Assembly: GCA_031262625.1 (NCBI GenBank) | Contig: JAISHJ010000007.1 | Location: forward strand, 516 to 64,515 | DNA: 64,000 nucleotides | Origin: Ruminococcus sp. | Lineage (GTDB): Bacteria > Bacillota > Clostridia > Oscillospirales > Ruminococcaceae | Reading direction: 5' to 3' | Made by a program: the position numbers and the translations under genes | Notes under the pieces: model-generated | Told to the model about the DNA's origin: nothing | Seen by the model: the letters and a program-made list of their open reading frames with translations, nothing else | Databases searched by the model: none | Shown: one piece after another, positions 1-64,000 of the stretch | Layout of the letters: each line of letters begins with the position of its first letter | How positions within the stretch are numbered: the first letter of the stretch is position 1

Positions 1-852
1 AATGCAATCATTGCGAATTGTTATTGTCGGTGCAGGAGCATCCCATCTAATACGTCTGTATGAAGATTCGTATCCTTTGATCGGCGTTCCGTCTTTCTTT
101 TTCGGAAAGAATTCTTTGTTATTAAATGCAGATTTCCCTGTCGGGGTATGCTTCATCCACAAAACATTTTCTGCGGTGTGATTCCTGGCATAGTGCCATT
201 TTATATCTGAATGTTCACCCGATTCCAACGAGGGTAAAAATCCTATAGCTTCTTCAACAGTTATTTTTTTTAGAACTTTTGTCGGAAAAGACCACTGTTG
301 ATTTTTTTTATTCATTTTGATTATTGCGCGTAATCTTGTTTGTGGAACACCATAATCTGCCGCATCAAGAATTTTAGATTCAATTTCGTATTGCTCATTG
401 AATTCCAAACTAAGCATATCAATGACTGAAGTCTGTTTATTATTGTATTCTAACTTAACATCGAGCAAGGCAGGGACATTTTCAATCAATATGTATGACG
501 GTTCCAAGATAGCAATTGCCTTAAGGACATAAGTTATAAGGTAATTTCTTTTGTCTTTTACAAAATGTTCCTGTTTTCGATTCTTTCCTGCAACACTCAT
601 TCCTTGACAAGGGGGCGATGCTATAATGAAATCAATTCCTTTGCTTGATTCAATTATCTCATTGAAAATTGCTTCATCGGTTATGTCGCCGCATATTATA
701 TTCGTGGAAGGATTAAGTTTTCTGTATAAATCAGCTCTTTTGGGCAATAGCTCATTAGCTACCACAATATCTATTCCCGATTCCGACAGATATGTCTCTC
801 CAATACCTGCACCCGCAAAAAGAGACAATCCTTGTAATCTTCTATGCATCAT
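1..852 (-). CDS. DNA (cytosine-5)-methyltransferase; C-terminal part runs off the window start
   Basis: My own minus-strand translation from the ATG at 852 (or 849) gives MMHRRLQGLSLFAGAGIGETYL (motif I FxGxG), FIIASPPCQGMSVAGK (motif IV PCQ), ILIENVPALL (motif VI ENV) and DAADYGVPQTRLRAII (motif VIII QxRxR). The frame stays open to position 1. It is absent from the ORF track because it is edge-truncated. Confidence 0.85.
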   Translation of the reverse strand, partial: MMHRRLQGLSLFAGAGIGETYLSESGIDIVVANELLPKRADLYRKLNPSTNIICGDITDEAIFNEIIESSKGIDFIIASPPCQGMSVAGKNRKQEHFVKDKRNYLITYVLKAIAILEPSYILIENVPALLDVKLEYNNKQTSVIDMLSLEFNEQYEIESKILDAADYGVPQTRLRAIIKMNKKNQQWSFPTKVLKKITVEEAIGFLPSLESGEHSDIKWHYARNHTAENVLWMKHTPTGKSAFNNKEFFPKKKDGTPIKGYESSYRRIRWDAPAPTITIRNDCI

Positions 853-1095
853 TAATTACACCACTTATCTACGCCACTGGGATATTCAGTCATATCTGAT
901 AATTAGCCAATAATTGTTATAGTTTTGATTCGTTACTATTTAACGAAAAAACGAATTTGACATAGAAGAATAAAATTTGTCAAAAATTAAACTATACCAC
1001 TATGATTATAACATATAGATAGCTATATGTCAAGAAAAATTTAACCGAAGATTTTGTAGAAAATTACAGTTCGGTATCAAATTTTCTTGATCCAA

Positions 1096-1353
1096 TTGTA
1101 AACTTTCTGTAAATTATCTCGAAAAACCTCAAAAAGTGCTTACAAAAAGGGGCTAAAAAATGCATATAGTAGAGGATATTTTTTGCCCCTTTTGAACAGA
1201 GAAGAAAAGTTAATGCAATTGACATTCGAGCCGAAATGTTCAATTTTAGATGCCATTTGTAAACTTTCTGTAAATTATTCAAAAAAACCGCGAAAAAGGC
1301 TCACAAAAAGGGGCTTCAAATTCCATATATATAGAGGGGTATTTTTTCGCCCT
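1096..1353 (+). repeat. Two ~95-bp imperfect direct repeats (1096-1190 and 1257-1353) in the divergent methyltransferase/xis intergenic region
   Basis: Both copies begin TTGTAAACTTTCTGTAAATTAT. They continue ...AAAAA(G/C)..CACAAAAAGGGGCT...CATATA..AGAGG..TATTTTTT.GCCC. Each ends in a G-rich/C-rich pairing segment followed by a T-run. Confidence 0.7.
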
Positions 1354-1599
1354 CTCAGAATCTTGAAAATCGAATATGAAACAACAGGTATTTCAACCCT
1401 CTTGTGAGTGCCACGACCGCCCGTTTTTACGGAGTGCGAGCGCGTGTAGGTAGCACCTACCCTTTTTAAGGAAAGCACGGGGGACGATTAGACGGTGAGC
1501 GAAGGCTCTCGTTTAGGACAAGTCCGTATCTGTTGTCGCCGAAAGGCAAATTTAAAAAACCTAACGTTAAGACATTTTATATTAACGGAGGCAGTAGCA

Positions 1600-1815
1600 A
1601 TGGACTACATACCAAAAATCAAATTCGTGAAACTCAAAGAAGCTTCACAAATGTTCGGAGTCAGCGAACACTATATGCGAAAACTTGCTCTTTCAGGCAA
1701 TATAACGGCGATAAGACCGGGAACGAAGAACGGGAAAATTCTCGTAGATATTCATAGCTTAGAGGAATTTTTCAGTTGTCAAACCTGTAAAGCACCCGTT
1801 TTATCAAAATTATAA
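1600..1815 (+). CDS. Excisionase-like helix-turn-helix DNA-binding protein (Xis/MerR-type HTH)
   Basis: The product reads MDYIPKIKFVKLKEASQMFGVSEHYMRKLALSGNITAIRPGTKNGKILVDIHSLEEFF, typical of small excisionase-family HTH proteins. A GGAGG RBS lies 9 nt upstream of the ATG at 1600. The longer track ORF starting at 1495 is probably an over-extension. The gene sits directly upstream of the integrase. Confidence 0.7.
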   Translation: MDYIPKIKFVKLKEASQMFGVSEHYMRKLALSGNITAIRPGTKNGKILVDIHSLEEFFSCQTCKAPVLSKL

Positions 1816-1916
1816 AACATACCCACTGCGAATTTTACACATTAAACCGTTGACATCTGCAACGCTTTATGTTATAATAATTTCACAGGGGTATGTCGTG
1901 AAAGAGGTAATTTTTT

Positions 1917-3077
1917 ATGGCATATACAAGAAAACACGGCGAAGGCTATGAAATTTGCGTTTCGTGTGGGTTTACCGCGAAAGGCAAGAGAAAGCAGCTT
2001 TATCGCCACTGGACACCCGACAAGGATATGACACCAAAACAAGTCGAGAAGGAGTTGACACGCCAAGCGGTTCTCTTTGAGGAGGAATGCAACAACGGCT
2101 TCCAGACCACAACAACTAAGTTTGAGACGTTCGCCGAAACGTGGATAAACGACTATGCGCCTTTGCACTTAAAATCAACGACATTTGAGAGAATCGCCAA
2201 AGTCAGAAAACGCGTTTATCCAATCCTCGGACATCTCAGAATGGACAAGATAACACCGCGACACATTCAAGCATTCGTAAACAACCTCTCAAAGCAAGGT
2301 GCTAACGAACGAACGGGCGAACCGCTTGCACCCAAAACTATCAAGCATAACGTGACATTCATATCTGACGTTTTCAGCTACGCGGTCGATATGGGCATTT
2401 TGCAGACGAACCCTTGTGCGAAAGTCAAGTACCCAAGGGGAGAGGCGAAAGAAAAGAACGTCTACACGCCGGAGGAAATGACATCTTTGCTCATAAAGCT
2501 ACAGAGCGAACCGCTGAAGTATCGCACGTTCTTTACGCTAATGGCGTACAGCGGATTCCGTAGAAGCGAAATGCTGGGCTTAGAATGGAAAGACATTGAT
2601 TTCGCTACAAGCACAATCACTCTGAAACGCACGTCCAACTACACAAAGGAAAAAGGCACTTACACCGACTCAATGAAAACGAAGCGTTCAAGGCGTTCGG
2701 TAAAGTTCCCGAAAATTGTTATGGACTTGCTTTCGGAGTTCAAGGAATCGCAAGACGAGGAAATGCTTACAATCGGCGAGAGCTGGCTTGAGAGCGACAG
2801 ACTGTTCGTGCAATGGAACGGCGAGCCTATGTCAAATAACACACCATACACTTGGTTAAAACGCTTTTGTGAACGTAACGACATTCGCTTCTGTGATATT
2901 CACAGCTTCCGTCATTTTGCCGCTTCGGCTATGATAACAAGCGGTATCGACTTACTCACCGTATCAAGGACGTTAGGGCACAGTCAACCCTCCACAACAT
3001 CAAACATCTACGGACACGTTTTTGAGGAATCTTCGGCACGAGCTTCCGAAGCGATAACAAGCGTAATCGGACTGTAA
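1917..3077 (+). CDS. int: Site-specific tyrosine integrase (phage integrase family)
   Basis: This 386-aa protein has a SAM-like N-terminal region and a C-terminal catalytic domain. Motifs seen are GFRRSEMLGLEW (catalytic Arg) and HSFRHFAASAMITSGIDLLTVSRTLGHSQPSTTSNIYGHV (HxxR ... H ... Y). Confidence 0.9.
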   Translation: MAYTRKHGEGYEICVSCGFTAKGKRKQLYRHWTPDKDMTPKQVEKELTRQAVLFEEECNNGFQTTTTKFETFAETWINDYAPLHLKSTTFERIAKVRKRVYPILGHLRMDKITPRHIQAFVNNLSKQGANERTGEPLAPKTIKHNVTFISDVFSYAVDMGILQTNPCAKVKYPRGEAKEKNVYTPEEMTSLLIKLQSEPLKYRTFFTLMAYSGFRRSEMLGLEWKDIDFATSTITLKRTSNYTKEKGTYTDSMKTKRSRRSVKFPKIVMDLLSEFKESQDEEMLTIGESWLESDRLFVQWNGEPMSNNTPYTWLKRFCERNDIRFCDIHSFRHFAASAMITSGIDLLTVSRTLGHSQPSTTSNIYGHVFEESSARASEAITSVIGL

Positions 3078-3243
3078 AAATCGACTTTCAAGTTTACGAC
3101 AAACCGCGAAAAGATAAATAAAGTTGAAATAGGCATATACACGGTTTTGGAACTGTGGGCAAATTGTGGGCAAGGCGGTTTTCGAGGAAAAGTAAAACCC
3201 CGCGAAGCCTTTACTACAAAGCCTTCGCGGGATTTCCAAATGC

Positions 3244-3325
3244 TGCGAGTAATGGGACTTGAACCCATACGTCATTCGACACACGCCCCTCAAACGTGCC
3301 TGTCTGCCAGTTCCAGCACACTCGC
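3244..3325 (-). tRNA. tRNA-Leu (anticodon GAG, type II with long variable arm)
   Basis: The reverse complement is GCGAGTGTGCTGGAACTGGCAGACAGGCACGTTTGAGGGGCGTGTGTCGAATGACGTATGGGTTCAAGTCCCATTACTCGCA. The acceptor stems pair. The T-arm is GGGTTCAAGTCCC. The anticodon stem is CACGT/GCGTG with loop TTGAGGG. CCA is not encoded. Confidence 0.85.
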
Positions 3326-3593
3326 ATTTAGCTGTCATAAACAAGGGGCGGCGGATTGCCCGCCTGACAGCTTAATCATTATATCATAGTAGAAGTAATA
3401 AGTCAATAGGGAAAAATAATTTTACAATTTGTTAAAATATGAACAAACAATTACCTTAGCGGTGAACAGAAAAATGCTAAGAAATACTCCCCGCACTGTT
3501 ATCGGATATACTCCAACTCTGAATAGGTTTGCTATCAGCCATCCTCCGCCGCTGTTCATGTCAGGCATCTATCACTCAAAGTGTATCGGGAAG

Positions 3594-4790
3594 CTATTTC
3601 CCGCTCTCCCGTGCAATATAGAGTTCATATTGTGCTTGCGTGAAGAGGTCTGAGTACATTTCACCGAAAAGGTTTTTGTAATCTGCGGCTTTAATATTTA
3701 CAGCGGAGAGCGTGTAATTTCCACTCCCGTCGTAGACCGCAATCACCAGTGAGTCTGTAAACAGATATATAACATATTTTACATTTCCGCTGTCCGTAAT
3801 ACTAAGCTGAAACTCAATATCGGCACTGTTTATCTGTACAGTTGAATTTTTGGTAAGACTGCTCTTTATAATTTCTGCGGCGTTTCCGGCAAGAACCGTT
3901 GTTTTGTTATTGTCCAAAAATATCGCGGAATTGTCTTTGTAGCGCAAAAGCGCGTTGCAGTTTTCAAGGCTCATAAGTTCATATGCCCCGAATGCGTCGT
4001 AGCCTTCGCTGTTATCTATAGTAAATTCGCCGGCGTTTAGGACTTGCTCATCGCTTGAAGCAATAGTTATTTCAGAATCATATTCCATTTCTTCTGCGGA
4101 ATCTTCTTCACTTGCCGCATCATCCATTACGGTATCTTCATCACTTGCTGCATCATCAACAGGAGAATCTTCAATGCTTTCGGCGTCATCCGGTGCAGAT
4201 TCTTCTTTATTTTCAACAGCAGTCCGGGATGTTAATCCTGCCGCGGCAGTTTCAGCGACAGTAGTAACCGGCACATCTGCAACATCCGAATGAGCAGTTT
4301 TTTCTACAGTGACTGTATTAACCGCTGTTGTAACTATAGTTTCCGATGAAGCAGCCATAGTTTCGGGAATACCTGCTCCTAAAATCTGCGGCTCAGGCAG
4401 ACTTTCGGTATCAACAATCTCCGGGAGTGCCGCGAAGGGCGTAAATTCACCGATTTCTTCAATAATTTCGATAGAAGTTTCCTGCGAAAGGACAGTTATC
4501 TCCGGGATTTGAACTTCCGGCGCAGTTATATTCTCTGCTAAATCATTTTGCCGCATTACGAGATTAACGGTAAATACACAGAGAAAACACGCCGCAAGAG
4601 CAACCGAAATATTCCTGATAATATTATATCGCGGTCGGGAGGGTTCGATAATCTGCTCGGCTTGCCGTAACACTGTAATTTTCCCGGCCGCCTTAGCTTC
4701 TGACAGTGAAGCAACCGTTTTTGAAACAAAATCGGGAGAGAATTGTAAATTTTGCATTTCGGATTTGTAATCTTTAATATTTTTACTCAT
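3594..4790 (-). CDS. Putative membrane-anchored anti-sigma factor (single TM, acidic extracellular region)
   Basis: Its start overlaps the stop of the upstream ECF sigma gene by 8 nt. A short cytoplasmic N-terminus is followed by one TM (ISVALAACFLCVFTVNLV) and a D/E/S-rich region. There is no recognisable catalytic motif. The call rests mostly on context. Confidence 0.5.
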   Translation of the reverse strand: MSKNIKDYKSEMQNLQFSPDFVSKTVASLSEAKAAGKITVLRQAEQIIEPSRPRYNIIRNISVALAACFLCVFTVNLVMRQNDLAENITAPEVQIPEITVLSQETSIEIIEEIGEFTPFAALPEIVDTESLPEPQILGAGIPETMAASSETIVTTAVNTVTVEKTAHSDVADVPVTTVAETAAAGLTSRTAVENKEESAPDDAESIEDSPVDDAASDEDTVMDDAASEEDSAEEMEYDSEITIASSDEQVLNAGEFTIDNSEGYDAFGAYELMSLENCNALLRYKDNSAIFLDNNKTTVLAGNAAEIIKSSLTKNSTVQINSADIEFQLSITDSGNVKYVIYLFTDSLVIAVYDGSGNYTLSAVNIKAADYKNLFGEMYSDLFTQAQYELYIARESGK

Positions 4791-5286
4791 CTTCTATCCC
4801 TCCGATCATTGAATCTTTAAGAAGTTTACGCCCTCGTGCAAGCAGGGTTCCTACTGTAGCTTCCTTCTTACCGATTGCTGCGGCAATTTCTTTTATGGAA
4901 AGTTCGTTGTAATAAAATAGGTGTATAGGAGTACGGTATTTTTCCGGGAGAGCCATAACGGCTTCCAATACGGAGTTTTCCCCGGTGAAATTATCATCAA
5001 CCGCGCTGTCGGAAAGGGTTTCGTCAAGAGGAGTGCTGTGCCGTATCCAACCAGATTTCAGGTGATTTTTACATTTATTTATAGCAAGGCGTAAAAGCCA
5101 TGCTTTTTCATGTTCTTCAGACTCAAAAGGAATATCACGCTTAAGGAGCGACAAAAACACATCCTGAGTAAGGTCCTCAGCATCGGAGGAATTTTTTACA
5201 TAAGTAAAACAAAGCCTTAAAAGCGTGTCGGAATATTTAGCGACAGTTTGACTTATATATTCGTCCGTTCCGAAAACCGATGACAT
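4783..5286 (-). CDS. RNA polymerase ECF-type sigma-70 family sigma factor
   Basis: Region 2 reads DAEDLTQDVFLSL and AWLLRLAINKCKNHL. Region 4 reads LPEKYRTPIHLFYYNELSIKEIAAAIGKKEATVGTLLARGRKLL. The ATG at 5286 with a GGGGA RBS is preferred over the TTG at 5298 used by the track. Confidence 0.85.
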   Translation of the reverse strand: MSSVFGTDEYISQTVAKYSDTLLRLCFTYVKNSSDAEDLTQDVFLSLLKRDIPFESEEHEKAWLLRLAINKCKNHLKSGWIRHSTPLDETLSDSAVDDNFTGENSVLEAVMALPEKYRTPIHLFYYNELSIKEIAAAIGKKEATVGTLLARGRKLLKDSMIGGIEDE

Positions 5287-5445
5287 AGTTTTCCCCAAAA
5301 AATCAGCTCTGCGGAAGATTATTCCTGCAAATTTAGGAGCATTGCCGCAGTGAAATGTCTGCTTTTCACCGCGGTAAACTCCAAACCCACCGTTTTGCTG
5401 TTAATAATAAAACAATTCAAGAGAAGGATATTTTTCAAGTGCGGA

Positions 5446-5970
5446 TTAATTTTTAAATATTTTTTTAACGTCACTGCGGTCAATAGCAGAACCGATAGCA
5501 ATAAATATCAGAACGCCCGCCGCTTCCTGTATGAAATTAAACGGCAGGGACAAAAATGCGCCGTTTCCGTAGAGTATTAGTTCTGTCAAAAGATAGCCGC
5601 CCGCACCGATAACTGTCGATATTATACAAGCGATAATATTACGTAAGGTGATTATGTTAATATTATTCCTATAATCTGCCTTTTTAAATGGGAGTGTCAT
5701 TAACGCCTTAATTATTATCGTCGGGATAATATAAACGGGGTAACCGGCTATAATATCAGCCGCACCCGCACCGAGTGCGGAAGCCGCCGCGGCAAGCGGA
5801 GTCGGAAGGAGCACTGCCGCAAGAAATATCACGGCATCTCCGAGGTGCATAAACCCGAGAGGTCCGGGAACGCGCACGAATGCGGTTGCAACCATTATAA
5901 CAGCGGCAAAAACAGCCGCTTCAGCGTATGCTTTTATTCCAATGTCGGATTTTTTCTGCAAATATCTCAC
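5446..5970 (-). CDS. ECF-transporter substrate-specific (S) component-like membrane protein, possibly vitamin B6-related
   Basis: It is a 174-aa polytopic membrane protein containing VRVPGPLGFMHLGDAVIFLAAVLL and AGAADIIAGYP, typical of small ECF S-components. It lies immediately downstream of a pyridoxal kinase gene. It uses a GTG start with a weak RBS. Confidence 0.55.
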   Translation of the reverse strand: MRYLQKKSDIGIKAYAEAAVFAAVIMVATAFVRVPGPLGFMHLGDAVIFLAAVLLPTPLAAAASALGAGAADIIAGYPVYIIPTIIIKALMTLPFKKADYRNNINIITLRNIIACIISTVIGAGGYLLTELILYGNGAFLSLPFNFIQEAAGVLIFIAIGSAIDRSDVKKIFKN

Positions 5971-6053
5971 CCGTTCTGTGAATAATCATACCACAATAAG
6001 TAAAAATCATATTGTTTTATCAGTAGTTATTTCTATAACAAATAGCAGGCGGT

Positions 6054-6887
6054 TTACGCGAATATCTCGCCTAATTTGTAAAGAAAAGGCTCAAAAACAG
6101 CACCATCGGTATCGGGAATACCCATTCTATGTGAATATTCAGCCGACTGTTTGACAAAATCAGCGGCTATCTTTACAGAATCCGTAAACGGAATATCATT
6201 CACGGCGGCAGCGGCGATTATCGAGGCGAAAACGTCCCCGGTACCCGAGCGTGACGGAACATCGGCAATGCTTTCGTATACCGAAAATTCATTCTCGCAT
6301 GAAATGTAGTTAGTAATAACGCTGTCTGATGAAACTATACCGGTAATGACGGTTCTTTTTTGACTGTCGGGGTCAATACGTTTCGCAAGTTCACGAAGTG
6401 TTTTTTCGGATGGGGAACTTACATAGGGCATATCGGCAAGAAAACAGGCTTCGGTAAGGTTAGGAGTTATAATGTCTGCCTTTTTAACAAGTGTCTTTAA
6501 GCCATCCGCCGTCTCTTTAGCAAAACTTTTGTAAAGTTTGCCGTTATCTCCCATAACCGGATCGACTATAATAATAGTATCGGAGGTTTTGAAGCGGTCA
6601 ATGAAGTCAGTCACGAGCGTAACCTGCTCTTTGCTTCCGAGGTAACCGCTGTAGATTGCGTCAAAATGCAGCCCGAGTTTATCCCATTCGCGGGTATACT
6701 CCGTAAAACTGTCCGTCAAATCAAGTTTAAAAAAGCTTTCAAAGCCTGTGTGGTTGGAGAATACGGCGGTAGGAAGACTGCAACACTGTACCCCGCAGAC
6801 CGATAGAATAGGAAGCGCAACAGAAAGCGAACATCGCCCAAACCCGGAAAAGTCATTAATACAGGCGATTTTTTTTATATTTTGCAT
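6054..6887 (-). CDS. pdxK: Pyridoxal/pyridoxamine kinase (PdxK/PdxY, ribokinase superfamily)
   Basis: The product reads MQNIKKIACINDFSGFGRCSLSVALPILSVCGVQCCSLPTAVFSNHTGF ... SGYLGS ... VDPVMGDNGKLY ... SGTGDVFASIIAAA. I chose the internal ATG at 6887; the 27 upstream codons in the track look like an over-extension. Confidence 0.8.
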   Translation of the reverse strand: MQNIKKIACINDFSGFGRCSLSVALPILSVCGVQCCSLPTAVFSNHTGFESFFKLDLTDSFTEYTREWDKLGLHFDAIYSGYLGSKEQVTLVTDFIDRFKTSDTIIIVDPVMGDNGKLYKSFAKETADGLKTLVKKADIITPNLTEACFLADMPYVSSPSEKTLRELAKRIDPDSQKRTVITGIVSSDSVITNYISCENEFSVYESIADVPSRSGTGDVFASIIAAAAVNDIPFTDSVKIAADFVKQSAEYSHRMGIPDTDGAVFEPFLYKLGEIFA

Positions 6888-7154
6888 GATATTTCTTTCG
6901 TTAATGAAAATTTTCGGTGAATTGAGTTGTATTAATTTTAGAATAATATTCAATAACTTATTTTTCACAAAAATGTGATGAAAATGTTATCTTAATAGTA
7001 CTCAAATGTGATAATTACAGTTTATAATTAAAGATAATACTTCACAAAGGAGACTTAATTTAATTATAAACAGCTATTTTAAGCAGTAATTAGAACTTAT
7101 TTTTGGATTTCCCGCGAAGCAGAAAATCCAAAAACAAAAATTCTGTCGGAAAAC

Positions 7155-7541
7155 CGAACGAGTAAGCCTGTAAGCCGGGTTTTGTCGTGCGCGAACATCT
7201 ATCTTGTTTACGCGTCGCCGCGCAAATCGAGCCGTTCTGATGTATTCATACCGTCGGGCAGACGAGTTTATGCAAAACATAAACTGTATGAAAGAACACC
7301 GGGAGCAAAAGCCCCTGACGTTGCACCGGATAGGGTTTACAGCACCGCTCTCTCTCGGAGCGGCGGGTGAGCTCTTACCTCGCCTTTCCATCCTTACCGA
7401 AGCTTACGCTCCGGCGGTATATCTCTGTTGCACTTGCCCTGAGGTCGCCCTCGGCTGCCGTTAGCAGCTATCCATGCCCTTTGGTGCCCGGACTTTCCTA
7501 AGAAAGAATAAACTTTCCTCGTCCGCACAGCTTACTCGCAA
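7155..7541 (-). ncRNA. rnpB: RNase P RNA (rnpB), type A-like
   Basis: The minus strand reads GCGAGTAAGC...AGGAAAGTCCGGGCACCAAAGGGCA...GCAACAGAGATATACCGCC...GTAAGAGCTCACC...CGACAAAACCCGGCTTACAGGCTTACTCG. Both conserved P4 strands (GGAAAGTCCGGGC and ACAAAACCCGGCTTA) are present. The P1 termini pair (CGAGTAAGC/GCTTACTCG). The region is GC-rich and holds only junk ORFs. Confidence 0.9.
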
Positions 7542-7696
7542 ACTTAATTATACATAAAAAATAATAAATTGTCAACCCCAACATTACATAACGGTTAAAT
7601 TTAATTACATTTTTCAAATTCTATAGAAAAAATTCCTGTGTTGTGTTACAATGATAGTATTCATAAATATGACAAGCAGAAAGTCGGTGAAAGAGA

Positions 7697-8659
7697 TTGC
7701 CTAAAAAAGACCCCGGTAGTTTTAAGGAAAATTTAAAGATTAAGCGTAAAAAGATAGTTTCGGATATAAAGGTAAAGTCGAGAACTGTCGGAAAAAGGCT
7801 TTCTACCGATAACATTTTTCCTCTCGTCTGCCTTGCGCCAAGCCTTTTGGGCGTGCTTATATTCTTCCTTGTGCCTTTTATTGTAATTATCTTCTATTCT
7901 GTGGTAGATAACCCCATAAATAAAGAATTCGTGTTCCTCGATAATTACATATCAATCGTAAAAAATTCAGCATTCATACGTGCATCGGGCAACACAATGC
8001 TTTTTTCTCTGACTGCCGTACCTCTTGCGGTAGTCCTGTCGCTATTCCTTGCGATGCTCCTTGACTATAAACTGCCGCTTGTTTCAACCTTCCGGACATT
8101 TTTCTTAAGCCCTCTGATGGTCCCGATTGCTTCGGTAGTATTAATCTGGCAGGTTGTGTTTCACCTCAACGGAACTCTCAATCAAATTATCGAGCATTTC
8201 GGCGGTTCTGCCGTTGACTGGCTTAAGTCGGATTACGGGCTTTATGTGGTTGCGATACTGTTTTTGTGGAAGAACTTAGGTTATAACATGGTGCTTTTCT
8301 TAGCAGCAATCCAGAGTATACCTAAAGACCTCTTGGAAGTTGCTACCCTCGAAGGCGCAGGAGCATTTTACAAATTCTTCTTCATTAAGCTTCGTTATCT
8401 CTCACCGTCAATTCTATTCGTAGGAATAATGTCGCTCATAAGTTCGTTTAAGGTTTTCCGTGAAACATATCTTCTTACAGGGGACTACCCCTACAGCAGA
8501 CTGTATCTTCTCCAGCACTTTATGAACAATACCTTCCGTTCGCTTGACTACCAAAAGCTTTCCTCCGCCGCAATCCTTATGGGAATTGTAATGGTTATCA
8601 TAATCGGAGTACTGTTTTTTATCGAAAACCGTTTCGGCGGAGAACTTGAGGACGAATAA
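7697..8659 (+). CDS. Carbohydrate ABC transporter permease (MalF/CUT1-like)
   Basis: It has six predicted TMs and an EAA-loop region (LEVATLEGAGAFYKFFFIKLRYLSPS). The start is uncertain because the track uses a TTG. Confidence 0.8.
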   Translation: MPKKDPGSFKENLKIKRKKIVSDIKVKSRTVGKRLSTDNIFPLVCLAPSLLGVLIFFLVPFIVIIFYSVVDNPINKEFVFLDNYISIVKNSAFIRASGNTMLFSLTAVPLAVVLSLFLAMLLDYKLPLVSTFRTFFLSPLMVPIASVVLIWQVVFHLNGTLNQIIEHFGGSAVDWLKSDYGLYVVAILFLWKNLGYNMVLFLAAIQSIPKDLLEVATLEGAGAFYKFFFIKLRYLSPSILFVGIMSLISSFKVFRETYLLTGDYPYSRLYLLQHFMNNTFRSLDYQKLSSAAILMGIVMVIIIGVLFFIENRFGGELEDE

Positions 8660-8743
8660 GAAGGGGGGCAGCAGAAAATCAAACCGCTGACATCTAAACA
8701 AATTAAAAAAATATCCAAATTAAAAAAGTACACAATTACCGCC

Positions 8744-9598
8744 TTGCTGACTCTCTTTGCGGGACTTTCCGCGCTTATATTTTTACTCCCGACAGTCTTA
8801 ACGGTAACGAACTCATTCATGGCGGAGTCTGAAATTAACGCTAACTACGGTACTGTATTCGGTACTGCGGAATCCGGCTCAAAAATTTTCATGTCCGATA
8901 AACTGAATTTGAAACTAATTCCGGATATGGTTACATTCTCGCAGTATATAACTGTACTTTTCAAAAGCCCGGATTACCTTTTCAAATTCTGGAACAGTGT
9001 TATCTTAACCGCGCCGATAGTAATTTTTCAGCTTGTGACGGCGGCGGGCGCGGCTTACGCATTTGCAAAGCTTCGAGGTAAACTCTGGAATGTACTGTTT
9101 TTCATCTACCTGATAATAATGCTGATGCCGTATCAAGTTACGCTTGTGCCGAACTATCTTGTTGCCGATACCTTCGGTCTCCTTGATACAAGATGGTCGA
9201 TAATCCTCCCGGGGATATTTACGCCATTTGCGGTGTATATAATCTCGAAAATTATGCGGCGCATACCGAAGAGTTTGAATGAAGCCGCTAAGCTTGACGG
9301 AGCCTCCGAACCGCAGATATTTTTACATATCTACCTGCCGCTCTGTAAAAGTGCCTTCGCATCGGTAGCGATACTTGTTTTTATCGATAACTGGAACATG
9401 GTAGAACAACCGCTTATTATGTTTTCTGACAGTTCGCGATACCCGCTCTCGGTATTTTTATCGCAGATTAATTCCGGCGAAATCGGACTTGCATTCGCAG
9501 TCGCCGTCATATATATGCTTCCGGCAATCTTCATCTTCCTCTACGGCGAAGAATATTTGGTCGAAGGTATAGCTTATCAAAGCGGAGTAAAGGGATAA
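8744..9598 (+). CDS. Carbohydrate ABC transporter permease (MalG/CUT1-like)
   Basis: The EAA motif is NEAAKLDGASEPQIFLHIYLPLCKSA, in a polytopic membrane protein. It uses a TTG start, and the true start may differ. Confidence 0.8.
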   Translation: MLTLFAGLSALIFLLPTVLTVTNSFMAESEINANYGTVFGTAESGSKIFMSDKLNLKLIPDMVTFSQYITVLFKSPDYLFKFWNSVILTAPIVIFQLVTAAGAAYAFAKLRGKLWNVLFFIYLIIMLMPYQVTLVPNYLVADTFGLLDTRWSIILPGIFTPFAVYIISKIMRRIPKSLNEAAKLDGASEPQIFLHIYLPLCKSAFASVAILVFIDNWNMVEQPLIMFSDSSRYPLSVFLSQINSGEIGLAFAVAVIYMLPAIFIFLYGEEYLVEGIAYQSGVKG

Positions 9599-9602
9599 TT
9601 TT

Positions 9603-11552
9603 ATGGAACAAGAACGTAAGAACAAACGCAAAGACAGGATTAAAAATGCGGCTATCATTTTTTTGATAGTTATGCTCGTGCTGACACTTTTTTCAAACAC
9701 AATATTAAACTTCTCGCTTCCGCAGGTTGCAGTGGTTATGCCGGGCTATGCTTCGATTTCGGAGCAGATTCGCGGCTCGGGAACTATAGAAGCGGCGGCA
9801 ACTACCGACGTAAAGATTAACGAAGCGCGTACTATCGGTGCGATTATGGTAAGTGTCGGCGATACCGTTACCGAAGGTCAAACCCTCTTTACCTTTTCGG
9901 ACGACAATGAAAGCCGTCTGGAAGAATTGCAAGTTGCCTACGATAAGGTAAAGAATGAATATGATAAAATGCTTTTGGGAACAGGGAAGGATTATTCCCT
10001 TGACGAACTTGAGATAAAGAAGCTTGAAGACCAGCTTGCAGAACAAAAGGAAGCACTTTCAGATCTTCCGCGATTTGGAGCGGCATATGAAGCGGCTAAG
10101 GAAGCAAGAGAGACGGCTGAGGAGACTCAGGCGAAGCTTGAGCGCGACAAAACCGATATAGACGGAATTATAACCGACCTTGCGGGCGGAAATTATGACT
10201 TTTTAGATGAAAACTACTCAAAACAGATTGAGGAAATTCAAAATAAAATTGATACATTAACCCAAAGCAAAGCGGATTCCGATGAGCGTGTAGCTGACCT
10301 TGAGAGTAAGATTGCCGAAACCGGAGACGTTGATCTTTCGTCATACCGTCAGGCACTTGACGCCGCTATTCAGGCAGTTTATGATAAACAGGATGAGATA
10401 ACCCAAGCACTGCTTGAGTCGGAAAATGCAGACGGTACGGCGGCAATAACTGCCGGTGACAGACTTATTCAGCTTTACGCGGAACTTGCCGACCTTCAGG
10501 CAAAGCAAACTATTGCAGAGGGTGCTTATAACGCAGCATCTTCAAAAATTTCTACAGCAACCGGCTATAAAAACAGACTTACTTCCGAAAACGGATACCG
10601 TAAAAATCTCGCCCGTCAGATTGAGAGTGAGAATAAAAAACTTTCCGATCTGAGGATAAAGATTAATCGTGAGTATCGTGCAAAGTCAAAAGATCTTGCC
10701 GATAAAATCGCCGAATTGAAAAAAAGCGTAACCGACCTTACCTCAGCAGAAACGGAAGCGAAAGAAGATATTCCGGGTACGGAAAGCGAAATGTCTGTTA
10801 AGGTAAGAGATCTTGAGTATCAAGTTGAAACCGCAAAACTTACCCTCGCGGCAAAGCAGGAAACCGATGCGGCGGCGGCAGGACAGTCTGCGGTTGACTT
10901 AAAGGCTAAAAAGGATGAAGTTGACAGAGCGAAAGCTAAGCTTGACGAAGCGACAGAGTCTAAAACAGGCGGAGAAATAAAGGCAACGACAGCAGGAGTA
11001 ATAACAACAATTTCCGCTGTTTCGGGGCAGACAACCTCGGCAGGAGATACCCTTTGCAGTATCGCCTTAGTTGACAACGGCTACCAGCTTAAATTCTCCG
11101 TTTCAAACGACCAAGCACGGAGGGTAGCTATCGGCGTATCGGCAGAGGTAATGTACTATTGGTACGGCGATGCTTCCGCTAAACTTGCGAAGATAACAAA
11201 CGACCCTTCCGACCCGAGCAATAAAAAACTTCTTACTTTCACAATTACAGGCGACGTAAGCTTAGGAAACAGCTTACAGCTATCGGTAGGGGAGCGTTCA
11301 GCAGATTACAGTTCTGTTATACCTTCCTCCGCAATCCGCGAGGATAATAACGGTAAATTCGTCCTTGCCTGCGTTTCAAAGAACACGCCTTTCGGAAGCC
11401 GCTATACGGCGGAGCGTATTCCCGTAAATGTTGTTGCTACAAACGGACAGTCTTCTGCAATTGACGGCTCAATTGAAAACGGAGTATGGGTAATTACTAC
11501 TTCAACAAAGCCCATAGCTGCCGGTACACAGGTTAGGTTACAAAATAGCTAA
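9603..11552 (+). CDS. HlyD-family membrane-fusion (periplasmic adaptor-like) protein with very long coiled coil
   Basis: An N-terminal TM is followed by a lipoyl-like hairpin (VGDTVTEGQTLFTF ... AGDTLCSIA). Roughly 350 aa of heptad-rich E/K/A/L sequence lies between the hairpin halves, and a beta-barrel-like C-terminus follows. The start is 4 nt after the permease stop. Confidence 0.7.
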   Translation: MEQERKNKRKDRIKNAAIIFLIVMLVLTLFSNTILNFSLPQVAVVMPGYASISEQIRGSGTIEAAATTDVKINEARTIGAIMVSVGDTVTEGQTLFTFSDDNESRLEELQVAYDKVKNEYDKMLLGTGKDYSLDELEIKKLEDQLAEQKEALSDLPRFGAAYEAAKEARETAEETQAKLERDKTDIDGIITDLAGGNYDFLDENYSKQIEEIQNKIDTLTQSKADSDERVADLESKIAETGDVDLSSYRQALDAAIQAVYDKQDEITQALLESENADGTAAITAGDRLIQLYAELADLQAKQTIAEGAYNAASSKISTATGYKNRLTSENGYRKNLARQIESENKKLSDLRIKINREYRAKSKDLADKIAELKKSVTDLTSAETEAKEDIPGTESEMSVKVRDLEYQVETAKLTLAAKQETDAAAAGQSAVDLKAKKDEVDRAKAKLDEATESKTGGEIKATTAGVITTISAVSGQTTSAGDTLCSIALVDNGYQLKFSVSNDQARRVAIGVSAEVMYYWYGDASAKLAKITNDPSDPSNKKLLTFTITGDVSLGNSLQLSVGERSADYSSVIPSSAIREDNNGKFVLACVSKNTPFGSRYTAERIPVNVVATNGQSSAIDGSIENGVWVITTSTKPIAAGTQVRLQNS

Positions 11553-11590
11553 AATATCATAATTAAAATCGCAAAAACATTTGGTAATAT

Positions 11591-12670
11591 ATGAAAAAAG
11601 CAGTCCTGATTATTAACATAGCGGCGTTTGCGGTGATAATCGCTTTGACGATAACTCTGCTCGTCCGAAGCAGTATGCTTCCGGAGCAGGAGGCGTACAA
11701 ACGCTGGTCTGAAAACAACAGCAAGCCCTTTTCGCTTTCCGATATATTTAGTAAGGCCAAGGGAATAGCCGCCGTACCTTCCGCGCAGATTTCGGTGTTT
11801 TATAAGAGCGGAATTTCCCTTGATAATTGTTATCAGATGACCTTCGACCTTGGAGAAAAGACGGAAACTTACGCGAAAAATATCGGCGGAGATGCAGTCG
11901 CAAGCGCTTTTTGCACCGCTCCCGCCAAACTCCCATTTACCGCAAAATCGGATATAGGCGAAAAATCCGCGAATCTTGAAAGCTATTTTGTCGGCGGAGA
12001 TTTTCTCCTTTTCCACCCTTACGAAATTTTAAGCGGTACATTTTTAAGTGATGATACAATCATGCACGACAACGCCGTTATAGACGAAAACGCCGCTTGG
12101 CAGCTTTTCGGCAGTAATGATGTTGTGGGAGAATACATATTCTCAAACACAACCGCTATACATATAAGCGGAGTCGTTAAGATACCGAACGCAGAAACGG
12201 GATATATATTCCTTGATAAAGAACTTTGCGCGACTATAACAGGGATACCGGCGCAGTTTAACTGCTTTGAAACGATAATGCCGAACCCCGTTACCGGCTC
12301 GGGGCTTACTGTAATTAAGGAAATGCTCGGAATAACGGACGGGAATACCTCCCCCGATAAATCTTCAAAGGTTGTCGAAAACAGTTCCCGCACGACTCTG
12401 CCCGCACTCTTTGATATTTTGGAAAACATTCCTGAAATTTCGGTGCGGGATGATGCGATAATCCTGCCTGCTTGGGAAAACAGAGCGCGTGAGCGTGATA
12501 CAGGCTCTGCACTGATACTCTTTTTCCTCTGTGTTGTGGTAGGAATAGTCCTGATAACAGATATACTCCCCTTAATTTGGTTAATACGTTTAATTAAGAA
12601 ATCAATTAAGCGTATCTATGAAAAGATAGTAACTCCCTCCGGGAGAAAGATAAAAGGAGAAAATGAATGA
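11591..12670 (+). CDS. MacB-periplasmic-core-domain-like membrane protein lacking an FtsX permease domain
   Basis: An N-terminal TM is followed by an extracytoplasmic domain containing NAVIDENAAWQLFGSNDVVGEYIF, typical of the MacB/FtsX-type extracellular domain. There is only one further TM at the C-terminus. Its stop overlaps the next start (ATGA). Confidence 0.5.
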   Translation: MKKAVLIINIAAFAVIIALTITLLVRSSMLPEQEAYKRWSENNSKPFSLSDIFSKAKGIAAVPSAQISVFYKSGISLDNCYQMTFDLGEKTETYAKNIGGDAVASAFCTAPAKLPFTAKSDIGEKSANLESYFVGGDFLLFHPYEILSGTFLSDDTIMHDNAVIDENAAWQLFGSNDVVGEYIFSNTTAIHISGVVKIPNAETGYIFLDKELCATITGIPAQFNCFETIMPNPVTGSGLTVIKEMLGITDGNTSPDKSSKVVENSSRTTLPALFDILENIPEISVRDDAIILPAWENRARERDTGSALILFFLCVVVGIVLITDILPLIWLIRLIKKSIKRIYEKIVTPSGRKIKGENE

Positions 12671-15222
12671 ACCCCAAAAAGATAATTGCAGTTTTAAGCG
12701 CAGCTTTATTGTCATGCGGAATTCTTTCCGGCTGTAAGAAAGAAGCGCCCGAAGCACCTAAAGAACATATCTTTGAATCAAAAGTAATACTCCAGAGCAA
12801 CGAAGATTTTGAAAATATCGCAAACGTTGTGTGGGACGGCACAAATATCTATTTTTACGCTTCAAAATGGGAGTCGGTCGAAGTACCCGCCGGGGAGACA
12901 GATCCCATGCCGATTGCACCGCTCGCCGTCGAAACGGCTGTTTCGACAGCGGAAGAAGAACCGGCAGATGATTCATTGGAATCTGAAGAAACTGCCGAAA
13001 CAGAAGAAGCTGCCGACGACGTTGTTTTAGAAGAAGAGCCGGAAGCAGAAATAGCGGTCACTGCCGATAACGGTGATGGTTATGTAATTTACAACGACGA
13101 AGCCGCCGCGGTGCAGTATGTAAGCACTTCCTACAGCTATATCGTAAAAGCCGATATGGACGGTAATATCTTGAATAAAAAGCTTCTTTTCACAAGCAAT
13201 GACTCAGAATCTTACGTAAGCTATAATATTCTCTCCTTATCGCCGGACGGAAAGCTTTACGGTTCAAAACAGTCGAGCAAATACGGTACAGATGCAGACG
13301 GTAACTTTTTCAGCGAAGATAAAAGCGAAATAGTAAGCTACGACAGCGAACTTAACGAAACGGTTATTTTTAACGTAAGTGATGCCCTTAAAAAGGTTAT
13401 ACCGGACGAAAATTATTATTTTTACATGAATAATTATCTTATCGGTAATGACTCGAATTTCTATATTAATACAGGCGATGGGGTTTACGTAATTGACCCT
13501 GTTACACTTGACATTAAATTTAACTACACGATTGACCAGAGTAATAATCAAGGTTCGGAAAGTTCCTATATCCGCGATATATGTAAAATGCCGGACGGTA
13601 CAATCGGCGTAATCTTAACCACATCTAAAATTGTTGATAATGAGTATACAAACTCCGTTACCGTATCGAAGGTTAACCTTGCTACAGGGAAACTTGATGC
13701 GGCACAGAATTTCCCTATAGCTTATAACGCAGTTCCCGGTGTGGGGGATTATTCCTTCTTTACCGCAGACCAAGTAGCTGTCTACGGTTATGATAAGGAA
13801 CTTTCCGGCAGAACGCTCATAATTGACCTCCTCGCATCACCTATCGGAGATATTTCAATAAATACCGTTCTTCCCGTAACGGCGGAGGAATTCATAGTCA
13901 CAGCCTACAGCAATTCAGACGGTACAAGCGGAGTTTACCTCTTTAGCAAAGTAGACCCGGCAACTATCGTCGAAAAGAAACTTATTAAAGTCGCGGCTCT
14001 TTATGAAGATTACCGTCTGGTTCAGTATATCCGCAGTTTTAACAAGACAAGCGCGGAATACCAGGTGCAGTTTGTGGACTATTCCACCGACCCTAACTCC
14101 AACAATGACCAAAACCTCACCATATTTAATAACGACATTATAAGCGGAAATATCCCCGACATAATACTTATGGACAGCGCAATGCCTTACGACAGCTACG
14201 CCGCAAAAGGCTTGCTTATGGACATCATGCCGCGGCTTAAGGAAGATACGGAACTTACCCTTGATATGCTTGTTCCGTCGATTATAGATGCAATTGCTAT
14301 AGACGGCAAGCTATACAGTATCTCACCCACATTCAACGTAATGACACTTGTGGGTAAAACTTCAATCTTCGGCGACAAGCCCGGGCAATCTATTGCAGAA
14401 CTTCAAAGCAAAGCCGATAGTATCCCCGGTGCACAGCTTTTTGACCCCACTACCGTACGCAGTGACTTTATGCAGAATTTTGTTTATAATATAGCCGGAA
14501 ACTATATCGACAAAGCAACCGGCGAGTGCTACTTTAACACACCCGAGTTTATTTCTCTCCTTAACCTTGCAAAGAGTTTCCCCGAAGAATTCAACTACGA
14601 CGATTACGACTGGATGGCGGCACAGGATTCATTTAAGAATGACAAAACGCTCTTAAACTTCATGTATATGTATAATTTCAGAAGTATCGTTGAAAGCGAA
14701 CTCGTAACCTTCGGTGAACCTGTTACTTTCCTCGGCTATCCCGGAAATAACGGCAGTACCGGCTTAACCGCAACGCTTTCGGAAGAGCTTGCGATTATGG
14801 CGAAGGCGAAAAATCCCGACGGCGCTTGGGAATTCGTGAAAGGTTACGTAACCTATAAAGACCCGAACGAACAAGGCGAAGGGAACACATACTCGATTTT
14901 ACAGTCAAAGCTTGACGCTATGGCGGCGGAAGCCTTAGAACGCCCCTTCTATATTGACTACGAAACAAAGGAAAAAATATACTATGACAACACGTACTAT
15001 ATTAACAATCAAGAAGTAAAGATGCCGAATAATACCCCCGAAGACAACGCGAAAATAATGGCGATGATTAACAATATATCATCTATTCAGCGTTCCGAAA
15101 ACGAGCTTAAAGCGATTATAGAAGATGACGTAACTTCATTCTTCTCCGGGCAAAAATCAGCAGAAGAAACTGCCGAAATTATCCAAAACCGCGCATCAAC
15201 TTATGTAGCGGAATCCAGATAA
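12667..15222 (+). CDS. Large lipoprotein: N-terminal ~430-aa uncharacterised domain fused to a family-1 extracellular solute-binding domain
   Basis: The lipobox is LLSCGILSGC. An acidic linker is followed by repeated xDGxxxG-type segments (DMDGNIL, SPDGKLYGS, DADGNFF, MPDGTIGV, NSDGTSGV). From about residue 440 it looks like a sugar SBP (KVAALYEDYRLVQYIRSFNK..., IPDIILMDS, GYPGNNGS). Confidence 0.65.
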   Translation: MNPKKIIAVLSAALLSCGILSGCKKEAPEAPKEHIFESKVILQSNEDFENIANVVWDGTNIYFYASKWESVEVPAGETDPMPIAPLAVETAVSTAEEEPADDSLESEETAETEEAADDVVLEEEPEAEIAVTADNGDGYVIYNDEAAAVQYVSTSYSYIVKADMDGNILNKKLLFTSNDSESYVSYNILSLSPDGKLYGSKQSSKYGTDADGNFFSEDKSEIVSYDSELNETVIFNVSDALKKVIPDENYYFYMNNYLIGNDSNFYINTGDGVYVIDPVTLDIKFNYTIDQSNNQGSESSYIRDICKMPDGTIGVILTTSKIVDNEYTNSVTVSKVNLATGKLDAAQNFPIAYNAVPGVGDYSFFTADQVAVYGYDKELSGRTLIIDLLASPIGDISINTVLPVTAEEFIVTAYSNSDGTSGVYLFSKVDPATIVEKKLIKVAALYEDYRLVQYIRSFNKTSAEYQVQFVDYSTDPNSNNDQNLTIFNNDIISGNIPDIILMDSAMPYDSYAAKGLLMDIMPRLKEDTELTLDMLVPSIIDAIAIDGKLYSISPTFNVMTLVGKTSIFGDKPGQSIAELQSKADSIPGAQLFDPTTVRSDFMQNFVYNIAGNYIDKATGECYFNTPEFISLLNLAKSFPEEFNYDDYDWMAAQDSFKNDKTLLNFMYMYNFRSIVESELVTFGEPVTFLGYPGNNGSTGLTATLSEELAIMAKAKNPDGAWEFVKGYVTYKDPNEQGEGNTYSILQSKLDAMAAEALERPFYIDYETKEKIYYDNTYYINNQEVKMPNNTPEDNAKIMAMINNISSIQRSENELKAIIEDDVTSFFSGQKSAEETAEIIQNRASTYVAESR

Positions 15223-15230
15223 TATTCAAA

Positions 15231-15260
15231 CTGCATCCGAAATTCGGGTGCAGTTTTTTT
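15231..15260 (+). terminator. Rho-independent terminator of the permease-HlyD-SBP operon
   Basis: The hairpin is CTGCATCCGAAATTCGGGTGCAG (10-bp stem, 3-nt loop), followed by TTTTTTT. Confidence 0.85.
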
Positions 15261-15356
15261 GAGTTAAATTTAACTTGACAATCGACTGAAAATGACTTAT
15301 AATATTATTATCGGCTTTAATGAACATAATAATCTTAAAATTTTCGGAGGAAAATA

Positions 15357-17033
15357 ATGAAGCTTAGGAAAATCGCGGCTTTTATTATCGCAGGCGCATT
15401 ATTATGTATGAGCGCAGTACCTATATTTGCAGCGGAAGAACCTGACGTAGTAATCTACTATACCAACGACATTCACGGCTATTTTGAGGGCGTTGAAGGA
15501 AATATCGGACATGATAGAATTGCCGGAATTTATGAAACAACTAAGGAAGAAAATATCAATACTTACCTTATTTCTGCCGGAGACATGATACAGGGAACGT
15601 ATTTTGTAAATAATAACCGCGGCGAAGCGGCAATGGACATAATGTCAGCGGCAGGATATCAGGCGATGACCCTCGGCAATCACGAATTTGATTTCGGAAC
15701 AGACAGGATTTTGGAACTTCGCTCCATGTTTGATAATCCGGCGTTTATGACACAAGCGGGTTTCGGCGGTATACACTGGGCAGCACCTGTAATTTTTGAA
15801 ACAGATGATTATACAGTCGGATTTTTCGGCATAACTTCACCCGATACACAGGAGTCTTCAAACGGCGGACGTGATATTGATTTCGGAACAAAAGAAAGCC
15901 TTGTAACATATGCTAACGATACCGCATCATCTCTTAAAGCAGATGGCGTTGACCTTGTAATCTGTGTAGCACATATGGGCGTATTGGATGAAGGTTTCGG
16001 AACAATTTATGACCTCCGCGATGCTACAAGCGGCATTGATCTCTTTATCGACGGACATTCCCACACACAGCTTTCCGATATAACGGAGGAAGACGGTAAG
16101 CCGTTAATCGTTTCTGCCGGCGAATACGGGCAGGAACTCGGCAAAGTTACATTCACCCCAGATGAGAACGGCGGCTTCAAAGCGGCGGCAGTAAGTATCA
16201 CTCCCGAAGAAGCATATGCAACAGAACTTTCGGAGGGCGGTAAGGCTAAAGAAGCTGAAGTTAAAGCTGTAATTGATAAATGGGCAGCTGTTGCTGATGA
16301 AAAGGGTAACGAAGTTATTGCAGTTAACGAAACCGAACTGAAATTCGACCGCCCGACACTTCGTACAAGTGAATCTGCTCTCGGCGATTTTACAGCCGAC
16401 GCAATAAGAGCGGTTTCCGGCGCAGATATAGGCTTAATGAACGGCGGCTCAATTAAGGGAGACCTTCATGCGGGCGATATAACTGTTGCGGATATAAATA
16501 CAATTCTTCCTTATATTAACTATATTGTTATGGCAGAGGTTGACGGTAAAACGCTCCGTGCAACCCTCGAACATTCCGTTTCGGAATATCCTGTTGAGAC
16601 AGGCGGCTTTTTACAGATTTCGGGAGCGGCGTTTACCTTTAATCCTTCTGCAAAACCCGGCAGCAGAGTAATAGATATTACTGTCGGCGGCACTCCTCTT
16701 GACGATAATGCGATTTATACGGTTGCTACAAACGATTGGATATCGGGCGGCGGCGACGGTTACGCTGTTTTAGTACCGAGTTTTGATAAAACACTCCCTC
16801 TCGCACATCCCGAAACAACAACACTAACCGAAGCGGTTGCGTGGTATATAGGAACTAATCCCGAAATTCCGAGCGGAACCGGGCGTATAGATATGGTTAC
16901 GAATGATTCGACGTCAGAAGACATTTCGGCTCCGGCAACCTCCGCTCCCGCAACCGGGAATACTCCGCTTTATGTTATGGCAGCTGTTGCTATATTAGCC
17001 CTCGGCGGCGCGGTAGTTTCCCGTAAGAAATAA
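15357..17033 (+). CDS. Secreted bifunctional metallophosphatase/5'-nucleotidase family protein with C-terminal anchor
   Basis: A signal peptide is followed by metallophosphatase motifs (YTNDIHG, SAGDMIQG, LGNHEFD, VAHMG, GHSH) and a 5'-nucleotidase C-terminal domain. The tail is APATGNTPLYVMAAVAILALGGAVVSRKK. A TTGACA-N17-TATAAT promoter lies at about 15277-15305. Confidence 0.85.
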   Translation: MKLRKIAAFIIAGALLCMSAVPIFAAEEPDVVIYYTNDIHGYFEGVEGNIGHDRIAGIYETTKEENINTYLISAGDMIQGTYFVNNNRGEAAMDIMSAAGYQAMTLGNHEFDFGTDRILELRSMFDNPAFMTQAGFGGIHWAAPVIFETDDYTVGFFGITSPDTQESSNGGRDIDFGTKESLVTYANDTASSLKADGVDLVICVAHMGVLDEGFGTIYDLRDATSGIDLFIDGHSHTQLSDITEEDGKPLIVSAGEYGQELGKVTFTPDENGGFKAAAVSITPEEAYATELSEGGKAKEAEVKAVIDKWAAVADEKGNEVIAVNETELKFDRPTLRTSESALGDFTADAIRAVSGADIGLMNGGSIKGDLHAGDITVADINTILPYINYIVMAEVDGKTLRATLEHSVSEYPVETGGFLQISGAAFTFNPSAKPGSRVIDITVGGTPLDDNAIYTVATNDWISGGGDGYAVLVPSFDKTLPLAHPETTTLTEAVAWYIGTNPEIPSGTGRIDMVTNDSTSEDISAPATSAPATGNTPLYVMAAVAILALGGAVVSRKK

Positions 17034-17078
17034 GCTGTTTTACGAATCCCCGAACCTACTACTATGTTGATAAAAAAC

Positions 17079-17107
17079 AAACCGATTACGTTTTTCGTAA
17101 TCGGTTT
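17079..17107 (-). terminator. Bidirectional hairpin terminator between the convergent 5'-nucleotidase and MBL genes
   Basis: The stem is ACCGATTACG-TTTTT-CGTAATCGGT, flanked by an A-run on one side. This gives a U-tract on the minus strand. Confidence 0.7.
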
Positions 17108-17124
17108 GCGTTATAAAGATTGCT

Positions 17125-17805
17125 CTATTTGAAAAGTATACCTGCGCCGCCGTAGCTGTAAAGCTTACATGGTGCGGGGAATTTAGGTTTACCGCCCGAA
17201 AGTTCACCGTTTTGGATTTTTATCGCACATTCAAGTTCCGCAGTTAAAGCAGCAGGCGGAAGTTCCGCTTTACCGTGACAGGCGTAAAAACCATATCCCG
17301 GGAAGCTTTCCGAAAGCCTCTTAAGGCTTGCTATATAGCTTTCGAGGTTTCGCCCCGCTCCGAACATATAGACATCGCTTTCGGAAACACTGTCGCCGGA
17401 AAAAATCATCTTGTTTTCATCATCAATGAAAGCAACATTTCCCGGTGTATGCCCGGGGAGAAGCATAACGCGCAGTTTGCGATTTCCGGCGGGTAAAATA
17501 TCGCCGTCCCAAAGCGGCTTCACAGTAAAATCATGCTTTCCGAGATGTTCGTACTCCGCAGGATGAATATAGACGGTATCACCCTTTCCGAAGCCGCCGA
17601 TATGGTCTCTGTCGGTGTGAGTAACAGTCATAGTTACTTCCGAATCGCCCGCTATTTCCGAGAGTTTTTCGTGAAAACTTTTCCCGCCCGTCATACAGGC
17701 GTCAATTAAGAGCGTCCCATTTTCACCATGCAAAAGAAAACAGCGTACGAAAGCTTCATCAATAGACCATAAGTCATCACAAAGTTTTGTAACTTTCAAG
17801 CACAT
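17125..17805 (-). CDS. MBL-fold metallo-hydrolase
   Basis: The motif THTDRDHIGG (HxHxDH variant) is followed downstream by LPGHTPG and a later H, which is the beta-lactamase-fold pattern. Confidence 0.75.
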   Translation of the reverse strand: MCLKVTKLCDDLWSIDEAFVRCFLLHGENGTLLIDACMTGGKSFHEKLSEIAGDSEVTMTVTHTDRDHIGGFGKGDTVYIHPAEYEHLGKHDFTVKPLWDGDILPAGNRKLRVMLLPGHTPGNVAFIDDENKMIFSGDSVSESDVYMFGAGRNLESYIASLKRLSESFPGYGFYACHGKAELPPAALTAELECAIKIQNGELSGGKPKFPAPCKLYSYGGAGILFK

Positions 17806-17810
17806 TTTAT

Positions 17811-18287
17811 CTACCTCACAAAATTTATTATTCTGCCGAGTATTGAATCATAGTTATAAACCATTGGTTCGGTATGGGGGAAATACATAATCATCCTTAT
17901 TATATAGAGAAGGACTGATATAACACAAAAAACTATGAGGAGTTTTTCAAAACGTTTTGCCGTCTCTTTACCGAAAATAAAAAGCGAAGAAAAATACACC
18001 CCGAAAATAATCACAGCCGGAATAACGAGAGGGTGATAGTGAAAACTTGCTAAAATATCACCGTGCATGAGCGCGAAAACTGCTCGTGTACCGCCGCAAC
18101 CCATACATGGTATACCGCTGACAGAACTGAAAATACAGCCTGTACCTAAAAAGTTTGAAGCAAAAATTATATAAATTAAGGCAAATACCAAAACTCCCCA
18201 ATAACTTTTTAACTGCTTGAGGAGATTTCGGAAGTTATTTATTATGTTTTTGTCGGAATGATTTTTATGATGAAAGACCGTTAACAT
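17811..18287 (-). CDS. DUF2752-like membrane protein
   Basis: The motif CMGCGGTRAVFALMHGD is followed by several TMs, which is characteristic of DUF2752. Confidence 0.6.
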   Translation of the reverse strand: MLTVFHHKNHSDKNIINNFRNLLKQLKSYWGVLVFALIYIIFASNFLGTGCIFSSVSGIPCMGCGGTRAVFALMHGDILASFHYHPLVIPAVIIFGVYFSSLFIFGKETAKRFEKLLIVFCVISVLLYIIRMIMYFPHTEPMVYNYDSILGRIINFVR

Positions 18288-18636
18288 TATTTATGTAGTC
18301 CTGAACCTGATACATACTGATGTAGATACCGATTCCGCCGATAAAATGGAAGATAAGCCATAAAGCGAAATTGCTTGAATAGGGGACAGCCTGAGGGTTT
18401 TGGGAACCGCGTACACCGGAGATGTACTGCAACGCTTTGTCCCATTTGTACCAATAATACCAAAGCGGAATTGCGCAGAACCACCCGAATATTATTATAC
18501 CGCCGCTTACTTCTTCTGTGTTGCCGGAAAGGCGCTTAATCTCCTCGTTGGTGACGTACGACCAGTACATATAGTAGATATTACAGGTAACGATTGATAG
18601 AAGTATGCATATAGCAGGGCTTCTGTATGTAGGCAC
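18265..18636 (-). CDS. DUF4234-like small membrane protein
   Basis: The product contains LLSIVTCNIYYMYWSYVTNEEIKRL ... WYYWYKW, typical of DUF4234. It overlaps the downstream gene by 23 nt. Confidence 0.55.
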   Translation of the reverse strand: MPTYRSPAICILLSIVTCNIYYMYWSYVTNEEIKRLSGNTEEVSGGIIIFGWFCAIPLWYYWYKWDKALQYISGVRGSQNPQAVPYSSNFALWLIFHFIGGIGIYISMYQVQDYINNVNGLSS

Positions 18637-18829
18637 GCTGATCCCTCCGAAACTATAATATGCTTAATTTTATCATATTACCGCGAAAAATGCAATATAA
18701 AAAATAACTAAAAATGCCGAGATAAAAACGTCAGATTTACTAATATAATAATTTATTCGTAAAATGAAAAAAAATACCTACGTAAATTGTATATATATCA
18801 GAAACTCAGAAACGAGGTTTTATAAATAC

Positions 18830-21157
18830 ATGAAAAAATTAAGATTTACGGCAATTTTAGCGGCAATAATGCTATCGGCAGGAGTTATCAGTGCTTCGGC
18901 GGACGAAGTTATCGCAGATGAGACGGATGCTTACAGCGGATATAGCGTTTATGTGCCCTCCTCTTACGGCGGCAGCGGCGGCTCATCTTCCGATGTTTCG
19001 GATGTTGACCTTCAAACAGCCCTAACGAAGGTTAAGCGGCGTGTTGACGTACCCGCAGTCCTTTCTGAATTCGAGTACAGAGTAAATACTTTAGGCGGCA
19101 TAACCACATTTAATTTTACTTGGACACCCAAAGACAGTACAGTTACCCCCGAACCGCTTAAAGTCGGCTCGACAGTACCTACCTACCTTAATGTTACAAT
19201 CGTGGGCGATACAATTACAGATATAAGATATAACGAAAATAAAGTCTACGGCGGAGACGGCTCAGAACCGAGACAGCTTGGCAAAATTAATCCCGAAGAT
19301 TACGAAACCTACGCAAAACGTGCGATAAAATTAGCTAATCCGGGTATGGAGGAAAAGGTTGAAGTTGGAGTTATGAACGCTTCGCTTTACGGCGAATCTG
19401 TAAACTGCTACTTTGTACGTGTCGAAAACGGCATAAGAGTTGCTTCAAACTCAGGCACTGTTTCCTTCGACAAAGATACAGGCAAGCTATATAGTTTTCA
19501 CGTAACTTGGTGGGATAACGCACAGTTTACCGCACCGTCGTCGCGGCTTAATACTTCAAATATCCAAAAGAAGTATGAGTCCGCGATAAAACTAAATCCC
19601 GCGTATATTATAAAGAAAGACTACCAAAAAAACACAATCACAGCAGAGATAGTTTACACGCCCTCTGACAATTACGAGTTTGACGCATTTACCGGCAAAA
19701 AAACTACTATGTATGACGATATTTCAAAATATAACGACAGCGTAAATATTGACATACCCTCTGCAAACTACGGTTTTGATGTAGCGGAGTCTGCCGCCGG
19801 GATGGCTTATGATGATGAAGTACTTAACGATGAAGCAGTTGCGTTTACCGCTGCAGAGCGAAGAGAAATTGAAGAGAGCAAGGTTCGCTATACTAAGGAA
19901 GATGCAGTAAAAATCGTAGCCGCCGACCCTTATATTACCTATAACGATAAATATAAGCTTACCTCCGCGAATCTTTACAGCAGCACAGACTTCGGCAAAG
20001 AAAAGAACACATGGAGATTGCAGTTTGTTTTAGATGACGACAAAAAAAGCGGTAATATATCCGTAACCCTTGATGCTGATACAGGGAAAATTGAGCAGTT
20101 TACGCAGTCCGGCGATAATGTAGGAGCAGTCGATTATCCTGTTTATGAATATGAAGATGTAATACTTGTTGAAGAAGGTACCGACAACGGTGATGCAAAA
20201 GAAAAAACGCCGATGTTTGATGTTGCAAAGTCGGTGAAGTTAGCAGAAGAAGCCGCGAAGTACTATTTCGGGAATTCATTCAATGAATACCGAGGTGTTT
20301 CTGCGAATACTAAGCCCCTTACAAAGGACACAAAAACAGGGAAGACAATAAATATCTACGCCAGAGAGTTTGTTTATAATCGTTACCACGAAAACATCCC
20401 CGTTAACGGCGAAAGCGTCCGGGTTACGGTTAACGCATACGGCGAGATTAGGAGCATTTCGCAAAACCATACAGAAGTAATCTTCCCGAAAGCGGATATA
20501 TTAACTTCCGCAGAAGCCTTTGAAGAACTTTGGAAGCAAACTAAATTCTCGCTTTATTATGCCGGATTTACTGCCGACGGAACTCCCCATACCTATTTGA
20601 TGTATAATCTTCCGAGTTATTATATGAATGCCCGTACAGGAAAGCTTTCCGATTATTACGGAAAAGCCATCCCGAAATCGGATACTGATGAAAGGTATGA
20701 GTACTCAGACCTTAAGACAGACGGATCAGGCTTTGCTGAAAGGATTGCGGAACTCGGGTACTATGGCATACAGCTTGAGCCGATTGACGGAAAATTCGCG
20801 CCGCAAACCGAGATTACCGGTAAGGAATTTTATAACCTTTTGAGGAACTACACCGGCGGATATTATAACAGCGATGCTATTTTCGGAATAGATAAATCGG
20901 AGAAGTCTGTAACCTACCGCGATGCAGCGAAACTCTTTACAACAATGTCAAACTTAGGAGCAGCGGCAAAGCTTGAAGGCATATATGCGCAAGTTTTCAC
21001 CGATATTCCCGTTTCCGACCCTGACATAGGCTATATCAATATTGCCGATGCACTCGGGCTTCGTTTCTTGGACGGTAACGCTTTTAAGCCCGACAATAAG
21101 GTAACGAGAGCCGAAGCGATTAATATGTTCTATAGATTTGTTGCTTACGGTGAATAA
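18830..21157 (+). CDS. Cell-surface protein with C-terminal S-layer-homology (SLH) repeats
   Basis: I chose the ATG at 18830 (MKKLRFTAILAAIMLSAGVISASA, a signal peptide). The C-terminus has SLH-like repeats (FAERIAELGYYGIQLEPIDGKFAPQTEITGKEF; FTDIPVSDPDIGYINIADALGLRFLDGNAFKPDNKVTRAEAINMFYRFV). Confidence 0.65.
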   Translation: MKKLRFTAILAAIMLSAGVISASADEVIADETDAYSGYSVYVPSSYGGSGGSSSDVSDVDLQTALTKVKRRVDVPAVLSEFEYRVNTLGGITTFNFTWTPKDSTVTPEPLKVGSTVPTYLNVTIVGDTITDIRYNENKVYGGDGSEPRQLGKINPEDYETYAKRAIKLANPGMEEKVEVGVMNASLYGESVNCYFVRVENGIRVASNSGTVSFDKDTGKLYSFHVTWWDNAQFTAPSSRLNTSNIQKKYESAIKLNPAYIIKKDYQKNTITAEIVYTPSDNYEFDAFTGKKTTMYDDISKYNDSVNIDIPSANYGFDVAESAAGMAYDDEVLNDEAVAFTAAERREIEESKVRYTKEDAVKIVAADPYITYNDKYKLTSANLYSSTDFGKEKNTWRLQFVLDDDKKSGNISVTLDADTGKIEQFTQSGDNVGAVDYPVYEYEDVILVEEGTDNGDAKEKTPMFDVAKSVKLAEEAAKYYFGNSFNEYRGVSANTKPLTKDTKTGKTINIYAREFVYNRYHENIPVNGESVRVTVNAYGEIRSISQNHTEVIFPKADILTSAEAFEELWKQTKFSLYYAGFTADGTPHTYLMYNLPSYYMNARTGKLSDYYGKAIPKSDTDERYEYSDLKTDGSGFAERIAELGYYGIQLEPIDGKFAPQTEITGKEFYNLLRNYTGGYYNSDAIFGIDKSEKSVTYRDAAKLFTTMSNLGAAAKLEGIYAQVFTDIPVSDPDIGYINIADALGLRFLDGNAFKPDNKVTRAEAINMFYRFVAYGE

Positions 21158-21180
21158 AACCCACTTCATAAAAACAAAAA

Positions 21181-21206
21181 CAGCGTACGAAATCGTACGC
21201 TGTTTT
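21181..21206 (+). terminator. Rho-independent terminator after the SLH gene
   Basis: The stem is CAGCGTACG-AAAT-CGTACGCTG, followed by TTTT and preceded by an A-run. Confidence 0.8.
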
Positions 21207-21257
21207 CTATACACGGTAACGGTGTAAAAATTGAATTTTTATAAACACGAAAACGGT

Positions 21258-21367
21258 GTATATAGGAGATTGATATATACGCGGAAACAGAATATTACTG
21301 TATACGCAGAAACGGAGTATACGCCATATTGTTGTATACGCGCATATGGCGTATATCGGAAATGCTT
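21258..21367. repeat. Phased array of GTATA(C/T)(G)C boxes, including four tandem 17-bp units
   Basis: GTATACGC or close variants occur at 21258, 21275, 21300, 21317, 21334 and 21351. The last four are spaced exactly 17 bp apart. An embedded 12-bp inverted repeat is TATACGCCATAT/ATATGGCGTATA (21318-21329 and 21344-21355). Confidence 0.75.
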
Positions 21368-21840
21368 CACACTTTTATCGTACGCGATTTACGTTTGCGA
21401 GGGATGAATTTATCGCGTGCTTCTGCTTTTGATTCGAGGTAGACTTCCATAAGGCTTTGGAAGAAGATATCTTTTGCTTCTTCTTCAATATCGGTAGCCG
21501 CAAAGAGTAAAGCGGTGCGGGAGAGGAGCTCTTTTGCTTCCGCAAGCCCGTTTTCGCCGAATTTGTCCTGTACGGCAAGGAGGTAAATCTCTGCGTTAAC
21601 GTCGTCGATAGACTCATCTTCAAAGGGTGTCGAGACCACGTTGCGGTCATCCTCAAGAAGGTAGCTTACCGAAACGCCGAGCGAGTCCGCAAGCTTTTTA
21701 ACGTTACCGCTTCTCGGCATAATTCCCATAGATTCATAGGTGTAAATAGTACGTTCGGTGATACCGGAACGCCTTGCGAGTTCCGTTTGGGAGAGGTTAA
21801 GTACTAACCGGCAGCGTCTTAATTTTTCGGCGAAAGTCAT
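21367..21840 (-). CDS. XRE-family helix-turn-helix transcriptional regulator
   Basis: The product starts MTFAEKLRRCRLVLNLSQTELARRSGITERTIYTYESMGIMPRSGNVKKLADSLGVSVSYLL, a Cro/C1-type HTH. I chose the internal ATG at 21840. The C-terminal ~90 aa are uncharacterised. Confidence 0.8.
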   Translation of the reverse strand: MTFAEKLRRCRLVLNLSQTELARRSGITERTIYTYESMGIMPRSGNVKKLADSLGVSVSYLLEDDRNVVSTPFEDESIDDVNAEIYLLAVQDKFGENGLAEAKELLSRTALLFAATDIEEEAKDIFFQSLMEVYLESKAEARDKFIPRKRKSRTIKV

Positions 21841-21866
21841 ATAAAAGTCCCTCTTTTTCAAAATAA

Positions 21867-21924
21867 AACTACGGGAAAATAATATTCCCGTAGTTATTTT
21901 AACATTTATATTCCGATTTGTCAA
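21867..21924 (-). promoter_or_regulatory. Promoter (TTGACA-N17-TAAAAT) of the XRE gene with an abutting 10-bp-arm palindrome (candidate operator)
   Basis: On the minus strand, TTGACA is at 21924-21919 and TAAAAT at 21901-21896. The palindrome AACTACGGGA-N9-TCCCGTAGTT (21867-21895) spans the expected transcription start. Confidence 0.5.
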
Positions 21925-22007
21925 ATGAATATGATGAATTAATAATAAGTTTACAATTGCTAATCTAAGACGCACACATTAACTTCGTGTGCGCACATCA
22001 TATTTAC

Positions 22008-22835
22008 TTAATCTAAGACGTACACATTAACCTGATGTGCTCCCCAATCATAACACTCGTCAATAGTATCCATGTAGAGATCGACAAGGCAGGTACCGTT
22101 TAGCAAACTTGTTCCTGTGTCGGCGGCTATCGCGTAACCGTAGATGCGTTTGTTGTCGGTTGAAGCTATGTATAGCTTTGTACCGTAGGGGATAACGGAG
22201 GGATCGACTGCAACCATACCCGGAGAAGCTGTTCTGCCGGAAGCGGTTTTCGCGCCGTCGTAAGCGGAGTATGCAACGCCTTTCCCGGTATATACGGCAG
22301 AATATTCGGTAGGAACACCGTTTTCATCAAGAGAGAACCATTCGGGGACTTCAAGCTCCGAAATCATATTGTCGGGAAGATACCGAACCTTCGAGCCGAC
22401 ATGGATAACTCTGTCCTGAGGAGGATTTTTGTGCTCCGAGAGGAGTTCAACCGCCTTAAGCCTACCGCTCACATATGTACGCTTGACATTGCTGATGCGC
22501 TGTCCGTGCATACCCTCTGTCATGACAATCTCTGTGCCTTTTGTGAGATTTGGATCATCTTTGTAGATTGTGGAAAATTCGATGACATCAACATCTGTAG
22601 TAATCTTCTCTGAAACGCGGTTTAAGAGGATCGCCGGAGCGGGATCTGAACTGACAGGAGCAGGAGTATTATTTATAAGTGCAGCGAACGCAATGGCGTT
22701 TTCTTCGGTTTCGGAAAGCGTTTCATCGGCTGCGTGTACATTTTTTCCGACTGTAAGAGTAATTAAGAAAATTGCCGCGACAACCATAAGCGGAATCATA
22801 AACAGCCGTCGTGCGGGCTTTTTGATAATAAGCAT
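22008..22835 (-). CDS. Secreted 3D-domain (MltA/YabE-like) cell-wall protein with G5-like middle region
   Basis: It has a signal/TM segment (MLIIKKPARRLFMIPLMVVAAIFLI). The G5-like segment is TEIVMTEGMHGQRISNVKRTYVSGRL...RVIHVGSK. The C-terminal 3D domain is ASGRTASPGMVAVDPSVIPYGTKLYI...ADTG...VDLYMDT. A TTGACA-N17-TATACT promoter lies just upstream at about 22862-22890. Confidence 0.75.
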   Translation of the reverse strand: MLIIKKPARRLFMIPLMVVAAIFLITLTVGKNVHAADETLSETEENAIAFAALINNTPAPVSSDPAPAILLNRVSEKITTDVDVIEFSTIYKDDPNLTKGTEIVMTEGMHGQRISNVKRTYVSGRLKAVELLSEHKNPPQDRVIHVGSKVRYLPDNMISELEVPEWFSLDENGVPTEYSAVYTGKGVAYSAYDGAKTASGRTASPGMVAVDPSVIPYGTKLYIASTDNKRIYGYAIAADTGTSLLNGTCLVDLYMDTIDECYDWGAHQVNVYVLD

Positions 22836-23086
22836 ATAACCACCTTTCATAAAGACAGTATACACTATATTTTTAGTAATGTCAAATCAAAAACAATACT
22901 TGATTTTGTGCACTTTGCACAAGTGCTGTAACCAATGTACTACTTTTGTCACCATTTTTTAACTTAATTTTACCTAAACACTGACATAAATTGAAGCTGT
23001 AAGGAGATTTTCTTGTGTAGTTGCACAAAAACATCAGCACTTCAAGAAAATACCGTAAAGTGCTAAATATGTTATAATATGATTTA

Positions 23087-24184
23087 TTAAAATGGATTAT
23101 TAATGTAAATGTCGGAAATAATATCCGCTGTTATCTTCATTTCATCGGCGGTTGTGTGAAGCCCCATGCTAATGCGTATTACTTCAAAAGCTTCATTTAC
23201 GTTCATTCCCATTGATATTAAGACATGGCTCGGTGAATGTGAGGAAGCGCTGCAAGCCGCACCGCCGGAAACGTAAATTCCGCGCATATCAAGAAGAGTA
23301 ATTGCTTTTTCAGAGGGCAATCCGGGCAGTCTCAGCGAAATTATTCCCGGATATACATTTTTTTCCGTAACGGTTTCCATTATTTTAGGACATTTAGAGC
23401 GTAAAATTCTCATGAAATCATCCCGAAGTCTCTGCAATCGCTCAAGTTCAGTACTGAAATCTTTCGGTAAAGCTTTAATCGCCGCGCCCATCCCGCATAT
23501 TCCGGGCAGATTTTCAGTACCGCCGCGCCTGTGATTTTCCTGCTCTCCGGCGATTAAAGGCTTTGCAGGAAAACCCTGCTTTATATATATAAAACCGATT
23601 CCGCGAGGTCCGTAAAATTTGTGTGCGGATACACTCGCCATGGTTATATTTGTCATATTTATAGGCATATGTCCGAACGCAGCAACTGCATCCGTGTGGA
23701 AAGGAATTTTACGGGACTTAAGAACTTCCGCTATTTCATTGATAGGACTAATGATACCGGTTTCGTTGTTAACGTATTGTATGCTCACGAGAGCGGTTTC
23801 GGGACGAATTGCCGCTATAACTGCTTCCGGCGTGATAATACCGTTACTGTCAGCGTGGGCAATGCTTATTTCACACTTAAAATTAGCCGCCGCCGCAAAG
23901 ATTGAACTATGCTCCGCCGCGCCGATTACTATGTGTTTTCCTGACGCACCAAAAATCGCCTGACTATTTGATTCAGTTCCTCCGGAAGTAAAAAAAATTT
24001 CCTGAGGTGCTGCCCCGATAAATTCCGCGATCTGTTTTTTCACTTCAATCATCTTCGCTCTGCAAGGAGCAGACGCTGAATACGCCGCCGACGGATTTGC
24101 TGTCAGCGTTTTCATACATTCGCTTACAGCTTCAATTACCTCATGTTCAGGTGCTGTTGTCGCGGCGTGGTCAAGATAAATCAT
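23087..24184 (-). CDS. Cysteine desulfurase (class V aminotransferase, NifS/IscS-like)
   Basis: The N-terminus is MIYLDHAATT. The PLP-lysine motif is SVSAHKFYGPRGIGFIY. The active-site loop is SGGAACSASSHSPSHVL. Confidence 0.85.
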   Translation of the reverse strand: MIYLDHAATTAPEHEVIEAVSECMKTLTANPSAAYSASAPCRAKMIEVKKQIAEFIGAAPQEIFFTSGGTESNSQAIFGASGKHIVIGAAEHSSIFAAAANFKCEISIAHADSNGIITPEAVIAAIRPETALVSIQYVNNETGIISPINEIAEVLKSRKIPFHTDAVAAFGHMPINMTNITMASVSAHKFYGPRGIGFIYIKQGFPAKPLIAGEQENHRRGGTENLPGICGMGAAIKALPKDFSTELERLQRLRDDFMRILRSKCPKIMETVTEKNVYPGIISLRLPGLPSEKAITLLDMRGIYVSGGAACSASSHSPSHVLISMGMNVNEAFEVIRISMGLHTTADEMKITADIISDIYINNPF

Positions 24185-24264
24185 AATTTCCCCTATTAGT
24201 AATTTTGCGGGGGAGATAAATTTCTCCCCCGCAAAACTATATTAAGATGAACTAAAGCTTATGA

Positions 24265-26364
24265 CTAAAGAGCAATTTTAACGGAATTTTTCCCGGTAAG
24301 TTCAGCCGTACGTTCGTCAGGCTGACCCATACCAACATAGAGTACAGGAGTACCTTCGTTTACATGGTTACCGGAATCGTCAACGACTGTGAACTGCTTA
24401 GCTTTTATGCTCATGTTTACGATAACCTGCTCTCCGGCGGGAACAGAAACACGCTTGAAAGCCGCAAGGCGCGGATTTTTCGGCGCATCTTTACTGCCTT
24501 CATTTTGCAGATAAACTTGTACAACATCTTCTGTGTCACATTTGCCGGTGTTCACTACAACCGCTTCTACCTTAGCATCTCCGTTGTCCTGTAAGCTTGC
24601 AGAAGCAGATTTTACCGAAACATCGCCGTATGTCAAGCCGTAACCGAACGGATAGAGCGGCTTAAAGTCGATGTAACGATAGGTTCTGCCCTTCATGTCA
24701 TAATCTGTAAATTCAGGCATCTTCGGAAGGTCGTCATTGTGATAGAAGGTAACCGAAAGCTTGCCGGAGGGGGAAACTTTGCCGAACAGAATGTCAGCAA
24801 CGGTTTCGCCGCCCTGTCCGCCGGGATACCAAGCGTGAAGAATAGCCTTTGCGGAATCGTTAACCTCTTCAAGGTCGATGGAACTGCCCGCCATAAGTAC
24901 TACAACAACAGGCTTGCCCTCTGCCATAACAGCTTTCATCATTCTGCGCTGACTCCCCGGGAGGAGGAGGTCGAGTTTGTCGCCTGAAGCCGCAGAGTTA
25001 CCGGTGTCGCCCTGTTCGCCCTCGAGGCTTTCATCCAAGCCTACGACCATGATAACGAGGTCAGAATGAGCCGCCACGGTGCGTGCTTCGGAGATACGGT
25101 CGTCGTTGTTTCCGAGACCTTCAACGCGATCACCGTTAAGTTTAGAACCTTCGGAATAGAGTACCTTAGCATCTTTGCCTACATAGTTTCTGATACCTTC
25201 AAGTACGCTGATATATTGTGATGAATAGCCGTGATAGTTACCGATGAGAGCCGCTCTGCTGTAAGCGTTAGGTCCGATTACGCCGATTGACTTGTATTTG
25301 TTAATGTCGAGAGGAAGAATCCCGTCATTTTTAAGGAGCACGCAAGACTTTTCAGCTGCTCTCTTAGCGAGTGCCAAGTGCTTGTCACACTCAACAACAC
25401 TGTAATCAATGCTGTCAAATTCGCTTCCGTCACCCATAATTCCGAGGAGATAGCGAGTGGTGAAAAGCCGCTCAGCGGCAGTACGAATCTGCTCTTCTGT
25501 AACGAGACCGTCGTTGTAAGCTTTGAAAATATGAACGTAAGTATTACCGCAGTTAAGGTCACAGCCGTTCTTGATAGCAAGAGCAGCAGACTCCTCAACA
25601 GAGTTTGTTACCATGTGGTTAGTATGGAAGTCTTGAATAGCCCAGCAGTCAGATACAAAATGTCCTTTAAATTTCCATTTTCCGCGAAGAATATCTACCA
25701 TAAGAACGGAATGTCCGCAGCACGGCTCGCCGTTTGTGCGGTTATAAGCGCCCATTACCGATTCAACATCTGCTTCGGTTACGAGTGCTTCAAATGCCGG
25801 AAGGTAAGTTTCTTCCATGTCCTTAATTGAAGCTTTCGCATCAAATTCATGACGAAGTGCTTCAGGACCTGAGTGTACAGCATAGTGTTTAGCACAAGCC
25901 GCCGCCTTCATTACAGGACCGTCGCCTTGAAGTCCGTGTACAAAAGCTTTTCCGAGTTCGGCGGTGAGGTAAGGGTCTTCACCGTATGTCTCGTGACCGC
26001 GCCCCCAGCGAGGGTCACGGAAGATGTTAATATTCGGTGTCCAGAAAGTTAAGCCTTTGTAAATGTCGCGATCGCCGCGTGCGGAGAATTCGTTGTACTT
26101 CGCCCTTCCTTCTGTAGCTACGATGTCGGCGATTTCGTCCATCATTTCAGGGTCGAAAGCAGCCGCCATGCCTACTGCCTGCGGGAAAACGGTAGCAATA
26201 CCGGCACGTGCAACACCGTGGAGGGCTTCCGACCACCAGTTGTAGGCGGGTACACCGAGACGTTCGATTTCCGGCGCGTCATAACGAAGCTGTGAACAAG
26301 CTTCTTCTGTAGTCATCTGTGCGACGAGGGCTTTTGCCTTTTCTATTGCTGTTTTACGTTCCAT
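24265..26364 (-). CDS. Glycoside hydrolase family 3 beta-glucosidase/beta-xylosidase-like enzyme
   Basis: The product contains WWSEALHGV, RDPRWGRGHETYGEDP, KHYAVHSG and the GHFVSDCWA nucleophile region. A GH3 C-terminal domain and an Fn3-like tail follow. A hairpin TTTGCGGGGGAGA...TCTCCCCCGCAAA lies downstream at about 24200-24236. Confidence 0.85.
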   Translation of the reverse strand: MERKTAIEKAKALVAQMTTEEACSQLRYDAPEIERLGVPAYNWWSEALHGVARAGIATVFPQAVGMAAAFDPEMMDEIADIVATEGRAKYNEFSARGDRDIYKGLTFWTPNINIFRDPRWGRGHETYGEDPYLTAELGKAFVHGLQGDGPVMKAAACAKHYAVHSGPEALRHEFDAKASIKDMEETYLPAFEALVTEADVESVMGAYNRTNGEPCCGHSVLMVDILRGKWKFKGHFVSDCWAIQDFHTNHMVTNSVEESAALAIKNGCDLNCGNTYVHIFKAYNDGLVTEEQIRTAAERLFTTRYLLGIMGDGSEFDSIDYSVVECDKHLALAKRAAEKSCVLLKNDGILPLDINKYKSIGVIGPNAYSRAALIGNYHGYSSQYISVLEGIRNYVGKDAKVLYSEGSKLNGDRVEGLGNNDDRISEARTVAAHSDLVIMVVGLDESLEGEQGDTGNSAASGDKLDLLLPGSQRRMMKAVMAEGKPVVVVLMAGSSIDLEEVNDSAKAILHAWYPGGQGGETVADILFGKVSPSGKLSVTFYHNDDLPKMPEFTDYDMKGRTYRYIDFKPLYPFGYGLTYGDVSVKSASASLQDNGDAKVEAVVVNTGKCDTEDVVQVYLQNEGSKDAPKNPRLAAFKRVSVPAGEQVIVNMSIKAKQFTVVDDSGNHVNEGTPVLYVGMGQPDERTAELTGKNSVKIAL

Positions 26365-26571
26365 TTAGATTACTCCTTGCAAAATGTGGAAAAAAAGATT
26401 TTTACTATTGCAGAAATGACGCGAAACCGCGCCATTTCATTTTGTATTAGATTTTCATAGGGTTTGGTCCGTAGCCGAAGGTTTTCACCAACAGTTGCGA
26501 CAACAAATTGTCTGCCGCCGCCGATTCGTACCACCGCCGCCGATTGCACACCCTTGTCGGATTCTGCCCAC

Positions 26572-27423
26572 TTATCCCTTTACGCCGCCGAGAGCAACGC
26601 CCGCGATGATGTATTTGGAGAGGAGGAAATATACCACAAAGAGGGGGAGAACGGTGAGTGAAAGACCAAGGTAAACTGCGCCGTACTCGGTTTTGTAGAT
26701 ATCGCCTTTAAGTAAGCTAACCATGATAGGCATGGTGTAGTTGCTGTTGTTGGTAAGAAGGATAAGAGGAAGGAAGAGGGCGTTCCAGTTACCTACAAAG
26801 GAGAAGATTGCCTGTGTCGCCATAGCCGGCTTCATTATAGGGAGTACTATACGGTTGAAGGTCGAGAACTCACGCGAACCGTCAATACGAGCGGCTTCGA
26901 GAAGGTCCATCGGAAGGTTTGCAACCATGTACTGCCGCATGAAGAAGACCGTTGCGGGGGCAGCCATTGCGGGGAGAATGAGCGCTAAGAAATTGTTTAC
27001 CATACCGATTTGATACATAAACTGATAAAAACCGATAGAAGTAACCTGTGCGGGGATCATCATTACGCCCATGATAATCGAGAAGAATGCACCTCTCGCT
27101 CTCCAGTTATACGCAACGAGCGCATACGCTGTGAGGGTTGAGAAGTAGATATTCAGAGCAGTTGCTCCGATTGAGATAATCATCGAGTTTACGAAACCTT
27201 GGAACGGATTAAACGTCTTGCCGGTATAAACATCAAAGTTATTTAATAAGTCAGTTCCGGGTATGAGTGTAACAGCACTCTGTTGAATTTCGTAAGTCGA
27301 ACGCGTTGCGTTTATAAACATTATGAGGAACGGGAAGATAGAGAGAATGGTAAGTAAGATACAAAGTGTATAAGCGAAGATTTTGAAAGCAATACTTCCG
27401 TTGCGCGAACTTACTTTAGTCAC
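26572..27423 (-). CDS. Carbohydrate ABC transporter permease (MalG-like)
   Basis: The EAA loop is LEAARIDGSREFSTFNRIVLPIMKPA, in a six-TM layout. It overlaps the upstream permease gene by 4 nt. Confidence 0.85.
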   Translation of the reverse strand: MTKVSSRNGSIAFKIFAYTLCILLTILSIFPFLIMFINATRSTYEIQQSAVTLIPGTDLLNNFDVYTGKTFNPFQGFVNSMIISIGATALNIYFSTLTAYALVAYNWRARGAFFSIIMGVMMIPAQVTSIGFYQFMYQIGMVNNFLALILPAMAAPATVFFMRQYMVANLPMDLLEAARIDGSREFSTFNRIVLPIMKPAMATQAIFSFVGNWNALFLPLILLTNNSNYTMPIMVSLLKGDIYKTEYGAVYLGLSLTVLPLFVVYFLLSKYIIAGVALGGVKG

Positions 27424-28406
27424 AGCAGACCCCTCCCCCCGGCAGTTTTATCGGCAAGCGCCTGTGCCTTGCGGTTTTGTTTCATCATCTTGTTTTGAGC
27501 GACTTCATCCTTATCGCGCATGAGCCAGAAGAGGAGCAGTGATGCTAAAACTATGATAACGAACATTATCATACTTGCAGCAGAAGCTCGTCCGTACATA
27601 TAGCTTCCGGCAAATGCTTGGTTATAGATGAACAGCGAAGCGGTAGTAGTTGAACCCGCAGGACCGCCGTTTAAGTACAGTCTCGGGATATCGAACATAT
27701 TAAGACCGCCGATGAGGCTTGTTACGAGAGTGTATATGAGGATTGTTCTGATGTTCGGGAGTGTTATACCGAAGAATTGCTGGAAGGTATTTGCACCATC
27801 AATATCGGCAGCTTCAAAAATATCGGGGGAGATACCCAAAACGCCGGAGATAAGGATTAGCATTGTATAGCCGTACCACATCCAGAATTGGATAAATGCA
27901 ACGATAACTTGTGAAACGGTTTTGTCAATGATAAAGTTAATCGGACTGTCAACAAAGCCGAATCTAACGATTAAATCGTTAACCGGTCCCATCGGATAAC
28001 CGAAGAAGGTGGAGAAGAGGATAGCGATGGTAGCAGCGGTTATGATGTTGGGCATATAGAAGATGACCTTGAAGAAACCTTGCCCTTTGAGTTTCGTACG
28101 TCTTGTAGTAAACCACGCGGTGAGTAAGAGTGCAAGTAATATCTGAGGGATGAAGTTCATCATCCATATCCAAAGGGTATTACCAATGGATTGTTGGAAA
28201 CTCTTGTTAGTTAGGATTGTTATGTAGTTCTGGAACGGGTTGTCCAGAGAAGTCCACATTGCGGTATCGAGACCCTTAGCGCCCATGAAACCGATTACCA
28301 TCGTGTAAAGGGTCGGGTACAGGGAAAACAGCAAGAAAGCTACAACAAACGGAATACTGAACATATAACCGTATTTGGCATAGCTTAAGCGTTTCCTGCG
28401 TTTCAT
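27420..28406 (-). CDS. Carbohydrate ABC transporter permease (MalF-like)
   Basis: The EAA loop is FEAADIDGANTFQQFFGITLPNIR, in a polytopic membrane protein. Confidence 0.85.
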   Translation of the reverse strand: MKRRKRLSYAKYGYMFSIPFVVAFLLFSLYPTLYTMVIGFMGAKGLDTAMWTSLDNPFQNYITILTNKSFQQSIGNTLWIWMMNFIPQILLALLLTAWFTTRRTKLKGQGFFKVIFYMPNIITAATIAILFSTFFGYPMGPVNDLIVRFGFVDSPINFIIDKTVSQVIVAFIQFWMWYGYTMLILISGVLGISPDIFEAADIDGANTFQQFFGITLPNIRTILIYTLVTSLIGGLNMFDIPRLYLNGGPAGSTTTASLFIYNQAFAGSYMYGRASAASMIMFVIIVLASLLLFWLMRDKDEVAQNKMMKQNRKAQALADKTAGGRGLL

Positions 28407-28553
28407 CTTATCGCTCCCTCCGAGTACGTAAACAGAATTTAACTGTGATTATAAACCTTTAAGTTATGATTGGCTGTTACGATTTTTTAAAGTAAGCGCG
28501 GGGATAGCATCACAGGTGCTGTGCCGCTATCCCCGCTGCTACACTTTGCGGTT

Positions 28554-29978
28554 TTATTCTACTATAACGTCGAGGTTGTCAGCAACTTGTTGCTTGAACC
28601 ATGCGATTGCATCGTCAATAGTAGCAGTACCGGAAGTATACTGACGAACTGCATCACGATAGTAACCGTTGATGGTTTCATCGTATTGGGTGAGGTTAGA
28701 ACCGTTAGCGAATTGGTTAGCAGGTACGAATATGTCGAACATATTCTGACCGCCGAGGAATTCCATATCGCCGTTGGACTTGGACATTACAGTACCGGAA
28801 GCAACTGTATCCTTAGTACCAACTGTGCCGGCAACCATAGTACCGTTAGCCCAGTAATACTGGAGACCTGTATCGGAAGTATCAAGAGTAACCCACTCAA
28901 TGAAGTCGCCGATAGCTTCCTTGTTAGGAGATGTAGCGGAAGCGAGGAGCCATGTGCCGCCCCAGAAGAAGCCGCCTGTAGGTTCGCATACACGCCAGTC
29001 GCCGTAAGTGCCTTCGCCCGGTGCAGTACCGCCGCAGTTAGGAGCGATTGTGTAGTTGATGAGCCAAGCAGGTCCGAAGTAACCGAAGATAGGTTGAGCA
29101 CCAACGCCCTTCATATCGCCCATCCAAGCTTCGTTCCAGTCTTGAGTATCATTGTGGTAGCCGCCTTCCATGAGTTTCATGGAAAGATCGAAGAATTCGC
29201 GGCGTTCAGGAGAGATTGTGAGTTTGCCGTCAACGATCCAGCCTGTGGAGGAGGAGTTCTCGATCGGGTGCCAGATGTCGCCGTCGCCGGAAACTATGCC
29301 GTAGCCCTTAGCCTTGAGTTCAGCAGCAGCTTCGAAGAACTTATCCCAACCGGGACCGATTTTGCTTCCGATTGTAGCAGCATCATCAGTTCCCCATGTG
29401 TCGATAGCGAGGGAAGATCTGTAGATGAACGCGCCGCCTGTTGCTTGGTAACCGAGACCAACAACGTCGCCTGCGGGGTTAGAACCTATATCAACTGTGT
29501 ATTGAGCAATATCGCCTGCGGTGATAAGAGCATCAACATCAATACCGAGATCCTTATAAGGAGCAGCGTAGGAGGACATATCGCCCTTTGTATACTTGAT
29601 GATGAAAGCTGCTTCTGCGCAGTAGAGGTCGGGAGCAGTTGTGCCGCCGGTAGCGAGTGCTTGGTCAAGAGCGGGCTGATAAGCGCCGTCTGTAGTAGCG
29701 ATGATGGTTGTGTTGAGTTCGTACTTTTCAGCGCGGTCCGGATATACTTCAAAATACTTTGTGAACATATCGGGAACTTCTACTGTGAAGGACATGATAT
29801 TGAGGACAGTTTTGCCGTCTGCTGAAGGAGCAGGAGCATCAGGTGTAGCAGGAGCATCAGCTGCAGGAGCATCACCGGAAGGTGCGGGAGTTGTTGTTGC
29901 TGCATCGCCGCCTGTACAAGCTGCTAAAGAAGCGATCATAGCAACAGACAACACGGCTGTAAGAATTCTTTTTTTCAT
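28554..29978 (-). CDS. Extracellular solute-binding lipoprotein (sugar ABC, family 1)
   Basis: The lipobox is SLAACTGG, followed by a P/A-rich linker and an SBP-like fold. It is the first gene of the SBP-permease-permease(-GH3) cluster. Confidence 0.8.
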   Translation of the reverse strand: MKKRILTAVLSVAMIASLAACTGGDAATTTPAPSGDAPAADAPATPDAPAPSADGKTVLNIMSFTVEVPDMFTKYFEVYPDRAEKYELNTTIIATTDGAYQPALDQALATGGTTAPDLYCAEAAFIIKYTKGDMSSYAAPYKDLGIDVDALITAGDIAQYTVDIGSNPAGDVVGLGYQATGGAFIYRSSLAIDTWGTDDAATIGSKIGPGWDKFFEAAAELKAKGYGIVSGDGDIWHPIENSSSTGWIVDGKLTISPERREFFDLSMKLMEGGYHNDTQDWNEAWMGDMKGVGAQPIFGYFGPAWLINYTIAPNCGGTAPGEGTYGDWRVCEPTGGFFWGGTWLLASATSPNKEAIGDFIEWVTLDTSDTGLQYYWANGTMVAGTVGTKDTVASGTVMSKSNGDMEFLGGQNMFDIFVPANQFANGSNLTQYDETINGYYRDAVRQYTSGTATIDDAIAWFKQQVADNLDVIVE

Positions 29979-30414
29979 TGAAACCTCCTAAAATTATGGG
30001 GTATACAAATTTTTAGTTAACTAAACCTATTAATTAACCATTATTTAGATAATACTCCGTATGAACTAAACCTATTAAACAGTTCATACATGGGTACAGT
30101 CTACAAAAATAATATTCGGTGCGATATAATATGTAATTTTGCTCGCTTAAAATATTGCACCGCAAAATCCGGTGATACGTTTACTTTACACACCGGAAAT
30201 GCCGGAAAATTATGTTATTTTCTAAAACCGTAAAAACGATTAAATAAATTTCACACTGGCGGCACATCAATTTCACAAGGCTCACACCTTCTGCATTGAC
30301 TATATTGTAACAGATGAAAATGCTATTGTCAATACTTTCACAAAAAATTTACAAATAGAATAAAAGGGGAGGTACTTTTTTGTGCAGTATGACAAGAGAA
30401 ATCGCAAATTTGGC

Positions 30415-30443
30415 TTGACAAAGAGATAATTATAATGTATAAT
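30415..30443 (+). promoter_or_regulatory. Sigma-70-type promoter of the acn-icd operon
   Basis: TTGACA (30415-30420), then N17, then TATAAT (30438-30443), about 30 nt upstream of the aconitase start. Confidence 0.6.
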
Positions 30444-30474
30444 AGAAGGGAAATTAATGATAAGGGTGAGATAG

Positions 30475-32412
30475 ATGGGACTTAGTCTTGCTGAGAAGAT
30501 ACTTAAGACACATATAACCGACGGAGAATTTGTAAAGGGAACTGAAATCGGGATAAGGATTGACCAGACGCTGACACAGGACGCGACAGGTACGATGGCG
30601 TACTTAGAATTTGAAGCGATGGGGATTCCGAGAGTAAAGACGGAGCGTTCTGTCGCGTATGTGGACCACAATACGCTCCAGAGCGGGTTTGAGAATGCCG
30701 ACGATCACCTTTTTATAGGCTCTGCGGCGAAGAAATTCGGTGTTTATTATTCGAGACCCGGAAACGGGATATGCCATCAGGTTCACCTTGAGCGGTTCGG
30801 TATTCCGGGGAAGACGCTTTTAGGCTCTGACAGCCATACGCCGACCGGCGGCGGTATAGGAATGATAGCTATAGGCGCGGGCGGACTTGACGTTGCGGTT
30901 GCAATGGGCGGCGGCGCTTACTATATAACCTACCCGAAGATAGTTAATGTAAAGCTTTCCGGGAAACTTAGGAGCTGGGTTTCGGCGAAGGATGTTATCC
31001 TTGAGGTTTTACGCCGCCTTACCGTTAAGGGCGGGGTAGGAAAGATTATAGAGTATACCGGCGAGGGAGTGAAGACACTTTCCGTTCCGGAGCGGGCTAC
31101 AATTACCAACATGGGCGCAGAACTCGGCGCAACGACGAGTATATTCCCTTCGGATGAGATTACGCTCGACTTCCTCAAAAAAGAAAACCGCGCCGAAGTC
31201 TGGACAGAACTGAAAGCGGATGAAGATGCTGTTTATGACGAGACGATAGAAATAAATCTGTCGGAGCTTGTACCGCTTTCGGCTTGCCCTCATTCGCCCG
31301 ATAATATAAAGTCAGCCGAAGAAATAGGTAAAATTAAGATAAATCAGGTTTGCATAGGTTCTTGCACGAATTCTTCGCTCCTTGATATGATGAAGGTTGC
31401 GTACATTCTTAAGGGAAAGACTGTAAACCCTGACGTGCAGCTGTCGATTGCGCCCGGCTCGAAACAGGTGCTTGAAATGCTTGCGAAAAACGGACTTCTT
31501 GCCGATATGATTGATGCGGGAGCAAGAATTCTTGAAAGTGCCTGCGGACCGTGTATAGGTATGGGGCAGTCGCCGAATTCGGCAGGCGTGTCTCTACGCA
31601 CATTTAACAGAAATTTCCTTGGGCGTTCCGGCACAAAAGACGGACAGATATATCTTGTATCGCCGGAGACAGCGGCTCTCTCAGCAATTAACGGTTATTT
31701 CTCCGACCCGAGAGAGTTAGGGGATATGCCGGAATTTAAGCTTCCCGAAAAGTTTGATATAAACGATAATATGGTAACTTTGCCGGCAAATGAAGCGGAC
31801 TCCGCCGATGTTGAAATCCTCCGCGGACCGAATATTAAGCCTTACCCGAAGACCGCACCCCTTGCGGAGACAATTTCCGCGAAGGTCAGCCTTAAAGTAG
31901 GGGATAATATCACTACGGACCATATTATGCCGGCAGGAGCGAAAATATTACCCCTCCGCTCAAATATTCCGGAAATTTCAAAGCACTGTTTTGTTGTATG
32001 CGACGATAAATTCCCCGAACGCGCTAAGACTTTGGGTGAGAGTATAATTGTCGGCGGAGCCAACTACGGACAGGGTTCGAGCCGCGAACACGCAGCGCTT
32101 GCGCCGCTCTATCTCGGTGTAAAGGCAGTAATAGTCAAGAGTTTTGCGCGTATTCACAGAGCAAACCTTATAAATGCCGGGATACTGCCACTCGAATTTG
32201 CGGATGAAACGGCTTTCGATAAAATATCAGAGGGAGATGTTCTCGAACTCCCGAATATAGCGGAAGAAATAAAGTCAGGGAAGTCCGAATTCAACCTTGT
32301 TAATAAAACAACAGACGAGCAGTTTACCGTAAAGTGCGAACTGTCAATCCGTAATCGTGAGATTATGCTTGCAGGCGGTCTGCTTGACTACACGAGAGAG
32401 AAACTTGCGTAA
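30475..32412 (+). CDS. acn: Aconitate hydratase (short ~640-aa clostridial-type aconitase)
   Basis: The product contains DQTLTQDATGTMAYLEF, GSDSHTPTGG, CIGSCTNSS, CGPCIGMGQ and GSSREHAALAP. These are the Fe-S cluster cysteines and the swivel-domain motif. Confidence 0.9.
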   Translation: MGLSLAEKILKTHITDGEFVKGTEIGIRIDQTLTQDATGTMAYLEFEAMGIPRVKTERSVAYVDHNTLQSGFENADDHLFIGSAAKKFGVYYSRPGNGICHQVHLERFGIPGKTLLGSDSHTPTGGGIGMIAIGAGGLDVAVAMGGGAYYITYPKIVNVKLSGKLRSWVSAKDVILEVLRRLTVKGGVGKIIEYTGEGVKTLSVPERATITNMGAELGATTSIFPSDEITLDFLKKENRAEVWTELKADEDAVYDETIEINLSELVPLSACPHSPDNIKSAEEIGKIKINQVCIGSCTNSSLLDMMKVAYILKGKTVNPDVQLSIAPGSKQVLEMLAKNGLLADMIDAGARILESACGPCIGMGQSPNSAGVSLRTFNRNFLGRSGTKDGQIYLVSPETAALSAINGYFSDPRELGDMPEFKLPEKFDINDNMVTLPANEADSADVEILRGPNIKPYPKTAPLAETISAKVSLKVGDNITTDHIMPAGAKILPLRSNIPEISKHCFVVCDDKFPERAKTLGESIIVGGANYGQGSSREHAALAPLYLGVKAVIVKSFARIHRANLINAGILPLEFADETAFDKISEGDVLELPNIAEEIKSGKSEFNLVNKTTDEQFTVKCELSIRNREIMLAGGLLDYTREKLA

Positions 32413-32511
32413 GCGGACGGCTAATACAGAGGAAACTTGCGTAAGTGTGACGGTTAACTTTGAAGAAGCTTACGAAAAATTTGTTAATGCAGAGTAATTG
32501 CGATAAAAATT

Positions 32512-33033
32512 ATGGATGAAAACGACAAAATCAGCTTTTGCGGCATGGACTGCGGAGCGTGCGCGATTCGCGAAAGCGTTAACTGCGAAGGCTGTAAGGC
32601 AATGGATACCCCTTATTGGGACGGCATCTGCGAAATAAAAAACTGCGCGGCAGTTATGGGCGTGTCGGATTGCTCGTACTGTAAAAAATCCCCTTGCGAA
32701 ATTATCCTCGACATTTCCCTCGACCCGGAAACAGGGGATGACGGCGAACGTCTCGAAAACCTCAGGCTCAGAAAAGATGCAAGAGAAGAGCGTAGCCTCC
32801 GAAATTTTCGCAGATGTGTCCTCGGCGGAACGTGCGGAATTACAGCCGGACTGCTTCTTGCAGGGATAGCCGGGGGAGGGCTTAATTGGTTTTACGCCCT
32901 CGGCGGAGGAGACTACAGGCTTATTCCGGCTTCGACAGACAGCATATGGATATATGTTATTATAGGCGCAGTATTCGGAACATTTATTCCGATAATAATT
33001 GAAATATTAAAGAGGTACAATAAAAATGGCTAA
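32512..33033 (+). CDS. Cys-rich DUF3795-like protein with C-terminal TM segments
   Basis: The N-terminal Cys cluster is [22 protein letters not shown]...CEIKNCAA...CSYCKKSPC, typical of DUF3795. Two hydrophobic helices sit at the C-terminus. It overlaps the icd start by 8 nt. Confidence 0.55.
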
Positions 33034-34225
33034 AATACAGATGACAACACCGCTTGTTGAGATGGACGGCGACGAAATGACCCGTATAATCTGGCAGATG
33101 ATTAAGGACGTTTTAATCTGCCCCTACGTTGACCTTAAGACCGAATATTACGACCTCGGGCTTGTTCACCGCAACGAAACGGACGATAAAGTCACCTTCG
33201 ATTCGGCAGAAGCTACGAAAAAATACGGTGTTGCGGTAAAATGCGCGACAATTACCCCGAACGCCGCGCGTATGCCTGAATATAATCTTAAGGAGATGTG
33301 GAAATCTCCGAACGGTACAATAAGGGCTATCCTTGACGGCACGGTTTTCAGAACGCCGATTATAGTAAAAGGCATTAACCCATTTATTCCCACATGGACA
33401 AAGCCGATTACCATCGCCCGTCACGCTTACGGCGATATTTATAAGAATACCGAACTTCAGGTTCAGACAGGCGCAAAGGCAGAAATCCTCGTCACTAATC
33501 CGGACGGCACTACTTCCAAAGAACTTATCCACGACTTTTCTGACGGCGCAGGGATAGTACAGGGCGTTCATAATACCGACAAATCTATTTCGGCGTTTGC
33601 TCGCACCTGTTTTAACTACGCTCTCGACACAAAACAAGACCTTTGGTTTGCTACAAAGGACACTATCTCGAAAAAATACGACCACCACTTCAAAGACATT
33701 TTCGCAGATATGTTTGAAGCGGAATATAAAGAAAAATTTGAAGCGGCAGGGATAGAGTATTTCTATACTCTAATCGACGACGTTGTAGCAAGAGTAATCC
33801 GCGGGCAGGGCGGCTATATCTGGGCTTGCAAGAACTATGACGGCGACGTTATGAGCGATATGGTTGCCACAGCTTACGGGAGTCTGGGCATGATGAGTTC
33901 CGTACTCGTTTCACCGGACGGAATATACGAATACGAAGCGGCTCACGGTACTGTTCAGCGCCACTATTATAAGCACCTTAAGGGTGAGCGCACTTCAACA
34001 AATTCAGTTGCTACAATCTACGCATGGAGCGGTGCACTCCGCAAACGCGGCGAACTTGATAACATACCCGAACTGATGGAATTTGCCGACAAACTTGAAG
34101 CGGCAGTCATAAAAACAATCGAAAGCGGAATAATGACAGGCGACCTCTACACTCTTTCATCCCTTGAAGACAAAAAGTCCGTATCAACCGAAGAATTTTT
34201 AGACGCGGTAAAAGCAAATATATAA
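33026..34225 (+). CDS. icd: NADP-dependent isocitrate dehydrogenase (~400-aa eukaryotic-like subfamily)
   Basis: The product contains [42 protein letters not shown] and EAAHGTV. Confidence 0.9.
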
Positions 34226-34282
34226 TAAACCGAAAAAGATCTGATTAGCAGTATTTGTTTTGGATTAAAGGGATAAACTCAG

Positions 34283-35935
34283 ATGATATATGTCTTAGCC
34301 TTTATAGCGGTAATAATCATACTCTGTACATTTTTGGGAAAAGTCTCAGGCAAACTCGGAATACCGATGCTTGTGGTCTTTATCATTCTCGGTATGCTTT
34401 TAGGAGAAGACGGACCTATCCCGGCGCTTCGTATTCCGTTTGAAGACTTTGATATAGCAGAAAAAGTTTCGACCGTCTGCCTTATTTTCATTATGTTTTA
34501 CGGCGGCTTCGGTACAAACTGGCAGCACGCAAAAAAACAGGCGGTTAAAGCAGGTCTGCTGTCCTCCGTGGGGGTAATCCTCACGGCAGAGATGGTTGGA
34601 CTTTTCTGCCATTTTGTGTTGAAACTTGCTCTTCTTGAAGGTCTTCTAATCGGAGCAGTAATCGCTTCAACAGATGCGGCGACAGTCTTCTTTATCCTCC
34701 GCTCGAAAAAACTTAACCTTAAAATGGGAACAGCGCCCATGCTTGAACTTGAGAGCGGCTCAAATGACCCGTGGTCTTATATGCTGACAATCATAGTACT
34801 GCAAATTATGCAGATGCAAAACACAGCTGCGGAAATTTCACCGGCGGCGCTCTTTACAGAACTTGTCTTGCGGCAGCTTATTTTCGGATTCGGCTGCGGT
34901 GCTTTAATTGCGCTTCTTTCGGTAAGAATATTTAAAAAAATATCTGCGGCGGGCGTAACCTCAATTCTAATGGTTGCTATTGCTCTGCTTTCTTATGCGC
35001 TCCCATCAATGATAGGCGGCAACGGCTACCTTTCTGTTTATATAGTAGGAATCGTCCTCGGTAATACGCGGATTGATACGGAAGAAAAGGTCGCTTCCGT
35101 TCACTTTTTCGACGGAGTTACAAACCTTCTTCAAATTGCGCTGTTTTTCTTACTCGGACTGCTTTCAACCCCGCGAGAGATTCCGCTCGTTATCGGAACT
35201 TCTATACTTATAATGTTATTCTTAACACTAGTTGCGCGCCCGATAGCAGTAGGACTGATACTAACCCCCTTCAAAGCGCCCTTCAAACAGCAGCTGATAG
35301 TAAATATAGCAGGCTTTCGAGGTGCGGCGTCTATTGCATTCGCGATAATTATCAGTCTTGCGGGAGTAACTACTAATAACGATGTTTTCCATATTGTATT
35401 TTGTATAGTTTTACTGTCAATAATTGTACAGGGTATGCTTCTGCCATATCTTTCAAAGGAACTCGGAATGGTCGACGACCGCGAAGACGTTATGAAGACC
35501 TTCTCAGACTACCAGTCTGAAACAGACTTGCAGTTTGTTTCGGCAGAAGTAACGGCTGAGCATCCGTGGGCAAATAAGCTGATAAAAAAGGTAGTATTCC
35601 CGCCCGATGTCCGCGCAGTAATGATACTTCGCGGCGACGAAAAGGTAATCCCGAAAGGCGACACCCAAATTCTCCCCGGCGATGTACTTATTCTTGTAGG
35701 GAATGAATACCTTGACGAAAGGTCTGTAGGACTGACCGAACTTAGAATTGACGGCGGACATTATGCTTGCGGAAAGCGGCTTTCCGACATAAGATTTCTT
35801 AACAATGCGCTTGTCGTCTTAATCAAGCGTACTACAAAATCCGGCGTTAAAACCCTTGTCCCAAACGGTAATATCATTCTCTCCGACAACGATGTGCTTG
35901 TTATGGCAATGGCGGAAAAGGTAAAAACGGCGTAA
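34283..35935 (+). CDS. K+/H+ (cation:proton) antiporter, CPA1 NhaP2/CvrA-like with C-terminal TrkA-C domains
   Basis: About 400 aa of polytopic Na_H-exchanger-like domain (ATDAATVFFILR, LESGSNDP) are followed by a soluble RCK_C-like region (ILPGDVLILVG, ILSDNDVLVM). Confidence 0.8.
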   Translation: MIYVLAFIAVIIILCTFLGKVSGKLGIPMLVVFIILGMLLGEDGPIPALRIPFEDFDIAEKVSTVCLIFIMFYGGFGTNWQHAKKQAVKAGLLSSVGVILTAEMVGLFCHFVLKLALLEGLLIGAVIASTDAATVFFILRSKKLNLKMGTAPMLELESGSNDPWSYMLTIIVLQIMQMQNTAAEISPAALFTELVLRQLIFGFGCGALIALLSVRIFKKISAAGVTSILMVAIALLSYALPSMIGGNGYLSVYIVGIVLGNTRIDTEEKVASVHFFDGVTNLLQIALFFLLGLLSTPREIPLVIGTSILIMLFLTLVARPIAVGLILTPFKAPFKQQLIVNIAGFRGAASIAFAIIISLAGVTTNNDVFHIVFCIVLLSIIVQGMLLPYLSKELGMVDDREDVMKTFSDYQSETDLQFVSAEVTAEHPWANKLIKKVVFPPDVRAVMILRGDEKVIPKGDTQILPGDVLILVGNEYLDERSVGLTELRIDGGHYACGKRLSDIRFLNNALVVLIKRTTKSGVKTLVPNGNIILSDNDVLVMAMAEKVKTA

Positions 35936-35963
35936 AATTACTATTATAAAAGGCGGTTTGTTT

Positions 35964-37049
35964 ATGGCAGTATTACGTATAGGTATCTTAACAAGCGGCG
36001 GGGATTGCTCCGGGCTTAATGCCGCAATGCGCGGTGCGGTTAAGGCGTGTTATGATCGCTTCGGCGAGAAGAATACCCAAATTATCGGCATCAAAAACGG
36101 TTACTACGGACTTATAAACGGTACTGCAAAAGAGATGAAGCCCTCCGATTTTTCCGGAATATTAACCCTCGGCGGTACTATGCTCGGTACAAAACGCCAG
36201 TCATTTAAAATGTTAACGTCGGTAGGAGAAGACGGCGTTGACAAAATTAAAATGATGAAAAATACCTATAAAGATTTGAAGCTTGACTGTCTCATAACTC
36301 TCGGCGGAAACGGTACGCACAAAACAGCAAACCTGCTTTCAAGCGAGGGGCTTAATATAATCGGTCTGCCCAAAACAATTGATAACGACATCTACGGCAC
36401 AGATGTTACATTCGGCTTCCACACGGCTCTCGAAACAGCAACAGGCGTTATCGACAGACTTCATACTACCGCCGCAAGCCACAGCCGCGTAATCTTAGCC
36501 GAAATTATGGGCAACAAAACAGGCTGGCTTACCCTCTATTCCGGTATCGCCGGCGGCGCAGACGTTATAATTATCCCCGAGTGCCCCTACGATATAGAAA
36601 AAGTTATCGAAGCCGTCGAAGATCGCGCCGCCGCAGGCAAGAAATTTTCCATAATTGCCGTTGCCGAAGGCGCATACGACAAAGACGAAGCAAAACTCAA
36701 GCGCAAAGACCGCTCCAAACTCCGCGAGGAACAAGGCATAAAAACTGCCACCGAACGTATCGCTTATCAAATTGAAGCTTCAACCGGCATCGAATCCCGC
36801 GTCTGCGTTCCCGGGCATATGCTCCGCGGCGGTACCCCCTCCGCCTACGACCGCTACCTCTCAACCGCTATCGGCGCCCGTGCTGCAAAACTTATCGAAA
36901 GCGCCGCCTTCGGTTACTCAGTGGCCGTCAAAAACGAAATCATTACCGAAAATAAACTCCCCGACATAGCCGGCATCTCAAAACCCGTCCCCGAAGACTC
37001 CCAAGCAGTCAAAACCGCTAAACAAATCGGTATCTCCTTCGGGGCTTAG
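35964..37049 (+). CDS. pfkA: 6-phosphofructokinase
   Basis: The product contains MAVLRIGILTSGGDCSGLNAAMRG, GGNGT, PKTIDNDI, MGNKTGW and GHMLRGG. I chose the ATG at 35964, with an AAAGGCGG RBS, over the TTG at 35958. Confidence 0.85.
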   Translation: MAVLRIGILTSGGDCSGLNAAMRGAVKACYDRFGEKNTQIIGIKNGYYGLINGTAKEMKPSDFSGILTLGGTMLGTKRQSFKMLTSVGEDGVDKIKMMKNTYKDLKLDCLITLGGNGTHKTANLLSSEGLNIIGLPKTIDNDIYGTDVTFGFHTALETATGVIDRLHTTAASHSRVILAEIMGNKTGWLTLYSGIAGGADVIIIPECPYDIEKVIEAVEDRAAAGKKFSIIAVAEGAYDKDEAKLKRKDRSKLREEQGIKTATERIAYQIEASTGIESRVCVPGHMLRGGTPSAYDRYLSTAIGARAAKLIESAAFGYSVAVKNEIITENKLPDIAGISKPVPEDSQAVKTAKQIGISFGA

Positions 37050-37077
37050 GGGTACTGGGTACTGGGTACTGGGTACG

Positions 37078-37111
37078 CTGGGGGGAGCTTTCTGAAGAAA
37101 GCTCCCCCCAG
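37078..37111 (+). terminator. Strong GC hairpin downstream of pfk (terminator-like, no clear U-tract)
   Basis: CTGGGGGGAGCTTTC-TGAA-GAAAGCTCCCCCCAG, a 15-bp stem. Confidence 0.45.
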
Positions 37112-37359
37112 ACCCCCCGCAAAGACTTTTTCGTCTTTTACTTCTTGGTTATTTTTTACTGAATAAGTGCCTCTTTTGTGAAATTAGCTTTGATTTATTA
37201 AATTCGTACCGATTTTTTGAAAACCATTTTATCTCATATTAACTAACACCTTTAATGAAAACATATATATTAAATATATCCCACTTCAAATATGTATAAA
37301 TTGTAAAAATAAATGTATAGCTATTGCAAATTTGAGGGTATTGTGATATAATAATCTGT

Positions 37360-37497
37360 ACCGCAATCCGATTGAAAGGTGTGCGGGCACCCCGGGGCAG
37401 AGTACCGTGAACCGTGTCAGGCGAGGAATCGAGCAGCACTAAGCGTGTCCGATGTGTCCGGCGGAATGCCCGTATACCTTTGAGTCGGATTGCAATA
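37360..37497 (+). ncRNA. ffs: Signal recognition particle RNA (small 4.5S-like form)
   Basis: A TTGCAA-N16-TATAAT promoter (37325-37352) precedes it. The molecule is one long hairpin whose ends pair: GCAATCCGA.../...TCGGATTGC, GTGCGGGCA/TGCCCGTAT. The apical domain IV motif is GTGTCAGGCGAGGAATCGAGCAGCAC (compare GGUCAGGUCCGGAAGGAAGCAGC). It occupies the conserved position upstream of dnaX-ybaB-recR. Confidence 0.8.
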
Positions 37498-37527
37498 TAT
37501 TTTACGATAAAACCGAGAAGATTTTTT

Positions 37528-38415
37528 GTGAGAAAATTTTTTTCAAGATGGGCTAAAAATGCTCCCCGCACACTTTTTTGGCTTTGTATTTTAATAATTA
37601 TCGCCGCGTTCTGCGAATGGTTTGTCCCGCATGACGTGAATTTAACGCGCTCTTTTTTCCTTGCGATGGTAATCCTAATCGGTTACAGTTTCTTCTTCAC
37701 CGCATATAACGGAAGCGAACAGCCCTCTTACGACAAGCGGATTATTAAGGACAGCTTTCAAGGCGGCGGAAAATGCAGCCGCATTTTTAGCAGAGCATAC
37801 AAGCTTTTTTCCGAGAGCGATTTTGCGGAAGCACTTACCATGTTTAACGAATTGAAGGAATATAACCTTAAAGGGCGCGAAAGTGCCGTACTTAGCTTTT
37901 ATATCGGAAGATGCTACCAGTTTATGGGCTACTCCACCAATGCTTCTCAAAAATTCCGCGAATCTATCGAAAACGGAATCGGTGTTGACGAGGTTTACAC
38001 TCTCTGCGGGCGCGAGATGGTTTCCTGCGGGAATTTCTCCGGCGCAGAAGATATATATAATGAACTTTTGGAAAAAGGTTCTGACTCTGACTATATCTAC
38101 ACCGATATGGGAATGCTTTACATAAAGGCAAACGAGCCGGAAAAGGCTCTTGAAGCATTTTCGACATCAATTAAGCATCATATGAACTATGCTTTCGCGA
38201 TGGGCGGATGTGCACTTGCTTATGTGCTAAAAAAAGATGCTGTAAACGCGAAATTTTTCTTCGGTCAGGCTGTCCTTAATAACATTGATGATATCGACGG
38301 TTTTACGGACTATTACCTAAGCGTTGCCGAAACGCAGGGCATCTCCGAGGACATAGGCGTTAAGCCGAAACCGAAACTGTATTTTGACCCCTCAAAGATC
38401 GTAGGTGATGAGTGA
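37528..38415 (+). CDS. TPR-repeat membrane-anchored protein
   Basis: I chose the GTG at 37528 so the CDS does not overlap the SRP RNA. Two N-terminal TMs are followed by TPR-like repeats (AEALTMFNELKEYNL...YIGRCYQFMGY; AEDIYNELLEKG...DMGMLYIKANEPEKALEAFSTSI). Confidence 0.6.
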   Translation: MRKFFSRWAKNAPRTLFWLCILIIIAAFCEWFVPHDVNLTRSFFLAMVILIGYSFFFTAYNGSEQPSYDKRIIKDSFQGGGKCSRIFSRAYKLFSESDFAEALTMFNELKEYNLKGRESAVLSFYIGRCYQFMGYSTNASQKFRESIENGIGVDEVYTLCGREMVSCGNFSGAEDIYNELLEKGSDSDYIYTDMGMLYIKANEPEKALEAFSTSIKHHMNYAFAMGGCALAYVLKKDAVNAKFFFGQAVLNNIDDIDGFTDYYLSVAETQGISEDIGVKPKPKLYFDPSKIVGDE

Positions 38416-40070
38416 TGTATCAAGCACTCTATAGAAAATATCGCCCGAGAACATTTACCGATGTAGTTGCTCAAGAACACATTACAACGACGCTTCAAAA
38501 TCAGATAAGAAGCGGCAAGACCGCCCACGCGTACCTTTTCACAGGACCGCGCGGCACGGGTAAGACTACCTGTGCGCGGATTTTCGCTAAAGCTATAAAC
38601 TGCCTTAACCCTAAAGACGGTAATCCCTGTCTTGAGTGTGAAATATGCAAAGAAGCGGATACAGGTTCACTCCCCGATATAATTGAAATTGATGCCGCAT
38701 CGAATAACAGTGTAAATGACGTGCGCGACCTGCGCGAAGCAAGCGTTTATACTCCCGAAATCTGTAAGGTAAAGATTTATATTATCGACGAGGTTCATAT
38801 GCTTACAAAAGATGCGTTTAACGCGCTTTTGAAGATTATGGAAGAACCTCCCCCTCACGTGAAATTCATCTTAGCCACAACCGAACTTCACAAGGTAATT
38901 CCGACCGTAATTTCCCGCTGTCAGCGTTTTGATTTCCACAGAGTATCGGTTAAAGACATAGCAGACACGCTGAAAATTACAGCGAAACTTGAAAATATAA
39001 AAATTTCAGATGAAGCAGCAAAGCTTATCGCGAAAACCGCAGACGGCGGTATGCGTGACGGGCTTTCAATGCTCGATACCTGTATGGCGTTCGGAAGCGA
39101 AGTTACGCTTGAAATTGTATCAGCCGCCGCAGGAATAGCCGGGCGTTCACAGCTTTTCGAGCTTATTAAAGCGATTGCCGACAAAAACGCGCCCACGGCA
39201 GTAGAAATAGTTGACAGAATGTACAGCGACTCAAAAGACCTCATGCGCCTTGTAACCGAACTTGTGGAGCAGTTTAGGAACATAATGATGATAAAAGCGC
39301 TTCCGGAAGGTAAAGAGACTATCGCAGTCCTCCCGGAGGAACTTGTAACGCTTACGGAACTCGCCGAAAAACTTTCAATGACAAGAATTACGTCAACTAT
39401 AATTACCCTTCAAAAGCTTTCCGAAAGTTTGGCAAGAGCGGTTGAAAAGCGAACATCATTTGAGATAGCGATTATTAAACTCTGCGAAGAAATTTCTCAA
39501 AAAACGCAGGAAGTCCGCAGTGAAACCCAAAACAATGCTTCAAACAGTGCGCTGATTGAACGAATAAGACAGCTTGAAATGCGAGTGACAATGTTTGAGC
39601 AAGCGCCGGGCGCAAGTACCCCGACAAGACCAGAGACAGGCACCGTCGCAAAAAATGAGACAAACACTTCTGCAAGACCGGAAGCAAGTCCTCCCGGCAG
39701 ACCTGCACCGAATATTCCCGATTTATCGAAACTCACGGTCAGCGATTTTGCAATTTTTCCCGATTGGGAGAACGTTTTAACACGTTTCGGCGAAATTGAG
39801 CCGCACATAACCGCGACACTTGCAGGTTCAAGAGCGCTTTTTTACGAAAATATCCTGCTTATAATCGCGGAGAACAGATTTTTCTTAGAGCTTATAAAGC
39901 GCAAAGAAAATGCGGAACGGTTGCAATCAATACTTAGGAGCATTACCGGCAAACAGTTTTTTATACGCGCAAAATGCACTACTCCCGAAAGCACGGCAAA
40001 TTCAAGCCCGGCGGCAAGAATAATTGAAACCGCACAAAAAAACAACATCCCTGTAAAAACGGATGAATAA
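38415..40070 (+). CDS. dnaX: DNA polymerase III subunits gamma/tau
   Basis: The product contains MYQALYRKYRPRTFTDVVAQEH, GPRGTGKTT (Walker A), CLECEIC (Zn module), IIDEVHML and SRCQRFDF. Confidence 0.95.
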   Translation: MYQALYRKYRPRTFTDVVAQEHITTTLQNQIRSGKTAHAYLFTGPRGTGKTTCARIFAKAINCLNPKDGNPCLECEICKEADTGSLPDIIEIDAASNNSVNDVRDLREASVYTPEICKVKIYIIDEVHMLTKDAFNALLKIMEEPPPHVKFILATTELHKVIPTVISRCQRFDFHRVSVKDIADTLKITAKLENIKISDEAAKLIAKTADGGMRDGLSMLDTCMAFGSEVTLEIVSAAAGIAGRSQLFELIKAIADKNAPTAVEIVDRMYSDSKDLMRLVTELVEQFRNIMMIKALPEGKETIAVLPEELVTLTELAEKLSMTRITSTIITLQKLSESLARAVEKRTSFEIAIIKLCEEISQKTQEVRSETQNNASNSALIERIRQLEMRVTMFEQAPGASTPTRPETGTVAKNETNTSARPEASPPGRPAPNIPDLSKLTVSDFAIFPDWENVLTRFGEIEPHITATLAGSRALFYENILLIIAENRFFLELIKRKENAERLQSILRSITGKQFFIRAKCTTPESTANSSPAARIIETAQKNNIPVKTDE

Positions 40071-40094
40071 TAAAAAAACCTCGGAGGTTTATAA

Positions 40095-40445
40095 ATGAAA
40101 GTCAGATTACCGAACGAATTCAGACAGGGCGGCGCCCAGAACATGAACCAAATGATAACTCAAGCGAAACAGATGCAGTCGAAAATTACCGAAGTTCAAA
40201 CCGAGATTGAGGAACGTGACTTCAATATTTCCGTCGGCGGCGGCGCAGTTGAAATGATTATGAGCGGTAAAAAAGAAGTAAAGTCCCTCAAAATCAAACC
40301 CGAAGTAGTTGACCCTGCCGATGTTGAATCTCTTGAAGACCTTATCTTAAGCGCATTTAACCAAGGCGTTTCGGAAATCACAAGCGTAACCGAAACCGAA
40401 ATGGATAAGGTTACGGGCGGAGTTTCGCTTCCGGGGCTGTTTTAA
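40095..40445 (+). CDS. ybaB: YbaB/EbfC-family nucleoid-associated protein
   Basis: The product contains NMNQMITQAKQMQSKITEVQTEIEERDFNISVGGGAVEMIMSGKKEVKSLKIKPEVVDPADVESLEDLILSAFNQ. A GGAGG RBS precedes it. Confidence 0.9.
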   Translation: MKVRLPNEFRQGGAQNMNQMITQAKQMQSKITEVQTEIEERDFNISVGGGAVEMIMSGKKEVKSLKIKPEVVDPADVESLEDLILSAFNQGVSEITSVTETEMDKVTGGVSLPGLF

Positions 40446-40468
40446 ATAAACAGCACAGTTTAACGAGG

Positions 40469-40915
40469 GTGACTGTAATAAAAAAATTCCTGAAAACCTT
40501 AGGTATAACCCTACTTTTCGCCGTACCGCTGTTTATATTATGGCTTATTGTATACGTGCTTCTCTTTATAGTCTTTGCACTCAGCGGGATAATCGAAATC
40601 GGTAACGGTTGGAGTTTTTACTTAACCGACGGCGAACTATTATTTGAACTGCTCACATATATAAGTCTCATACCATGCTTCGCCTTAAGCTATCTTATTA
40701 TCAGGAAAAAAGAGAAGCGAAGAGAGAGTATCTGTAAAACCTTAACCCTTTGGCGCAACATAGGCTTTTTAATTATTTTCGGCTTGCTTATCACACTCTT
40801 TTTCGACGACTGGCTTTTTTTCAACATTAAGGAATCACCGATTGACTATATTATTTTACTTACTTTAATTATTACTTTCACTATTATTCCCGCAAAGTTA
40901 AAAAAAGACGGGTGA
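40469..40915 (+). CDS. Hypothetical 4-TM membrane protein inserted between ybaB and recR
   Basis: Only ORF and hydrophobicity evidence. It uses a GTG start and has no recognisable motif. Confidence 0.4.
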   Translation: MTVIKKFLKTLGITLLFAVPLFILWLIVYVLLFIVFALSGIIEIGNGWSFYLTDGELLFELLTYISLIPCFALSYLIIRKKEKRRESICKTLTLWRNIGFLIIFGLLITLFFDDWLFFNIKESPIDYIILLTLIITFTIIPAKLKKDG

Positions 40916-40919
40916 TAAA

Positions 40920-41519
40920 ATGGCAACGCCCCTCCCGCTTATACTCCTCTCCGAACAGTTCGCTAAACTCCCCGGTATCGGCATGAAGACTGCCGGACGG
41001 CTTGCTTATCACGTCATGCGGATGAGCAAAGAGGATGCGGAAAACTTCGCAGAAGCAATAAAAAACGTTCACGGAACGCTTCGTGAATGTAAAATCTGCC
41101 GCAATTTCACCGATAAAGAAATCTGCTCAGTCTGCTCCGACCACCGCCGCGACAAATCGACTGTATGTGTAGTAGAACTACCGAAAGATATTGAAAGTTT
41201 CGAGAAAACAAACGAATATCACGGCGTATATCATGTGCTCCACGGGCTTCTTTCCCCAATGGACGGTATCGGCGCAGACGATATTCGCATAAAAGAACTT
41301 CTGAACCGAATCTCTTCCGACCCTGCAATCTCCGAAGTAATTATGGCGGCAAGCCCTACTGTCGAAGGCGAAGCGACAAGTATTTATATAGCAAAACTCT
41401 TAAAACCTCTCGGTATAAAAGTTACGCGTCTCGCTCTCGGTATCCCTGTGGGTGCAGTTTTAGAATACACTGACAGCATAACTCTTTTCCGCGCCCTTCA
41501 AAATCGTAATGAGTTATAA
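40920..41519 (+). CDS. recR: Recombination protein RecR
   Basis: The product contains LPGIGMKTAGRLAYHV (HhH), the C4 zinc finger CKICRNFTDKEICSVC, and a Toprim domain (VCVVELPKDIESFE ... EGEATSIYIAKLL). Confidence 0.95.
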   Translation: MATPLPLILLSEQFAKLPGIGMKTAGRLAYHVMRMSKEDAENFAEAIKNVHGTLRECKICRNFTDKEICSVCSDHRRDKSTVCVVELPKDIESFEKTNEYHGVYHVLHGLLSPMDGIGADDIRIKELLNRISSDPAISEVIMAASPTVEGEATSIYIAKLLKPLGIKVTRLALGIPVGAVLEYTDSITLFRALQNRNEL

Positions 41520-41680
41520 TTTCCGACAGTTTTCTCCTCAACATTTTAGTTATTTTGCTGATTTTATCCTTAAATTATTGACATCTACCCTCAAAAGTGC
41601 TATAATATATTAGTCTCTCAACAGTAGGCAAGTGGGCAACAGTAGGCGAATGGACTACAACGAGCAACAATAGGCAACAT

Positions 41681-41753
41681 TGGGATATAGCCAAGCGGTA
41701 AGGCAACGGACTTTGACTCCGTCATTTCGGTGGTTCAAATCCACCTATCCCAG
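41681..41753 (+). tRNA. tRNA-Gln (anticodon UUG)
   Basis: TGGGATATAGCCAAGCGGTAAGGCAACGGACTTTGACTCCGTCATTTCGGTGGTTCAAATCCACCTATCCCAG. The anticodon stem is ACGGA/TCCGT with loop CTTTGAC. A TTGACA-N17-TATAAT promoter lies at 41578-41606. Confidence 0.9.
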
Positions 41754-41774
41754 CTTCGGCAGATACTTTTACAT

Positions 41775-41845
41775 TGGGGTATCGCCAAGCGGTAAGGCAC
41801 CTGACTCTGACTCAGGCATCCGGGGTTCGAATCCCTGTACCCCAG
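41775..41845 (+). tRNA. tRNA-Gln (anticodon CUG)
   Basis: TGGGGTATCGCCAAGCGGTAAGGCACCTGACTCTGACTCAGGCATCCGGGGTTCGAATCCCTGTACCCCAG. The anticodon stem is CCTGA/TCAGG with loop CTCTGAC. Confidence 0.9.
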
Positions 41846-41853
41846 TAAATAAA

Positions 41854-41887
41854 ATCCTCGTAACCTTTCGGTTACGAGGATTTTTTC
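41854..41887. terminator. Bidirectional terminator shared by the tRNA-Gln pair and the convergent MCP gene
   Basis: ATCCTCGTAACC-TTTC-GGTTACGAGGAT, followed by TTTTTT and preceded by AAAA. Confidence 0.85.
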
Positions 41888-43578
41888 TAATTTACCTTGA
41901 AGACGTTTGCTTGTTCGGTCAGGTTTGATGAAGTTTCCTTTAGTTCCACCGACAGTGTATTAATTTTATCTATATCATTGAGGTTTGAAGCTAAGACATT
42001 GGAGAGGTTGTCAATATCGCGGTTTATTGACTCAATCGTAAGGTTGAGTTCCCTCATTTCGCTTGAAAGTTCAAGAATACCTGAATTAGAAGCCTTTACG
42101 TTGTCGGAAATCTTATCAAAATAGCTTTCAGCTTCCGAACAGACCGCCGCACCGGCAACGGCTTTCTCAATCGTGATGGAAATAAGTTTCTGACTGTCCT
42201 TAGCCGCCTGTGCACTCTTTGCGGCAAGGTTTCTGACTTCCTCCGCAACGACAGCAAACCCTTTTCCGTGAGCTCCTGCACGCGCCGCTTCAACCGAAGC
42301 ATTAAGTGCTAAAATATTGGTCTGAAAGGCAATATCGTCAATAAGCTTAATTACCGAGCCGATCTGCTGACCTGATTCTTTTATGTCCGAGACAGCGGAG
42401 GAGAGTTCCTCCATCTTTTGCTTGCCTTCATCGGTAACGTCAGCGGTTTTCATGCAGTTTTCAGCTTCAGTTTCAGCTTTTCCTGCAATGTTATTGATTT
42501 CTTTTTGGAAATCAGTTGTTGTTTCCTTAATAAGTCCGACAGAATGCACACCGTCATTTGCGTTTACGGTAAATTCTTCCGTTGCTCTGTCGAGGTCGTA
42601 TGTATTGCCGCCGAGGGAAGAAGCGTACGCGGTAATCTTTCCGATTAACTCGCGAAGGGATTTCTCCATTGCCGCAAGCGATTTTCCGACAATATCGTTT
42701 TGGGTCCGCACTTCAATCTCCGCAGTAAGGTCGCCGGAAGCTATCCGACTGATTTCGGAAGACTGTTTTTCGTCTACTTCAATAAGTGCGGCAAATGAGC
42801 GTTTAAGTTCTGAAATTTCGTTATTACCGGTGATTTCGGTGATTTTTACTCCGAAGTTTCCGGAAGCAATCGCCTTCGCGAAGCCTGTAAGTTCCTTTAT
42901 CGGCGCGGCAATTTTCCGACGGATTAACGCTGATATGACAATTATTTCAATAATAAGAAGAGCAATCGCACTCGCGGTGCTTACAATTACAAAACTCGAC
43001 ATTTCGTCGTAAACCTGTTCAATAGACATATCAAGTCCGACACCTGCGACAACCTTGCCGTCTGAATTTCTTACCGGAGCATATCCCGAAAGACACATTC
43101 CGTAATCGCCGCTGTCATATATTCCGCCGTGGTAATATTCGCCTCTGCCGATAACGGAATCGAATAATTCTGTATCGAAAACATCGGCGGAATCCTCTTC
43201 CCAAAAGGGAATTGTGCCGTCACGGTCGTCGGCGGACATATAGTAGTGGGTATTTCCGTCGTCGTCAACAGGCGCCATTACGTAAAGATAAATGGCGTTA
43301 TTTGCTTCAAGCGTAGCAAGAGCGTTGTCAAGGCTTTTTTTCTGTGCTTCCCAAGCCGATAATTTTTCGGGAGGAATTTCCCCTGCGGCGATAATTTCTT
43401 CCGCAAGATCGCCGTCAATAAATGCCGCCGCACTCATTGCGCACATTTCGGCGGTATACCCGACAGAATCAGTCTCCATATTATAAGATGCAATGGTTGT
43501 AATAATTATGAGCATCAAAGCAGTAAGAATAATAGCTCCCGCTGATATGACGGTTACCATTTTAGAAACTGAATTCAT
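41887..43578 (-). CDS. Methyl-accepting chemotaxis protein (Cache-like sensor, HAMP, MA domain)
   Basis: An N-terminal TM and extracellular sensor are followed by a second TM, a HAMP domain ([20 protein letters not shown]) and the signalling hairpin ([45 protein letters not shown]). Confidence 0.9.
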
Positions 43579-43766
43579 GTGCTTACCTCAAATTAAATAA
43601 AATATCTATAATTATTATATAATATTTTAATTTAAATGTCAAGTTTTTTTGTAATATAAACTATAAATTTATGTAACAAATTAAAGGAATAAATGCAAAT
43701 CCTAATAAAATACTAACAAAAATTTGATTGATTTTTGTTAATACTAAACAAATTTTGAATTAACTA

Positions 43767-43795
43767 TTGACAATCCCGCAAAATAATGTTATACT
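43767..43795 (+). promoter_or_regulatory. Near-consensus extended -10 promoter reading antisense into the recombinase gene, toward the switch and downstream operon
   Basis: TTGACA (43767-43772), then N17, then TATACT (43790-43795), with TGT immediately upstream of the -10 (TGnTATACT). It overlaps the recombinase stop codon. Confidence 0.5.
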
Positions 43796-44373
43796 GACTC
43801 GAAACCATAAGTCAGCTTTTTATAAGCAAGATTTTTATCTTCCTGCGTTATTCCGATGTATCGGCGTGTTATGGCGAAGGACGAATGGTTGTAGATATCC
43901 ATAATTACCGCAAGCGAAGCCCCTTTTTTCCAAAGGTGGTAACCGAAAGTCTTCCGGAGAGTGTGGCACGAAACGGGAACATTTACGCCGGCATTTTTCG
44001 CGGCAGTCTTTAGTATACGATATGCCTGAATACGGCTTATCGGGTGCGGACGAGTAGGGTGAGAAAATACATAGTCGTGAGACGCGGGCGAGGTTTCCTT
44101 AAACAGCATAATAAGGCAGTCCCGCAAAATCGGATTTACTGCTACGATTTTATGCTTTTTGGTCTTTTTTTCGATGATTTCAAATTCTGCACGGAGTTTG
44201 CCGGTCTCGAAATTATAAATATCTCCCCAACGCAGACGTAAAATATCGCTTATCCGAAGCGCTGTAAAGATTCCGAACTGAAAAAGCGCAAGGTTCCGGC
44301 GTTCTTTTCTCGAGGCAAAGTAGGAACAAATCATTTTAATCTGGCGTTTATCGCGGATGGGTTGCGTAGTCAT
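43789..44373 (-). CDS. Small (194 aa) catalytic-core-only tyrosine recombinase (invertase-like)
   Basis: The product contains RNLALFQFGIFTALRISDILRLRWGDI (catalytic Arg) and CHTLRKTFGYHLWKKGASLAVIMDIYNHSSFAITRRYIG (HxxR ... H ... Y). There is no N-terminal arm or core-binding domain. An AAGGAG RBS precedes it. Confidence 0.85.
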   Translation of the reverse strand: MTTQPIRDKRQIKMICSYFASRKERRNLALFQFGIFTALRISDILRLRWGDIYNFETGKLRAEFEIIEKKTKKHKIVAVNPILRDCLIMLFKETSPASHDYVFSHPTRPHPISRIQAYRILKTAAKNAGVNVPVSCHTLRKTFGYHLWKKGASLAVIMDIYNHSSFAITRRYIGITQEDKNLAYKKLTYGFESV

Positions 44374-44398
44374 AGCTTTTTCTCCTTGTTTTTATATT

Positions 44399-44427
44399 AA
44401 TGTAACAGTTTTCATAAACTGTTACAT
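44399..44427 (+). repeat. Recombination site 1 (lox-like: inverted arms around an asymmetric core)
   Basis: AATGTAACAGTT-TTCATA-AACTGTTACAT. It is the exact 29-bp reverse complement of site 3 and lies 26 bp upstream of the recombinase start codon. Confidence 0.75.
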
Positions 44428-44452
44428 AAAAACACAAGCATGACTTGCATTA

Positions 44453-44481
44453 AATGTAACATATTTCATAATCTGTTACAT
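44453..44481 (+). repeat. Recombination site 2 (same orientation as site 1, three mismatches)
   Basis: AATGTAACATAT-TTCATA-ATCTGTTACAT. Its own arms extend to TAAATGTAACA/TGTTACATTTA. Confidence 0.65.
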
Positions 44482-44505
44482 TTAACAACTTTTCAAAGAT
44501 ATAGA

Positions 44506-44530
44506 ACAGGCGGTTTGCCTGTCTTTTTTT
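44506..44530 (+). terminator. Rho-independent terminator inside the putative invertible segment (plus-strand oriented in this assembly)
   Basis: ACAGGC-GGTTT-GCCTGT followed by CTTTTTTT. Confidence 0.7.
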
Positions 44531-44601
44531 ATTTTCCTGACGTTATTTGCGAATTAATTCAAATATTATGTAGGCTTAGGTATATACTAACACGGACAAA
44601 C

Positions 44602-44649
44602 GCCGTCAATGTAACAGTTTATGAAAACTGTTACATTGACGGCTTTTTT
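44602..44649 (+). terminator. Site 3 plus GC clamp plus T-run: recombination site doubling as a strong intrinsic terminator
   Basis: GCCGTCAATGTAACAGTTT-ATGA-AAACTGTTACATTGACGGC (19-bp stem) followed by TTTTTT. The inner 29 bp (44608-44636) are AATGTAACAGTT-TATGAA-AACTGTTACAT, which is the reverse complement of site 1. Confidence 0.7.
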
Positions 44650-44724
44650 GTGCTTATAGGGAATTATATTCTTATTATACACATATTTAGGAAATATGTC
44701 AAGTGAAATCTGGAGGATATAACA

Positions 44725-45543
44725 ATGGGAGCATTTATAATTCCGGATAACGAATTATATCATATGGCTAATAATCTTGAAAGTAGTTACGGATGGGGAC
44801 TATCAAACGAAACTGTTGCTAAAATACATCAAGGTATACTTTATATGCAAATCGTTCTCGGTTTACATAATTCTTCGCTTTACAGAAAAGCCATGGCAAT
44901 TAAAGAAAAAGAGTTTATGGACGAAGCGATAAATGTTAACCAAGAAGACAGACACAAACGTATCCGAAAAGTGAACTTTTGGTTCACTTTGTTATGGATA
45001 ACTGCAATTGTATCTTTATTCTTTGGTGTTATATTATCGTTATATAAACCTGCACAATTTCTCGGAGGAATAATTCTTCTGCTTTGTCTGTTATGTATTT
45101 TAGGTGCTATAGTAACCGCAATTATAAAGCTTATTCTTAAAGGCAGGGCAAAAAAAGACGAGAAAACAATTTCATATTACAACAGAAAAATATCAGAATT
45201 TAACCCGATGGATCTTATGAACTTATGTTCAAGAATTATCTATCTCAATATGCAATATGACTTTGATTTATCTGTGATATGTGATAAACTCGGAGTTTCG
45301 ACTTCAGCTATGCGTACGAATTTTAACAAGGCTTCCGGCGGCGGAAGTACATGGATTGGCGGTGGAAGTCTTGGTCTTGTAGGTCTTGGTCTCGGTCTGA
45401 CTGCAATCAGTAAACTAAATGCTGCTGAAAAAAATTCACAATTCAACAGCAGAATGCAAGTGCTTCAAAGTTATTTGTTTTACAATAACGTAGCTGAATA
45501 TTTTAATAACATAGAACAACAATTGTACTACAATAATAGATAA
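44725..45543 (+). CDS. Hypothetical membrane protein (two central TMs, Gly-rich C-terminal segment)
   Basis: A GGAGG RBS precedes it. The TMs are FWFTLLWITAIVSLFFGVILSLY and GGIILLLCLLCILGAIVTAII. The Gly-rich stretch is GGGSTWIGGGSLGLVGLGLGL. I recognise no family. Confidence 0.6.
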   Translation: MGAFIIPDNELYHMANNLESSYGWGLSNETVAKIHQGILYMQIVLGLHNSSLYRKAMAIKEKEFMDEAINVNQEDRHKRIRKVNFWFTLLWITAIVSLFFGVILSLYKPAQFLGGIILLLCLLCILGAIVTAIIKLILKGRAKKDEKTISYYNRKISEFNPMDLMNLCSRIIYLNMQYDFDLSVICDKLGVSTSAMRTNFNKASGGGSTWIGGGSLGLVGLGLGLTAISKLNAAEKNSQFNSRMQVLQSYLFYNNVAEYFNNIEQQLYYNNR

Positions 45544-45560
45544 AATTTTGGAGGATTATC

Positions 45561-45890
45561 ATGAAAAAAAGGTTTTTCGCAATTTTGGCAATGGTTTGTC
45601 TGACATTAATACTTTTGACTGCGTGCGGTGGACTAAGCGGTACATACATCTATGTCGGTGACAGTTACGGCATTTTAGGGAGCGAACTTGAGTTTGACGG
45701 AAACGAAATGAAATGGGGTTACAGTGTCACTAAATATAAAATCAAAGGCGATGAATTCAGACTGGTAGATTCAATATCAGAAATAAGGTTCAGCTATTCA
45801 AAAAAAGGGGATTCAATATTTATTGACGAAAATGAATATGCAAAGGAAGGCTCAGATCGCCATAAAGAATGGGAAGACGAGCAGGAATAA
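45561..45890 (+). CDS. Hypothetical small lipoprotein
   Basis: The signal peptide and lipobox are MKKRFFAILAMVCLTLILLTACGG. A GGAGG RBS precedes it, 17 nt after the previous stop. Confidence 0.6.
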   Translation: MKKRFFAILAMVCLTLILLTACGGLSGTYIYVGDSYGILGSELEFDGNEMKWGYSVTKYKIKGDEFRLVDSISEIRFSYSKKGDSIFIDENEYAKEGSDRHKEWEDEQE

Positions 45891-45927
45891 GGTCAGCAAT
45901 CTATAATTATATGAAAGGCATTTTACT

Positions 45928-46716
45928 ATGGATGAAAAAATTGAAGTTAAGGCTGTAGAAAAGACAGCTCCGGATGAACCCTCTTCCGTACCTAACGCAC
46001 AACCTACAGAACAACTTGCAGAAAAGCCTGTAGATAAACCAAAGCCTATACTTCCTCAAATAAAACCGGAAGAATCAAAGTCGTTTTTACTGCAATTTCT
46101 GAAAAATCCGGCAGCAGCACTTCAATCCGGTGCACTCGGCTTGACGGAATGTTTGATCACTTTAGGGGTTCGTACAATCGGTCTGGTCGTCTTAATGGTA
46201 TATTTCAAGTCTTTATATTTCGACTCGGAATATTCAGACTATTTCGGCGATATTTATAACGAGTATATTGGTATGAGCGGCGATTTTACAAAATCATACA
46301 CGCTTTTGTCCGGTGCGGCTGAAATGGTTATCTCGTTAACCCAAAATGAATACGTTGCAATAATTTTCGGCGGTTTATTCATGTCCTTGATGCTTAGCAT
46401 TGCTCTATACATATCATCTTTTCTGTTTGGCAAAATAATATTCAAAGGCAAAACAGAACCTAAAAAGGGTTTAGTTAATCTTTTTACAGGCATAGAATCG
46501 GCATTACTTCCATTTACAGTGTTGTTCTTAATTGCTGTTTTTGTAAATATGTTTTCGCCGGTTTTTGCAGTAATACTTTCTCTTATTGGTTTAATTTTCA
46601 GTATATGCGTTTGCTTTTCAGCTTATATGAAAATATTTAATATTGATATCAACAAGGCGGTGTACACATCAGTACTCAGCTTTTCAACACTGGCAATTAT
46701 TCTAACGGTGTTTTAG
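45928..46716 (+). CDS. Hypothetical polytopic membrane protein with Pro-rich N-terminal tail
   Basis: The N-terminus is PDEPSSVPNAQPTEQLAEKPVDKPKPILPQIKPEE, followed by about 5 TMs. The topology is loosely Yip1/DUF-like, but no motif was identified. Confidence 0.55.
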   Translation: MDEKIEVKAVEKTAPDEPSSVPNAQPTEQLAEKPVDKPKPILPQIKPEESKSFLLQFLKNPAAALQSGALGLTECLITLGVRTIGLVVLMVYFKSLYFDSEYSDYFGDIYNEYIGMSGDFTKSYTLLSGAAEMVISLTQNEYVAIIFGGLFMSLMLSIALYISSFLFGKIIFKGKTEPKKGLVNLFTGIESALLPFTVLFLIAVFVNMFSPVFAVILSLIGLIFSICVCFSAYMKIFNIDINKAVYTSVLSFSTLAIILTVF

Positions 46717-46927
46717 CCGTGATATTATAACAACGGCACAATAACCTTCAAATCCACCAGAGCAGGCACAGTAGCACTCTCTATCACAAGCGCAAACTAA
46801 GTTCAACATAATATTCAGTATTCATTCCAACAAAAAATGCCTCATATGAGGTATTTTTTGTGGTAATATACTGCTTAACGAAAATACAAACGCCCTGTAG
46901 TGAAGTACCACAGGGCGTTTTAGAGTA

Positions 46928-47330
46928 TGGAGATGACGGGAATCGAACCCGTGTCCGAGAACATTTCAGGAGGGTTTTCTCCGGGCGCAGCACCGATTCA
47001 AAGTTCCCGACAGCGAGGGTATCGGCACAGACCCTAACCGTCGGTAGCCTGTAATACGTTTTTCGGTTACAGGCGTATACCGAAAAACGTGGACTGCTTT
47101 TGTCTCGCCTGTCGGAAGCCGCAGTACTCAACCGATTTCAGACGCCGGGGGTTAAAAAACGCCCGGAACTGCTAACTTACGCACGGTTACCCGCGCAATA
47201 AGTTAGGCAGCCATTAACTGAGGTTGTTCGTCGTTTAAATTTATAAACGTAGCGCATCGTTTCGGAGATAAGCGCAATCCTCCGCCCGCTTACCCAACTT
47301 ACGCTTCCCCGTCGAAACCTTTACATCCCC
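46928..47330 (-). ncRNA. ssrA: tmRNA (ssrA)
   Basis: The minus strand starts GGGGATGTAAAGGTTTCGACGGGG and ends GGACACGGGTTCGATTCCCGTCATCTCCA. This is a tRNA-Ala-like acceptor with a G3:U70 pair. An internal tag-like frame reads ...AAC GAC GAA CAA CCT CAG TTA ATG GCT GCC TAA. A terminator hairpin ACGCCCTGT...ACAGGGCGT lies just downstream at about 46890-46920. Confidence 0.9.
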
Positions 47331-47544
47331 TTACAAGATGGCAGAGACGAGAATACAGAAAAGTCATTTCTCTTTTCTGTTATTCCCACGCGGAAATAGG
47401 TTGGATATTGCCGATAAATCTATCGGCTTAAATAGTATAATAGAACTTTGTGAACAATTAAAGCACAAATTTTGAACAAATAAAATTAGAGGTGCTTCCG
47501 ACACACCCTGTGCCGGACCGCTCCTCTAATTCGATACGCTAAGC

Positions 47545-47709
47545 TTAAGCGAGTACATCAAGTACATCGCCGTAACCTTGTGACGGAGGTGCGGACTCTT
47601 GAATTAAATCGACTGCGCCTTGCATTTGTTCTTTCGCGAGACCCATAGCCTTGCCCATTACGGCAAAGTTATAATCGGCTGCGAAATTTACGGAAGAAAC
47701 TTCACCCAT
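47545..47709 (-). CDS. YjfB-like putative motility protein (54 aa; below the ORF-track size cut-off)
   Basis: My own translation is MGEVSSVNFAADYNFAVMGKAMGLAKEQMQGAVDLIQESAPPSQGYGDVLDVLA. An AGGAGG RBS lies 7 nt upstream. The central VMGKAMGLAKEQMQGAVDLI resembles the YjfB motility family core (VLKKAMD..E.Q...LL.ML). Confidence 0.55.
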   Translation of the reverse strand: MGEVSSVNFAADYNFAVMGKAMGLAKEQMQGAVDLIQESAPPSQGYGDVLDVLA

Positions 47710-47786
47710 AACAATACCTCCTTTTCACGGTATGTTTATTCTATCGTACAAAGTTATGTAAACTTAAATTAAAATATTGTGAACAC

Positions 47787-48278
47787 TTATTCCTGTTCGG
47801 GAATATCTTTTTTCGCAGTTTTAAGCGTGTCGATTACCTTTTTCATGTCGTCGTAAAGATAGCCGTATCGCTTAGTAATTTCTTCAATTCCGCTGCTTAG
47901 ATTATCTCTGAAATCGTCAAGCTTCATAACTGCTTCCGAAATTTTAACAACCGAAGCGTTAGTGGTTTCGGCAAGATTACGAACCTCCGAAGCGATTACG
48001 GAAAAGCCCTTGCCGTTTTCTTTTACACGATTTGCTTCAATTGAAGCATTAAATCCCAAAATTTTGACATTCATCGCGATATTTTGTATGGCAATCATCG
48101 ACTTTTCAGTCTGACGAAGCGCTTTAAATGCTTCTTCGGCAGTCTTCTCGAGCCTCTCAAAATCATCTCTCGTCTCGTCAAGGTAGAAAATATCATCCTT
48201 TAACATATGTATGGCGTTGTTTATCTGTTCTTGAAGCCTGTCACCCGTATGCACGGACAATACCATGTTTTCTTCCAT
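47787..48278 (-). CDS. Soluble mini methyl-accepting-chemotaxis signalling-domain protein (163 aa, no sensor/TM/HAMP)
   Basis: The hairpin-tip motif is IAMNVKILGFNASIEANRVKENGKGFSVIASEVRNLAETT, flanked by short helical segments only. Confidence 0.75.
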   Translation of the reverse strand: MEENMVLSVHTGDRLQEQINNAIHMLKDDIFYLDETRDDFERLEKTAEEAFKALRQTEKSMIAIQNIAMNVKILGFNASIEANRVKENGKGFSVIASEVRNLAETTNASVVKISEAVMKLDDFRDNLSSGIEEITKRYGYLYDDMKKVIDTLKTAKKDIPEQE

Positions 48279-48631
48279 AGTTTCCCCTTGATCAGCAGTA
48301 AAAATATAATAAGCGGCGGGCGGTAAATAACCGTTACCGCCGCGAAATATGCAATATCTCCGCCTTGCCGCCGTACGACATATAAACCCAGCACTACGCC
48401 AGGGTGGGTTTTGCCCCGTCTGCTTCGCGCTCCCTGCATCCGTTCCAGAACGGCTTTACACCATTCAGTGCGCTTTGCCCCCGCTCATTAAGAGAGGGAA
48501 AAATCCCTGTCCGCAGGCGGCAATATAACGCCTCCGCACATCTAATGCGGCGGGAGGTCTGCAATCCGCAGTCGGAGTGCAAATCCCTTTTACAATTTGT
48601 TGGATTATAAAAATCGAACTCAATCGTACAA
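48279..48631 (-). ncRNA. Promoter plus ~320-nt GC-rich structured leader (riboswitch/attenuator candidate, class unassigned)
   Basis: On the minus strand, TTGTAC-N16-TATAAT lies at 48631-48604. A GC-rich stretch follows, holding only Arg/Pro-rich junk ORFs on both strands, two GGGGCAAA(A) motifs and many local stems. A terminator-like hairpin GCGGCGGTAA-CGGTTA-TTACCGCCCGCCGC followed by TTATTATATTTT (48305-48345) comes next. The RBS and the ATG at 48278 follow. Confidence 0.5.
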
Positions 48632-48732
48632 GGCAGAATTTTAGTCTGTATTTAGTATAGCATGAATTGTGGGAAAAATCAATAGAAATTTTATAAATAT
48701 TATAAAAAATTTGTCTAAAAAACTGAAAATTT

Positions 48733-50136
48733 CTACTGAATCTTAAGTGCTATACATAATTTTGCAATATTAATACGTATGTTGGAAATTTGTTTCTCAA
48801 CATTTTCCGGTGCAGGACCGCCGCTGACATTTCGCGCTTTTACACAGTTGTCAAGGTTAATTACATCGAAAATGTCTGATTCAAACTCGGGATCGAATTT
48901 TTGATATTCCTCTAAAGTAAGCCCGTCAAGTGTCTTATTGTTTATTATGCAATAATGCACAATTTCTCCGGCGATTTTATACGCCATCCTAAAGGGGATA
49001 CCCTTTTTGGTAAGATAATCTGCGCAGTCTGTAGCATTAATGAAACCTGCTGCAGCCGCCGCCCGGCAATTGTCGGTGTTAACCTTCATTGTAGATATAA
49101 GCGGTTTAAATGTTGAAAGACAGAGAAGAACGGTGTCAATTGCATCAAAGATAGCTTCCTTGTCTTCCTGCATATCTTTGTTATACGCAAGCGGCAAGCC
49201 CTTCATCATGGTTAAAAGTGTCATAAGGTCGCCGTAAACGCGCCCGGTCTTGCCGCGGATAAGTTCGGTAACGTCGGGATTTTTCTTCTGCGGCATGATG
49301 CTTGAGCCGGTAGCGTAAGCATCGTCAAGTTCAACGAAGCGGAATTCCCAGCTGCACCAGAGGATAATTTCCTCCGAGAACCGTGACAGATGCATCATTA
49401 AAATTGAAAGTACAGAGCAGAGTTCAATAACAAAGTCTCTGTCGGAAACGCCGTCAATACTGTTTTCGGTAATCGCAGGGAAACCTAAAAGCGATGCTTC
49501 ATATTCGCGGTCGATAGGGTAGGTAGTCCCCGCGAGAGCACAGCTTCCGATAGGGGAGACGGCTGTACGTCGGGAAACATCCGAAAGTCTGTCCATGTCG
49601 CGTAAAAACATCTGTGCGTATGCGCAAAGATGGTGTGCCATTGTCACAGGCTGTGCGCGCTGAAGGTGCGTGTAACCGGGCATTACTGTGTAGAGGTGCT
49701 TTTCGGCAATGTCACAGAGGGTAAGGAGCAGTTCGCCTAAAAGTCCGCCTATGCTGTTAATTTGGTTAATCAGGTAGAGACGTATATCAAGCGCAACCTG
49801 ATCGTTCCTTGAACGTGCCGTATGAAGCCGCTTGCCGATATATCCGACTCTTGCGGTAAGTTCCGCTTCTATGAACATATGAATATCTTCGGCGGTCTCG
49901 TCAAATTTTAGATCTCCGCTTTCAATATCGTTCTTTATGTCACCGAGGGTTAACATAATCTGTTCAGCATCAGCTTTTGGTATAATTTCCTGCTTACCGA
50001 GCATATCTGCGTGAGCGATTGACCCGTTTATATCTTCTGCGTAAAGCCTGCTGTCGAAAGAAATTGACGAATTAAAGTCATTAACATTTTTATCTAATTC
50101 TTTTGAGAAACGTCCTGCCCACATTTTGTCAGCCAT
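48733..50136 (-). CDS. argH: Argininosuccinate lyase
   Basis: The product contains MWAGRFSKELD, TARSRNDQV, GYTHLQRAQP and the GSSIMPQKKNPD signature. Confidence 0.95.
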   Translation of the reverse strand: MADKMWAGRFSKELDKNVNDFNSSISFDSRLYAEDINGSIAHADMLGKQEIIPKADAEQIMLTLGDIKNDIESGDLKFDETAEDIHMFIEAELTARVGYIGKRLHTARSRNDQVALDIRLYLINQINSIGGLLGELLLTLCDIAEKHLYTVMPGYTHLQRAQPVTMAHHLCAYAQMFLRDMDRLSDVSRRTAVSPIGSCALAGTTYPIDREYEASLLGFPAITENSIDGVSDRDFVIELCSVLSILMMHLSRFSEEIILWCSWEFRFVELDDAYATGSSIMPQKKNPDVTELIRGKTGRVYGDLMTLLTMMKGLPLAYNKDMQEDKEAIFDAIDTVLLCLSTFKPLISTMKVNTDNCRAAAAAGFINATDCADYLTKKGIPFRMAYKIAGEIVHYCIINNKTLDGLTLEEYQKFDPEFESDIFDVINLDNCVKARNVSGGPAPENVEKQISNIRINIAKLCIALKIQ

Positions 50137-50172
50137 GTTTTACCCCCTTAAAATTGCCAAGCGAAAATATTA

Positions 50173-51396
50173 CTACTTCTTGCGGCGCGCATCAAGCTGT
50201 GCCTTAACCTTAATCGGAAGTCCGAAGAGGTTAATAAATCCGGCAGAGTCTTTTTGGTCGTAGACTTCATCAGCATCAAATGTCGCAACTTCTTCATCGT
50301 ATAGTGTGAAGGGAGAAGTAACCCCTGCACCGATTATATTGCCCTTATAAAGCTTAAGTTTTACGTCTCCAGTTACATTTTCCTGTGTCTTGTCAACAAA
50401 CGCCGAAAGTGCTTCACGCACAGGTGTGTACCACTGTCCGTTATATACTATGTCGGCGAAATCAATCGCAAGTTTTTCTTTCATTCTTGCGGTTGCTTTG
50501 TCGATAGTAATTGTTTCTAAAATTCTATGTGCTTCGTAAAGGATAGTTCCGCCGGGAGTTTCGTAAACGCCGCGTGATTTCATACCTACAAGGCGATTTT
50601 CTACAATGTCGGAAAGCCCGATACCGTTCTCGCCGCCCAGCTTGTTAAGCTTCTTTATAAGAGTAACTCCTCCAAGCTTTTCGCCGTCAATAGCGACAGG
50701 AACGCCGCTTTCAAACGAAACCGTAACATAAGTAGCCTTATCGGGAGCGTTCAGCGGAGAAACGCCCATTTCAAGGAAACCTTCCTTGTCATACTGCGGC
50801 TCATTTGCAGGATTTTCAAGGTCGAGACCCTCATGCGAAAGATGCCATAGGTTTTTATCTTTGGAGTAGTTTGTCTCGCGGTTAATCTTTAGCGGAATAT
50901 TATGTGCTTCGGCGTAGTCTATTTCTTCATCGCGGGACTTAATATCCCAAATCCTCCAAGGCGCAATTATAGCCATCTCAGGCGCGAACGCCTTAATGGT
51001 AAGTTCAAAGCGAACTTGGTCGTTGCCTTTCCCTGTACAGCCGTGGCAGATTGCATCTGCACCTTCTTTAATTGCAATTTCGGCGATACGCTTCGCGATA
51101 ATAGGACGAGCGAAAGATGTACCGAGGAGGTATTTACCTTCGTAAACTGCACCGGCTTTAAGAGTGGGGAAGATAAATTCGTCAACGAATTCTGTTTTAA
51201 GGTCTTCTATATAAAGCTTTGAAGCGCCGGTTTTGATTGCCTTTTCTTCTAAGCCTTCAAGCTCCGATTCCTGTCCCACATCGCCCGAAACCGCGATAAC
51301 TTCGCAGTTATTGTAGTTTTCCTTAAGCCAAGGAATAATTATCGACGTATCAAGTCCGCCGGAGTATGCCAAAACAACTTTTTTAATTTCTTTCAT
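50173..51396 (-). CDS. argG: Argininosuccinate synthase
   Basis: The product contains [27 protein letters not shown] and SHEGLDLE. Confidence 0.95.
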
Positions 51397-51482
51397 GACT
51401 TTTTTCCTTTTTTCTTATTTATTAAACCGCTGACAATTGCTTCAATTACACTGACTATAACATCAATAACTGTATCAAGCAT
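51393..51482 (-). CDS. Candidate 29-aa small ORF between argF and argG, translationally coupled to argG
   Basis: My own translation is [29 protein letters not shown]. An AGGAG RBS lies 6 nt upstream. Its TGA stop overlaps the argG ATG (ATGA). The peptide has a hydrophobic helix and a basic tail. Confidence 0.35.
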
Positions 51483-51502
51483 AAAGCACTCCTAATATGC
51501 TG

Positions 51503-52405
51503 TTACCCCATCAGGCGTACCATTACAGCCTTTTGCGCGTGGAGACGATTCTCAGCTTCCTCGAAAATCTCTGCCGCGTGTTTCTCAAAAGTTTCCGCAG
51601 TAATTTCCTCTTCACGATGAGCAGGAAGACAATGTTGTACTATAGCATCTGACTTAGCAAGCTTCATAATCTCTTCGTTAACCTGATACCCCGCGAAGGC
51701 TTTGCGCCGCTCGATAATCTCGTTTTCGTTGCCCATAGAAGCCCAAACGTCGGTGAAAACTACATCTGCATCGGCAATTGCTTCTTCGGGAGATGTTGTG
51801 AGAGTGAAATTCGGGTAATTCTTCGTGAATTCGAGAACCGATTCATGAGGGGAATAGTCCGCAGGGCAGGCGAGCGAAACACTCATCCCGACCTTCAAAC
51901 CGCCGACAGTGAGTGCATTTGCCATGTTGTTTCCGTCGCCGATATAGCACATTTTTAAACCGTCAAACTGCCCCTTAATTTCGCGAACAGTCATAAGGTC
52001 TGCTAAAACTTGACAGGGATGAGTTATGTCGGTAAGCCCGTTTATTACGGGAACAGTGCCGTAATAAGCAAGGTCTTCTACTTCTTTTTGGTCGAATGTA
52101 CGGATCATTATGCCGTCAAGATAACGCGACAGAACGCGTGCCGTGTCCTCAACAGGCTCTCCGCGCCCGATTTGAAGGTCTTTCGACGACAGAAACAGCG
52201 GGTGACCGCCGAGTTGGAACATTCCCGCTTCAAATGAAACGCGGGTACGTGTGGAAGCCTTCTGAAATATCATGCCGAGGGTTTTTCCCTTTAGGTGAGG
52301 ATGCGCAATGTCATGCTTAAGTTCATATTTAAGCTGATCCGCAAGGTTTAATATGTCGGTAATCTCCTCCGTTGACAGATCCATCATTTTTAATAAGTGT
52401 TTCAT
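51503..52405 (-). CDS. argF: Ornithine carbamoyltransferase
   Basis: The product contains STRTRVSFE, HPCQVLADL and HCLPAHREEE. Confidence 0.9.
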   Translation of the reverse strand: MKHLLKMMDLSTEEITDILNLADQLKYELKHDIAHPHLKGKTLGMIFQKASTRTRVSFEAGMFQLGGHPLFLSSKDLQIGRGEPVEDTARVLSRYLDGIMIRTFDQKEVEDLAYYGTVPVINGLTDITHPCQVLADLMTVREIKGQFDGLKMCYIGDGNNMANALTVGGLKVGMSVSLACPADYSPHESVLEFTKNYPNFTLTTSPEEAIADADVVFTDVWASMGNENEIIERRKAFAGYQVNEEIMKLAKSDAIVQHCLPAHREEEITAETFEKHAAEIFEEAENRLHAQKAVMVRLMG

Positions 52406-53589
52406 GATTTATTCTCCTGTAAAAGTATCTTCTCAAGTATAGCAAGCCCATCATCAATCTCTTCAAAACTGATTGTAAGCGGCGGGAGGAATCGAAGTTT
52501 ATCCTTCGCAGTCAGAACAAGAAGACCGTTATCGTGGCATTTTTTCGATATGTCGGCAGCATTAATTCCGGCTCTGAATTTTATCCCGATCATTAATCCT
52601 ATTCCCGAAACCGAGGTAACGGCAGACATACTAAGAAGCTTTTCGCGGAAATATTCGCCCTTTTTTGTTATTTCATCAAGGAATCCCGGTGCAGAAATAG
52701 TCTTAAGTACAGCATTTCCTCCGGCACAACATACAGGATTTCCGCCGAAAGTTGAGCCGTGGTCTCCTCTGCCGAGTACAGTACTGCATTTATCAGCGGT
52801 GAGGCAAGCTCCCATCGGCAGTCCTCCGGCAATTGCTTTCGCAAGGGTTGTAATGTCGGGCTTTACGTTATAGTACTGTGAAGCTAAAAACTTGCCGGTA
52901 CGTCCGCAGCCGGTTTGAACCTCGTCTGCGATAATGAGAATATCGCGCTCTTTGCAGATGTCAAAAATGCCGTTTATAAATTCTTCCGAAAGGTTCAAAA
53001 CGCCACCTTCACCTTGAATAAATTCGAGCATGATAGCGCAGGTTTTATCGGTAAGAGCATTTTCAAAGGAGCGAATGTCCGGTTTTATATGCACAAAACC
53101 GGGTGTGAACGGGAAGAAGTAGTTATGCATAGATTCTTGACCGGTCGCAGAAAGGGTAGTAACGGTACGTCCGTGAAAACTCTGTTCAAGAGTAATTATT
53201 TCATAGCGTTTCGCGTCCGCTCCATACTTATCAAAGCTGTATTTGCGCGCGATTTTTATTGCACATTCGTTAGCTTCCGCGCCGGAGTTACAAAAGAAAA
53301 CCTTTTCGTATCCGCTTATTTCACAGAGTTTCTCTGCAAACTCTGCCTGAACTTCTGTGTAATAATAGTTTGATGTATGCTGGAGTTTTATAATCTGTGA
53401 AACGACCGCTTCCGTCCATGCTGTATAACCGAATCCTAAAGAATTTGTTCCGATACCGCTTCCGAAGTCAATGTATTTTTTTCCGTAGTCGTCCGAAGCA
53501 ATTTCCTTTGTTCCGCAATCTAAAACTATATCGTAACGCCCGTATGTCCCCATTACGTGTTTATTAAAATTTTCTATCGTGCTTTTCAT
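52402..53589 (-). CDS. argD: Acetylornithine aminotransferase
   Basis: It is a class III aminotransferase with GAEANECAIKIARKY, ADEVQTGCGRTGK, TLAKAIAGGLP and GSTFGGNP. It overlaps argF by 4 nt. Confidence 0.9.
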   Translation of the reverse strand: MKSTIENFNKHVMGTYGRYDIVLDCGTKEIASDDYGKKYIDFGSGIGTNSLGFGYTAWTEAVVSQIIKLQHTSNYYYTEVQAEFAEKLCEISGYEKVFFCNSGAEANECAIKIARKYSFDKYGADAKRYEIITLEQSFHGRTVTTLSATGQESMHNYFFPFTPGFVHIKPDIRSFENALTDKTCAIMLEFIQGEGGVLNLSEEFINGIFDICKERDILIIADEVQTGCGRTGKFLASQYYNVKPDITTLAKAIAGGLPMGACLTADKCSTVLGRGDHGSTFGGNPVCCAGGNAVLKTISAPGFLDEITKKGEYFREKLLSMSAVTSVSGIGLMIGIKFRAGINAADISKKCHDNGLLVLTAKDKLRFLPPLTISFEEIDDGLAILEKILLQENKS

Positions 53590-53607
53590 GGTAACTCCTA
53601 TTTTAGT

Positions 53608-54468
53608 TTATATGAATTCTGTTCCGATACCCTTATCGGAAAGAAGTTCTATTAAAATTGAGTGCGGTACGCGCCCGTCAATAATACAGGTGCCCTTTAC
53701 ACCGCGTCTGACTGCTTCAACACAACAGTCAATTTTCGGAATCATTCCGCCGCTTATAATACCCTGACGTTTCATGAACGGTACTTCCGAAACCTGAACA
53801 TAGTCTATAAGCGTGTCGGGGTCATCTTTATCGCGGAGAAGCCCTTTAATGTCGGTCATGAGGATGAGTTTTTGCGCGCCGAGTTTAGCGGCAATCTGCG
53901 CCGCGGCAGTATCGGCGTTTATATTATAGACCACGCCGTCTTCACCGCAGGCAACGGTCGCGATAACAGGTATGTAACCGTTGTCAAGGCAGTTAATTAT
54001 CGGTTCGGGATTTATTGTTTCAATTTCGCCGACAAAACCGTAATCTACATTAGATTCCATTTTTTTTGCGCGGATAAGTTCTCCGTCAATACCGCATAGA
54101 CCCAAAGCACGTCCGTTGTGACGGGTAAGGTGAGCCACAAGTTCTTTGTTAACCTTCCCTGCAAGCACCATTCGAACTACATCGGCAGTCTCTTCATCTG
54201 TATAACGAAGACCGTTTACGAAGCGGCTTTCTTTACCCATTTTATCGAGCATATCTGTTATTTCGGGACCGCCGCCGTGGATTAAAACTACTCTTATTCC
54301 GACGAGTGAGAGGAGTACAATGTCACTCATGACGGCATTTTTGAGTTTCTCGTCGGTCATAGCGTTTCCGCCGTACTTTACGACGATGATTTTTTTGTAG
54401 TATTTCTGTATATAGGGGAGTGCTTCGGAAAGAATTTGCGAGCGCAGTTCGTTAGTTAATTCAAGCAT
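53608..54468 (-). CDS. argB: Acetylglutamate kinase
   Basis: The product contains VVKYGGNAM, LIHGGGPEI, NINADTAAAQIA and GGMIPK. Confidence 0.95.
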   Translation of the reverse strand: MLELTNELRSQILSEALPYIQKYYKKIIVVKYGGNAMTDEKLKNAVMSDIVLLSLVGIRVVLIHGGGPEITDMLDKMGKESRFVNGLRYTDEETADVVRMVLAGKVNKELVAHLTRHNGRALGLCGIDGELIRAKKMESNVDYGFVGEIETINPEPIINCLDNGYIPVIATVACGEDGVVYNINADTAAAQIAAKLGAQKLILMTDIKGLLRDKDDPDTLIDYVQVSEVPFMKRQGIISGGMIPKIDCCVEAVRRGVKGTCIIDGRVPHSILIELLSDKGIGTEFI

Positions 54469-54480
54469 TTTTTATAAACC

Positions 54481-55704
54481 TTAACTTCTGTAGTCTCCGT
54501 TAATTTTAACGTAATCGTATGTTAAGTCACAGCCCCAAGCGGTCGCAGATTCGCTTCCCTGATGAAGATTCACGTTTATTTCAATTTCATATTCCGATAA
54601 AATATCTGCGGCAGTTTCTTCGGAGAAATTTAAGCCTTCTCCGTTTTTGCAGACGGCAATTTCACCGCGCTTTGAAGCCAAACTTACTTCAATAGGTGAG
54701 ATTTCAATGTCCGCAGGCGCGTAGCCTATCGCGCAGAGAATCCGTCCCCAGTTTGCATCTTCACCGAACATAGCGCATTTAAGCAAGTCAGATCCGATTA
54801 TAGATTTTGCGACAGTCTTCCCTACTTCAAAGGAGGGCGCGCCGGTAACATTTGCAGTCAAAAGTTTTGAAGCGCCTTCGCCGTCTTTCGCAAGCATAAT
54901 CGTTAGGTTTTTCATTACCTCAAAGAGTGCATTTTTGAAGCTTTCATAGTCTGCATTAACACTGTCAATAAACTTATTGGCGGCAAGTCCGTTCGCCATT
55001 AAAATTATGGTGTCGTTAGTACTCATATCGCCGTCAATATAAAGGCAATTGTAAGTCTTTTCTGTCACATCTGAGAGTGCTGTGCGGAGCAAATCCGGCG
55101 AAATTTTCACATCGGAGGTGATTACGTTAAGTGTCGTCGCCATATTCGGTGCAATCATTCCCGAACCTTTAGCCATACCGCCGATTCTGCAAGCTTTTCC
55201 GTCAAGCGTAAATTCGACAGCGTATTCTTTTTTGAAAGTATCTGTAGTCATAATTGCAGTAGCCGCATCGGCATTTCCGTTTTCGGAAAGTTTCCCTATA
55301 AGCGTAGGTACCGCCGCAGTTATCTTGTCAATCGGAAGCGATTGCCCGATTACACCGGTTGAACAGACAAGCACTTTTTCTGTATCAATTTTAAGCTTTT
55401 CTGCGGTCGCTTTGCACATAGCTTTCGCAGTCTCTATTCCGTCATGTACACAGGCGTTTGCATTTTTAGAATTTAATATAACGGCGTTTATAATACCGCC
55501 GGTTTTTTTAAGGTTATCTATAGAAACGAGTACCGGTGCGGCTTTAACCTTATTTTTTGTGAAAACAGCCGCTGTGTCTGCCGGAATATCAGAAGCTACA
55601 AGCGCAAGGTCAAATTTTCCCGTAGGGTTATCCTTCACCCCGGCGTAAACTCCGCTTGCCTTAAAGCCTTTGGCAGCACAAACGCCGCCTTTTGTAATAT
55701 TCAT
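54481..55704 (-). CDS. argJ: Bifunctional glutamate N-acetyltransferase / amino-acid acetyltransferase
   Basis: The product contains AKGFKASGVYAGVK, the GMIAPNMATTL autoprocessing site, and CDLTYDYVKINGDYRS at the C-terminus. Confidence 0.95.
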   Translation of the reverse strand: MNITKGGVCAAKGFKASGVYAGVKDNPTGKFDLALVASDIPADTAAVFTKNKVKAAPVLVSIDNLKKTGGIINAVILNSKNANACVHDGIETAKAMCKATAEKLKIDTEKVLVCSTGVIGQSLPIDKITAAVPTLIGKLSENGNADAATAIMTTDTFKKEYAVEFTLDGKACRIGGMAKGSGMIAPNMATTLNVITSDVKISPDLLRTALSDVTEKTYNCLYIDGDMSTNDTIILMANGLAANKFIDSVNADYESFKNALFEVMKNLTIMLAKDGEGASKLLTANVTGAPSFEVGKTVAKSIIGSDLLKCAMFGEDANWGRILCAIGYAPADIEISPIEVSLASKRGEIAVCKNGEGLNFSEETAADILSEYEIEINVNLHQGSESATAWGCDLTYDYVKINGDYRS

Positions 55705-55718
55705 AATACAAAACCTTT

Positions 55719-56660
55719 CTAAATAAGCCCTGTTTTTTCGTCAAGACCGAGCGCAATGTTCATGCACTGAACAGCCGCGCCGGATGCGCCTTTTCCGAGG
55801 TTATCAAGCCTTGCTGTGAGGAGAATGTGTTTATCGAAACCGAAAACGTAAATCTCCATTAAATTCGTCCCGGAAAGACTGTTTGCGGCAAGATAACCGC
55901 CGAATGTGTCTTCAATATGTTCAGGCATAACCTTAACGAAATTTGAGCCTTCATAATGTTCCGCAAGAAGTTGACGAATACGCGAAACGGTTGTGGGCTT
56001 AGCCATAAGCCTCGTGTGAAGCGGGATATTAACAAGCATCCCGGAGAAATAATTATCAACCATAGGATTAAATATCGGCGGATAAGAAAGCCCCGACTTT
56101 GCCATCATTTCGGGAATGTGCTTGTGGTAGGAGGACATGGAGTACATTCTCGGGGAGAGGAGTTCTGAGGGTTTTTCCGGCGACTCATATTCCGCAATAC
56201 CCTTTTTCCCCGCGCCGCTGTAGCCCGAAACGGCATTTGCAGTCATTGGGTAGTAGGGTTGAATCTGTTTGTCTTCAATAAGAGGGTAAACGAGTGCTAC
56301 AAATCCGCTTGCGTAACAGCCGGGTACGGCAATTCGCTTAGATTTTTCAATTTCTTCGCGATGATGAGCAGAAAGTTCCGGGAAACCATATGCCCAACCG
56401 GGTGTAACTCTGTGTGCAGTAGAAGCATCAATAATAATCGTGTCGGGGTTTTCGCAAAGCGAAACCGCTTCACGCGCCGCATCGTCCGGTAAACATAAAA
56501 ATGTCACATTCGAAGCGTTTATCATCTGTCTTCGCGAAGAAATATCTCTCCGCAGCGCTTCATCTATCTCAATAACTTCTAAATCAGACCGGGAGGAAAG
56601 CCTTTCGCGAAGTTTAAGTCCTGTGGTACCTGCCGCGCCGTCTATAAATATCTTTTTCAT
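55719..56660 (-). CDS. argC: N-acetyl-gamma-glutamyl-phosphate reductase (short, type-2 form)
   Basis: I chose the ATG at 56660 (MKKIFIDGAAGTTGLKLRERL). The active-site region is GCYASG, and the C-terminal motif is DNLGKGASGAAVQCMN. Confidence 0.9.
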   Translation of the reverse strand: MKKIFIDGAAGTTGLKLRERLSSRSDLEVIEIDEALRRDISSRRQMINASNVTFLCLPDDAAREAVSLCENPDTIIIDASTAHRVTPGWAYGFPELSAHHREEIEKSKRIAVPGCYASGFVALVYPLIEDKQIQPYYPMTANAVSGYSGAGKKGIAEYESPEKPSELLSPRMYSMSSYHKHIPEMMAKSGLSYPPIFNPMVDNYFSGMLVNIPLHTRLMAKPTTVSRIRQLLAEHYEGSNFVKVMPEHIEDTFGGYLAANSLSGTNLMEIYVFGFDKHILLTARLDNLGKGASGAAVQCMNIALGLDEKTGLI

Positions 56661-56816
56661 TTTTGACTCCGTGTAAATCACGCTAATATATGTAAATTTT
56701 ATATCTGAGTTTTGGAAATACATATTAATTATAACAGTAAATTATGAATTTATCTACATACAAATATTTATTATATGTAAATATATCGTATAATAATAGA
56801 TAAAATTAAAAATATA

Positions 56817-56850
56817 CTGCATATATACCATTAAAACTGTATATATGCAG
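56817..56850 (-). terminator. Hairpin terminator after spoVAC / upstream boundary of the arg promoter region
   Basis: CTGCATATATAC-N10-GTATATATGCAG (12-bp perfect arms), followed on the minus strand by T-rich sequence. Confidence 0.6.
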
Positions 56851-56856
56851 AAAATA

Positions 56857-57294
56857 TTATTTTATAAAGAAATAAATAACACCGTAGATGAAAGAGGCGG
56901 CTATTCCGTAAAGAATTACCGGACCTGATATCGCGAAAATTTTTGCGCCTACACCCAGAACGAAGCCTTCCGACTTAAATTCGAGAGCAGGGGAGACGAC
57001 CGCATTTGCAAAACCTGTTATCGGAACGAGAGTTCCCGCTCCGGCGTGCTTGGCGAGTCTGTTATAGAGCCCGAATCCCGTTAAAATTGCCGATAAAAAT
57101 ATAAGAGTAACGGCGGTTAGAAGCGCAACATCATCTTTCGCAAATCCCGCCATTTCGTAAAGTTTTCGCAAAGCCTCGCCTATAGAACAGATTAGTCCTC
57201 CGACAGCAAAGGCTTTGAGGGTATCTATCCCGGCTTTTGAATTAGGCGAAGCGCGCTTTACCATCTCACCGTAAGAAGCTTTTGAAACAGTCAT
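56857..57294 (-). CDS. spoVAC: Stage V sporulation protein AC
   Basis: The product contains MTVSKASYGEMVKRASPNSKAGIDTLKAFAVGGLICSIGE ... PITGFANAVVSPALEFKSEGFVLGVGAKIF, typical of SpoVAC. The ATG at 57294 has an AGGTGA RBS. Confidence 0.85.
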   Translation of the reverse strand: MTVSKASYGEMVKRASPNSKAGIDTLKAFAVGGLICSIGEALRKLYEMAGFAKDDVALLTAVTLIFLSAILTGFGLYNRLAKHAGAGTLVPITGFANAVVSPALEFKSEGFVLGVGAKIFAISGPVILYGIAASFIYGVIYFFIK

Positions 57295-57385
57295 TTTAAT
57301 CACCTGTAACTATTATGCCTTTTAGCTTCCCGCTTATTCTGCGCAATTTGCAACGGTGTAAATTGTAAACTTTTTGTTAAAAGGC

Positions 57386-57444
57386 TTGATTTTTCAAATA
57401 GAAGTGCTATAATAGTCTTAGCACTCGTTCAGAAAGAGTGCTAA
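57386..57444 (+). promoter_or_regulatory. htpG promoter followed by a perfect CIRCE (HrcA) operator
   Basis: The promoter is TTGATT-N16-TATAAT (57386-57413, with TGC upstream of the -10). The operator is TTAGCACTC-GTTCAGAAA-GAGTGCTAA at 57418-57444, which equals the CIRCE consensus TTAGCACTC-N9-GAGTGCTAA. Confidence 0.85.
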
Positions 57445-57456
57445 GGAGGAAAAATT

Positions 57457-59361
57457 ATGTCTGAACATAAGGAATTTAAAGCCGAATCAAAACGGTTGCT
57501 TGATTTAATGATTAACTCAATCTATACCCATAAGGAAATTTTTTTACGCGAACTTATTTCAAACGGTTCTGACGCAATCGACAAAATGTACTTCAAGTCG
57601 TTAACCGACACAAGCTTAGGTCTTTCAAAATCGGATTTTTATATCCGCATTGATACTGACAAAGAAGCAAAAACAATAACCATTACCGACAACGGTATAG
57701 GTATGACGGAAGCGGAGCTTGAAAATAACCTCGGCGTAATTGCACAAAGCGGTTCTCTCGCGTTTAAGAAGGATAATAATGCCGAAGACATTGACATTAT
57801 CGGGCAGTTCGGCGTTGGTTTTTATTCGGCATTTATGGTATCAAAAAAGGTTGAAGTTAAGACAAAAGCGTACGGTTCCGACACTGCGTATTTATGGACA
57901 TCTGAAGGAGTAGACGGTTATAATATCGAAGAATGTGATAAGGATTCATTCGGTACGATAATTACTCTCACACTAAAGGACGATACAGAAGACGAAAAAT
58001 ATACAGACTTCTGCGAAAGCTGGAAGATACGTTCGCTTGTGAAGAAATATTCGGACTATATCCGCTATCCGATTAAGATGGAAAATACCCATCGTCATCT
58101 TAAGGACGGCACGGGTACCGACGAAATCCCCGCCGAATACGAAGAACATACCGAACTTGAAACGCTCAACAGCATGATTCCGATTTGGCGTAAAAACAAG
58201 AGTGAGCTTACTGCGGAAGACTACAACAACTACTATAAAGAACACTTTTTTGACTACGTAGATCCGCTTTTGTATGTACACAAAAAAACCGAAGGCGTAG
58301 TAAGCTACGACAGTCTGCTCTATATTCCTGCTAAAGCACCGATGGACTACTACTCGAAGGATTTTGAAAAAGGCTTACAGCTTTATTCCTCCGGCGTTAT
58401 GATTATGGAGCATTGTAAGGAACTTTTGCCGGACTATTTCTCCTTCGTACGCGGACTTGTAGATTCACAGGATCTGTCGCTTAATATCTCCCGCGAGACA
58501 TTACAGCAAGATCGTCAGGTTAAGGCTATAGCAAAATCTATCGAAAAGTCCGTCAAGGCTGAACTTAAGAAGCTTCTTGAAAATGATCGTGAGAAGTACG
58601 AAGAATTCTGGAAAACATTCGGACTTCAAATTAAATTCGGCGTTTATAACGGTTATGGCATGAACAAGGAAACCTTACAGGATTTACTTCTTTTCTATTC
58701 GTCTTTCGAGAAGAAATTCGTTTCGCTTGACGAGTATATCGAACGCTGTAAGGAAGATCAAAAGTATATCTACTATGCTGCGGCGGATTCACTTGCGAGA
58801 GCGGATGCTCTTCCGCAGACAGAGACACTTAAGGACAAGGGCATTGAGATACTCTACCTCACCGAAAATGTTGACGAATTCACTATTCAAATGCTTCGCG
58901 AATATAAGGAAAAGCAGTTTAAATCCGTCTCTTCCGGCGACCTTGAACTTGGTGAAACCGATACTGCTAAGGCGGAGGAAACGAAGAAACTAGAGACCGA
59001 CAATAAGGCGTTGCTTGAAGCTGTAACAGAGGCTTTGTCGGGGAAAGTTAAGGAAACAAAACTCTCCGAAAAACTAAAATCTCACCCTGTTTGTATATCA
59101 AACGACGGACAAATTTCGCTTGAGATGGAGAAAACTTTCGCGAAGATGCCCGAGAGCGGCGAAGCAGTTAAGGCAGAGAAGATATTAGAACTTAACCCGG
59201 ACCATCCGATATTTGCGAAACTTAAGAACGTATTTGAAACAGACAAAGCTAAGCTTTCAGACTACGCGAATGTACTTTATTCACAGGCTTTGCTTGTTGA
59301 AGGCGTTCCTCTTGAAGACCCTCTCGCATACTCCGATCTTGTATGTAAGATTATGCTTTAG
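57457..59361 (+). CDS. htpG: Molecular chaperone HtpG (Hsp90)
   Basis: The product contains LLDLMINSIYTHKEIFLRELISNGSDAIDK, ITDNGIGMT and GQFGVGFYSAFMV. Confidence 0.95.
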   Translation: MSEHKEFKAESKRLLDLMINSIYTHKEIFLRELISNGSDAIDKMYFKSLTDTSLGLSKSDFYIRIDTDKEAKTITITDNGIGMTEAELENNLGVIAQSGSLAFKKDNNAEDIDIIGQFGVGFYSAFMVSKKVEVKTKAYGSDTAYLWTSEGVDGYNIEECDKDSFGTIITLTLKDDTEDEKYTDFCESWKIRSLVKKYSDYIRYPIKMENTHRHLKDGTGTDEIPAEYEEHTELETLNSMIPIWRKNKSELTAEDYNNYYKEHFFDYVDPLLYVHKKTEGVVSYDSLLYIPAKAPMDYYSKDFEKGLQLYSSGVMIMEHCKELLPDYFSFVRGLVDSQDLSLNISRETLQQDRQVKAIAKSIEKSVKAELKKLLENDREKYEEFWKTFGLQIKFGVYNGYGMNKETLQDLLLFYSSFEKKFVSLDEYIERCKEDQKYIYYAAADSLARADALPQTETLKDKGIEILYLTENVDEFTIQMLREYKEKQFKSVSSGDLELGETDTAKAEETKKLETDNKALLEAVTEALSGKVKETKLSEKLKSHPVCISNDGQISLEMEKTFAKMPESGEAVKAEKILELNPDHPIFAKLKNVFETDKAKLSDYANVLYSQALLVEGVPLEDPLAYSDLVCKIML

Positions 59362-59370
59362 AAATAAAAA

Positions 59371-59406
59371 CGGCAGGCAAGCTAAACTTGTTTGCCGTAT
59401 TTTTTT
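59371..59406 (+). terminator. htpG terminator, overlapping the 3' end of the convergent gene
   Basis: CGGCAGGCAAG-CTAAA-CTTGTTTGCCG followed by TATTTTTTT. Confidence 0.75.
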
Positions 59407-59837
59407 AGTGCTTTCAAAGTTTTATTAAATACTAATTTATTCGGAGTGTATTTATAGTCTGCGAAAATATCAATACCGCTTTTATAAAAATATTCTTTAA
59501 TTGCGGCTGCACACCCTGCGCTTCTTGACTGCCCGTAAATACACTGACATATGAGTAAATCAATTTTCGGTTCGAGCGGCAGTATAAATTCCGCGATTTT
59601 TTCCGCCTGATTTTCGGTGAAAAGGCGATTATCTTTACGCGCCTTTATGAGTTCTTCTTCGCTTAAATCTTCGATAGAAATATCCTCAAAAACAAACCGT
59701 AAAATATGTTCGGGTTCGTACGCCATTTGGGGAAGTTCATCATCATAATCGCTGATGCTTATCAGAGCAGTTTTAGGTTCAAAAGGCGTTTTTGCAATAT
59801 CCTCTATATCTTCAAAACTGCAAATTTTTATATTCAT
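59382..59837 (-). CDS. Hypothetical protein with a CX5R(S) phosphatase-like signature
   Basis: A 151-aa protein. LLICQCIYGQSRSAGCAAAI contains C-x5-R-S, as in the Cys-based phosphatase P-loop. Otherwise unassigned. Confidence 0.4.
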   Translation of the reverse strand: MNIKICSFEDIEDIAKTPFEPKTALISISDYDDELPQMAYEPEHILRFVFEDISIEDLSEEELIKARKDNRLFTENQAEKIAEFILPLEPKIDLLICQCIYGQSRSAGCAAAIKEYFYKSGIDIFADYKYTPNKLVFNKTLKALKKYGKQV

Positions 59838-59839
59838 TT

Positions 59840-60637
59840 TTATACTGCCTTACAAGTACAAAGCACAAGGTCGGGTTTGTTATTTATTCTGAATCTGCCG
59901 AGTCCGCGGCTTACTATGAGATAATGCATAGAGCCGTCATTGGTTTTTTTGCTGTACATTCCCGATTGATATTTCGGGAAAAGCCGCCTTTCAGGCGAAA
60001 GCACACCGCCCAAAACAGGCACGCGGATTGAACCGCCGTGAATGTGTCCGCCGAAAGAAAGTGTTGCTCCCCATTCAGCCTGTACGTCAAAATCAAGAGG
60101 ATTGTGCGCGAGCAAAATTGTGAAATTTCCGCGGGGTTTTCCGATATAATCGTTTATTACACCGACAGTTACGTTTTTGTAGTTACGCTTATATTCACGA
60201 ACGCCTTTATAATATTCCGCCGAGTAACAAAGCCCGTAAATATCGAGAGATTTTCCCTCTCTTTTTATGGTTACACTTTTATTGTCGATGTTTACTGCAC
60301 CGGCAGATTTAAGCTCAGCCTCAATCATTCCGAAAGTCATAGCATCGGTGTCCGAAAGTTCATGATTACCGTTGACGTAGTAAACCCCATACCGTTTTGA
60401 AAGCGTTTTAACCATTCCCACAAGATCGGGAATACCGCTCATGCTGTGAGAAAACATATCTCCCGTCATGACAACAATGTCGGGAGAAAGAGCGTCAATC
60501 ATGTCGGTAAGAAGGTTATTATCTTTGTTGAATATTTTATTGTGAAGGTCAGAAAGCTGAACTATTTTAAATCCGTCAAATGCTTTCGGAAGATTTTTAT
60601 GAACGACAGTATAACGTGAAATTTCAGGATATTGCAT
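59840..60637 (-). CDS. Metallophosphoesterase (YkuE/calcineurin-like)
   Basis: The product contains VQLSDLHN, TGDMFSH, GNHE, LAHNP and GGHIHGG. Confidence 0.8.
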   Translation of the reverse strand: MQYPEISRYTVVHKNLPKAFDGFKIVQLSDLHNKIFNKDNNLLTDMIDALSPDIVVMTGDMFSHSMSGIPDLVGMVKTLSKRYGVYYVNGNHELSDTDAMTFGMIEAELKSAGAVNIDNKSVTIKREGKSLDIYGLCYSAEYYKGVREYKRNYKNVTVGVINDYIGKPRGNFTILLAHNPLDFDVQAEWGATLSFGGHIHGGSIRVPVLGGVLSPERRLFPKYQSGMYSKKTNDGSMHYLIVSRGLGRFRINNKPDLVLCTCKAV

Positions 60638-60646
60638 ATATTCCGC

Positions 60647-62056
60647 CTATATCTTTGTAATTTTTACGCCTTGTCTCGTGTCTTCAATATTATACCCTAA
60701 AATTTTAATTTTTTCACGAAGTTCATCTGCAAGCGAAAAATTCTTTTCCTTTTTTGCCGCAGTTCTTGCTTCTGCAAGGTCTGTAACTTCTTTAGGAATT
60801 TTTTCACTGCCATTATCGCGAAGGTCTAACCCTAATATTCCTGTTAGTTCGTCGAATACCGCCGCACATTTTAACAGTTCATTTTTATTTGCAGTCTGTT
60901 TTGTAAGCAGGATATTTACGCTTGTAACAAGTTCAAAAATACTTGCGATTGCATCGGCTGTATTGAAATCAAAAGCCATTGCGGAGTCGAAATCCTGCTT
61001 GGCTTTTGCAGTGAAATTTTCGACTTCTTCCGATATTTTTTCGGAAGATGAGGCAGCGTTAGCAACCGCCATTTCGAGTGCTTCACGACAGGTTTTCATT
61101 CGTTCAAGAGAAGCTTTCGCCGATTCAATAAGCTTGTCGGTATAGTTAACAGGGTTGCGGTAGTGAGCGGAAATAAGAAAGAAACGGATTGCATCATAGC
61201 CGTATTTTTCTGCTACATCACGAACGGTGAAAAAATTTCCGAGAGATTTGCTCATTTTAGTGTTATCAATATTAAGAAAGCCGTTATGGAGCCAATATTT
61301 TGCGAGAGGTTTACCTGTAGCGGCTTCGGATTGCGCAACTTCGTTTTCATGGTGCGGAAACATAAGGTCCTGTCCGCCGCCGTGAATATCAAGCGTATCT
61401 CCAGCATATTTTTCAGACATTGTGGAACACTCAATATGCCAGCCCGGACGCCCTTTCCCCCAAGGCGAATCCCACGAAGGTTCACCCGGTTTAGCCGCTT
61501 TCCAGAGCGCGAAATCAAGCGGTTCGCGCTTTTTTTCCGAAACATCAACACGCGCGCCGCTGCTAAGGTCATCAATAGGCATATGTGAAAGCTTTCCGTA
61601 GCCGTCAAATTTAAGTGCGGAAAAGTAAACATCGCCCTCATTTTCGTAGGCAAAACCTTTGTCAACAAGCTTTGCCACAAGCGCGATTATAGCATCCATA
61701 TTCTCCGTAACTTTCGGATAAACGGAGGAACGCATTACACCCAAACCGTCAGAATCTTTGAAAAATTCGACGATATATTTCTCCGAAATTTCAGATGCTT
61801 TCACGTTTTCTTCATTAGCTTTTCGGATAATTTTATCGTCAACATCGGTAAAATTCGTGATGTAATTAACGTCGTAACCCGCGTGAATAAGGTATCTTCT
61901 GATACAGTCAAAAACGCAGAGCGGACGGGCATTCCCGAGGTGTATCAGGTTATAAACTGTCGGTCCGCAGACGTACATATTAACCTTTTTTCCGTTAAGC
62001 GGTGTGAAGTCCTCAAGTTTACGCGAAAGTGTGTTATATGCCTTTATATTTTGCAT
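60647..62056 (-). CDS. cysS: Cysteine--tRNA ligase
   Basis: The product contains YVCGPTVYNLIHLGNAR (HIGH-type), GWHIECS and KMSKSLGN. Confidence 0.95.
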   Translation of the reverse strand: MQNIKAYNTLSRKLEDFTPLNGKKVNMYVCGPTVYNLIHLGNARPLCVFDCIRRYLIHAGYDVNYITNFTDVDDKIIRKANEENVKASEISEKYIVEFFKDSDGLGVMRSSVYPKVTENMDAIIALVAKLVDKGFAYENEGDVYFSALKFDGYGKLSHMPIDDLSSGARVDVSEKKREPLDFALWKAAKPGEPSWDSPWGKGRPGWHIECSTMSEKYAGDTLDIHGGGQDLMFPHHENEVAQSEAATGKPLAKYWLHNGFLNIDNTKMSKSLGNFFTVRDVAEKYGYDAIRFFLISAHYRNPVNYTDKLIESAKASLERMKTCREALEMAVANAASSSEKISEEVENFTAKAKQDFDSAMAFDFNTADAIASIFELVTSVNILLTKQTANKNELLKCAAVFDELTGILGLDLRDNGSEKIPKEVTDLAEARTAAKKEKNFSLADELREKIKILGYNIEDTRQGVKITKI

Positions 62057-62070
62057 GGAATTCTCCGAAT

Positions 62071-62730
62071 TTACTTTTCAATATTTTTCAGCTTGTTTTC
62101 GATAATCTCAATGCGGTGAAGTTGTCTGCAAAGTTCCTGTGACACAGGGTCAGGTATATGTACCTGATCGAGATCGGTATTATCAGAAATTTTCTTTCCG
62201 TTTTTACGCACAATTCGTGCCGGAACACCTACAGCGGTGCTGTTGTCAGGGATTGCTTCGAGTACGACAGCATTTGCGGCGATTTTCACGTTATTACCGA
62301 CGCGAAACGGACCGAGAACTCTTGCGCCTGCACCGACCATGACGTTATTACCGAGGGTAGGGTGGCGCTTTCCGCGTTCTTTACCCGTTCCGCCGAGCGT
62401 TACGCCCTGATAGATAAGGCAGTTATTGCCGATTTCTGCGGTTTCGCCGATTACTACTCCCGAACCGTGGTCGATAAAAAGCCCTTTGCCAATTTTCGCG
62501 CCGGGATGAATCTCAATTCCGGTAATAAACCTCGCAAATTGGCTTATAATCCGCGCCAGTGTATAAAGCCCGCGAATGTAAAACTGATGGGCGACACGAT
62601 AAAAAAGTACGGCGTGAAGCCCTGAATAGGTAAGTAAAATTTCAAGAGTGGTACGCGCCGCCGGATCTTTTTTCTTGACGGTTTGTATATCGGATTTTAT
62701 CTGTAAAATTACACGATCAAAACTGCTCAT
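62071..62730 (-). CDS. cysE: Serine O-acetyltransferase
   Basis: I chose the ATG at 62730, with an AAGGAGG RBS. The product contains DPAARTTLEILLTYSGLHAV, IHPGAKIGKGLFIDHGSGVVIGETAEIG (hexapeptide repeats) and KRHPTLGNNVMVGAGA. Confidence 0.9.
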   Translation of the reverse strand: MSSFDRVILQIKSDIQTVKKKDPAARTTLEILLTYSGLHAVLFYRVAHQFYIRGLYTLARIISQFARFITGIEIHPGAKIGKGLFIDHGSGVVIGETAEIGNNCLIYQGVTLGGTGKERGKRHPTLGNNVMVGAGARVLGPFRVGNNVKIAANAVVLEAIPDNSTAVGVPARIVRKNGKKISDNTDLDQVHIPDPVSQELCRQLHRIEIIENKLKNIEK

Positions 62731-62799
62731 ATGCCGCCTCCTTGCTTTATTGTTATCATGATATGAAAAAACTATCAACTGTTTCAGAAATTTTTCATT

Positions 62800-63660
62800 T
62801 TATATAGTTTTTGCGAAAATTTTCGCCGCAGTAAGAGTATTTAGCATTAGCATTGCAATTGTCATAGGACCTACGCCGCCGGGAACAGGAGTAATGTAGG
62901 AAGCTTTTTCGCTGACAGAATCAAAGTCAACATCGCCGCGAACCTTGCCCTCTGCGGTGCGGTTTATTCCGACGTCAATTACAATTGCGCCTTCTTTAAC
63001 CATGTCGGCGGTAACAAAACCGAGTTTACCGATTGCGGCGACTAAAATGTCGGCGCCGCGAGTAATTTCAGGGAGATTTTTTGTACGGGAGTGACATATT
63101 GTAACCGTTCCGTGTTTATGGAGGAGAAGCATTGACATCGGTTTCCCGACGATATTACTCCGCCCGATAACTACGCAGTTTTTCCCGGTAATGTCGATAT
63201 TTTCGGAAGCGAGAAGTTCCATTACTCCGGCAGGAGTTCCCGGCAAAAATTTGTAGTCACCGATCATAATATGCCCGACATTTTCAGGGTGAAATGCATC
63301 AACATCCTTGTCGGGATTAATCGCGTTTATGACAGCATTTTCGTTGATATGCTTCGGAAGCGGCATCTGTACAAGTATACCATGAACAGAATCGTCAGAA
63401 TTAAGTTTCGCAATAAGCGAAAGCAGTTCTGCTTCTGTCGTGCTTTCCGGTAAAGTATGTTCAAAGCTTGCGAAACCCATATCCTTACAAGCTTTGTGTT
63501 TATTCCGCACGTAAATTTGTGAAGCGGGGTCTTCTCCCACAATTATCACCGCAAGACCGGGAGCAATACCTGTTTTTGCCGTGAAAACTTCTGCTTCTGT
63601 CTTAATACGTGCCTTAACAGAGGCGCTTACATCTTTTCCGCTTATAATTTTAGCAGGCAT
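62800..63660 (-). CDS. folD: Bifunctional methylenetetrahydrofolate dehydrogenase / methenyl-THF cyclohydrolase
   Basis: The product contains IISGKDVS, PGLAVIIVGEDPASQIYVRNK, GILVQMPLP, VIGRSNIVGKP and PVPGGVGPMT. Confidence 0.95.
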   Translation of the reverse strand: MPAKIISGKDVSASVKARIKTEAEVFTAKTGIAPGLAVIIVGEDPASQIYVRNKHKACKDMGFASFEHTLPESTTEAELLSLIAKLNSDDSVHGILVQMPLPKHINENAVINAINPDKDVDAFHPENVGHIMIGDYKFLPGTPAGVMELLASENIDITGKNCVVIGRSNIVGKPMSMLLLHKHGTVTICHSRTKNLPEITRGADILVAAIGKLGFVTADMVKEGAIVIDVGINRTAEGKVRGDVDFDSVSEKASYITPVPGGVGPMTIAMLMLNTLTAAKIFAKTI

Positions 63661-63664
63661 AAAA

Positions 63665-64000
63665 TTACTCCTTTTTATCGCTGTTTTCGTCGGAATTTAC
63701 GTCGTTGTTTTCGTCGCTTTCACCCGAACTTACATCGGAAATTTCACCGCTTTTTTTCTCCGGATTTTCGAGAGATTTTGGAGCAGTGATATCTATTTCA
63801 TCATCATCAATTAGTTTTTCATCATCACGAAGTTCCGCTTCAAATTCGCGGGTTTTTTCTGCACGCTTAGCTGCTTTTTTATCGGCAGCCGCCTTTTCGC
63901 GAGCGTTAACCTCGGCGATAATAGCCGCCGCTTCTTCGGTATCTTTATAAAGCGGTTTGGGATTTTTCTTCGTACGAATTGTAAAAACTATAATTAAAGC
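63665..64000 (-). CDS. Partial hypothetical protein (TM helix then acidic/lysine-rich tail); N-terminus beyond the window end
   Basis: My own translation of the open minus-strand frame is ...ALIIVFTIRTKKNPKPLYKDTEEAAAIIAEVNAREKAAADKKAAKRAEKTREFEAELRDDEKLIDDDEIDITAPKSLENPEKKSGEISDVSSGESDENNDVNSDENSDKKE-stop (TAA at 63665-63667). Confidence 0.45.
   Translation of the reverse strand, partial: ALIIVFTIRTKKNPKPLYKDTEEAAAIIAEVNAREKAAADKKAAKRAEKTREFEAELRDDEKLIDDDEIDITAPKSLENPEKKSGEISDVSSGESDENNDVNSDENSDKKE

Follow-up and report, generated by a model that had tools for sequence, protein, structure and literature searches.

In the 64-kb stretch of DNA analysed here (the window), the gene for a 194-aa tyrosine recombinase (43789..44373, minus strand) adjoins three short inverted-arm sites, S1 (44399..44427), S2 (44453..44481) and S3 (about 44608-44637). 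Beyond S3 lies a putative switched operon of three plus-strand genes (44725..46716 in the ORF list). They code for a membrane protein (orf272, 44725-45543), a lipoprotein (orf109, 45561-45890) and a multi-pass membrane protein with a weak Yip1 match (orf262, 45928-46716). Genes for tmRNA and tRNA flank the region.

The recombinase has PF00589 as its sole domain (residues 10-175, E 3e-26) and lacks an N-terminal core-binding domain, which agrees with its first description as a small enzyme, consisting of the catalytic core only, next to the sites. Residues R40, K70/K73, H137-x-x-R140, H163 and Y172 are invariant among 19 homologs and make up the complete catalytic set R-K-H-R-H/W-Y. The AlphaFold model (pLDDT 91) predicts the catalytic fold of the tyrosine recombinases, with a Foldseek probability of 1.00 against XerA, IntI4, XerH, the lambda Int core and Cre, and TM-scores of 0.63-0.67 against isolated catalytic cores. 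Membership of the FimB/FimE family (NCBIfam PRK09870 and PRK09871) was rejected at scores of 35.9 and 40 bits versus cut-offs of 221 and 222. The Xer equivalogs were rejected likewise (XerA, 68.6 versus 220; XerD, 61.6 versus 329.6; XerC, 52.3 versus 335). A XerC, XerD or XerA acting with dif does not fit, as the protein scores below these cut-offs and is without the N-terminal domain of that two-domain protein. We describe it as a RecV-like invertase. The recombinase has several paralogs per genome.

The first-pass annotation had placed the three sites at 44399-44427, 44453-44481 and 44608-44636, and re-reading of the sequence returned them exactly as claimed. S1 reads AATGTAACAGTT-TTCATA-AACTGTTACAT. 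S3 is its reverse complement (100% over 29 nt), about 180-181 nt away, and repeat analysis confirmed that the spacer of S2 is oriented as in S1. The 8-bp centre TTTCATAA is common to all three. The proposed lox/FRT-type architecture was also recovered, with sites of 28-29 bp made up of 11-bp arms around the asymmetric 6-bp spacer TTCATA. The geometry allows two readings in bp, 12-4-12 (arm, centre, arm) or 11-6-11 (arm, spacer, arm). We favour the latter, because 6 bp is the minimal block common to partner sites in 18 homologous loci. In the RecV system, partner sites need a matching 6-bp spacer that is specific to the switch (PMC12282940). As S2 has the spacer orientation and the 8-bp centre of S1, it should be competent for recombination by this rule. 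The pattern ATGTAACA-N12-TGTTACAT occurs three times in the 64-kb window with 0 mismatches, where about 0.27 matches per 64 kb are expected by chance even with 3 mismatches allowed; the occurrence of three sites is beyond chance. No further full site beyond S1-S3 is present in the 64-kb window.

The intervals between the sites (25 and 126 bp) are non-coding. The first (segment a, 44428..44452) contains a weak hairpin, CAAG..CTTG after A5, that is conserved in the related locus L010. The second contains a one-way intrinsic terminator, T1 (44506..44530, plus strand; 7-bp stem with 4 GC pairs, then T8), which in the window orientation points away from the recombinase. S3 itself is embedded in a longer hairpin, as the flanks GCCGTCA (inner) and TGACGGC (outer) extend it to a 19-bp perfect stem (44602-44643, 8 GC pairs) followed by T6. 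This junction terminator, T2 (44602..44649, plus strand), is present in the window orientation only. The predicted folding energy of the region is -35.5 kcal/mol in the window, -17.0 kcal/mol after S1xS3 inversion and -20.7 kcal/mol after S2xS3 inversion, and the modelled inversions leave the U-run of T2 detached or sequestered. T1 and T2 both face the plus strand in the window; in the modelled inverted states T2 is lost and T1 is turned round. In silico, this is the orientation-dependent behaviour predicted of a cwpV-type junction terminator, which lies at the inverted-repeat junction and forms in one orientation only (PMC2784873). An Rfam search at a permissive threshold identified no RNA family in the region and returned only meaningless hairpin matches.

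Next, we compared the locus with its relatives. The module of sites and recombinase is conserved beside homologs of 57-73% identity, and the sites are always accompanied by an intact recombinase. In every locus (18 loci), the partner sites share their spacer in inverted orientation; the spacer differs between loci and the arms vary. A middle site is also found in L010, where it is identical to S2 at 29/29 positions, and in L011, L102 and L027. The interior of the window, including the conserved stretch between T1 and S3 (44531..44601), is 82% identical to that of L010 as the reverse complement versus 59% in direct orientation (shuffle null 0.60 +/- 0.02), and the interiors of L031 and L048 are 85% identical as reverse complements versus 52% directly. 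The interiors of L010 and L102 are reverse-complemented relative to those of the window and L011, and both flanks are colinear. In three independent comparisons, homology ceases to be colinear and becomes inverted exactly at the sites. Related genomes with the opposite orientation, which the first-pass annotation had suggested looking for, were thus found (window and L010, L011 and L102, L031 and L048). Since related loci with colinear flanks contain the interior either way round, the predicted S1xS3 inversion of the segment of about 180 bp is supported, by a comparison of different genomes rather than of one population.

The states seen among the four three-site loci are the window state and the full S1xS3-flipped state; neither the S2xS3 inversion state nor the S1-S2 deletion was seen in these four. 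Because the three-site layout is conserved, the deletion is not commonly the outcome. Ten contigs from different samples code for one identical homolog (P0011) and agree in orientation, and so they provide no flip within a species. A metagenome scan with the recombinase yielded 6 loci, one of them useful. In an independent assembly, the window locus is represented by two Logan contigs, one of which ends inside S2 and the other of which starts inside S3. We rejected these ends as a sign of heterogeneity, as a k=31 graph simulation with four-state mixtures did not reproduce them exactly.

Two promoter-like sequences flank the segment. P_anti (43767..43795, plus strand) is a strong sigma-70-type TTGACA-17-TATACT after TG (11/12 match plus TG) that overlaps the stop codon of the recombinase gene, from where it reads antisense through this gene towards the switch and orf272. 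Counterparts at or after the stop codon are found in L009, L010, L011, L102, L003, L092, L012, L013, L014, L017, L024, L025, L028 and L031. P_anti is kept in all five members of the closest subclade, in about 15 of the 20 group-A loci and in 1 of about 64 other relatives, and it is almost absent among relatives without an upstream switch. P_out (44674..44702, minus strand) is a perfect TTGACA-17-TATAAT in the outer flank (12/12 match) and is directed at the recombinase gene, which its transcripts would reach by way of S3, the interior and S1. Its position is conserved in L010 (TTGACT-17-TACAAT), L011 (TTGCAT-17-TATAAT) and L102 (TTGCTT-17-TATAAT), and it is clear in the closest subclade only. 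A candidate internal promoter, TTGAAA-17-GATTAT (44468..44496, minus strand), overlaps S2. It points towards the recombinase in the window and would point towards orf272 after either inversion; L010 has the equivalent TTTACA-17-GATTAT. The promoter scan identified no strong local plus-strand promoter for orf272 and none reading outward from just within the recombinase gene at its 5' end, the plus strand being empty of candidates from 43796 to 44733. We take P_anti to be what drives the switched operon. Some 930 nt separate it from orf272 downstream, so that the transcript would need a long untranslated leader, on which Rho could act. In L011 and L092, decent promoters just past the distal site point outward, and the operon there may not depend on P_anti.

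Past the distal site, all 18 loci compared have a divergent gene, often one for a surface or secreted protein. In the window, orf109 has a homolog in the divergent gene that comes first in L011 (E 2e-19). We rejected orf272 as conserved cargo, as it shows no homology to the divergent genes of either L010 or L011; only orf109 does. An internal one-way terminator was found in 13 of 19 related loci, facing outward in 10 group-A loci and inward in L010, L102 and L048; a clear one was not found in six group-A loci.

On balance, this locus is probably a self-contained DNA-inversion switch of the RecV/cwpV kind, with the operon OFF and the recombinase transcribable in the window state. The comparisons support the view that the three sites are the recombination sites of the neighbouring recombinase and that a 180-bp piece carrying a one-way stop signal is flipped between them; the membrane protein and lipoprotein operon is most likely what the inversion turns on and off. 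We infer the specificity of the recombinase for S1-S3, and likewise the promoter of the operon and the assignment of the ON and OFF states. The recombinase would bind the 11-bp arms of S1, S2 and S3 and exchange strands in the common 6-bp spacer. Recombination of S3 with S1 would invert 44414-44622, and S3 may also recombine with S2. In the window state, T1 and T2 would both confront the P_anti transcripts that head, antisense to the recombinase gene, for orf272, orf109 and orf262. The operon would be OFF because both terminators face these transcripts, and P_out transcripts could reach the recombinase gene. After inversion, T2 would be dismantled and T1 reversed, so that outward transcription would reach the operon (ON) and transcription from P_out would be stopped short of the recombinase gene. 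The supply of recombinase would thereby be coupled to the orientation of the switch. The long leader from P_anti, the outward promoters of L011 and L092, the restriction of a clear P_out to the closest subclade, the six group-A loci without a clear internal terminator and the uniform orientation of the P0011 contigs count against this model, as does L010, which is presumed to be ON and yet has an outward-facing weak hairpin with T5 behind it. The first-pass annotation had called the locus a probable phase-variation switch. Its inversion stands, and the terminators of the segment, the flanking promoters and the likely target operon are additions to it.

The main output could instead be a fimS-type promoter inversion, in which the site overlapping S2 drives the operon and the terminators merely insulate. 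This promoter-like site (44496..44468, minus strand) has a -10 box created by an arm variant specific to S2, which L010 shares at 29/29 positions, and it would stay intact and face orf272 after S1xS3 or S2xS3 recombination. Inward promoter-like sites also occur within the interior of several other group-A loci. However, it is only a 9/12 match, a score that about 6.6 sites per 1.5 kb are expected to reach, its conservation does not extend to L011 or L102, and the best-conserved feature of the interior is the terminator, not a promoter. We consider this reading unlikely as the main output; it is compatible with the terminator-based switch and predicts the same ON/OFF assignment. There is a similarly small chance that the switch mainly toggles the recombinase, with T1 gating P_out, and that the recombinase acts in trans elsewhere and the operon is no target. 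The perfect P_out does face the recombinase gene, T1 would block it in the flipped state only, and RecV, also a small recombinase, serves several switches in trans (PMC12282940). Yet the 64-kb window has no other full sites on which such an enzyme could act, P_out is not evident outside the closest subclade, and the locus-specific spacers together with the several paralogs per genome argue for dedicated cis pairs. A switch of this kind would also leave the consistently divergent gene, the conserved P_anti and the outward junction terminator unexplained.

Homologous small recombinases occur in 2397 plasmid records from Firmicutes and in 227 from phages, which raises the question of whether a mobile element or replicon uses the sites for its integration, excision or dimer resolution, as dif-, res- or att-like sites are used. 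The tmRNA and tRNA genes flanking the region would suit such an element, as would a Clostridium botulinum plasmid homolog with a single upstream palindrome. We rejected this homolog as an example of the same arrangement, since a single palindrome constitutes a different one, and an island at the tmRNA or tRNA gene was rejected because no flanking direct repeat of either 3' end was found. None of the plasmid and phage relatives exceeds 46% identity. As the outer sites are inverted rather than direct, they would yield inversion instead of excision, and the interior is observed in both orientations; a role in mobility is very unlikely. That the palindromes are mere repressor operators, or RNA hairpins and terminators, and do not recombine at all is extremely improbable. 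S3 does lie in a terminator-like hairpin, S2 overlaps a promoter-like site, and a recombinase bound at the sites could also repress transcription. But such elements would not account for homology that inverts exactly at the sites in three independent comparisons, for an asymmetric spacer that is identical and inverted between partners in 18 loci while the arms vary, or for the intact recombinase that is always present with the sites.

The terminator-based inversion switch that we favour has its closest counterpart in RecV/cwpV of Clostridioides difficile. Both have a small tyrosine recombinase without an N-terminal DNA-binding domain, as RecV has been described (PMC12282940), inverted arms around a 6-bp spacer that is matched between partners, and an invertible segment of about 180-195 bp without coding sequence in the leader. 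They also share an intrinsic terminator at the junction in one orientation only, and surface-protein targets. Of the 13 positions in the degenerate binding motif published for RecV, AWAGTWNCCNTTW, the window arm AATGTAACAGTTT agrees at 11, so that the likeness to RecV is one to this motif and to the published description rather than one of aligned proteins; the GTAAC motifs are spaced by 14 bp in the window sites versus 16 in the RecV motif. Unlike RecV, the window recombinase has its gene in cis, immediately next to its switch, where this gene lies nested, in antisense orientation, between the switch and the presumed promoter. The window also has three sites instead of two, two terminators (internal and junction), and a second promoter that would tie transcription of the recombinase to orientation.

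The fimS switch of Escherichia coli is similar in that FimB and FimE are tyrosine recombinases of about 200 aa coded beside it and in that recombinase expression depends on orientation, which for fimE occurs via a terminator in fimS (summarised in PMC2784873). However, fimS carries the fimA promoter, whereas the conserved cargo in the window is a terminator, and the fim recombinase genes lie upstream of and co-directional with their switch, whereas the window gene is antisense within the leader. Cre/loxP and FLP/FRT likewise have two inverted arms around a short, asymmetric and directional spacer, with inversion between inverted sites. Their geometry is 13-8-13 rather than 11-6-11, the window recombinase differs in having no N-terminal domain, and they serve phage or plasmid maintenance, whereas the window locus would be a chromosomal regulatory switch. 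In Rci shufflons, as in the window, more than two sites share one spacer and several states are possible (four in the window), but in shufflons a full-length recombinase shuffles parts of the coding sequence for a pilus tip protein. We rejected a shufflon here, as the window segments are non-coding. Only two of the four states were seen. In the Lachnospiraceae relatives (group B), the recombinase gene and a flagellin promoter are inside the invertible segment, as in the Salmonella Hin H segment. Hin is a serine recombinase that needs Fis and an enhancer, and the window recombinase, unlike that of Hin, is located outside its invertible segment.

To our knowledge, C. difficile is nearly the sole source of what is known about phase variation in Clostridia, and several switches there depend on a single recombinase. 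The RecV/cwpV principle is known, and the cis-encoded, three-site, antisense-nested layout is apparently new. Our literature search found no earlier description of this layout or of the Lachnospiraceae flagellin inversion, which does not prove that there is none. Self-contained switches of this layout are apparently common in gut Clostridia. The loci point to dedicated switch modules in many uncultured gut and rumen Clostridia, often several per genome, adjoining lipoprotein, S-layer-type, RHS-toxin, Tad-pilus and flagellin genes. Reference assemblies would then show one of two expression states of surface antigens, mostly the presumed OFF state, and contig breaks beside such genes may be biological rather than technical. 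The design is compact, as a single inversion would reciprocally gate the operon and the recombinase, with a terminator partly assembled across the recombination junction.

A broader joint reading, which we put forward tentatively and would not yet bet on, is that the recombinases of about 190 aa in gut Clostridia make up a large class, so far unrecognised, of self-contained phase-variation cassettes, each with a promoter, an invertase and spacer-coded sites of its own. If so, invertases of the Oscillospiraceae type, that of the window included, would be nested antisense in the leader of the surface-protein operon that they control, and an invertible double terminator with two or three sites would gate this operon and, reciprocally, the invertase. 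The sister design in Lachnospiraceae would hold the invertase and a sigma-28-type promoter inside the segment, switching flagellin ON and OFF in a Hin-like manner. Such modular cassettes would put any adjoining operon under stochastic control, and the flagellin version could bear on how Lachnospiraceae display flagellin to the host immune system. Beyond P_anti, the window also contains a lone half-site ATGTAACA (43671..43678, plus strand) that has no partner arm. It lies at +695 from the start of the recombinase gene, which is the position of the downstream site in the Lachnospiraceae relatives, and is possibly a relic.

The three recombination sites placed upstream of the recombinase gene by the first-pass annotation were, on re-reading the sequence, present exactly as it had claimed. 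S1 (44399-44427) is the proximal site, S2 (44453-44481) has its spacer in the orientation of S1, and the distal site S3 (44609-44637) is inverted relative to S1. S1 and S3 are 100% reverse-complementary across 29 nt and are separated by 181 nt, and an 8-bp centre is common to all three sites. The pattern ATGTAACA-N12-TGTTACAT matches the 64-kb window three times with 0 mismatches, the chance expectation being ~0.27 matches even with three mismatches allowed.

The adjoining ORF (43789-44373, minus strand) encodes the 194-aa recombinase. Its description as a catalytic-core-only protein was borne out, as the Pfam phage-integrase catalytic domain was found alone (residues 10-175, E 3e-26). The protein belongs to a very large family of ~190-aa proteins of Clostridia, in which 7922 of 8000 scored candidates reached E <= 1e-10, and an identical protein is on record from a Ruminococcus sp. 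MAG. The catalytic residues R40, K70/K73, H137-x-x-R140, H163 and Y172 show no variation among 19 aligned homologs. AlphaFold modelled the protein with confidence (pLDDT 91, pTM 0.88), and the model's structural matches are catalytic domains, those of XerA, IntI4, XerH, lambda Int and Cre; the protein scores below all NCBIfam cut-offs for XerA/C/D and for the FimB/FimE invertases. RecV of C. difficile does not have the DNA-binding domain that most family members carry at their N-terminus (PMC12282940), and the window recombinase likewise has none.

Loci encoding homologs of the recombinase were taken from public assemblies, and their flanks were scanned for sites. Group A (19 loci, to which L009, truncated by the start of its contig, is added) includes loci from Oscillospiraceae, Family XIII and Synergistales bins, among others. 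These loci have two or three ATGTAACA-N12-TGTTACAT sites, every one upstream of the recombinase gene, with the proximal site at -30 to -75 and the distal site at -180 to -270; three sites are found in the window and in L010, L011, L102 and L027. The arm ATGTAACA is almost invariant over 82 half-sites. The minimal central block common to the distal site and the reverse-complemented proximal site is 6 bp long and locus-specific (TTCATA, TCTATA, TTCGCA, TATCCA, TCTCAA and others). RecV sites have been proposed to consist of a 13-bp motif and its inverted copy on either side of a 6-bp spacer, with a "spacer code" (PMC12282940), and both the group-A architecture and its locus-specific block agree with this. 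The window arm agrees with 11 of 13 positions in the degenerate motif published for RecV, although the window spacing is 2 bp shorter.

The first-pass annotation had proposed that S1 and S3 invert the segment between them, and that related loci be checked for the opposite orientation. Such a locus is L010, whose recombinase is 69% identical to that of the window. Its promoter-bearing outer flank (...caaaaaagccgtca) and its recombinase gene are both colinear with the window minus strand, whereas its interior is colinear with the plus strand. The two interiors share 82% identity when one is reverse-complemented and 59% in direct comparison; 200 shuffles gave 0.60 +/- 0.02 with a maximum of 0.65. 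By interior orientation, L102 sides with L010 and L011 with the window. An unrelated pair from two Synergistales bins (L031 and L048) showed 85% identity as reverse complement versus 52% direct. Homology turns from colinear to inverted at the sites. An identical homolog on ten contigs from different samples was found in one orientation in all ten. These inverted interiors between colinear flanks are natural evidence for S1xS3-type inversion, between different genomes rather than within one population, and on these sequence comparisons inversion is well supported.

The invertible segment contains an intrinsic terminator on the plus strand, T1 (44506-44522, then T8), whose reverse side offers only a poor U-tract. 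A further terminator, T2, is formed at the distal junction, where the inner flank GCCGTCA, S3 itself and the outer flank TGACGGC together make up a 19-bp perfect stem with T6 after it. When the inverted states were constructed in silico, the T2 stem weakened from -35.5 kcal/mol in the assembled state to -17.0 (S1xS3) or -20.7 (S2xS3), its U-run was predicted to be detached or sequestered, and either inversion turned T1 towards the recombinase. For cwpV, the proposed mechanism is a terminator that forms across the repeat junction in only one of the two orientations (PMC2784873). A formal scan of 19 group-A loci found a strong internal or junction terminator directed away from the recombinase in ten (window, L011, L003, L092, L014, L024, L026, L027, L030 and L031) and one directed towards it in three (L010, L102 and L048), which are the same loci that were classed as flipped; the remaining six had no clear terminator.

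As S2 has the same 8-bp centre as S1 and S3, it should be recombination-competent. The three sites give four reachable states, with T1 directed outward in two and inward in two, and among the in-silico states T2 is present solely in the assembled one. Only assembled and fully flipped states were seen among four three-site loci, and nothing observed supports the 54-bp deletion between S1 and S2 that had also been predicted. With the two sites so close together, such a deletion would be disfavoured. Possible roles for S2 are those of alternative partner, accessory site, or promoter or operator.

P_anti (43767-43795, plus strand) is a strong TTGACA-17-TATACT promoter after TG; it overlaps the stop codon of the recombinase gene, through which it reads in antisense towards the switch, with no terminator predicted on the plus strand between it and T1. 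Equivalents at or just past the stop codon occur in all five loci of the closest subclade (window, L009, L010, L011 and L102), and in ~15 of 20 group-A loci versus ~1 of 64 relatives without an upstream switch; in L026, a perfect outward promoter lies instead between proximal site and gene start. P_out (44702..44674, minus strand), a perfect TTGACA-17-TATAAT in the outer flank, is directed into S3 and onward into the interior and the recombinase gene, and its position is kept in L010, L011 and L102. A promoter-like site with a 9/12 match overlaps S2 (44496..44468, minus strand); the arm specific to S2, identical at 29/29 positions in L010, gives rise to its -10 box, GATTAT. A second perfect TTGACA-17-TATAAT (43614-43642, minus strand) lies just upstream of a methyl-accepting chemotaxis gene (41887-43578, minus strand), so this gene is apparently self-promoted and need not depend on the switch.

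The gene past the distal site could be judged in 18 of the 19 group-A loci and is divergent from the recombinase in all 18 (binomial p ~4e-6), which places it in the path of outward transcription. The products include lipoproteins, membrane proteins, RCC1-repeat proteins with SLH domains, TadZ, transglutaminase-like, ankyrin, LytTR and ABC-permease proteins, and a 317-aa protein followed by an RHS/YD toxin. In the window, this position is taken by a putative operon (44725..46716, plus strand) of orf272 (membrane protein), orf109 (lipoprotein) and orf262 (multi-pass membrane protein). orf272 has a good ribosome-binding site, and a promoter scan of the plus strand from S3 to its start codon found none usable. 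The orf109 lipoprotein is homologous to the product of the first divergent gene of L011 (E 2e-19).

With the promoter assignments and ON/OFF polarity that we infer, outward transcripts from P_anti would run into T1 and T2 in the assembled state, leaving orf272, orf109 and orf262 OFF, while P_out transcripts would cross T1 from the side that does not terminate and proceed into the recombinase gene. In the flipped state, the operon would be ON and T1 would halt P_out transcripts. As T1 would gate these transcripts, recombinase supply would depend on orientation, which is conceptually similar to the orientational control of fimE (summarised in PMC2784873). The site overlapping S2 would reinforce the same output, because either inversion turns it towards orf272.

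Among known systems, the RecV/cwpV switch of C. difficile comes closest, being alike in recombinase type, site architecture, segment size and orientation-specific junction terminator. Unlike in that system, the recombinase here is encoded in cis and lies nested, in antisense, within the presumed leader, the number of sites is three, a second, internal terminator is present, and a second promoter would reciprocally gate the recombinase. Our literature search found no earlier description of this layout.

In a separate Logan assembly of SRR14710920 (L001 and L002), one contig ends at 44480 in S2 and another begins at 44621 at the S3 spacer, and the 140 bp between are in neither. At their opposite ends, the two contigs reach a tRNA gene and the tmRNA gene, so that graph branches terminate both of them there. 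A mixture of assembled and S2xS3-inverted states, simulated at k=31, gave predicted ends at 44471 and 44619, which is close but inexact (9 and 2 nt off); no other mixture of states in this simulation fits better. Several public contigs (L057, L089, L009, L075, L022 and L013) begin at or within ~80 nt of the proximal site of their homolog, L089 on the first base of GTAAC and L057 6 nt ahead of its site. These may be assembly breaks from mixed orientations. Contigs with the recombinase P0011 (L092-L099), from at least nine samples and two assemblers, all end inside the gene downstream in one stretch of ~55 nt (about +1403 to +1456, counted from the recombinase start), which may mark another repeated or variable region; their divergent operon codes for a protein of 317 aa and an RHS/YD-shell protein of 1827 aa.

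The switch and operon are enclosed by two tRNA-Gln genes and the tmRNA gene (3' end), and the window also contains SRP RNA and RNase P RNA (RNA-gene coordinates, given jointly: 46925-47330 (-), 41681-41846 (+), 37382-37477 (+) and 7155-7538 (-)). No direct repeat of tRNA or tmRNA ends was found to bound the region, and there is thus no sign of an integrated island.

In relatives from Lachnospiraceae, Eubacterium and Agathobacter, two inverted ATGCAACA-N13-TGTTGCAT sites bracket the recombinase gene itself together with a conserved sigma-28-like promoter (TAAAG/TTAAG-N15-CCGATAT), and a flagellin gene lies ~400-900 nt past one site. In L044, for example, the sites are at ~2881-2905 and ~3656-3680 and flagellin is at 4071-5552; others include L022, L029, L064, L078, L041, L086, L070, L037 and L059. 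Among 80 loci, flagellin and promoter are co-directional (ON geometry) in 2 and divergent (OFF geometry) in 24, and both geometries are present in public assemblies. By its arrangement, this looks like a Hin-like flagellin phase switch that uses a tyrosine recombinase, of which our literature search found no description. The window has a lone half-site ATGTAACA with no partner arm (43671-43678), ~110 nt past the recombinase stop codon, at the same position as the downstream site of the Lachnospiraceae-type modules.

Firmicute plasmid records (2397) and phage records (227) contain small recombinases 40-46% identical to the window protein. In the plasmid case that was inspected (L104, C. botulinum pRSJ19_1), one palindrome lies ~200 nt upstream and there is no inverted pair, and the recombinase there probably has a different job, e.g., multimer resolution. 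Several MAGs have two or more small-recombinase paralogs on different contigs (L056/L062, L035/L081, L046/L077, L065/L082 and L075/L089), which suggests several independent switch modules per genome.

Follow-up and report, generated by a model that had tools for sequence, protein, structure and literature searches.

Terminators predicted to switch with orientation in a putatively invertible segment upstream of a Ruminococcus membrane-protein operon

Between a short tyrosine recombinase gene and a three-gene operon, the 64-kb window (the whole stretch of Ruminococcus sp. DNA analysed here) contains a predicted invertible segment and two terminator-like hairpins, T1 and T2, which are orientation-specific in silico. 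We judge it probable that this region is a phase-variation switch, in which invertible terminators would gate read-through transcription into the operon. Judging from sequence, what inversion would switch is intrinsic terminators, either instead of a promoter or to a greater extent than a promoter. A first-pass annotation of this DNA had already proposed a terminator flip rather than only a promoter flip, and the proposal is supported by the recurrence of its elements among 25 related loci, whose segments showed no promoter enrichment. From these features we infer promoter use, termination and inversion at the window locus; the assignment of the ON and OFF states to the orientations is a prediction. 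Coordinates are collected in Table 1.

Table 1. Features of the proposed switch and its surroundings (positions in the window).
Feature	Position	Strand	Description
P_as	43767-43795	+	fixed promoter-like site, TTGACA-N17(TGT)-TATACT, 11/12, extended -10
Recombinase gene	43789-44373	-	194 aa, short tyrosine recombinase, catalytic domain only
Site 1	44400-44427	none	ATGTAACAGTTTTCATAAACTGTTACAT; 10-bp arms ATGTAACAGT around asymmetric core TTTCATAA
Site 2	44454-44481		core oriented as in site 1; 3 arm mismatches
Site 3	44609-44636		exact reverse complement of site 1
Predicted invertible DNA, site 1 x site 3 crossover	44414-44622		from simulation
Predicted invertible DNA, site 2 x site 3 crossover	44468-44622		from simulation
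Promoter-like site in segment	44496-44468	-	TTGAAA-17-GATTAT, 9/12
T1	44506-44530	+	free-standing intrinsic-terminator-like hairpin and T7, within segment, toward operon as assembled
Weak internal promoter candidate	44558-44586	+	TTCAAA-17-TATATA, 8/12, low confidence
Promoter-like site in segment	44609-44581	-	TTGACG-17-TATATA, 9/12
T2	44602-44649	+	site 3, inner clamp GCCGTCA (within segment), outer clamp TGACGGC (fixed) and T6
P_L	44674-44702	-	TTGACA-17-TATAAT, perfect consensus (12/12), outside switch
Cargo operon	44725-46716	+	three genes
Cargo gene 1	44725-45543	+	272-aa membrane protein
Cargo gene 2	45561-45890	+	109-aa lipoprotein
Cargo gene 3	45928-46716	+	262-aa polytopic membrane protein

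The recombinase matched PF00589 (Phage_integrase) with 92.7 bits against a cut-off of 27.1 (E = 3e-26), and residues R40, H137, R140, H163 and Y172 were invariant in the alignment with its relatives. Its sequence matches in the PDB were generic Xer/integrase catalytic domains only. Membership of the FimB/FimE group was rejected (35.9 and 40 bits for NCBIfam NF007370 and NF007371, with a cut-off of about 221), as was an Xer assignment, the NCBIfam Xer model scoring far under its cut-off. This 194-aa protein is presumed to be the invertase of the segment.

A distance of 26 nt separates site 1 from the recombinase start codon, and sites 1 and 3 form an inverted repeat of 29 nt at 100% identity. 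This perfect repeat and site 2 are located between P_as and the ORF that starts at 44725. The distance from site 2 to site 3, 155 bp start to start, is typical for related loci, and the site 2 palindrome is lengthened by TTAAA/TTTAA in the assembled orientation. The rest of the 64-kb window contained no further match to the sites, and 100 shuffles gave none. An ORF of 88 aa running across the switch (44440-44706) was judged spurious, without support as a coding gene. Apart from chance hits, an Rfam scan of 43400-47400 matched only the tmRNA, and it placed neither a riboswitch nor a leader RNA in the switch.

Both hairpins resemble Rho-independent terminators, with a GC-containing stem-loop directly followed by a U-tract on the transcribed strand, and both were found as the first-pass annotation had described them. 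The T1 hairpin, ACAGGC-GGTTT-GCCTGT (44506-44522), is followed by CTTTTTTT; its stem of 6-7 bp contains 4 GC, it was flagged by the terminator scan, and its RNA fold reached -9.6 kcal/mol (z = -3.15). In T2, the clamps lengthen site 3 to a 19-bp stem (8 GC) with a 4-nt loop (44602-44643), abutting TTTTTT at 44644-44649. Its predicted fold of -32.9 kcal/mol (z = -9.6) was equalled in 0/200 shuffles, and the probability of a palindrome being extended perfectly by 7 bp by chance is about 4^-7. Over a region of 1.6 kb, six terminator-like sites were detected, compared with 1.0 +/- 1.0 after shuffling. We conclude that the sites, T1 and T2 are real and non-random features of this DNA.

The consequences of inversion were followed by simulating crossovers between the sites. 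The left flank of site 3 became CTTGTGTTTTT after a 1x3 crossover and GTTGTTAA after a 2x3 crossover. In either case the T2 clamp was gone, leaving a 12-bp A/T-rich stem separated by 7 nt from the U-tract. When the resulting arrangements were scanned, T2 was present only in the assembled state A and absent from states B, C and D. T1 lay on the strand of the operon in A and D, and on that of the recombinase in B and C. The simulation reproduced a crossover worked by hand in the first-pass annotation, with the strand change of T1, the replaced left clamp, the 12-bp stem and the 7-nt gap. The accompanying claim that the flip disables both terminators held for T2, which disappears, and for T1 insofar as it moves to the minus strand; however, the reverse complement of T1, with the tail CTATATCTTT, is still flagged as a weak terminator-like site. 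T1 may therefore be leaky in both directions.

Promoter calls throughout were consensus matches only. No good plus-strand promoter was found by the scan between site 3 and the first cargo ATG, and at a threshold of at least 9/12 none was present either between site 3 and the operon start or within the assembled segment. The weak internal candidate noted previously at 44558-44586 is indeed present; it lacks the conserved final (-7) T of the -10 element, and was read directly from the sequence, being absent from the scan output. Since the recombinase gene is divergent from the operon, an operon transcript would have to start at P_as and cross the whole recombinase gene antisense. This divergence is a point absent from the first-pass annotation. 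The -10 element of P_as overlaps the recombinase stop codon. A transcript from P_as is predicted to traverse the recombinase gene in antisense and to head for the switch and the operon, and no terminator was detected by the scan between P_as and the switch. On the other side, P_L points leftward, and a transcript from it would pass site 3 and the segment on its way to the recombinase gene. No strong promoter was found in the scan between site 1 and the recombinase start.

These elements suggest the following mechanism. Transcription of the operon would start at P_as, cross the recombinase gene antisense and enter the switch. In the assembled orientation, predicted to be OFF, the transcript would reach T1 first, and any read-through past T1 would then meet T2, whose stem is site 3 lengthened by the GC clamp, half inside and half outside the invertible DNA. 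To reach the ON state, the recombinase would invert the DNA between site 3 and either site 2 or site 1; T1 would go to the other strand, the T2 clamp would be split, and the transcript would get to the operon. As a secondary consequence, the flipped T1 could stop leftward transcripts from P_L (44702-44674) before the recombinase gene, so that expression of cargo and recombinase would be set reciprocally. Moreover, the three sites would permit four arrangements, with two, one or no active terminators.

The generality of this design was surveyed in 25 related loci with the layout of the window locus, carrying sites of the form TGTAAC-N14-GTTACA. A terminator-like hairpin was found within the segment in 14 of the 25 loci, as against 9% of shuffles, and these internal hairpins occur in both orientations across loci. 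The site palindrome was extended by at least 5 bp in one orientation only in 14/25 loci (56%), compared with 7% in a null in which flanks were mixed between loci and the common TGGGC motif was retained. The letters of the clamps vary between sites and loci with complementarity retained (for example GCCGTCA/TGACGGC, GGTGCTA/TAGCACC and AGCAGCCAA/TTGGCTGCT). Among the 15 clamped recombinase-proximal sites, a U-tract (at least 5 T in 8) followed on the strand that leads away from the recombinase to the cargo in 14 cases, and on the opposite strand in 3. Internal terminator and clamps were co-oriented, and closed as assembled, in the window locus and in L002, L009, L019, L025 and L029; L016 displayed the opposite, open arrangement, and in L021 clamp and internal terminator were discordant in orientation. 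Ends with clamp and T-run, homologous between loci, mark the distal site where a locus is open and the proximal site where it is closed.

Most of these loci also appear to have a source from which transcription could enter the switch. An antisense P_as-like promoter (at least 10/12) was present at the recombinase 3' end in 11/25 loci, and its counterpart was absent from the remaining 14; at this position, sense-strand promoters numbered 4/25, and shuffles gave 4.8%. In most loci without a P_as-like promoter, a cargo-strand gene ends just past the recombinase stop codon. Neither within the segments nor outside the distal site did the 25 relatives contain a consistently conserved promoter. A P_L counterpart is thus not consistently present among them, and the role proposed for P_L is limited to the window locus. 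In most loci, the recombinase gene and the gene beside the distal site are divergently oriented. Cargos include lipoproteins, solute-binding proteins, response regulators and enzymes, sometimes in mid-operon, and more than 570 relatives were found in metagenomes.

The closest relative, L002, has a recombinase 63% identical to that of the window and the same three-site layout. Its internal terminator differs from T1 in sequence, with compensatory differences, but is alike in structure and strand. The distal site is clamped there too (CCG/CGG) and followed by T6, and the cargo includes lipoprotein homologues. Antisense promoters equivalent to P_as lie directly 3' of the recombinase stop codon in L002, L003 and L004. 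The L002 counterpart of P_L, read by eye, is weaker (TTGCAT-17-TATAAT). Finally, a promoter-like site matching 11/12 positions lies outside the L002 switch, immediately upstream of the cargo, so that the cargo may there be partly independent of the switch.

Inversion was approached by looking for other copies of the locus. Genome and metagenome scans gave no near-identical locus (best protein identities 63% and 51%), and neither these scans nor exact-protein look-ups returned a second orientation of the window locus. The look-ups, made with the recombinase and the first cargo protein, identified only two short contigs of the same strain from one other sample. These contigs end in site 2 (44480) and in the core of site 3 (44621), and the segment is not shown in either. 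At k=31, a branch caused by a 2x3 inversion would predict ends at 44471 and 44619, which differ from those observed, and the sample seems thinly covered; the breaks are only suggestive as a hint of inversion. At k=31, the site 3 palindrome alone could not have broken a de Bruijn assembly: the repeat shared is 29-30 nt long, and the loop is asymmetric. Upstream of a recombinase of 45% identity, a segment of about 295 bp was found in both orientations among human-gut assemblies, at 93-97% identity. Segments of this recombinase family do, therefore, invert in nature.

Other functions can be considered for the same features. In classical promoter inversion, the common inverton design (fimS; Bacteroides invertons), the operon promoter would lie on the minus strand of the segment (at 44496-44468 or 44609-44581) and be flipped toward the operon, T1 and T2 merely insulating the OFF state against stray read-through. 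The simulated inversions do bring both 9/12 candidates onto the plus strand, and the first-pass annotation had itself entered a caveat about the weak internal promoter. However, both candidates are weak, one lacking the -7 T and the other having GATTAT as its -10 element; 9/12 matches were as common as in shuffles (10 vs 5.9 +/- 2.1), and neither candidate is conserved in L002. Moreover, the candidate at 44609 would come to lie upstream of the weak reverse T1 hairpin after a 1x3 flip, and the segments of the 25 relatives are enriched for terminators and clamps, not for promoter-like sites. We consider promoter inversion unlikely as the main mechanism here, although a promoter contribution is possible. 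The extended palindromes could also act at the DNA level, through longer binding of the recombinase or an accessory protein, cruciform formation or control of directionality, or they could simply stem from the origin of the sites, with incidental T-runs and an operon regulated elsewhere. The clamp part TGGGC/GCCCA recurs beside the TGTAAC arm in many loci, perhaps a sign of recognition by a protein; in L009, L029, L043, L008 and L014 the two sites are extended in one shared orientation, and some distal-site extensions (L009, L029, L043) have no U-tract. Against this, clamps vary in sequence from site to site within a locus, and from locus to locus, but stay complementary, and the flank-mixing null fell far short of the observed frequency although it retained TGGGC. 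The strand bias of the U-tracts (14/15 vs 3/15) and their co-orientation with free-standing internal terminators would be expected of RNA terminators, not of DNA sites. Taken jointly, the DNA-level and by-product versions appear very unlikely.

A further possibility is that the flipped terminators mainly control the recombinase and not the operon, in the manner of the orientational control of fimE. Transcripts from P_L would reach the recombinase gene only as assembled, T1 blocking them after inversion, and this shut-off would bias or lock the switch. The perfect match of P_L to the consensus and its direction into the switch argue for such a role, as do the recombinase-strand T1 (hairpin and T7) that states B and C place between P_L and the gene, and the lack of a strong promoter between site 1 and the recombinase start in the scan. 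A phase-variable terminator acting on fimE, as cited in PMC2784873, provides a precedent. However, P_L is not consistent among relatives, and recombinase control leaves unexplained both the 14/15 bias of U-tracts away from the recombinase and the orientation of T2 toward the operon. As the main function it seems rather unlikely; it is compatible with terminator gating of the operon rather than an alternative to it.

The first-pass annotation regarded a switchable terminator as a non-standard design. A precedent exists in the cwpV switch (Cdi1) of Clostridioides difficile, which is inverted by the tyrosine recombinase RecV (Emerson et al. 2009, PMC2784873). There, the promoter lies outside, upstream of a short invertible region that holds neither promoter nor ORF; in the OFF orientation a stem-loop with a poly-U tract, proposed to be a terminator, forms at the junction between the left inverted repeat and the invertible segment, and in the ON orientation changed bases weaken its stem (PMC2784873). 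The window locus similarly has a promoter-like site outside a short segment between inverted repeats, a tyrosine recombinase, a terminator predicted in one orientation only at the repeat/segment junction (T2), and a clostridial gut host, with membrane proteins and a lipoprotein as cargo where cwpV encodes a surface protein. The invertible-terminator principle is thus already known from cwpV. Unlike in cwpV, the recombination site of the window locus is itself palindromic and forms most of the stem, which depends on orientation through the split GC clamp and measures 19 bp, compared with 9 bp in cwpV. The segment also carries a second, free-standing terminator, T1, that changes strand, and three sites give four arrangements. 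Finally, the recombinase adjoins the switch and lies antisense in the regulated leader, whereas RecV is encoded elsewhere and serves several switches. What is new relative to cwpV is that sites form terminator stems, that terminators are stacked, and that the recombinase is antisense in the regulated leader. The repeat of the RecV flagellar switch, AAGTTRCTATWTTACAAAAAA (PMC5386303), bears no resemblance to the TGTAAC-N14-GTTACA sites.

Other phase-variable systems share part of this organization. As in the fim system of E. coli (FimB/FimE), a catalytic-domain-only tyrosine recombinase of about 200 aa lies beside a short invertible element, of about 300 bp in fim. The fimS element carries the fimA promoter, and its primary control is promoter inversion. 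The orientation of fimS also alters a terminator on the fimE recombinase transcript, as cited in PMC2784873. That terminator is Rho-dependent, whereas those of the window are intrinsic-like hairpins, T2 being built from a recombination site. In the C. difficile flgB flagellar switch (Cdi4), a fixed promoter likewise precedes the invertible element, which is part of a long 5' leader, and control is exerted after initiation; regulation there is described as mediated by Rho factor (PMC7446863) and the recombinase is not adjacent, in contrast to the intrinsic-like terminators and adjacent recombinase of the window. Promoter invertons of the PhaseFinder type, in gut Bacteroidota and others, are also short regions flanked by inverted repeats near surface-protein or lipoprotein genes, some with an adjacent invertase. 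Those hold a promoter in the segment, whereas the window locus and its relatives are enriched for terminators instead.

More tentatively, gut Clostridia may harbour a large and undescribed family of portable phase-variation cassettes to which the window locus belongs, a proposal that, with five defining features, is possible though doubtful. The recombinase gene would lie antisense inside the regulated leader or operon; palindromic sites would serve as stems of orientation-dependent intrinsic terminators by means of split GC clamps; and a free-standing directional terminator would be carried on the invertible DNA. A single flip would reciprocally gate transcription of cargo (from P_as or an upstream gene) and recombinase (from P_L), yielding a self-biasing toggle in which one reversible stop signal is combined with two convergent promoters. 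In three-site versions, four states would provide graded termination.

The design is compact: about 0.9 kb would accommodate the recombinase together with two or three 28-bp sites and one or two hairpins, directional and self-contained, which would make the cassette attractive as a synthetic-biology part and a test case for the coupling of recombinase expression to switch state. Surveys of invertible DNA mostly seek promoters between inverted repeats, and to our knowledge cwpV is essentially the only gene with a known terminator-based switch. If the present reading is true, annotation centred on promoters would miss or misread such switches, and invertible terminators would be a common, modular means of phase variation of diverse genes in gut Clostridia.

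The switch region separates a chemotaxis gene from a divergently transcribed three-gene operon, and contains a tyrosine recombinase gene and, between its start codon and the operon, three recombination sites. The catalytic residues of the recombinase (R, H-x-x-R, H and Y) were invariant in the alignment with its relatives. In each site an asymmetric 8-bp core TTTCATAA, identical in all three, is framed by 10-bp inverted arms ATGTAACAGT; inverted arms and an asymmetric core are the usual core-site anatomy for tyrosine recombinases. Site 3 repeats site 1 in inverted orientation, without a mismatch over 29 nt, and site 2, with three mismatches in its arms, has its core oriented like that of site 1. 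No further copy of the site pattern was found elsewhere in the 64-kb window, and none in 100 shuffles.

Features of the switch locus and its surroundings (positions in the window)
Feature	Position	Strand	Details
Methyl-accepting chemotaxis gene	41887-43578	minus	
Switch region	43579-44724		between chemotaxis gene and operon
Chemotaxis-gene promoter	43642-43614	minus	perfect consensus; P_as faces away from it
P_as (promoter-like site)	43767-43795	plus	TTGACA, 17-nt spacer ending TGT, TATACT; 11/12, extended -10
Tyrosine recombinase	43789-44373	minus	194 aa, catalytic domain only; PF00589, E = 3e-26
Site 1	44400-44427		28 bp, between recombinase start codon and operon
Site 2	44454-44481		28 bp, between recombinase start codon and operon
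T1 (terminator-like)	44506-44522	plus	stem-loop ACAGGC-GGTTT-GCCTGT, then CT7; -9.6 kcal/mol, z = -3.15
T2 (terminator-like)	44602-44643	plus	stem-loop, T6 abutting at 44644-44649; -32.9 kcal/mol, z = -9.6
Site 3	44609-44636		28 bp, between recombinase start codon and operon
P_L (promoter-like site)	44702-44674	minus	12/12; just outside site 3, directed leftward through the switch at the recombinase gene
Operon gene 1	44725-45543	plus	272-aa membrane protein
Operon gene 2	45561-45890	plus	109-aa lipoprotein
Operon gene 3	45928-46716	plus	262-aa polytopic membrane protein
Terminator by tmRNA gene	46920-46888	minus	
tmRNA (ssrA) gene	46925-47330	minus	Rfam RF00023, 120 bits; convergent with the operon end

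Several features adjoin this core. Between the chemotaxis-gene promoter and P_as (43664-43683) lies a lone half-site, TTTATGTAACAAATTA, similar to the left site arm. Its second arm was absent in the repeat search of the window, and it may be a relic of a layout with a site beyond the recombinase gene. Around site 1 (44387-44440, assembled orientation), A/T-rich flanks TGTTTTTAT...ATAAAAACA complete 25-nt arms that are 80% complementary. The corresponding hairpin (-16.2 kcal/mol, z = -5.3) precedes the recombinase start codon by 26 nt and might influence translation of the enzyme or serve as an operator. A tmRNA gene lies on the far side of the operon. Genomic islands classically integrate at tmRNA 3' ends, so the operon, together with the switch, may belong to an inserted element. 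Beyond the tmRNA gene, a 163-aa ORF (47787-48278, minus strand) covers only part of an MCP signalling domain, and is probably a truncated chemoreceptor gene or a miscalled start.

The first-pass annotation had proposed that the segment flips two terminators, T1 and T2, and both were recovered as described by the terminator scan and RNA folding. In T2, GCCGTCA, site 3 and TGACGGC together form a 19-bp stem with a 4-nt loop; the complementary flanks that lengthen the site palindrome are termed the clamp. Rearranged sequences were built explicitly: A, as assembled; B, inverted between sites 1 and 3; C, inverted between sites 2 and 3; and D, obtained when B undergoes a second inversion, between site 1 and site 2 in its new place. 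T2 was detected in state A only. In the three other states the inner clamp half is swapped out (e.g. for CTTGTGTTTTT), leaving a 12-bp A/T-rich site stem with the U-tract 7 nt away. In A and D, T1 is carried by the strand of the operon, in B and C by that of the recombinase gene; the reverse complement of T1, with the tail CTATATCTTT, still scored as weakly terminator-like. The earlier arithmetic, whereby flipping moves T1 to the other strand and breaks the T2 clamp, is therefore right.

Because the recombinase gene is divergent from the operon, plus-strand terminators require a plus-strand promoter upstream of them. The consensus scan of the assembled orientation detected no plus-strand promoter of at least 9/12 inside the segment or from site 3 to the operon Shine-Dalgarno region. 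P_as is the only strong plus-strand candidate upstream of T1 and T2. Its -10 element overlaps the recombinase stop codon; therefore the predicted transcript would be antisense to the entire recombinase ORF before reaching the switch, and the terminator scan detected no terminator-like site between P_as and T1. P_as and the chemotaxis-gene promoter stand back to back. Thus, judging from the promoter predictions, the recombinase-plus-switch module appears to occupy the leader on one side of a divergent promoter pair.

Relatives of the recombinase were searched in genomes and metagenomes. The genome scan gave four informative loci, with recombinases 50-63% identical, from termite-gut-type Clostridia MAGs. 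In the metagenome scan, at least 570 of 600 candidate stretches encoded relatives, and the best 80 were retained; TG[TC]AAC-N14-GTT[AG]CA sites were common to most of these 80. Two layouts were distinguished: in layout A, which includes the window, both sites lie upstream of the recombinase, about 140 bp apart, and in layout B the recombinase gene itself is flanked by sites. The locus L002 (63% identical recombinase) matches the window feature by feature, with three sites at the same spacing and an antisense promoter directly past the recombinase stop. Its internal hairpin and T6 occupy the position and strand of T1, with a different sequence (CCAAGCCG-N-CGGCTTGG versus ACAGGC-N5-GCCTGT), and its distal site, the one farther from the recombinase gene, carries a CCG/CGG clamp followed by CT6 on the cargo strand. 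An 11/12 promoter-like site (2709-2682, minus strand) was also seen in L002 outside the switch, immediately upstream of the cargo gene. If real, it would give cargo expression independent of the switch; the match may instead be fortuitous in such A/T-rich sequence. In another relative, the MAG locus L003, the recombinase gene (2984-3558) apparently has a frameshift close to its 5' end: a 159-aa ORF (3079-3558) is out of frame with the ATG at 2984, reflecting either an assembly error or a pseudogene.

The terminator features were then tested in 25 layout-A loci. A terminator-like hairpin strictly between the sites was present in 14 of them, as against 9% of shuffled segments. Both directions relative to the recombinase, away and toward, were represented among the loci, as expected of a feature riding on invertible DNA. 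Promoter-like sites within the 25 segments were not enriched. To quantify clamps, palindrome extension into the flanks was measured at each site, as assembled and after simulated inversion, with flanks mixed between loci as the null. A clamp of at least 5 bp (up to 10) in one orientation, with almost none in the other, was found in 14/25 loci versus 7% for the null. Clamp sequences vary between the two sites of one locus and among loci with pairing retained, which argues for selection on the predicted hairpin and against a protein-binding sequence. Among clamped proximal sites (those nearer to the recombinase gene), at least 5 T in the 8 nt past the stem occurred in 14/15 on the strand leaving the recombinase and in only 3/15 on the opposite strand. 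In closed loci, where as assembled the terminators would oppose cargo transcription, internal terminators, if present, pointed the same way as the clamped-site terminators (the window, L002, L009, L019, L025 and L029), L021 being an exception; in L016, open as assembled, the internal terminator was directed toward the recombinase. An antisense promoter of at least 10/12 within 130 nt of the recombinase stop was detected in 11/25 loci, mostly with a TG extension (sense strand, 4/25; shuffles, 4.8%). Most loci without one have a cargo-strand gene ending just past the recombinase stop (e.g. by 1-22 nt in L017, L041 and L042); there the cassette lies inside an operon. In most loci the gene past the distal site and the recombinase gene diverge; the functions of this flanking gene are highly varied.

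Evidence for inversion itself came mainly from relatives. In a human-gut cluster (45% identical recombinase; sites ATGCAACATTTTATAGTAAAATGTTACAT), two orientations of a segment of approximately 295 bp, lying about 110-400 nt upstream of the recombinase gene, were seen in different assemblies (93-97% identity, e.g. L047 versus L069): one in L047, L051, L052, L057, L060, L061, L063 and L065, the other in L068, L069, L074, L077, L085 and L086. The proximal-site palindrome is longer in one orientation (23 versus 18 pairs). The divergent gene adjoining this segment resembles, by eye, a CsrA-type regulator. In TGTAAC-type loci, homologous segment ends (clamp half and T-run) are found, in inverted orientation, at the distal site if the locus is open and at the proximal site if closed; the pairs L010/L076, L012/L043 and L019/L041 display such relocated ends. 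In layout B, flanks are swapped and inverted between L036 and L040 (also L038) at 86-98% identity; therefore the recombinase-containing segment occurs in nature in both orientations. Layout B segments measure about 0.75-0.95 kb (L036, L038, L040, L023, L031-L034, L037, L081 and L082).

A second orientation of the window locus was not found among the scanned genomes, metagenomes and the strain's other assembly. In the latter, the sole independent one (Logan, SRR14710920), the locus is split into two contigs: the recombinase contig ends at 44480, inside site 2, and the operon contig begins at 44621, in the core of site 3, so that jointly they omit exactly the segment between sites 2 and 3. A mixed-orientation population would tend to yield such breaks. 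This fit is suggestive only: in a k=31 graph the ends were predicted 9 and 2 nt away from those seen, and both contigs are short.

Altogether, computation and comparison support reading the switch as a putative invertible terminator. P_as would drive transcription across the recombinase gene in antisense. In state A the resulting transcript would stop at T1, with T2 as back-up, leaving the operon OFF; inversion between sites 2 and 3 or 1 and 3 would take away both stops and turn the operon ON. State D, keeping T1 and losing T2, would give intermediate expression. Continuous transcription from P_as in antisense would hold recombinase expression, and therefore the switching rate, low. More tentatively, T1 in the flipped states would oppose leftward P_L transcripts and cut off recombinase expression, and in state A these transcripts would encounter just the weak reverse T1 and the T2 hairpin, whose U-tract on the minus strand is poor (GUUUGUCC). 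The level of the recombinase would then likewise be under the control of the switch, as that of fimE is under fimS.

The first-pass annotation correctly considered this not to be the standard inverton design. The invertible-terminator principle is already published for C. difficile cwpV (PMC2784873), and the window switch is not a new principle. In cwpV, the promoter lies outside a 195-bp invertible region inverted by the tyrosine recombinase RecV, and where the left inverted repeat meets the invertible DNA, a 9-bp stem containing 4 GC pairs and followed by poly-U is predicted for the OFF orientation (PMC2784873). Unlike in cwpV, the recombination site in the window is itself a palindrome supplying most of the terminator stem, the split clamp acts as a putative orientation sensor, the segment carries a second, free-standing terminator, there are three sites, and the recombinase gene adjoins the switch and runs antisense inside the putative regulated leader. 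The open-access papers searched contained no description of this recombinase-switch family or of clamped-site terminators, which is weak evidence of absence, and a recent inverton survey names terminator roles only as future work. A further difference from cwpV is that the arrangement recurs as a module beside many unrelated cargos. The cargo adjoining the switch in L016 (1510-2661, minus strand) resembles, by eye, an IS200/IS605-type TnpB/OrfB; if it is one, such cassettes can also adjoin mobile-element genes.

Follow-up and report, generated by a model that had tools for sequence, protein, structure and literature searches.

A rare AT-rich envelope operon behind a putative invertible terminator switch in a Ruminococcus genome

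The presence of three small genes, lying between a short tyrosine recombinase gene and ssrA in a Ruminococcus genome, raises the question as to whether they form a phase-variable envelope operon and what such an operon might do for the cell. We looked at this locus within a 64,000-nucleotide stretch of contig JAISHJ010000007.1 (hereafter the window), for which a preliminary description of the three genes was available. All three open reading frames (P1, P2 and P3) are intact and lie exactly where that description had placed them. They are tightly spaced, with gaps of 17 nt between P1 and P2 and 37 nt between P2 and P3, a GGAGGA ribosome-binding site is found 8 nt upstream of the P1 start with another one preceding P2, and a bidirectional terminator closes the operon (Table 1). 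From the position of the tmRNA gene and the P3 stop at 46716 the block ends 212 bp short of the 3' end of the tmRNA gene, close to the 210 bp estimated beforehand. The low GC3 of the three genes, their rarity and their position behind a stop signal that could be flipped point to an acquired envelope module that is on in some cells, and we consider it reasonably probable that the trio is a switch-gated, acquired cell-envelope operon expressed in a subpopulation only.

Table 1 Positions in the window of the predicted switch, the operon and the neighbouring tmRNA gene
Feature	Position	Strand	Details
Candidate operon promoter	43767..43795	+	TTGACA-N17-(TG)TATACT; 11/12 match with TG; overlaps recombinase stop codon
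Tyrosine recombinase	43789..44373	-	194 aa, catalytic domain only; PF00589 3e-26; phrog_216 4e-52
Recombination site S1	44399..44427	.	12-nt inverted arms, core TCAT
Recombination site S2	44453..44481	.	Core TCAT; 90% identical to S1
Intrinsic terminator within invertible segment	44505..44532	+	Hairpin and U7; faces cargo as assembled
Site S3 with flanks, second terminator	44598..44653	+	19-22-bp stem then U-run; -33.4 kcal/mol, z = -9.9; faces cargo
Perfect consensus promoter	44674..44702	-	TTGACA-N17-TATAAT; 12/12 match; points from cargo through switch to recombinase gene
P1 gene	44725..45543	+	272-aa membrane protein, intact ORF
P2 gene	45561..45890	+	109-aa lipoprotein, intact ORF
P3 gene	45928..46716	+	262-aa polytopic membrane protein, intact ORF
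Operon-closing bidirectional terminator	46824..46867	.	A6-hairpin-U6; inverted repeat I8; fold -25.5 kcal/mol, z = -6.5
tmRNA gene (landmark outside the module)	46928..47330	-	ARAGORN; Rfam 120 bits

The operon had been placed under a putative switch, and the logic of the promoter scan, the terminators and inversions performed in silico upholds that placement. The recombinase lacks an N-terminal DNA-binding domain and gives weak matches to models of FimB/FimE-type invertases, and across the 1.35-Mb assembly neither the gene nor its sites recur outside this locus. The three sites S1, S2 and S3 all lie in one intergenic region, S3 proper (44608-44636) having the core ATGA; over 29 nt S1 and S3 are 100% complementary, and the polarity of S1 and S2 (TCAT) is the inverse of that of S3. 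Promoters and terminators were called as consensus matches only. As assembled, two plus-strand intrinsic terminators face the operon and the cargo therefore reads as OFF. The site overlapping the recombinase stop codon is taken as the candidate operon promoter because no other good promoter on the plus strand precedes the operon; it lies ~930 bp upstream and transcripts from it would cross the recombinase gene antisense. Between S3 and P1 (44637-44724) the consensus scan found no plus-strand promoter at 9/12 or better. Following inversion in silico, whether by S1 x S3 or by S2 x S3, neither canonical plus-strand terminator is left: the strong S3 terminator is lost in both inverted states and the internal hairpin persists with a weak U-poor tail, its terminator now facing the recombinase leader. 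We propose that the recombinase would flip a segment of ~130-210 bp between its sites and that flipped cells would permit read-through into P1-P2-P3. The same cells would simultaneously lower transcription of the recombinase, the internal terminator then facing the leader from the perfect consensus promoter.

Much of this arrangement recurs in a cassette of the same-genus genome G003, whose recombinase is 63% identical and whose three sites agree in layout and in the polarity of their cores. The S3-terminator design is conserved there, a hairpin and T-run with another stem sequence stand in the same orientation at the position of the internal terminator, a promoter site (10/12) at the recombinase stop is positionally equivalent to the candidate operon promoter and TTGCAT-N17-TATAAT aligns with the perfect consensus promoter. 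An additional 11/12 promoter lies between the switch and cargo of this cassette, so its gating may be leaky. The cargo consists of P2-family lipoproteins, the closest homologues of P2 (42% and 38% identity, tblastn 5.6e-15 and 8e-14). Co-occurrence of the trio with the recombinase, the check proposed in the preliminary description, thus holds for P2 but not for the other two proteins: in the four contexts examined the relatives of P1 stand alone with no recombinase, and the P3 homologue of G003 lies beside rplM with neither switch nor recombinase (rplM is absent from the G000 assembly). P1, P2 and P3 are not a conserved module. In favour of an envelope cargo, further homologues of the recombinase have neighbours that serve the envelope or surface, namely dynamin-like GTPases, csrA-flagellin and the operon of a Tad pilus.

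The composition of the three genes, guessed by eye to be AT-rich, is borne out by computation, with GC contents of 0.338 (P1), 0.379 (P2) and 0.369 (P3), whereas the window as a whole stands at 0.433 and the ORFs of the genome at 0.453 +/- 0.034 (n=915). GC3 values of 0.282, 0.373 and 0.338 put P1, P2 and P3 at the 0.1, 5.9 and 2.2 percentiles of the 915 genome ORFs, whereas the recombinase gene is host-like (0.467, 54th percentile), and the two closest cassettes show the same contrast between low-GC cargo and host-like recombinase. The cargo was probably acquired horizontally, although the low GC3 could reflect selection relaxed by rare expression of the operon instead of foreign origin. P1 was present in 0 of 40 relatives and gave at most one weak match in 400 genomes of the order, while P2 and P3 were present in 5 and 2 of 300 family genomes respectively. 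All three are rare accessory genes and not the conserved core genes that would have told against a linked cargo.

Searches of P1-P3 against Pfam, NCBIfam, PHROGs and PADLOC returned no curated family past threshold, in agreement with the initial impression that none could be recognised. In PADLOC-DB 2.0 none of P1, P2, P3 and the recombinase matched any family at E <= 1, and relatives of the three proteins were found neither in 50,697 phage records nor in plasmids (tblastn) nor in IMG/VR scans; the lack of a defence match and of phage or plasmid relatives counts against an anti-phage role. No prophage genes lie near the operon, and a reading of the block as a prophage remnant was rejected as phage genes and phage homologues are both absent. 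A word-seeded search of 5.8 billion proteins returned one relative of P1 and zero for P2 and P3, a search that overlooked the P2 homologues present in the G003 cassette.

P1 has hydropathy peaks at ~86-106 and 112-136 and carries the segment GGGSTWIGGGSLGLVGLGLGL at residues 205-225, in agreement with the two central transmembrane (TM) segments and the glycine-rich stretch first described for this 272-aa protein. Its layout comprises an N-terminal soluble part, a TM hairpin, a C-terminal GGGSTW-G-G glycine zipper and then an NNVAxYFN helix. The family is rare, with 48 clusters among 1.84 billion proteins, and is undescribed in every library searched. The C-terminal motif is nevertheless kept across the 48 clusters down to ~25% identity, and this conservation argues that P1 is under selection rather than junk. 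A member-by-member Pfam scan gave weak matches to DUF2207_C (PF20990) over the TM hairpin in 7/18 family members, all scoring under the curated cut-off, and a PDB sequence search with the P1 profile gave no match. As the structure model built from 2 sequences is poor (pLDDT 52.8), the idea of a glycine-zipper oligomer is drawn from sequence alone.

The 109-aa P2 had been described as a lipoprotein with an LTACGG lipobox and this is confirmed. Its signal peptide leads into the lipobox LLTAC followed by GG (MKKRFFAILAMVCLTLILLTAC, Cys22), ending in the pattern [LVI][ASTVI][GAS]C by which N-terminal lipobox signals were defined here, and the lipobox Cys is retained in the homologues. In the structure model (pLDDT 79.6) the ~87 mature residues form the eight strands of a lipocalin-like barrel and a C-terminal helix. 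In the structural comparison that had been suggested the best Foldseek matches are small lipocalin-like lipoproteins, namely YedD (4hwm; LptDE-YedD complex 9fz5), SP_0198 of Streptococcus pneumoniae (3ge2, 5cyb) and potempin E of Tannerella (8ehc), with probabilities of 0.87-0.98 and target-normalised TM-scores of 0.41-0.53, but E-values run from 0.055 to 0.8, with zero at <=0.001. P2 as modelled resembles these proteins in fold with no relation at the level of sequence, identity being 11-16%, and at such values no function is transferable to it. A PDB sequence search with the P2 profile gave no match. Similar folds among predicted phage lipoproteins gave weak matches (best E 0.029) that are generic and non-significant.

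P3 likewise conforms to its first description as a 262-aa protein with a Pro/Lys-rich N-terminal tail and ~5 TMs, residues 1-55 forming a disordered Pro/Lys/Glu-rich tail and the hydrophobic segments falling at 70-94, 141-172, 182-239 (two TMs) and 244-262. Both P3 (18.0 bits, E 0.003) and its G003 homologue (16.0 bits, E 0.012) weakly match the Yip1 domain (PF04893) and align over most of the model, with scores below the Pfam gathering threshold of 28.6 bits. The likeness of P3 to Yip1 and of the P1 family to DUF2207_C may reflect hydrophobic composition alone.

If expressed, the three products would be expected in the cytoplasmic membrane, P1 as a 2-3-TM protein that probably oligomerises through its glycine-zipper segment, P2 as a lipocalin-like barrel tethered by lipid to the outer face and P3 as a Yip1-like helical bundle. 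Together they may alter a property of the envelope that is costly under constant expression. The specific role that we prefer is phage exclusion at the envelope, a tentative suggestion made by analogy with CwpV and with the membrane and lipoprotein genes by which prophages exclude other phages.

A different role for the same products, unlikely in our judgement, would be resistance or immunity to envelope-acting antimicrobials such as bacteriocins and peptide toxins, with or in the manner of a MacB/YknXYZ-type exporter, phase variation then spreading the cost. Immunity proteins are often small lipoproteins, and in Bacillus subtilis the YknXYZ exporter works together with YknW, a Yip1-domain protein, so that the weak Yip1 matches of P3 and its homologue would fit, as would the P1 relative that lies 267 bp upstream of a set encoding an HlyD-like protein, an ABC ATPase and an FtsX permease. 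The Yip1 scores however fall short of the Pfam cut-off, the exporter set is found in only 1/4 of the P1 contexts with the other three lacking it, and no exporter or bacteriocin gene lies within the module of the window.

Phage exclusion could also be part of a broader scheme, which we hold with low confidence. The recombinase, with its unit of three sites and an invertible terminator, would act as a resident expression dock of host-like composition whose slot is repeatedly refilled with foreign AT-rich envelope or defence genes, that is a phase-variable platform for gene capture, and the trio would represent a new phage-exclusion system acting at the membrane and centred on the glycine-zipper family. 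The slot would hold the trio here, a pair of lipocalin lipoproteins in the congener and, in another relative, two dynamin-like GTPases together with a coiled-coil protein. A host-like recombinase set against AT-rich and differing cargo in the three closest cassettes suggests that in uncultured gut Clostridia these switches act as landing pads on which surface or defence genes are acquired, which if true would go some way towards explaining why cells tolerate foreign envelope genes that carry a cost.

It is less likely again that the cargo is silenced and decaying foreign DNA, held OFF by tandem terminators and functionless at present. Such decay would agree with the OFF state of the assembled (majority) orientation, with the extreme AT bias and poor codon fit of the genes and with P2 and P3 being nearly without relatives, but it is difficult to reconcile with three intact frames, good ribosome-binding sites at P1 and P2 and the retention of the P1 C-terminal motif at low identity, nor would it explain why the P2 family is kept as cargo in the diverged same-genus cassette and why the switch, promoter and terminator design is conserved there.

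The nearness of the block to tmRNA had also been read as a hint of an island hotspot at ssrA, a reading that we rejected. Words in common with the ssrA 3' end reach 9 nt at most, no more than chance would give (shuffles mean 9.5, max 13), and with no att repeat and a 194-aa invertase-like recombinase whose sites are those of the switch itself the idea is unsupported. Nor is the recombinase a full-length integrase with N-terminal DNA-binding domains beside an att site, as it lies 2.5 kb from ssrA. Synteny with two same-genus genomes stops at the start of the MCP gene (window position 43578-43596), where the order is rearranged, and the argH contigs of the same-genus genomes stop just past argH without reaching the tmRNA region; the 67%-complete assembly lacks the glycan cluster found beside MCP in G002, and an exact look-up with the mini-MCP protein gave no match in a sister strain. 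That the block is the passenger of a mobile island at ssrA, with the small recombinase as its integrase and the proximity to tmRNA meaningful, would account for the short distance, the deviant cargo composition, the absence of the block from relatives and the end of synteny, but is very improbable given the missing repeat, a host-like recombinase without an N-terminal DNA-binding domain at the far end from ssrA, three sites of inverted polarity together in a single intergenic region and a related G003 cassette that lies away from ssrA, the tmRNA of G003 having a different neighbourhood with no such block downstream.

We therefore return to the switch-gated envelope operon, which if truly gated would provide a testable ON/OFF context for three uncharacterised envelope protein families. 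Among known systems, the superinfection-exclusion proteins of prophages include Ltp of Streptococcus phage TP-J34 and Llp of T5. Like them, the cargo described here is small, AT-rich, poorly conserved, anchored in the membrane or by lipid and predicted to act at the envelope, but unlike prophage exclusion genes it has no phage sequence relatives and no prophage genes nearby.

The closest parallel for the switch is the cwpV locus of Clostridioides difficile, in which the 195-bp Cdi1 invertible segment carries an orientation-dependent intrinsic terminator and is acted upon by RecV (PMC2784873), and phase-variable CwpV blocks phage (PMC4737114). The locus described here differs in having three sites and two terminators, promoters that face each other across the recombinase gene and a cargo of three small membrane and lipoprotein genes with no similarity to CwpV. 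Its recombinase is moreover encoded beside its own switch with sites that are unique to the locus in the assembled genome, whereas RecV is encoded elsewhere and serves several sites. In both cases the gene is separated from an upstream promoter by a short invertible segment (195 bp against a predicted ~130-210 bp), the switch is an orientation-dependent intrinsic terminator and not a movable promoter (predicted here), a tyrosine recombinase does the flipping (again by prediction here), the cargo encodes envelope proteins and the majority state is OFF. Four marks of a cwpV-type switch, inverted sites, an adjacent recombinase, a predicted upstream promoter outside the segment and a terminator predicted in one orientation only, can be read from the sequence, and the operon would appear to add a further phase-variable envelope operon to those of the cwpV type.

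The three cargo genes between the recombinase gene and tmRNA (ssrA) form an accessory envelope operon of foreign composition, which sequence logic places behind a putative invertible terminator. Our re-reading of its three plus-strand genes (P1, P2 and P3, with P1 first and P3 nearest tmRNA) gives exactly the ORF positions of the preliminary description, and its figure of about 210 bp from the end of the operon to the 3' end of tmRNA agrees with the measured distance. GGAGGA ribosome-binding sites lie upstream of P1 and P2, and the intergenic gaps of 17 nt (P1/P2) and 37 nt (P2/P3) contain no predicted terminator. The hydropathy of P1 peaks twice (residues ~86-106 and 112-136) and its residues 205-225 read GGGSTWIGGGSLGLVGLGLGL, P2 begins with a signal peptide closing with the lipobox LLTAC, and P3 is rich in Pro, Lys and Glu over residues 1-55 and has approximately five hydrophobic segments.

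Features of the cargo operon and its predicted switch, in window positions
Feature	Position	Strand	Details
Promoter	43767-43795	+	TTGACA-N17-TGTTATACT; overlaps recombinase stop codon
Recombinase gene	43789-44373	-	194-aa tyrosine recombinase
Terminator 1	44505-44532	+	hairpin and U7; between promoter and P1, assembled orientation
Terminator 2	S3 with flanks	+	19-22-bp stem and U-run; -33.4 kcal/mol, z = -9.9; assembled orientation
Promoter	44674-44702	-	perfect 12/12 sigma-70 consensus; beside P1 start, aimed through switch at recombinase gene
P1	44725-45543	+	272-aa ORF
P2	45561-45890	+	109-aa ORF
P3	45928-46716	+	262-aa ORF
Strong terminator	46824-46867		A6-hairpin-U6, 3' of P3; fold -25.5 kcal/mol, z = -6.5
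tmRNA gene	46928-47330	-	3' end 212 bp from P3 stop

No family had been recognised in the trio from the sequence alone, and this stands, as none of the three proteins has an above-threshold match in curated libraries. A word-seeded search of 5.8 billion proteins yields one relative of P1 at 33% identity, and with both sequences as the query an exhaustive HMMER search of 1.84 billion representatives finds 48 clusters at E <= 1e-3, 16 of which reach E <= 1e-30. The family is defined by a common N-terminal motif (IPVISDN..L..L.N..E.GF) and a strongly conserved C-terminus (ICxKLGxDPxExK..GKVxGGGSTxxGWGSxGAVGxGIGLSAISK..A..KN...N.RI..LE...FYNNVAxYFN), with a variable TM hairpin over which DUF2207_C matches weakly and below cut-off in 7 of 18 members; some members also carry an N-terminal zinc ribbon, a C-terminal DUF4190, added TM segments or WG repeats. 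It is very rare near the host, with no member in 40 relatives and one weak, TM-only match among 400 genomes across the order. In the four contexts inspected the genes stand alone, with neither a recombinase nor TGTAACA sites beside them: one is fused to a zinc ribbon (L030), two adjoin what by eye are a nuclease-like gene (L031) and an XRE-type regulator (L032), and the fourth (L029) neighbours a DUF218-like gene and an HlyD/ABC/FtsX set. At this last locus (JGI994J12354_10004662, 4568-9171) 267 bp separate the P1-family gene from downstream genes for an HlyD-like membrane-fusion protein, an ABC ATPase and an FtsX-type permease, a MacB/YknXYZ-like exporter layout seen in this single P1-family context.

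The same word-seeded search returns no relatives of P2. The closest homologue of the recombinase lies at L018, in a same-genus genome (G003:C21, Ruminococcus sp. Hm464_bin28), and two clear relatives of P2 are encoded there, namely a 103-aa lipoprotein with 42% identity and a 237-aa lipoprotein whose residues 1-110 match P2 at 38% (tblastn 5.6e-15 and 8e-14). Among 300 further genomes of the family, four carry more distant P2-like lipoproteins as solitary genes, and these four lack the recombinase at E <= 1e-25. An AlphaFold model of P2 from the three-sequence alignment (pLDDT 79.6, pTM 0.68) is an eight-stranded barrel with a C-terminal helix, for which the top fold matches are the small lipocalin-like lipoproteins YedD, SP_0198 and potempin E, all at E > 0.001; matches to predicted viral structures are no stronger. 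In the family sample P3 has a single relative, also from G003 (305 aa; BLASTP 2e-16, 28% identity), which shares the layout of a Pro-rich tail, here Gln/Pro-rich, and about five TMs, and is encoded elsewhere (L003, G003:C57, 360-1911) between rplM-rpsI and an opposite-strand 121-aa gene that by eye is MazF/PemK-like, with no switch. The suggested co-occurrence of the trio with the recombinase holds for P2, through L018, but not for P1 in its four contexts or for P3 at L003, and judged from these comparisons the trio is not a conserved module but a mosaic, its three predicted envelope genes each being rare and restricted in lineage. Antimicrobial-peptide or bacteriocin immunity is a rival reading of the operon, and draws on Yip1-like matches, sub-threshold for both P3 and its relative, and on the P1 relative beside a MacB-type exporter.

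Between the recombinase gene and P1 lie three recombination sites (S1, S2 and the cargo-proximal S3) of 29 nt each, with 12-nt inverted arms and a 4-nt asymmetric core reading TCAT in S1 and S2 and ATGA in S3; neither sites nor recombinase have further copies in the assembly. By consensus match the plus-strand promoter in the table is the sole good one upstream of P1, and no plus-strand site of at least 9/12 lies between S3 and P1. In-silico inversion by S1xS3 or S2xS3 abolishes the S3 terminator and reverses the internal one in both states, and the reversed terminator would stop transcripts from the minus-strand promoter. The two promoters converge, with the recombinase gene and the switch between them, so an invertible terminator would choose between recombinase and cargo transcription. 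With this layout and the in-silico flips, the assembled orientation would hold the cargo OFF and the recombinase leader open, and the flipped orientation would turn the cargo ON and terminate the leader. The placing of the cargo under the switch in the preliminary description is borne out at the sequence level by the promoter, terminators and inversions.

The L018 cassette shares three sites with identical core polarity, promoter-like sites at both equivalent positions and a hairpin with a T-run in the equivalent position, but with a different stem sequence, and its cargo-proximal site is extended likewise, followed by CGGCTTTTTTGT. One rival reading takes the cargo to be silent, decaying DNA; that this design is retained between cassettes whose recombinases are 63% identical is the strongest evidence for a putatively functional arrangement. 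Between its switch and its cargo L018 has a further promoter, an 11/12 match, which calls for caution over gating. The neighbours of recombinase homologues are of surface or envelope function throughout, comprising lipocalin lipoproteins (L018), a coiled-coil protein with two dynamin-family GTPases (L019), csrA-flagellin (L021) and a Tad pilus operon (L037), and inverted sites are established for L018 and L019 among these loci. L019 (LVAX01000063.1, Clostridiales bacterium Firm_18, 86-4660) has a 57%-identical recombinase, paired TGTAACA/TGTTACA sites and very AT-rich genes for a 253-aa coiled-coil protein and GTPases of 616 and 636 aa (Dynamin_N 5e-27 and 3e-12), and possibly represents a dynamin-type defence or membrane module subject to phase variation. 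At L037 (G212:C19, 858-6712) a 48%-identical small recombinase is divergent from the Tad/Flp operon (T2SSE, two T2SSF, TadE) and one perfect palindromic site was seen, CAGGTAACATATT-AGAG-AATATGTTACCTG; at L021 (JAZQOO010000042.1, Lachnospiraceae, 5001-7635) a 41%-identical one lies immediately upstream of csrA and the flagellin gene.

The AT-richness of the trio, originally judged by eye, is even stronger than claimed, with GC of 0.338 (P1), 0.379 (P2) and 0.369 (P3) versus 0.433 for the window. Against the 915 non-overlapping ORFs of 150 aa or more from the 1.35-Mb assembly (GC3 0.462 +/- 0.055), GC3 is 0.282 for P1 (0.1 percentile, second lowest in the genome), 0.338 for P3 (2.2 percentile) and 0.373 for P2 (5.9 percentile). 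The cargo alone looks foreign and not the entire block, because the recombinase gene next to it has host-like composition (GC3 0.467, 54th percentile). This contrast is kept in the two closest related cassettes (recombinase 0.48 vs cargo 0.30-0.32 at L018, 0.57 vs 0.26-0.31 at L019) but not at the more distant L037, where the recombinase gene is itself AT-rich (GC3 0.28). The proposal that the block is an ssrA island at a tmRNA integration hotspot fails, since the longest word that the block has in common with the 3' region of ssrA is 9 nt, at chance level (shuffle mean 9.5), with no longer att-like repeat, the recombinase is catalytic-domain-only with host-like composition and lies at the end distant from ssrA, its sites being the switch, and in G003 the related cassette lies away from ssrA, the tmRNA there being followed by unrelated housekeeping-type genes.

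A look for an empty site in same-genus genomes yielded none; two of them keep dnaX-recR-tRNA-Gln-MCP synteny up to 43578-43596 and then enter a nonulosonic-acid/glycan cluster. In two same-genus genomes, as at L015 (G002:C13, 1-9250), the MCP ortholog comes 12 nt after a glycan cluster that by eye comprises neuB/neuC-like genes, a DegT aminotransferase, a glycosyltransferase and three radical-SAM genes; no part of that cluster is present in our 67%-complete assembly. On the other side argH leads in the window to a GC-rich element (48279-48631), a mini-MCP and tmRNA. Two same-genus contigs (L054, G004:C61, 174-1574; L055, G001:C2, 186-1586) stop approximately 175-185 bp past the argH stop, before the tmRNA region, which points to assembly being interrupted there by a repeat or variable region.

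Our analysis computes the compositional contrast of cargo with recombinase, defines the P1 family, ties P2 to a sister cassette and rejects the reading as an ssrA island. Genes for membrane proteins and lipoproteins that are small and AT-rich are typical of exclusion functions, and on this circumstantial ground and by analogy with cwpV, phage exclusion is the role we tentatively favour for P1-P2-P3, as a possibility that is itself rather doubtful; the operon proteins have no match to a defence family and no phage relatives of the three were found. By its predicted wiring the operon belongs with the cwpV-type phase-variable envelope operons, the nearest studied analogue being cwpV of Clostridioides difficile itself. 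There, downstream of the promoter, an invertible segment of 195 bp acts via terminator formation and approximately 5% of cells are ON (PMC2784873), and the product CwpV blocks phage at a post-adsorption step (PMC4737114).
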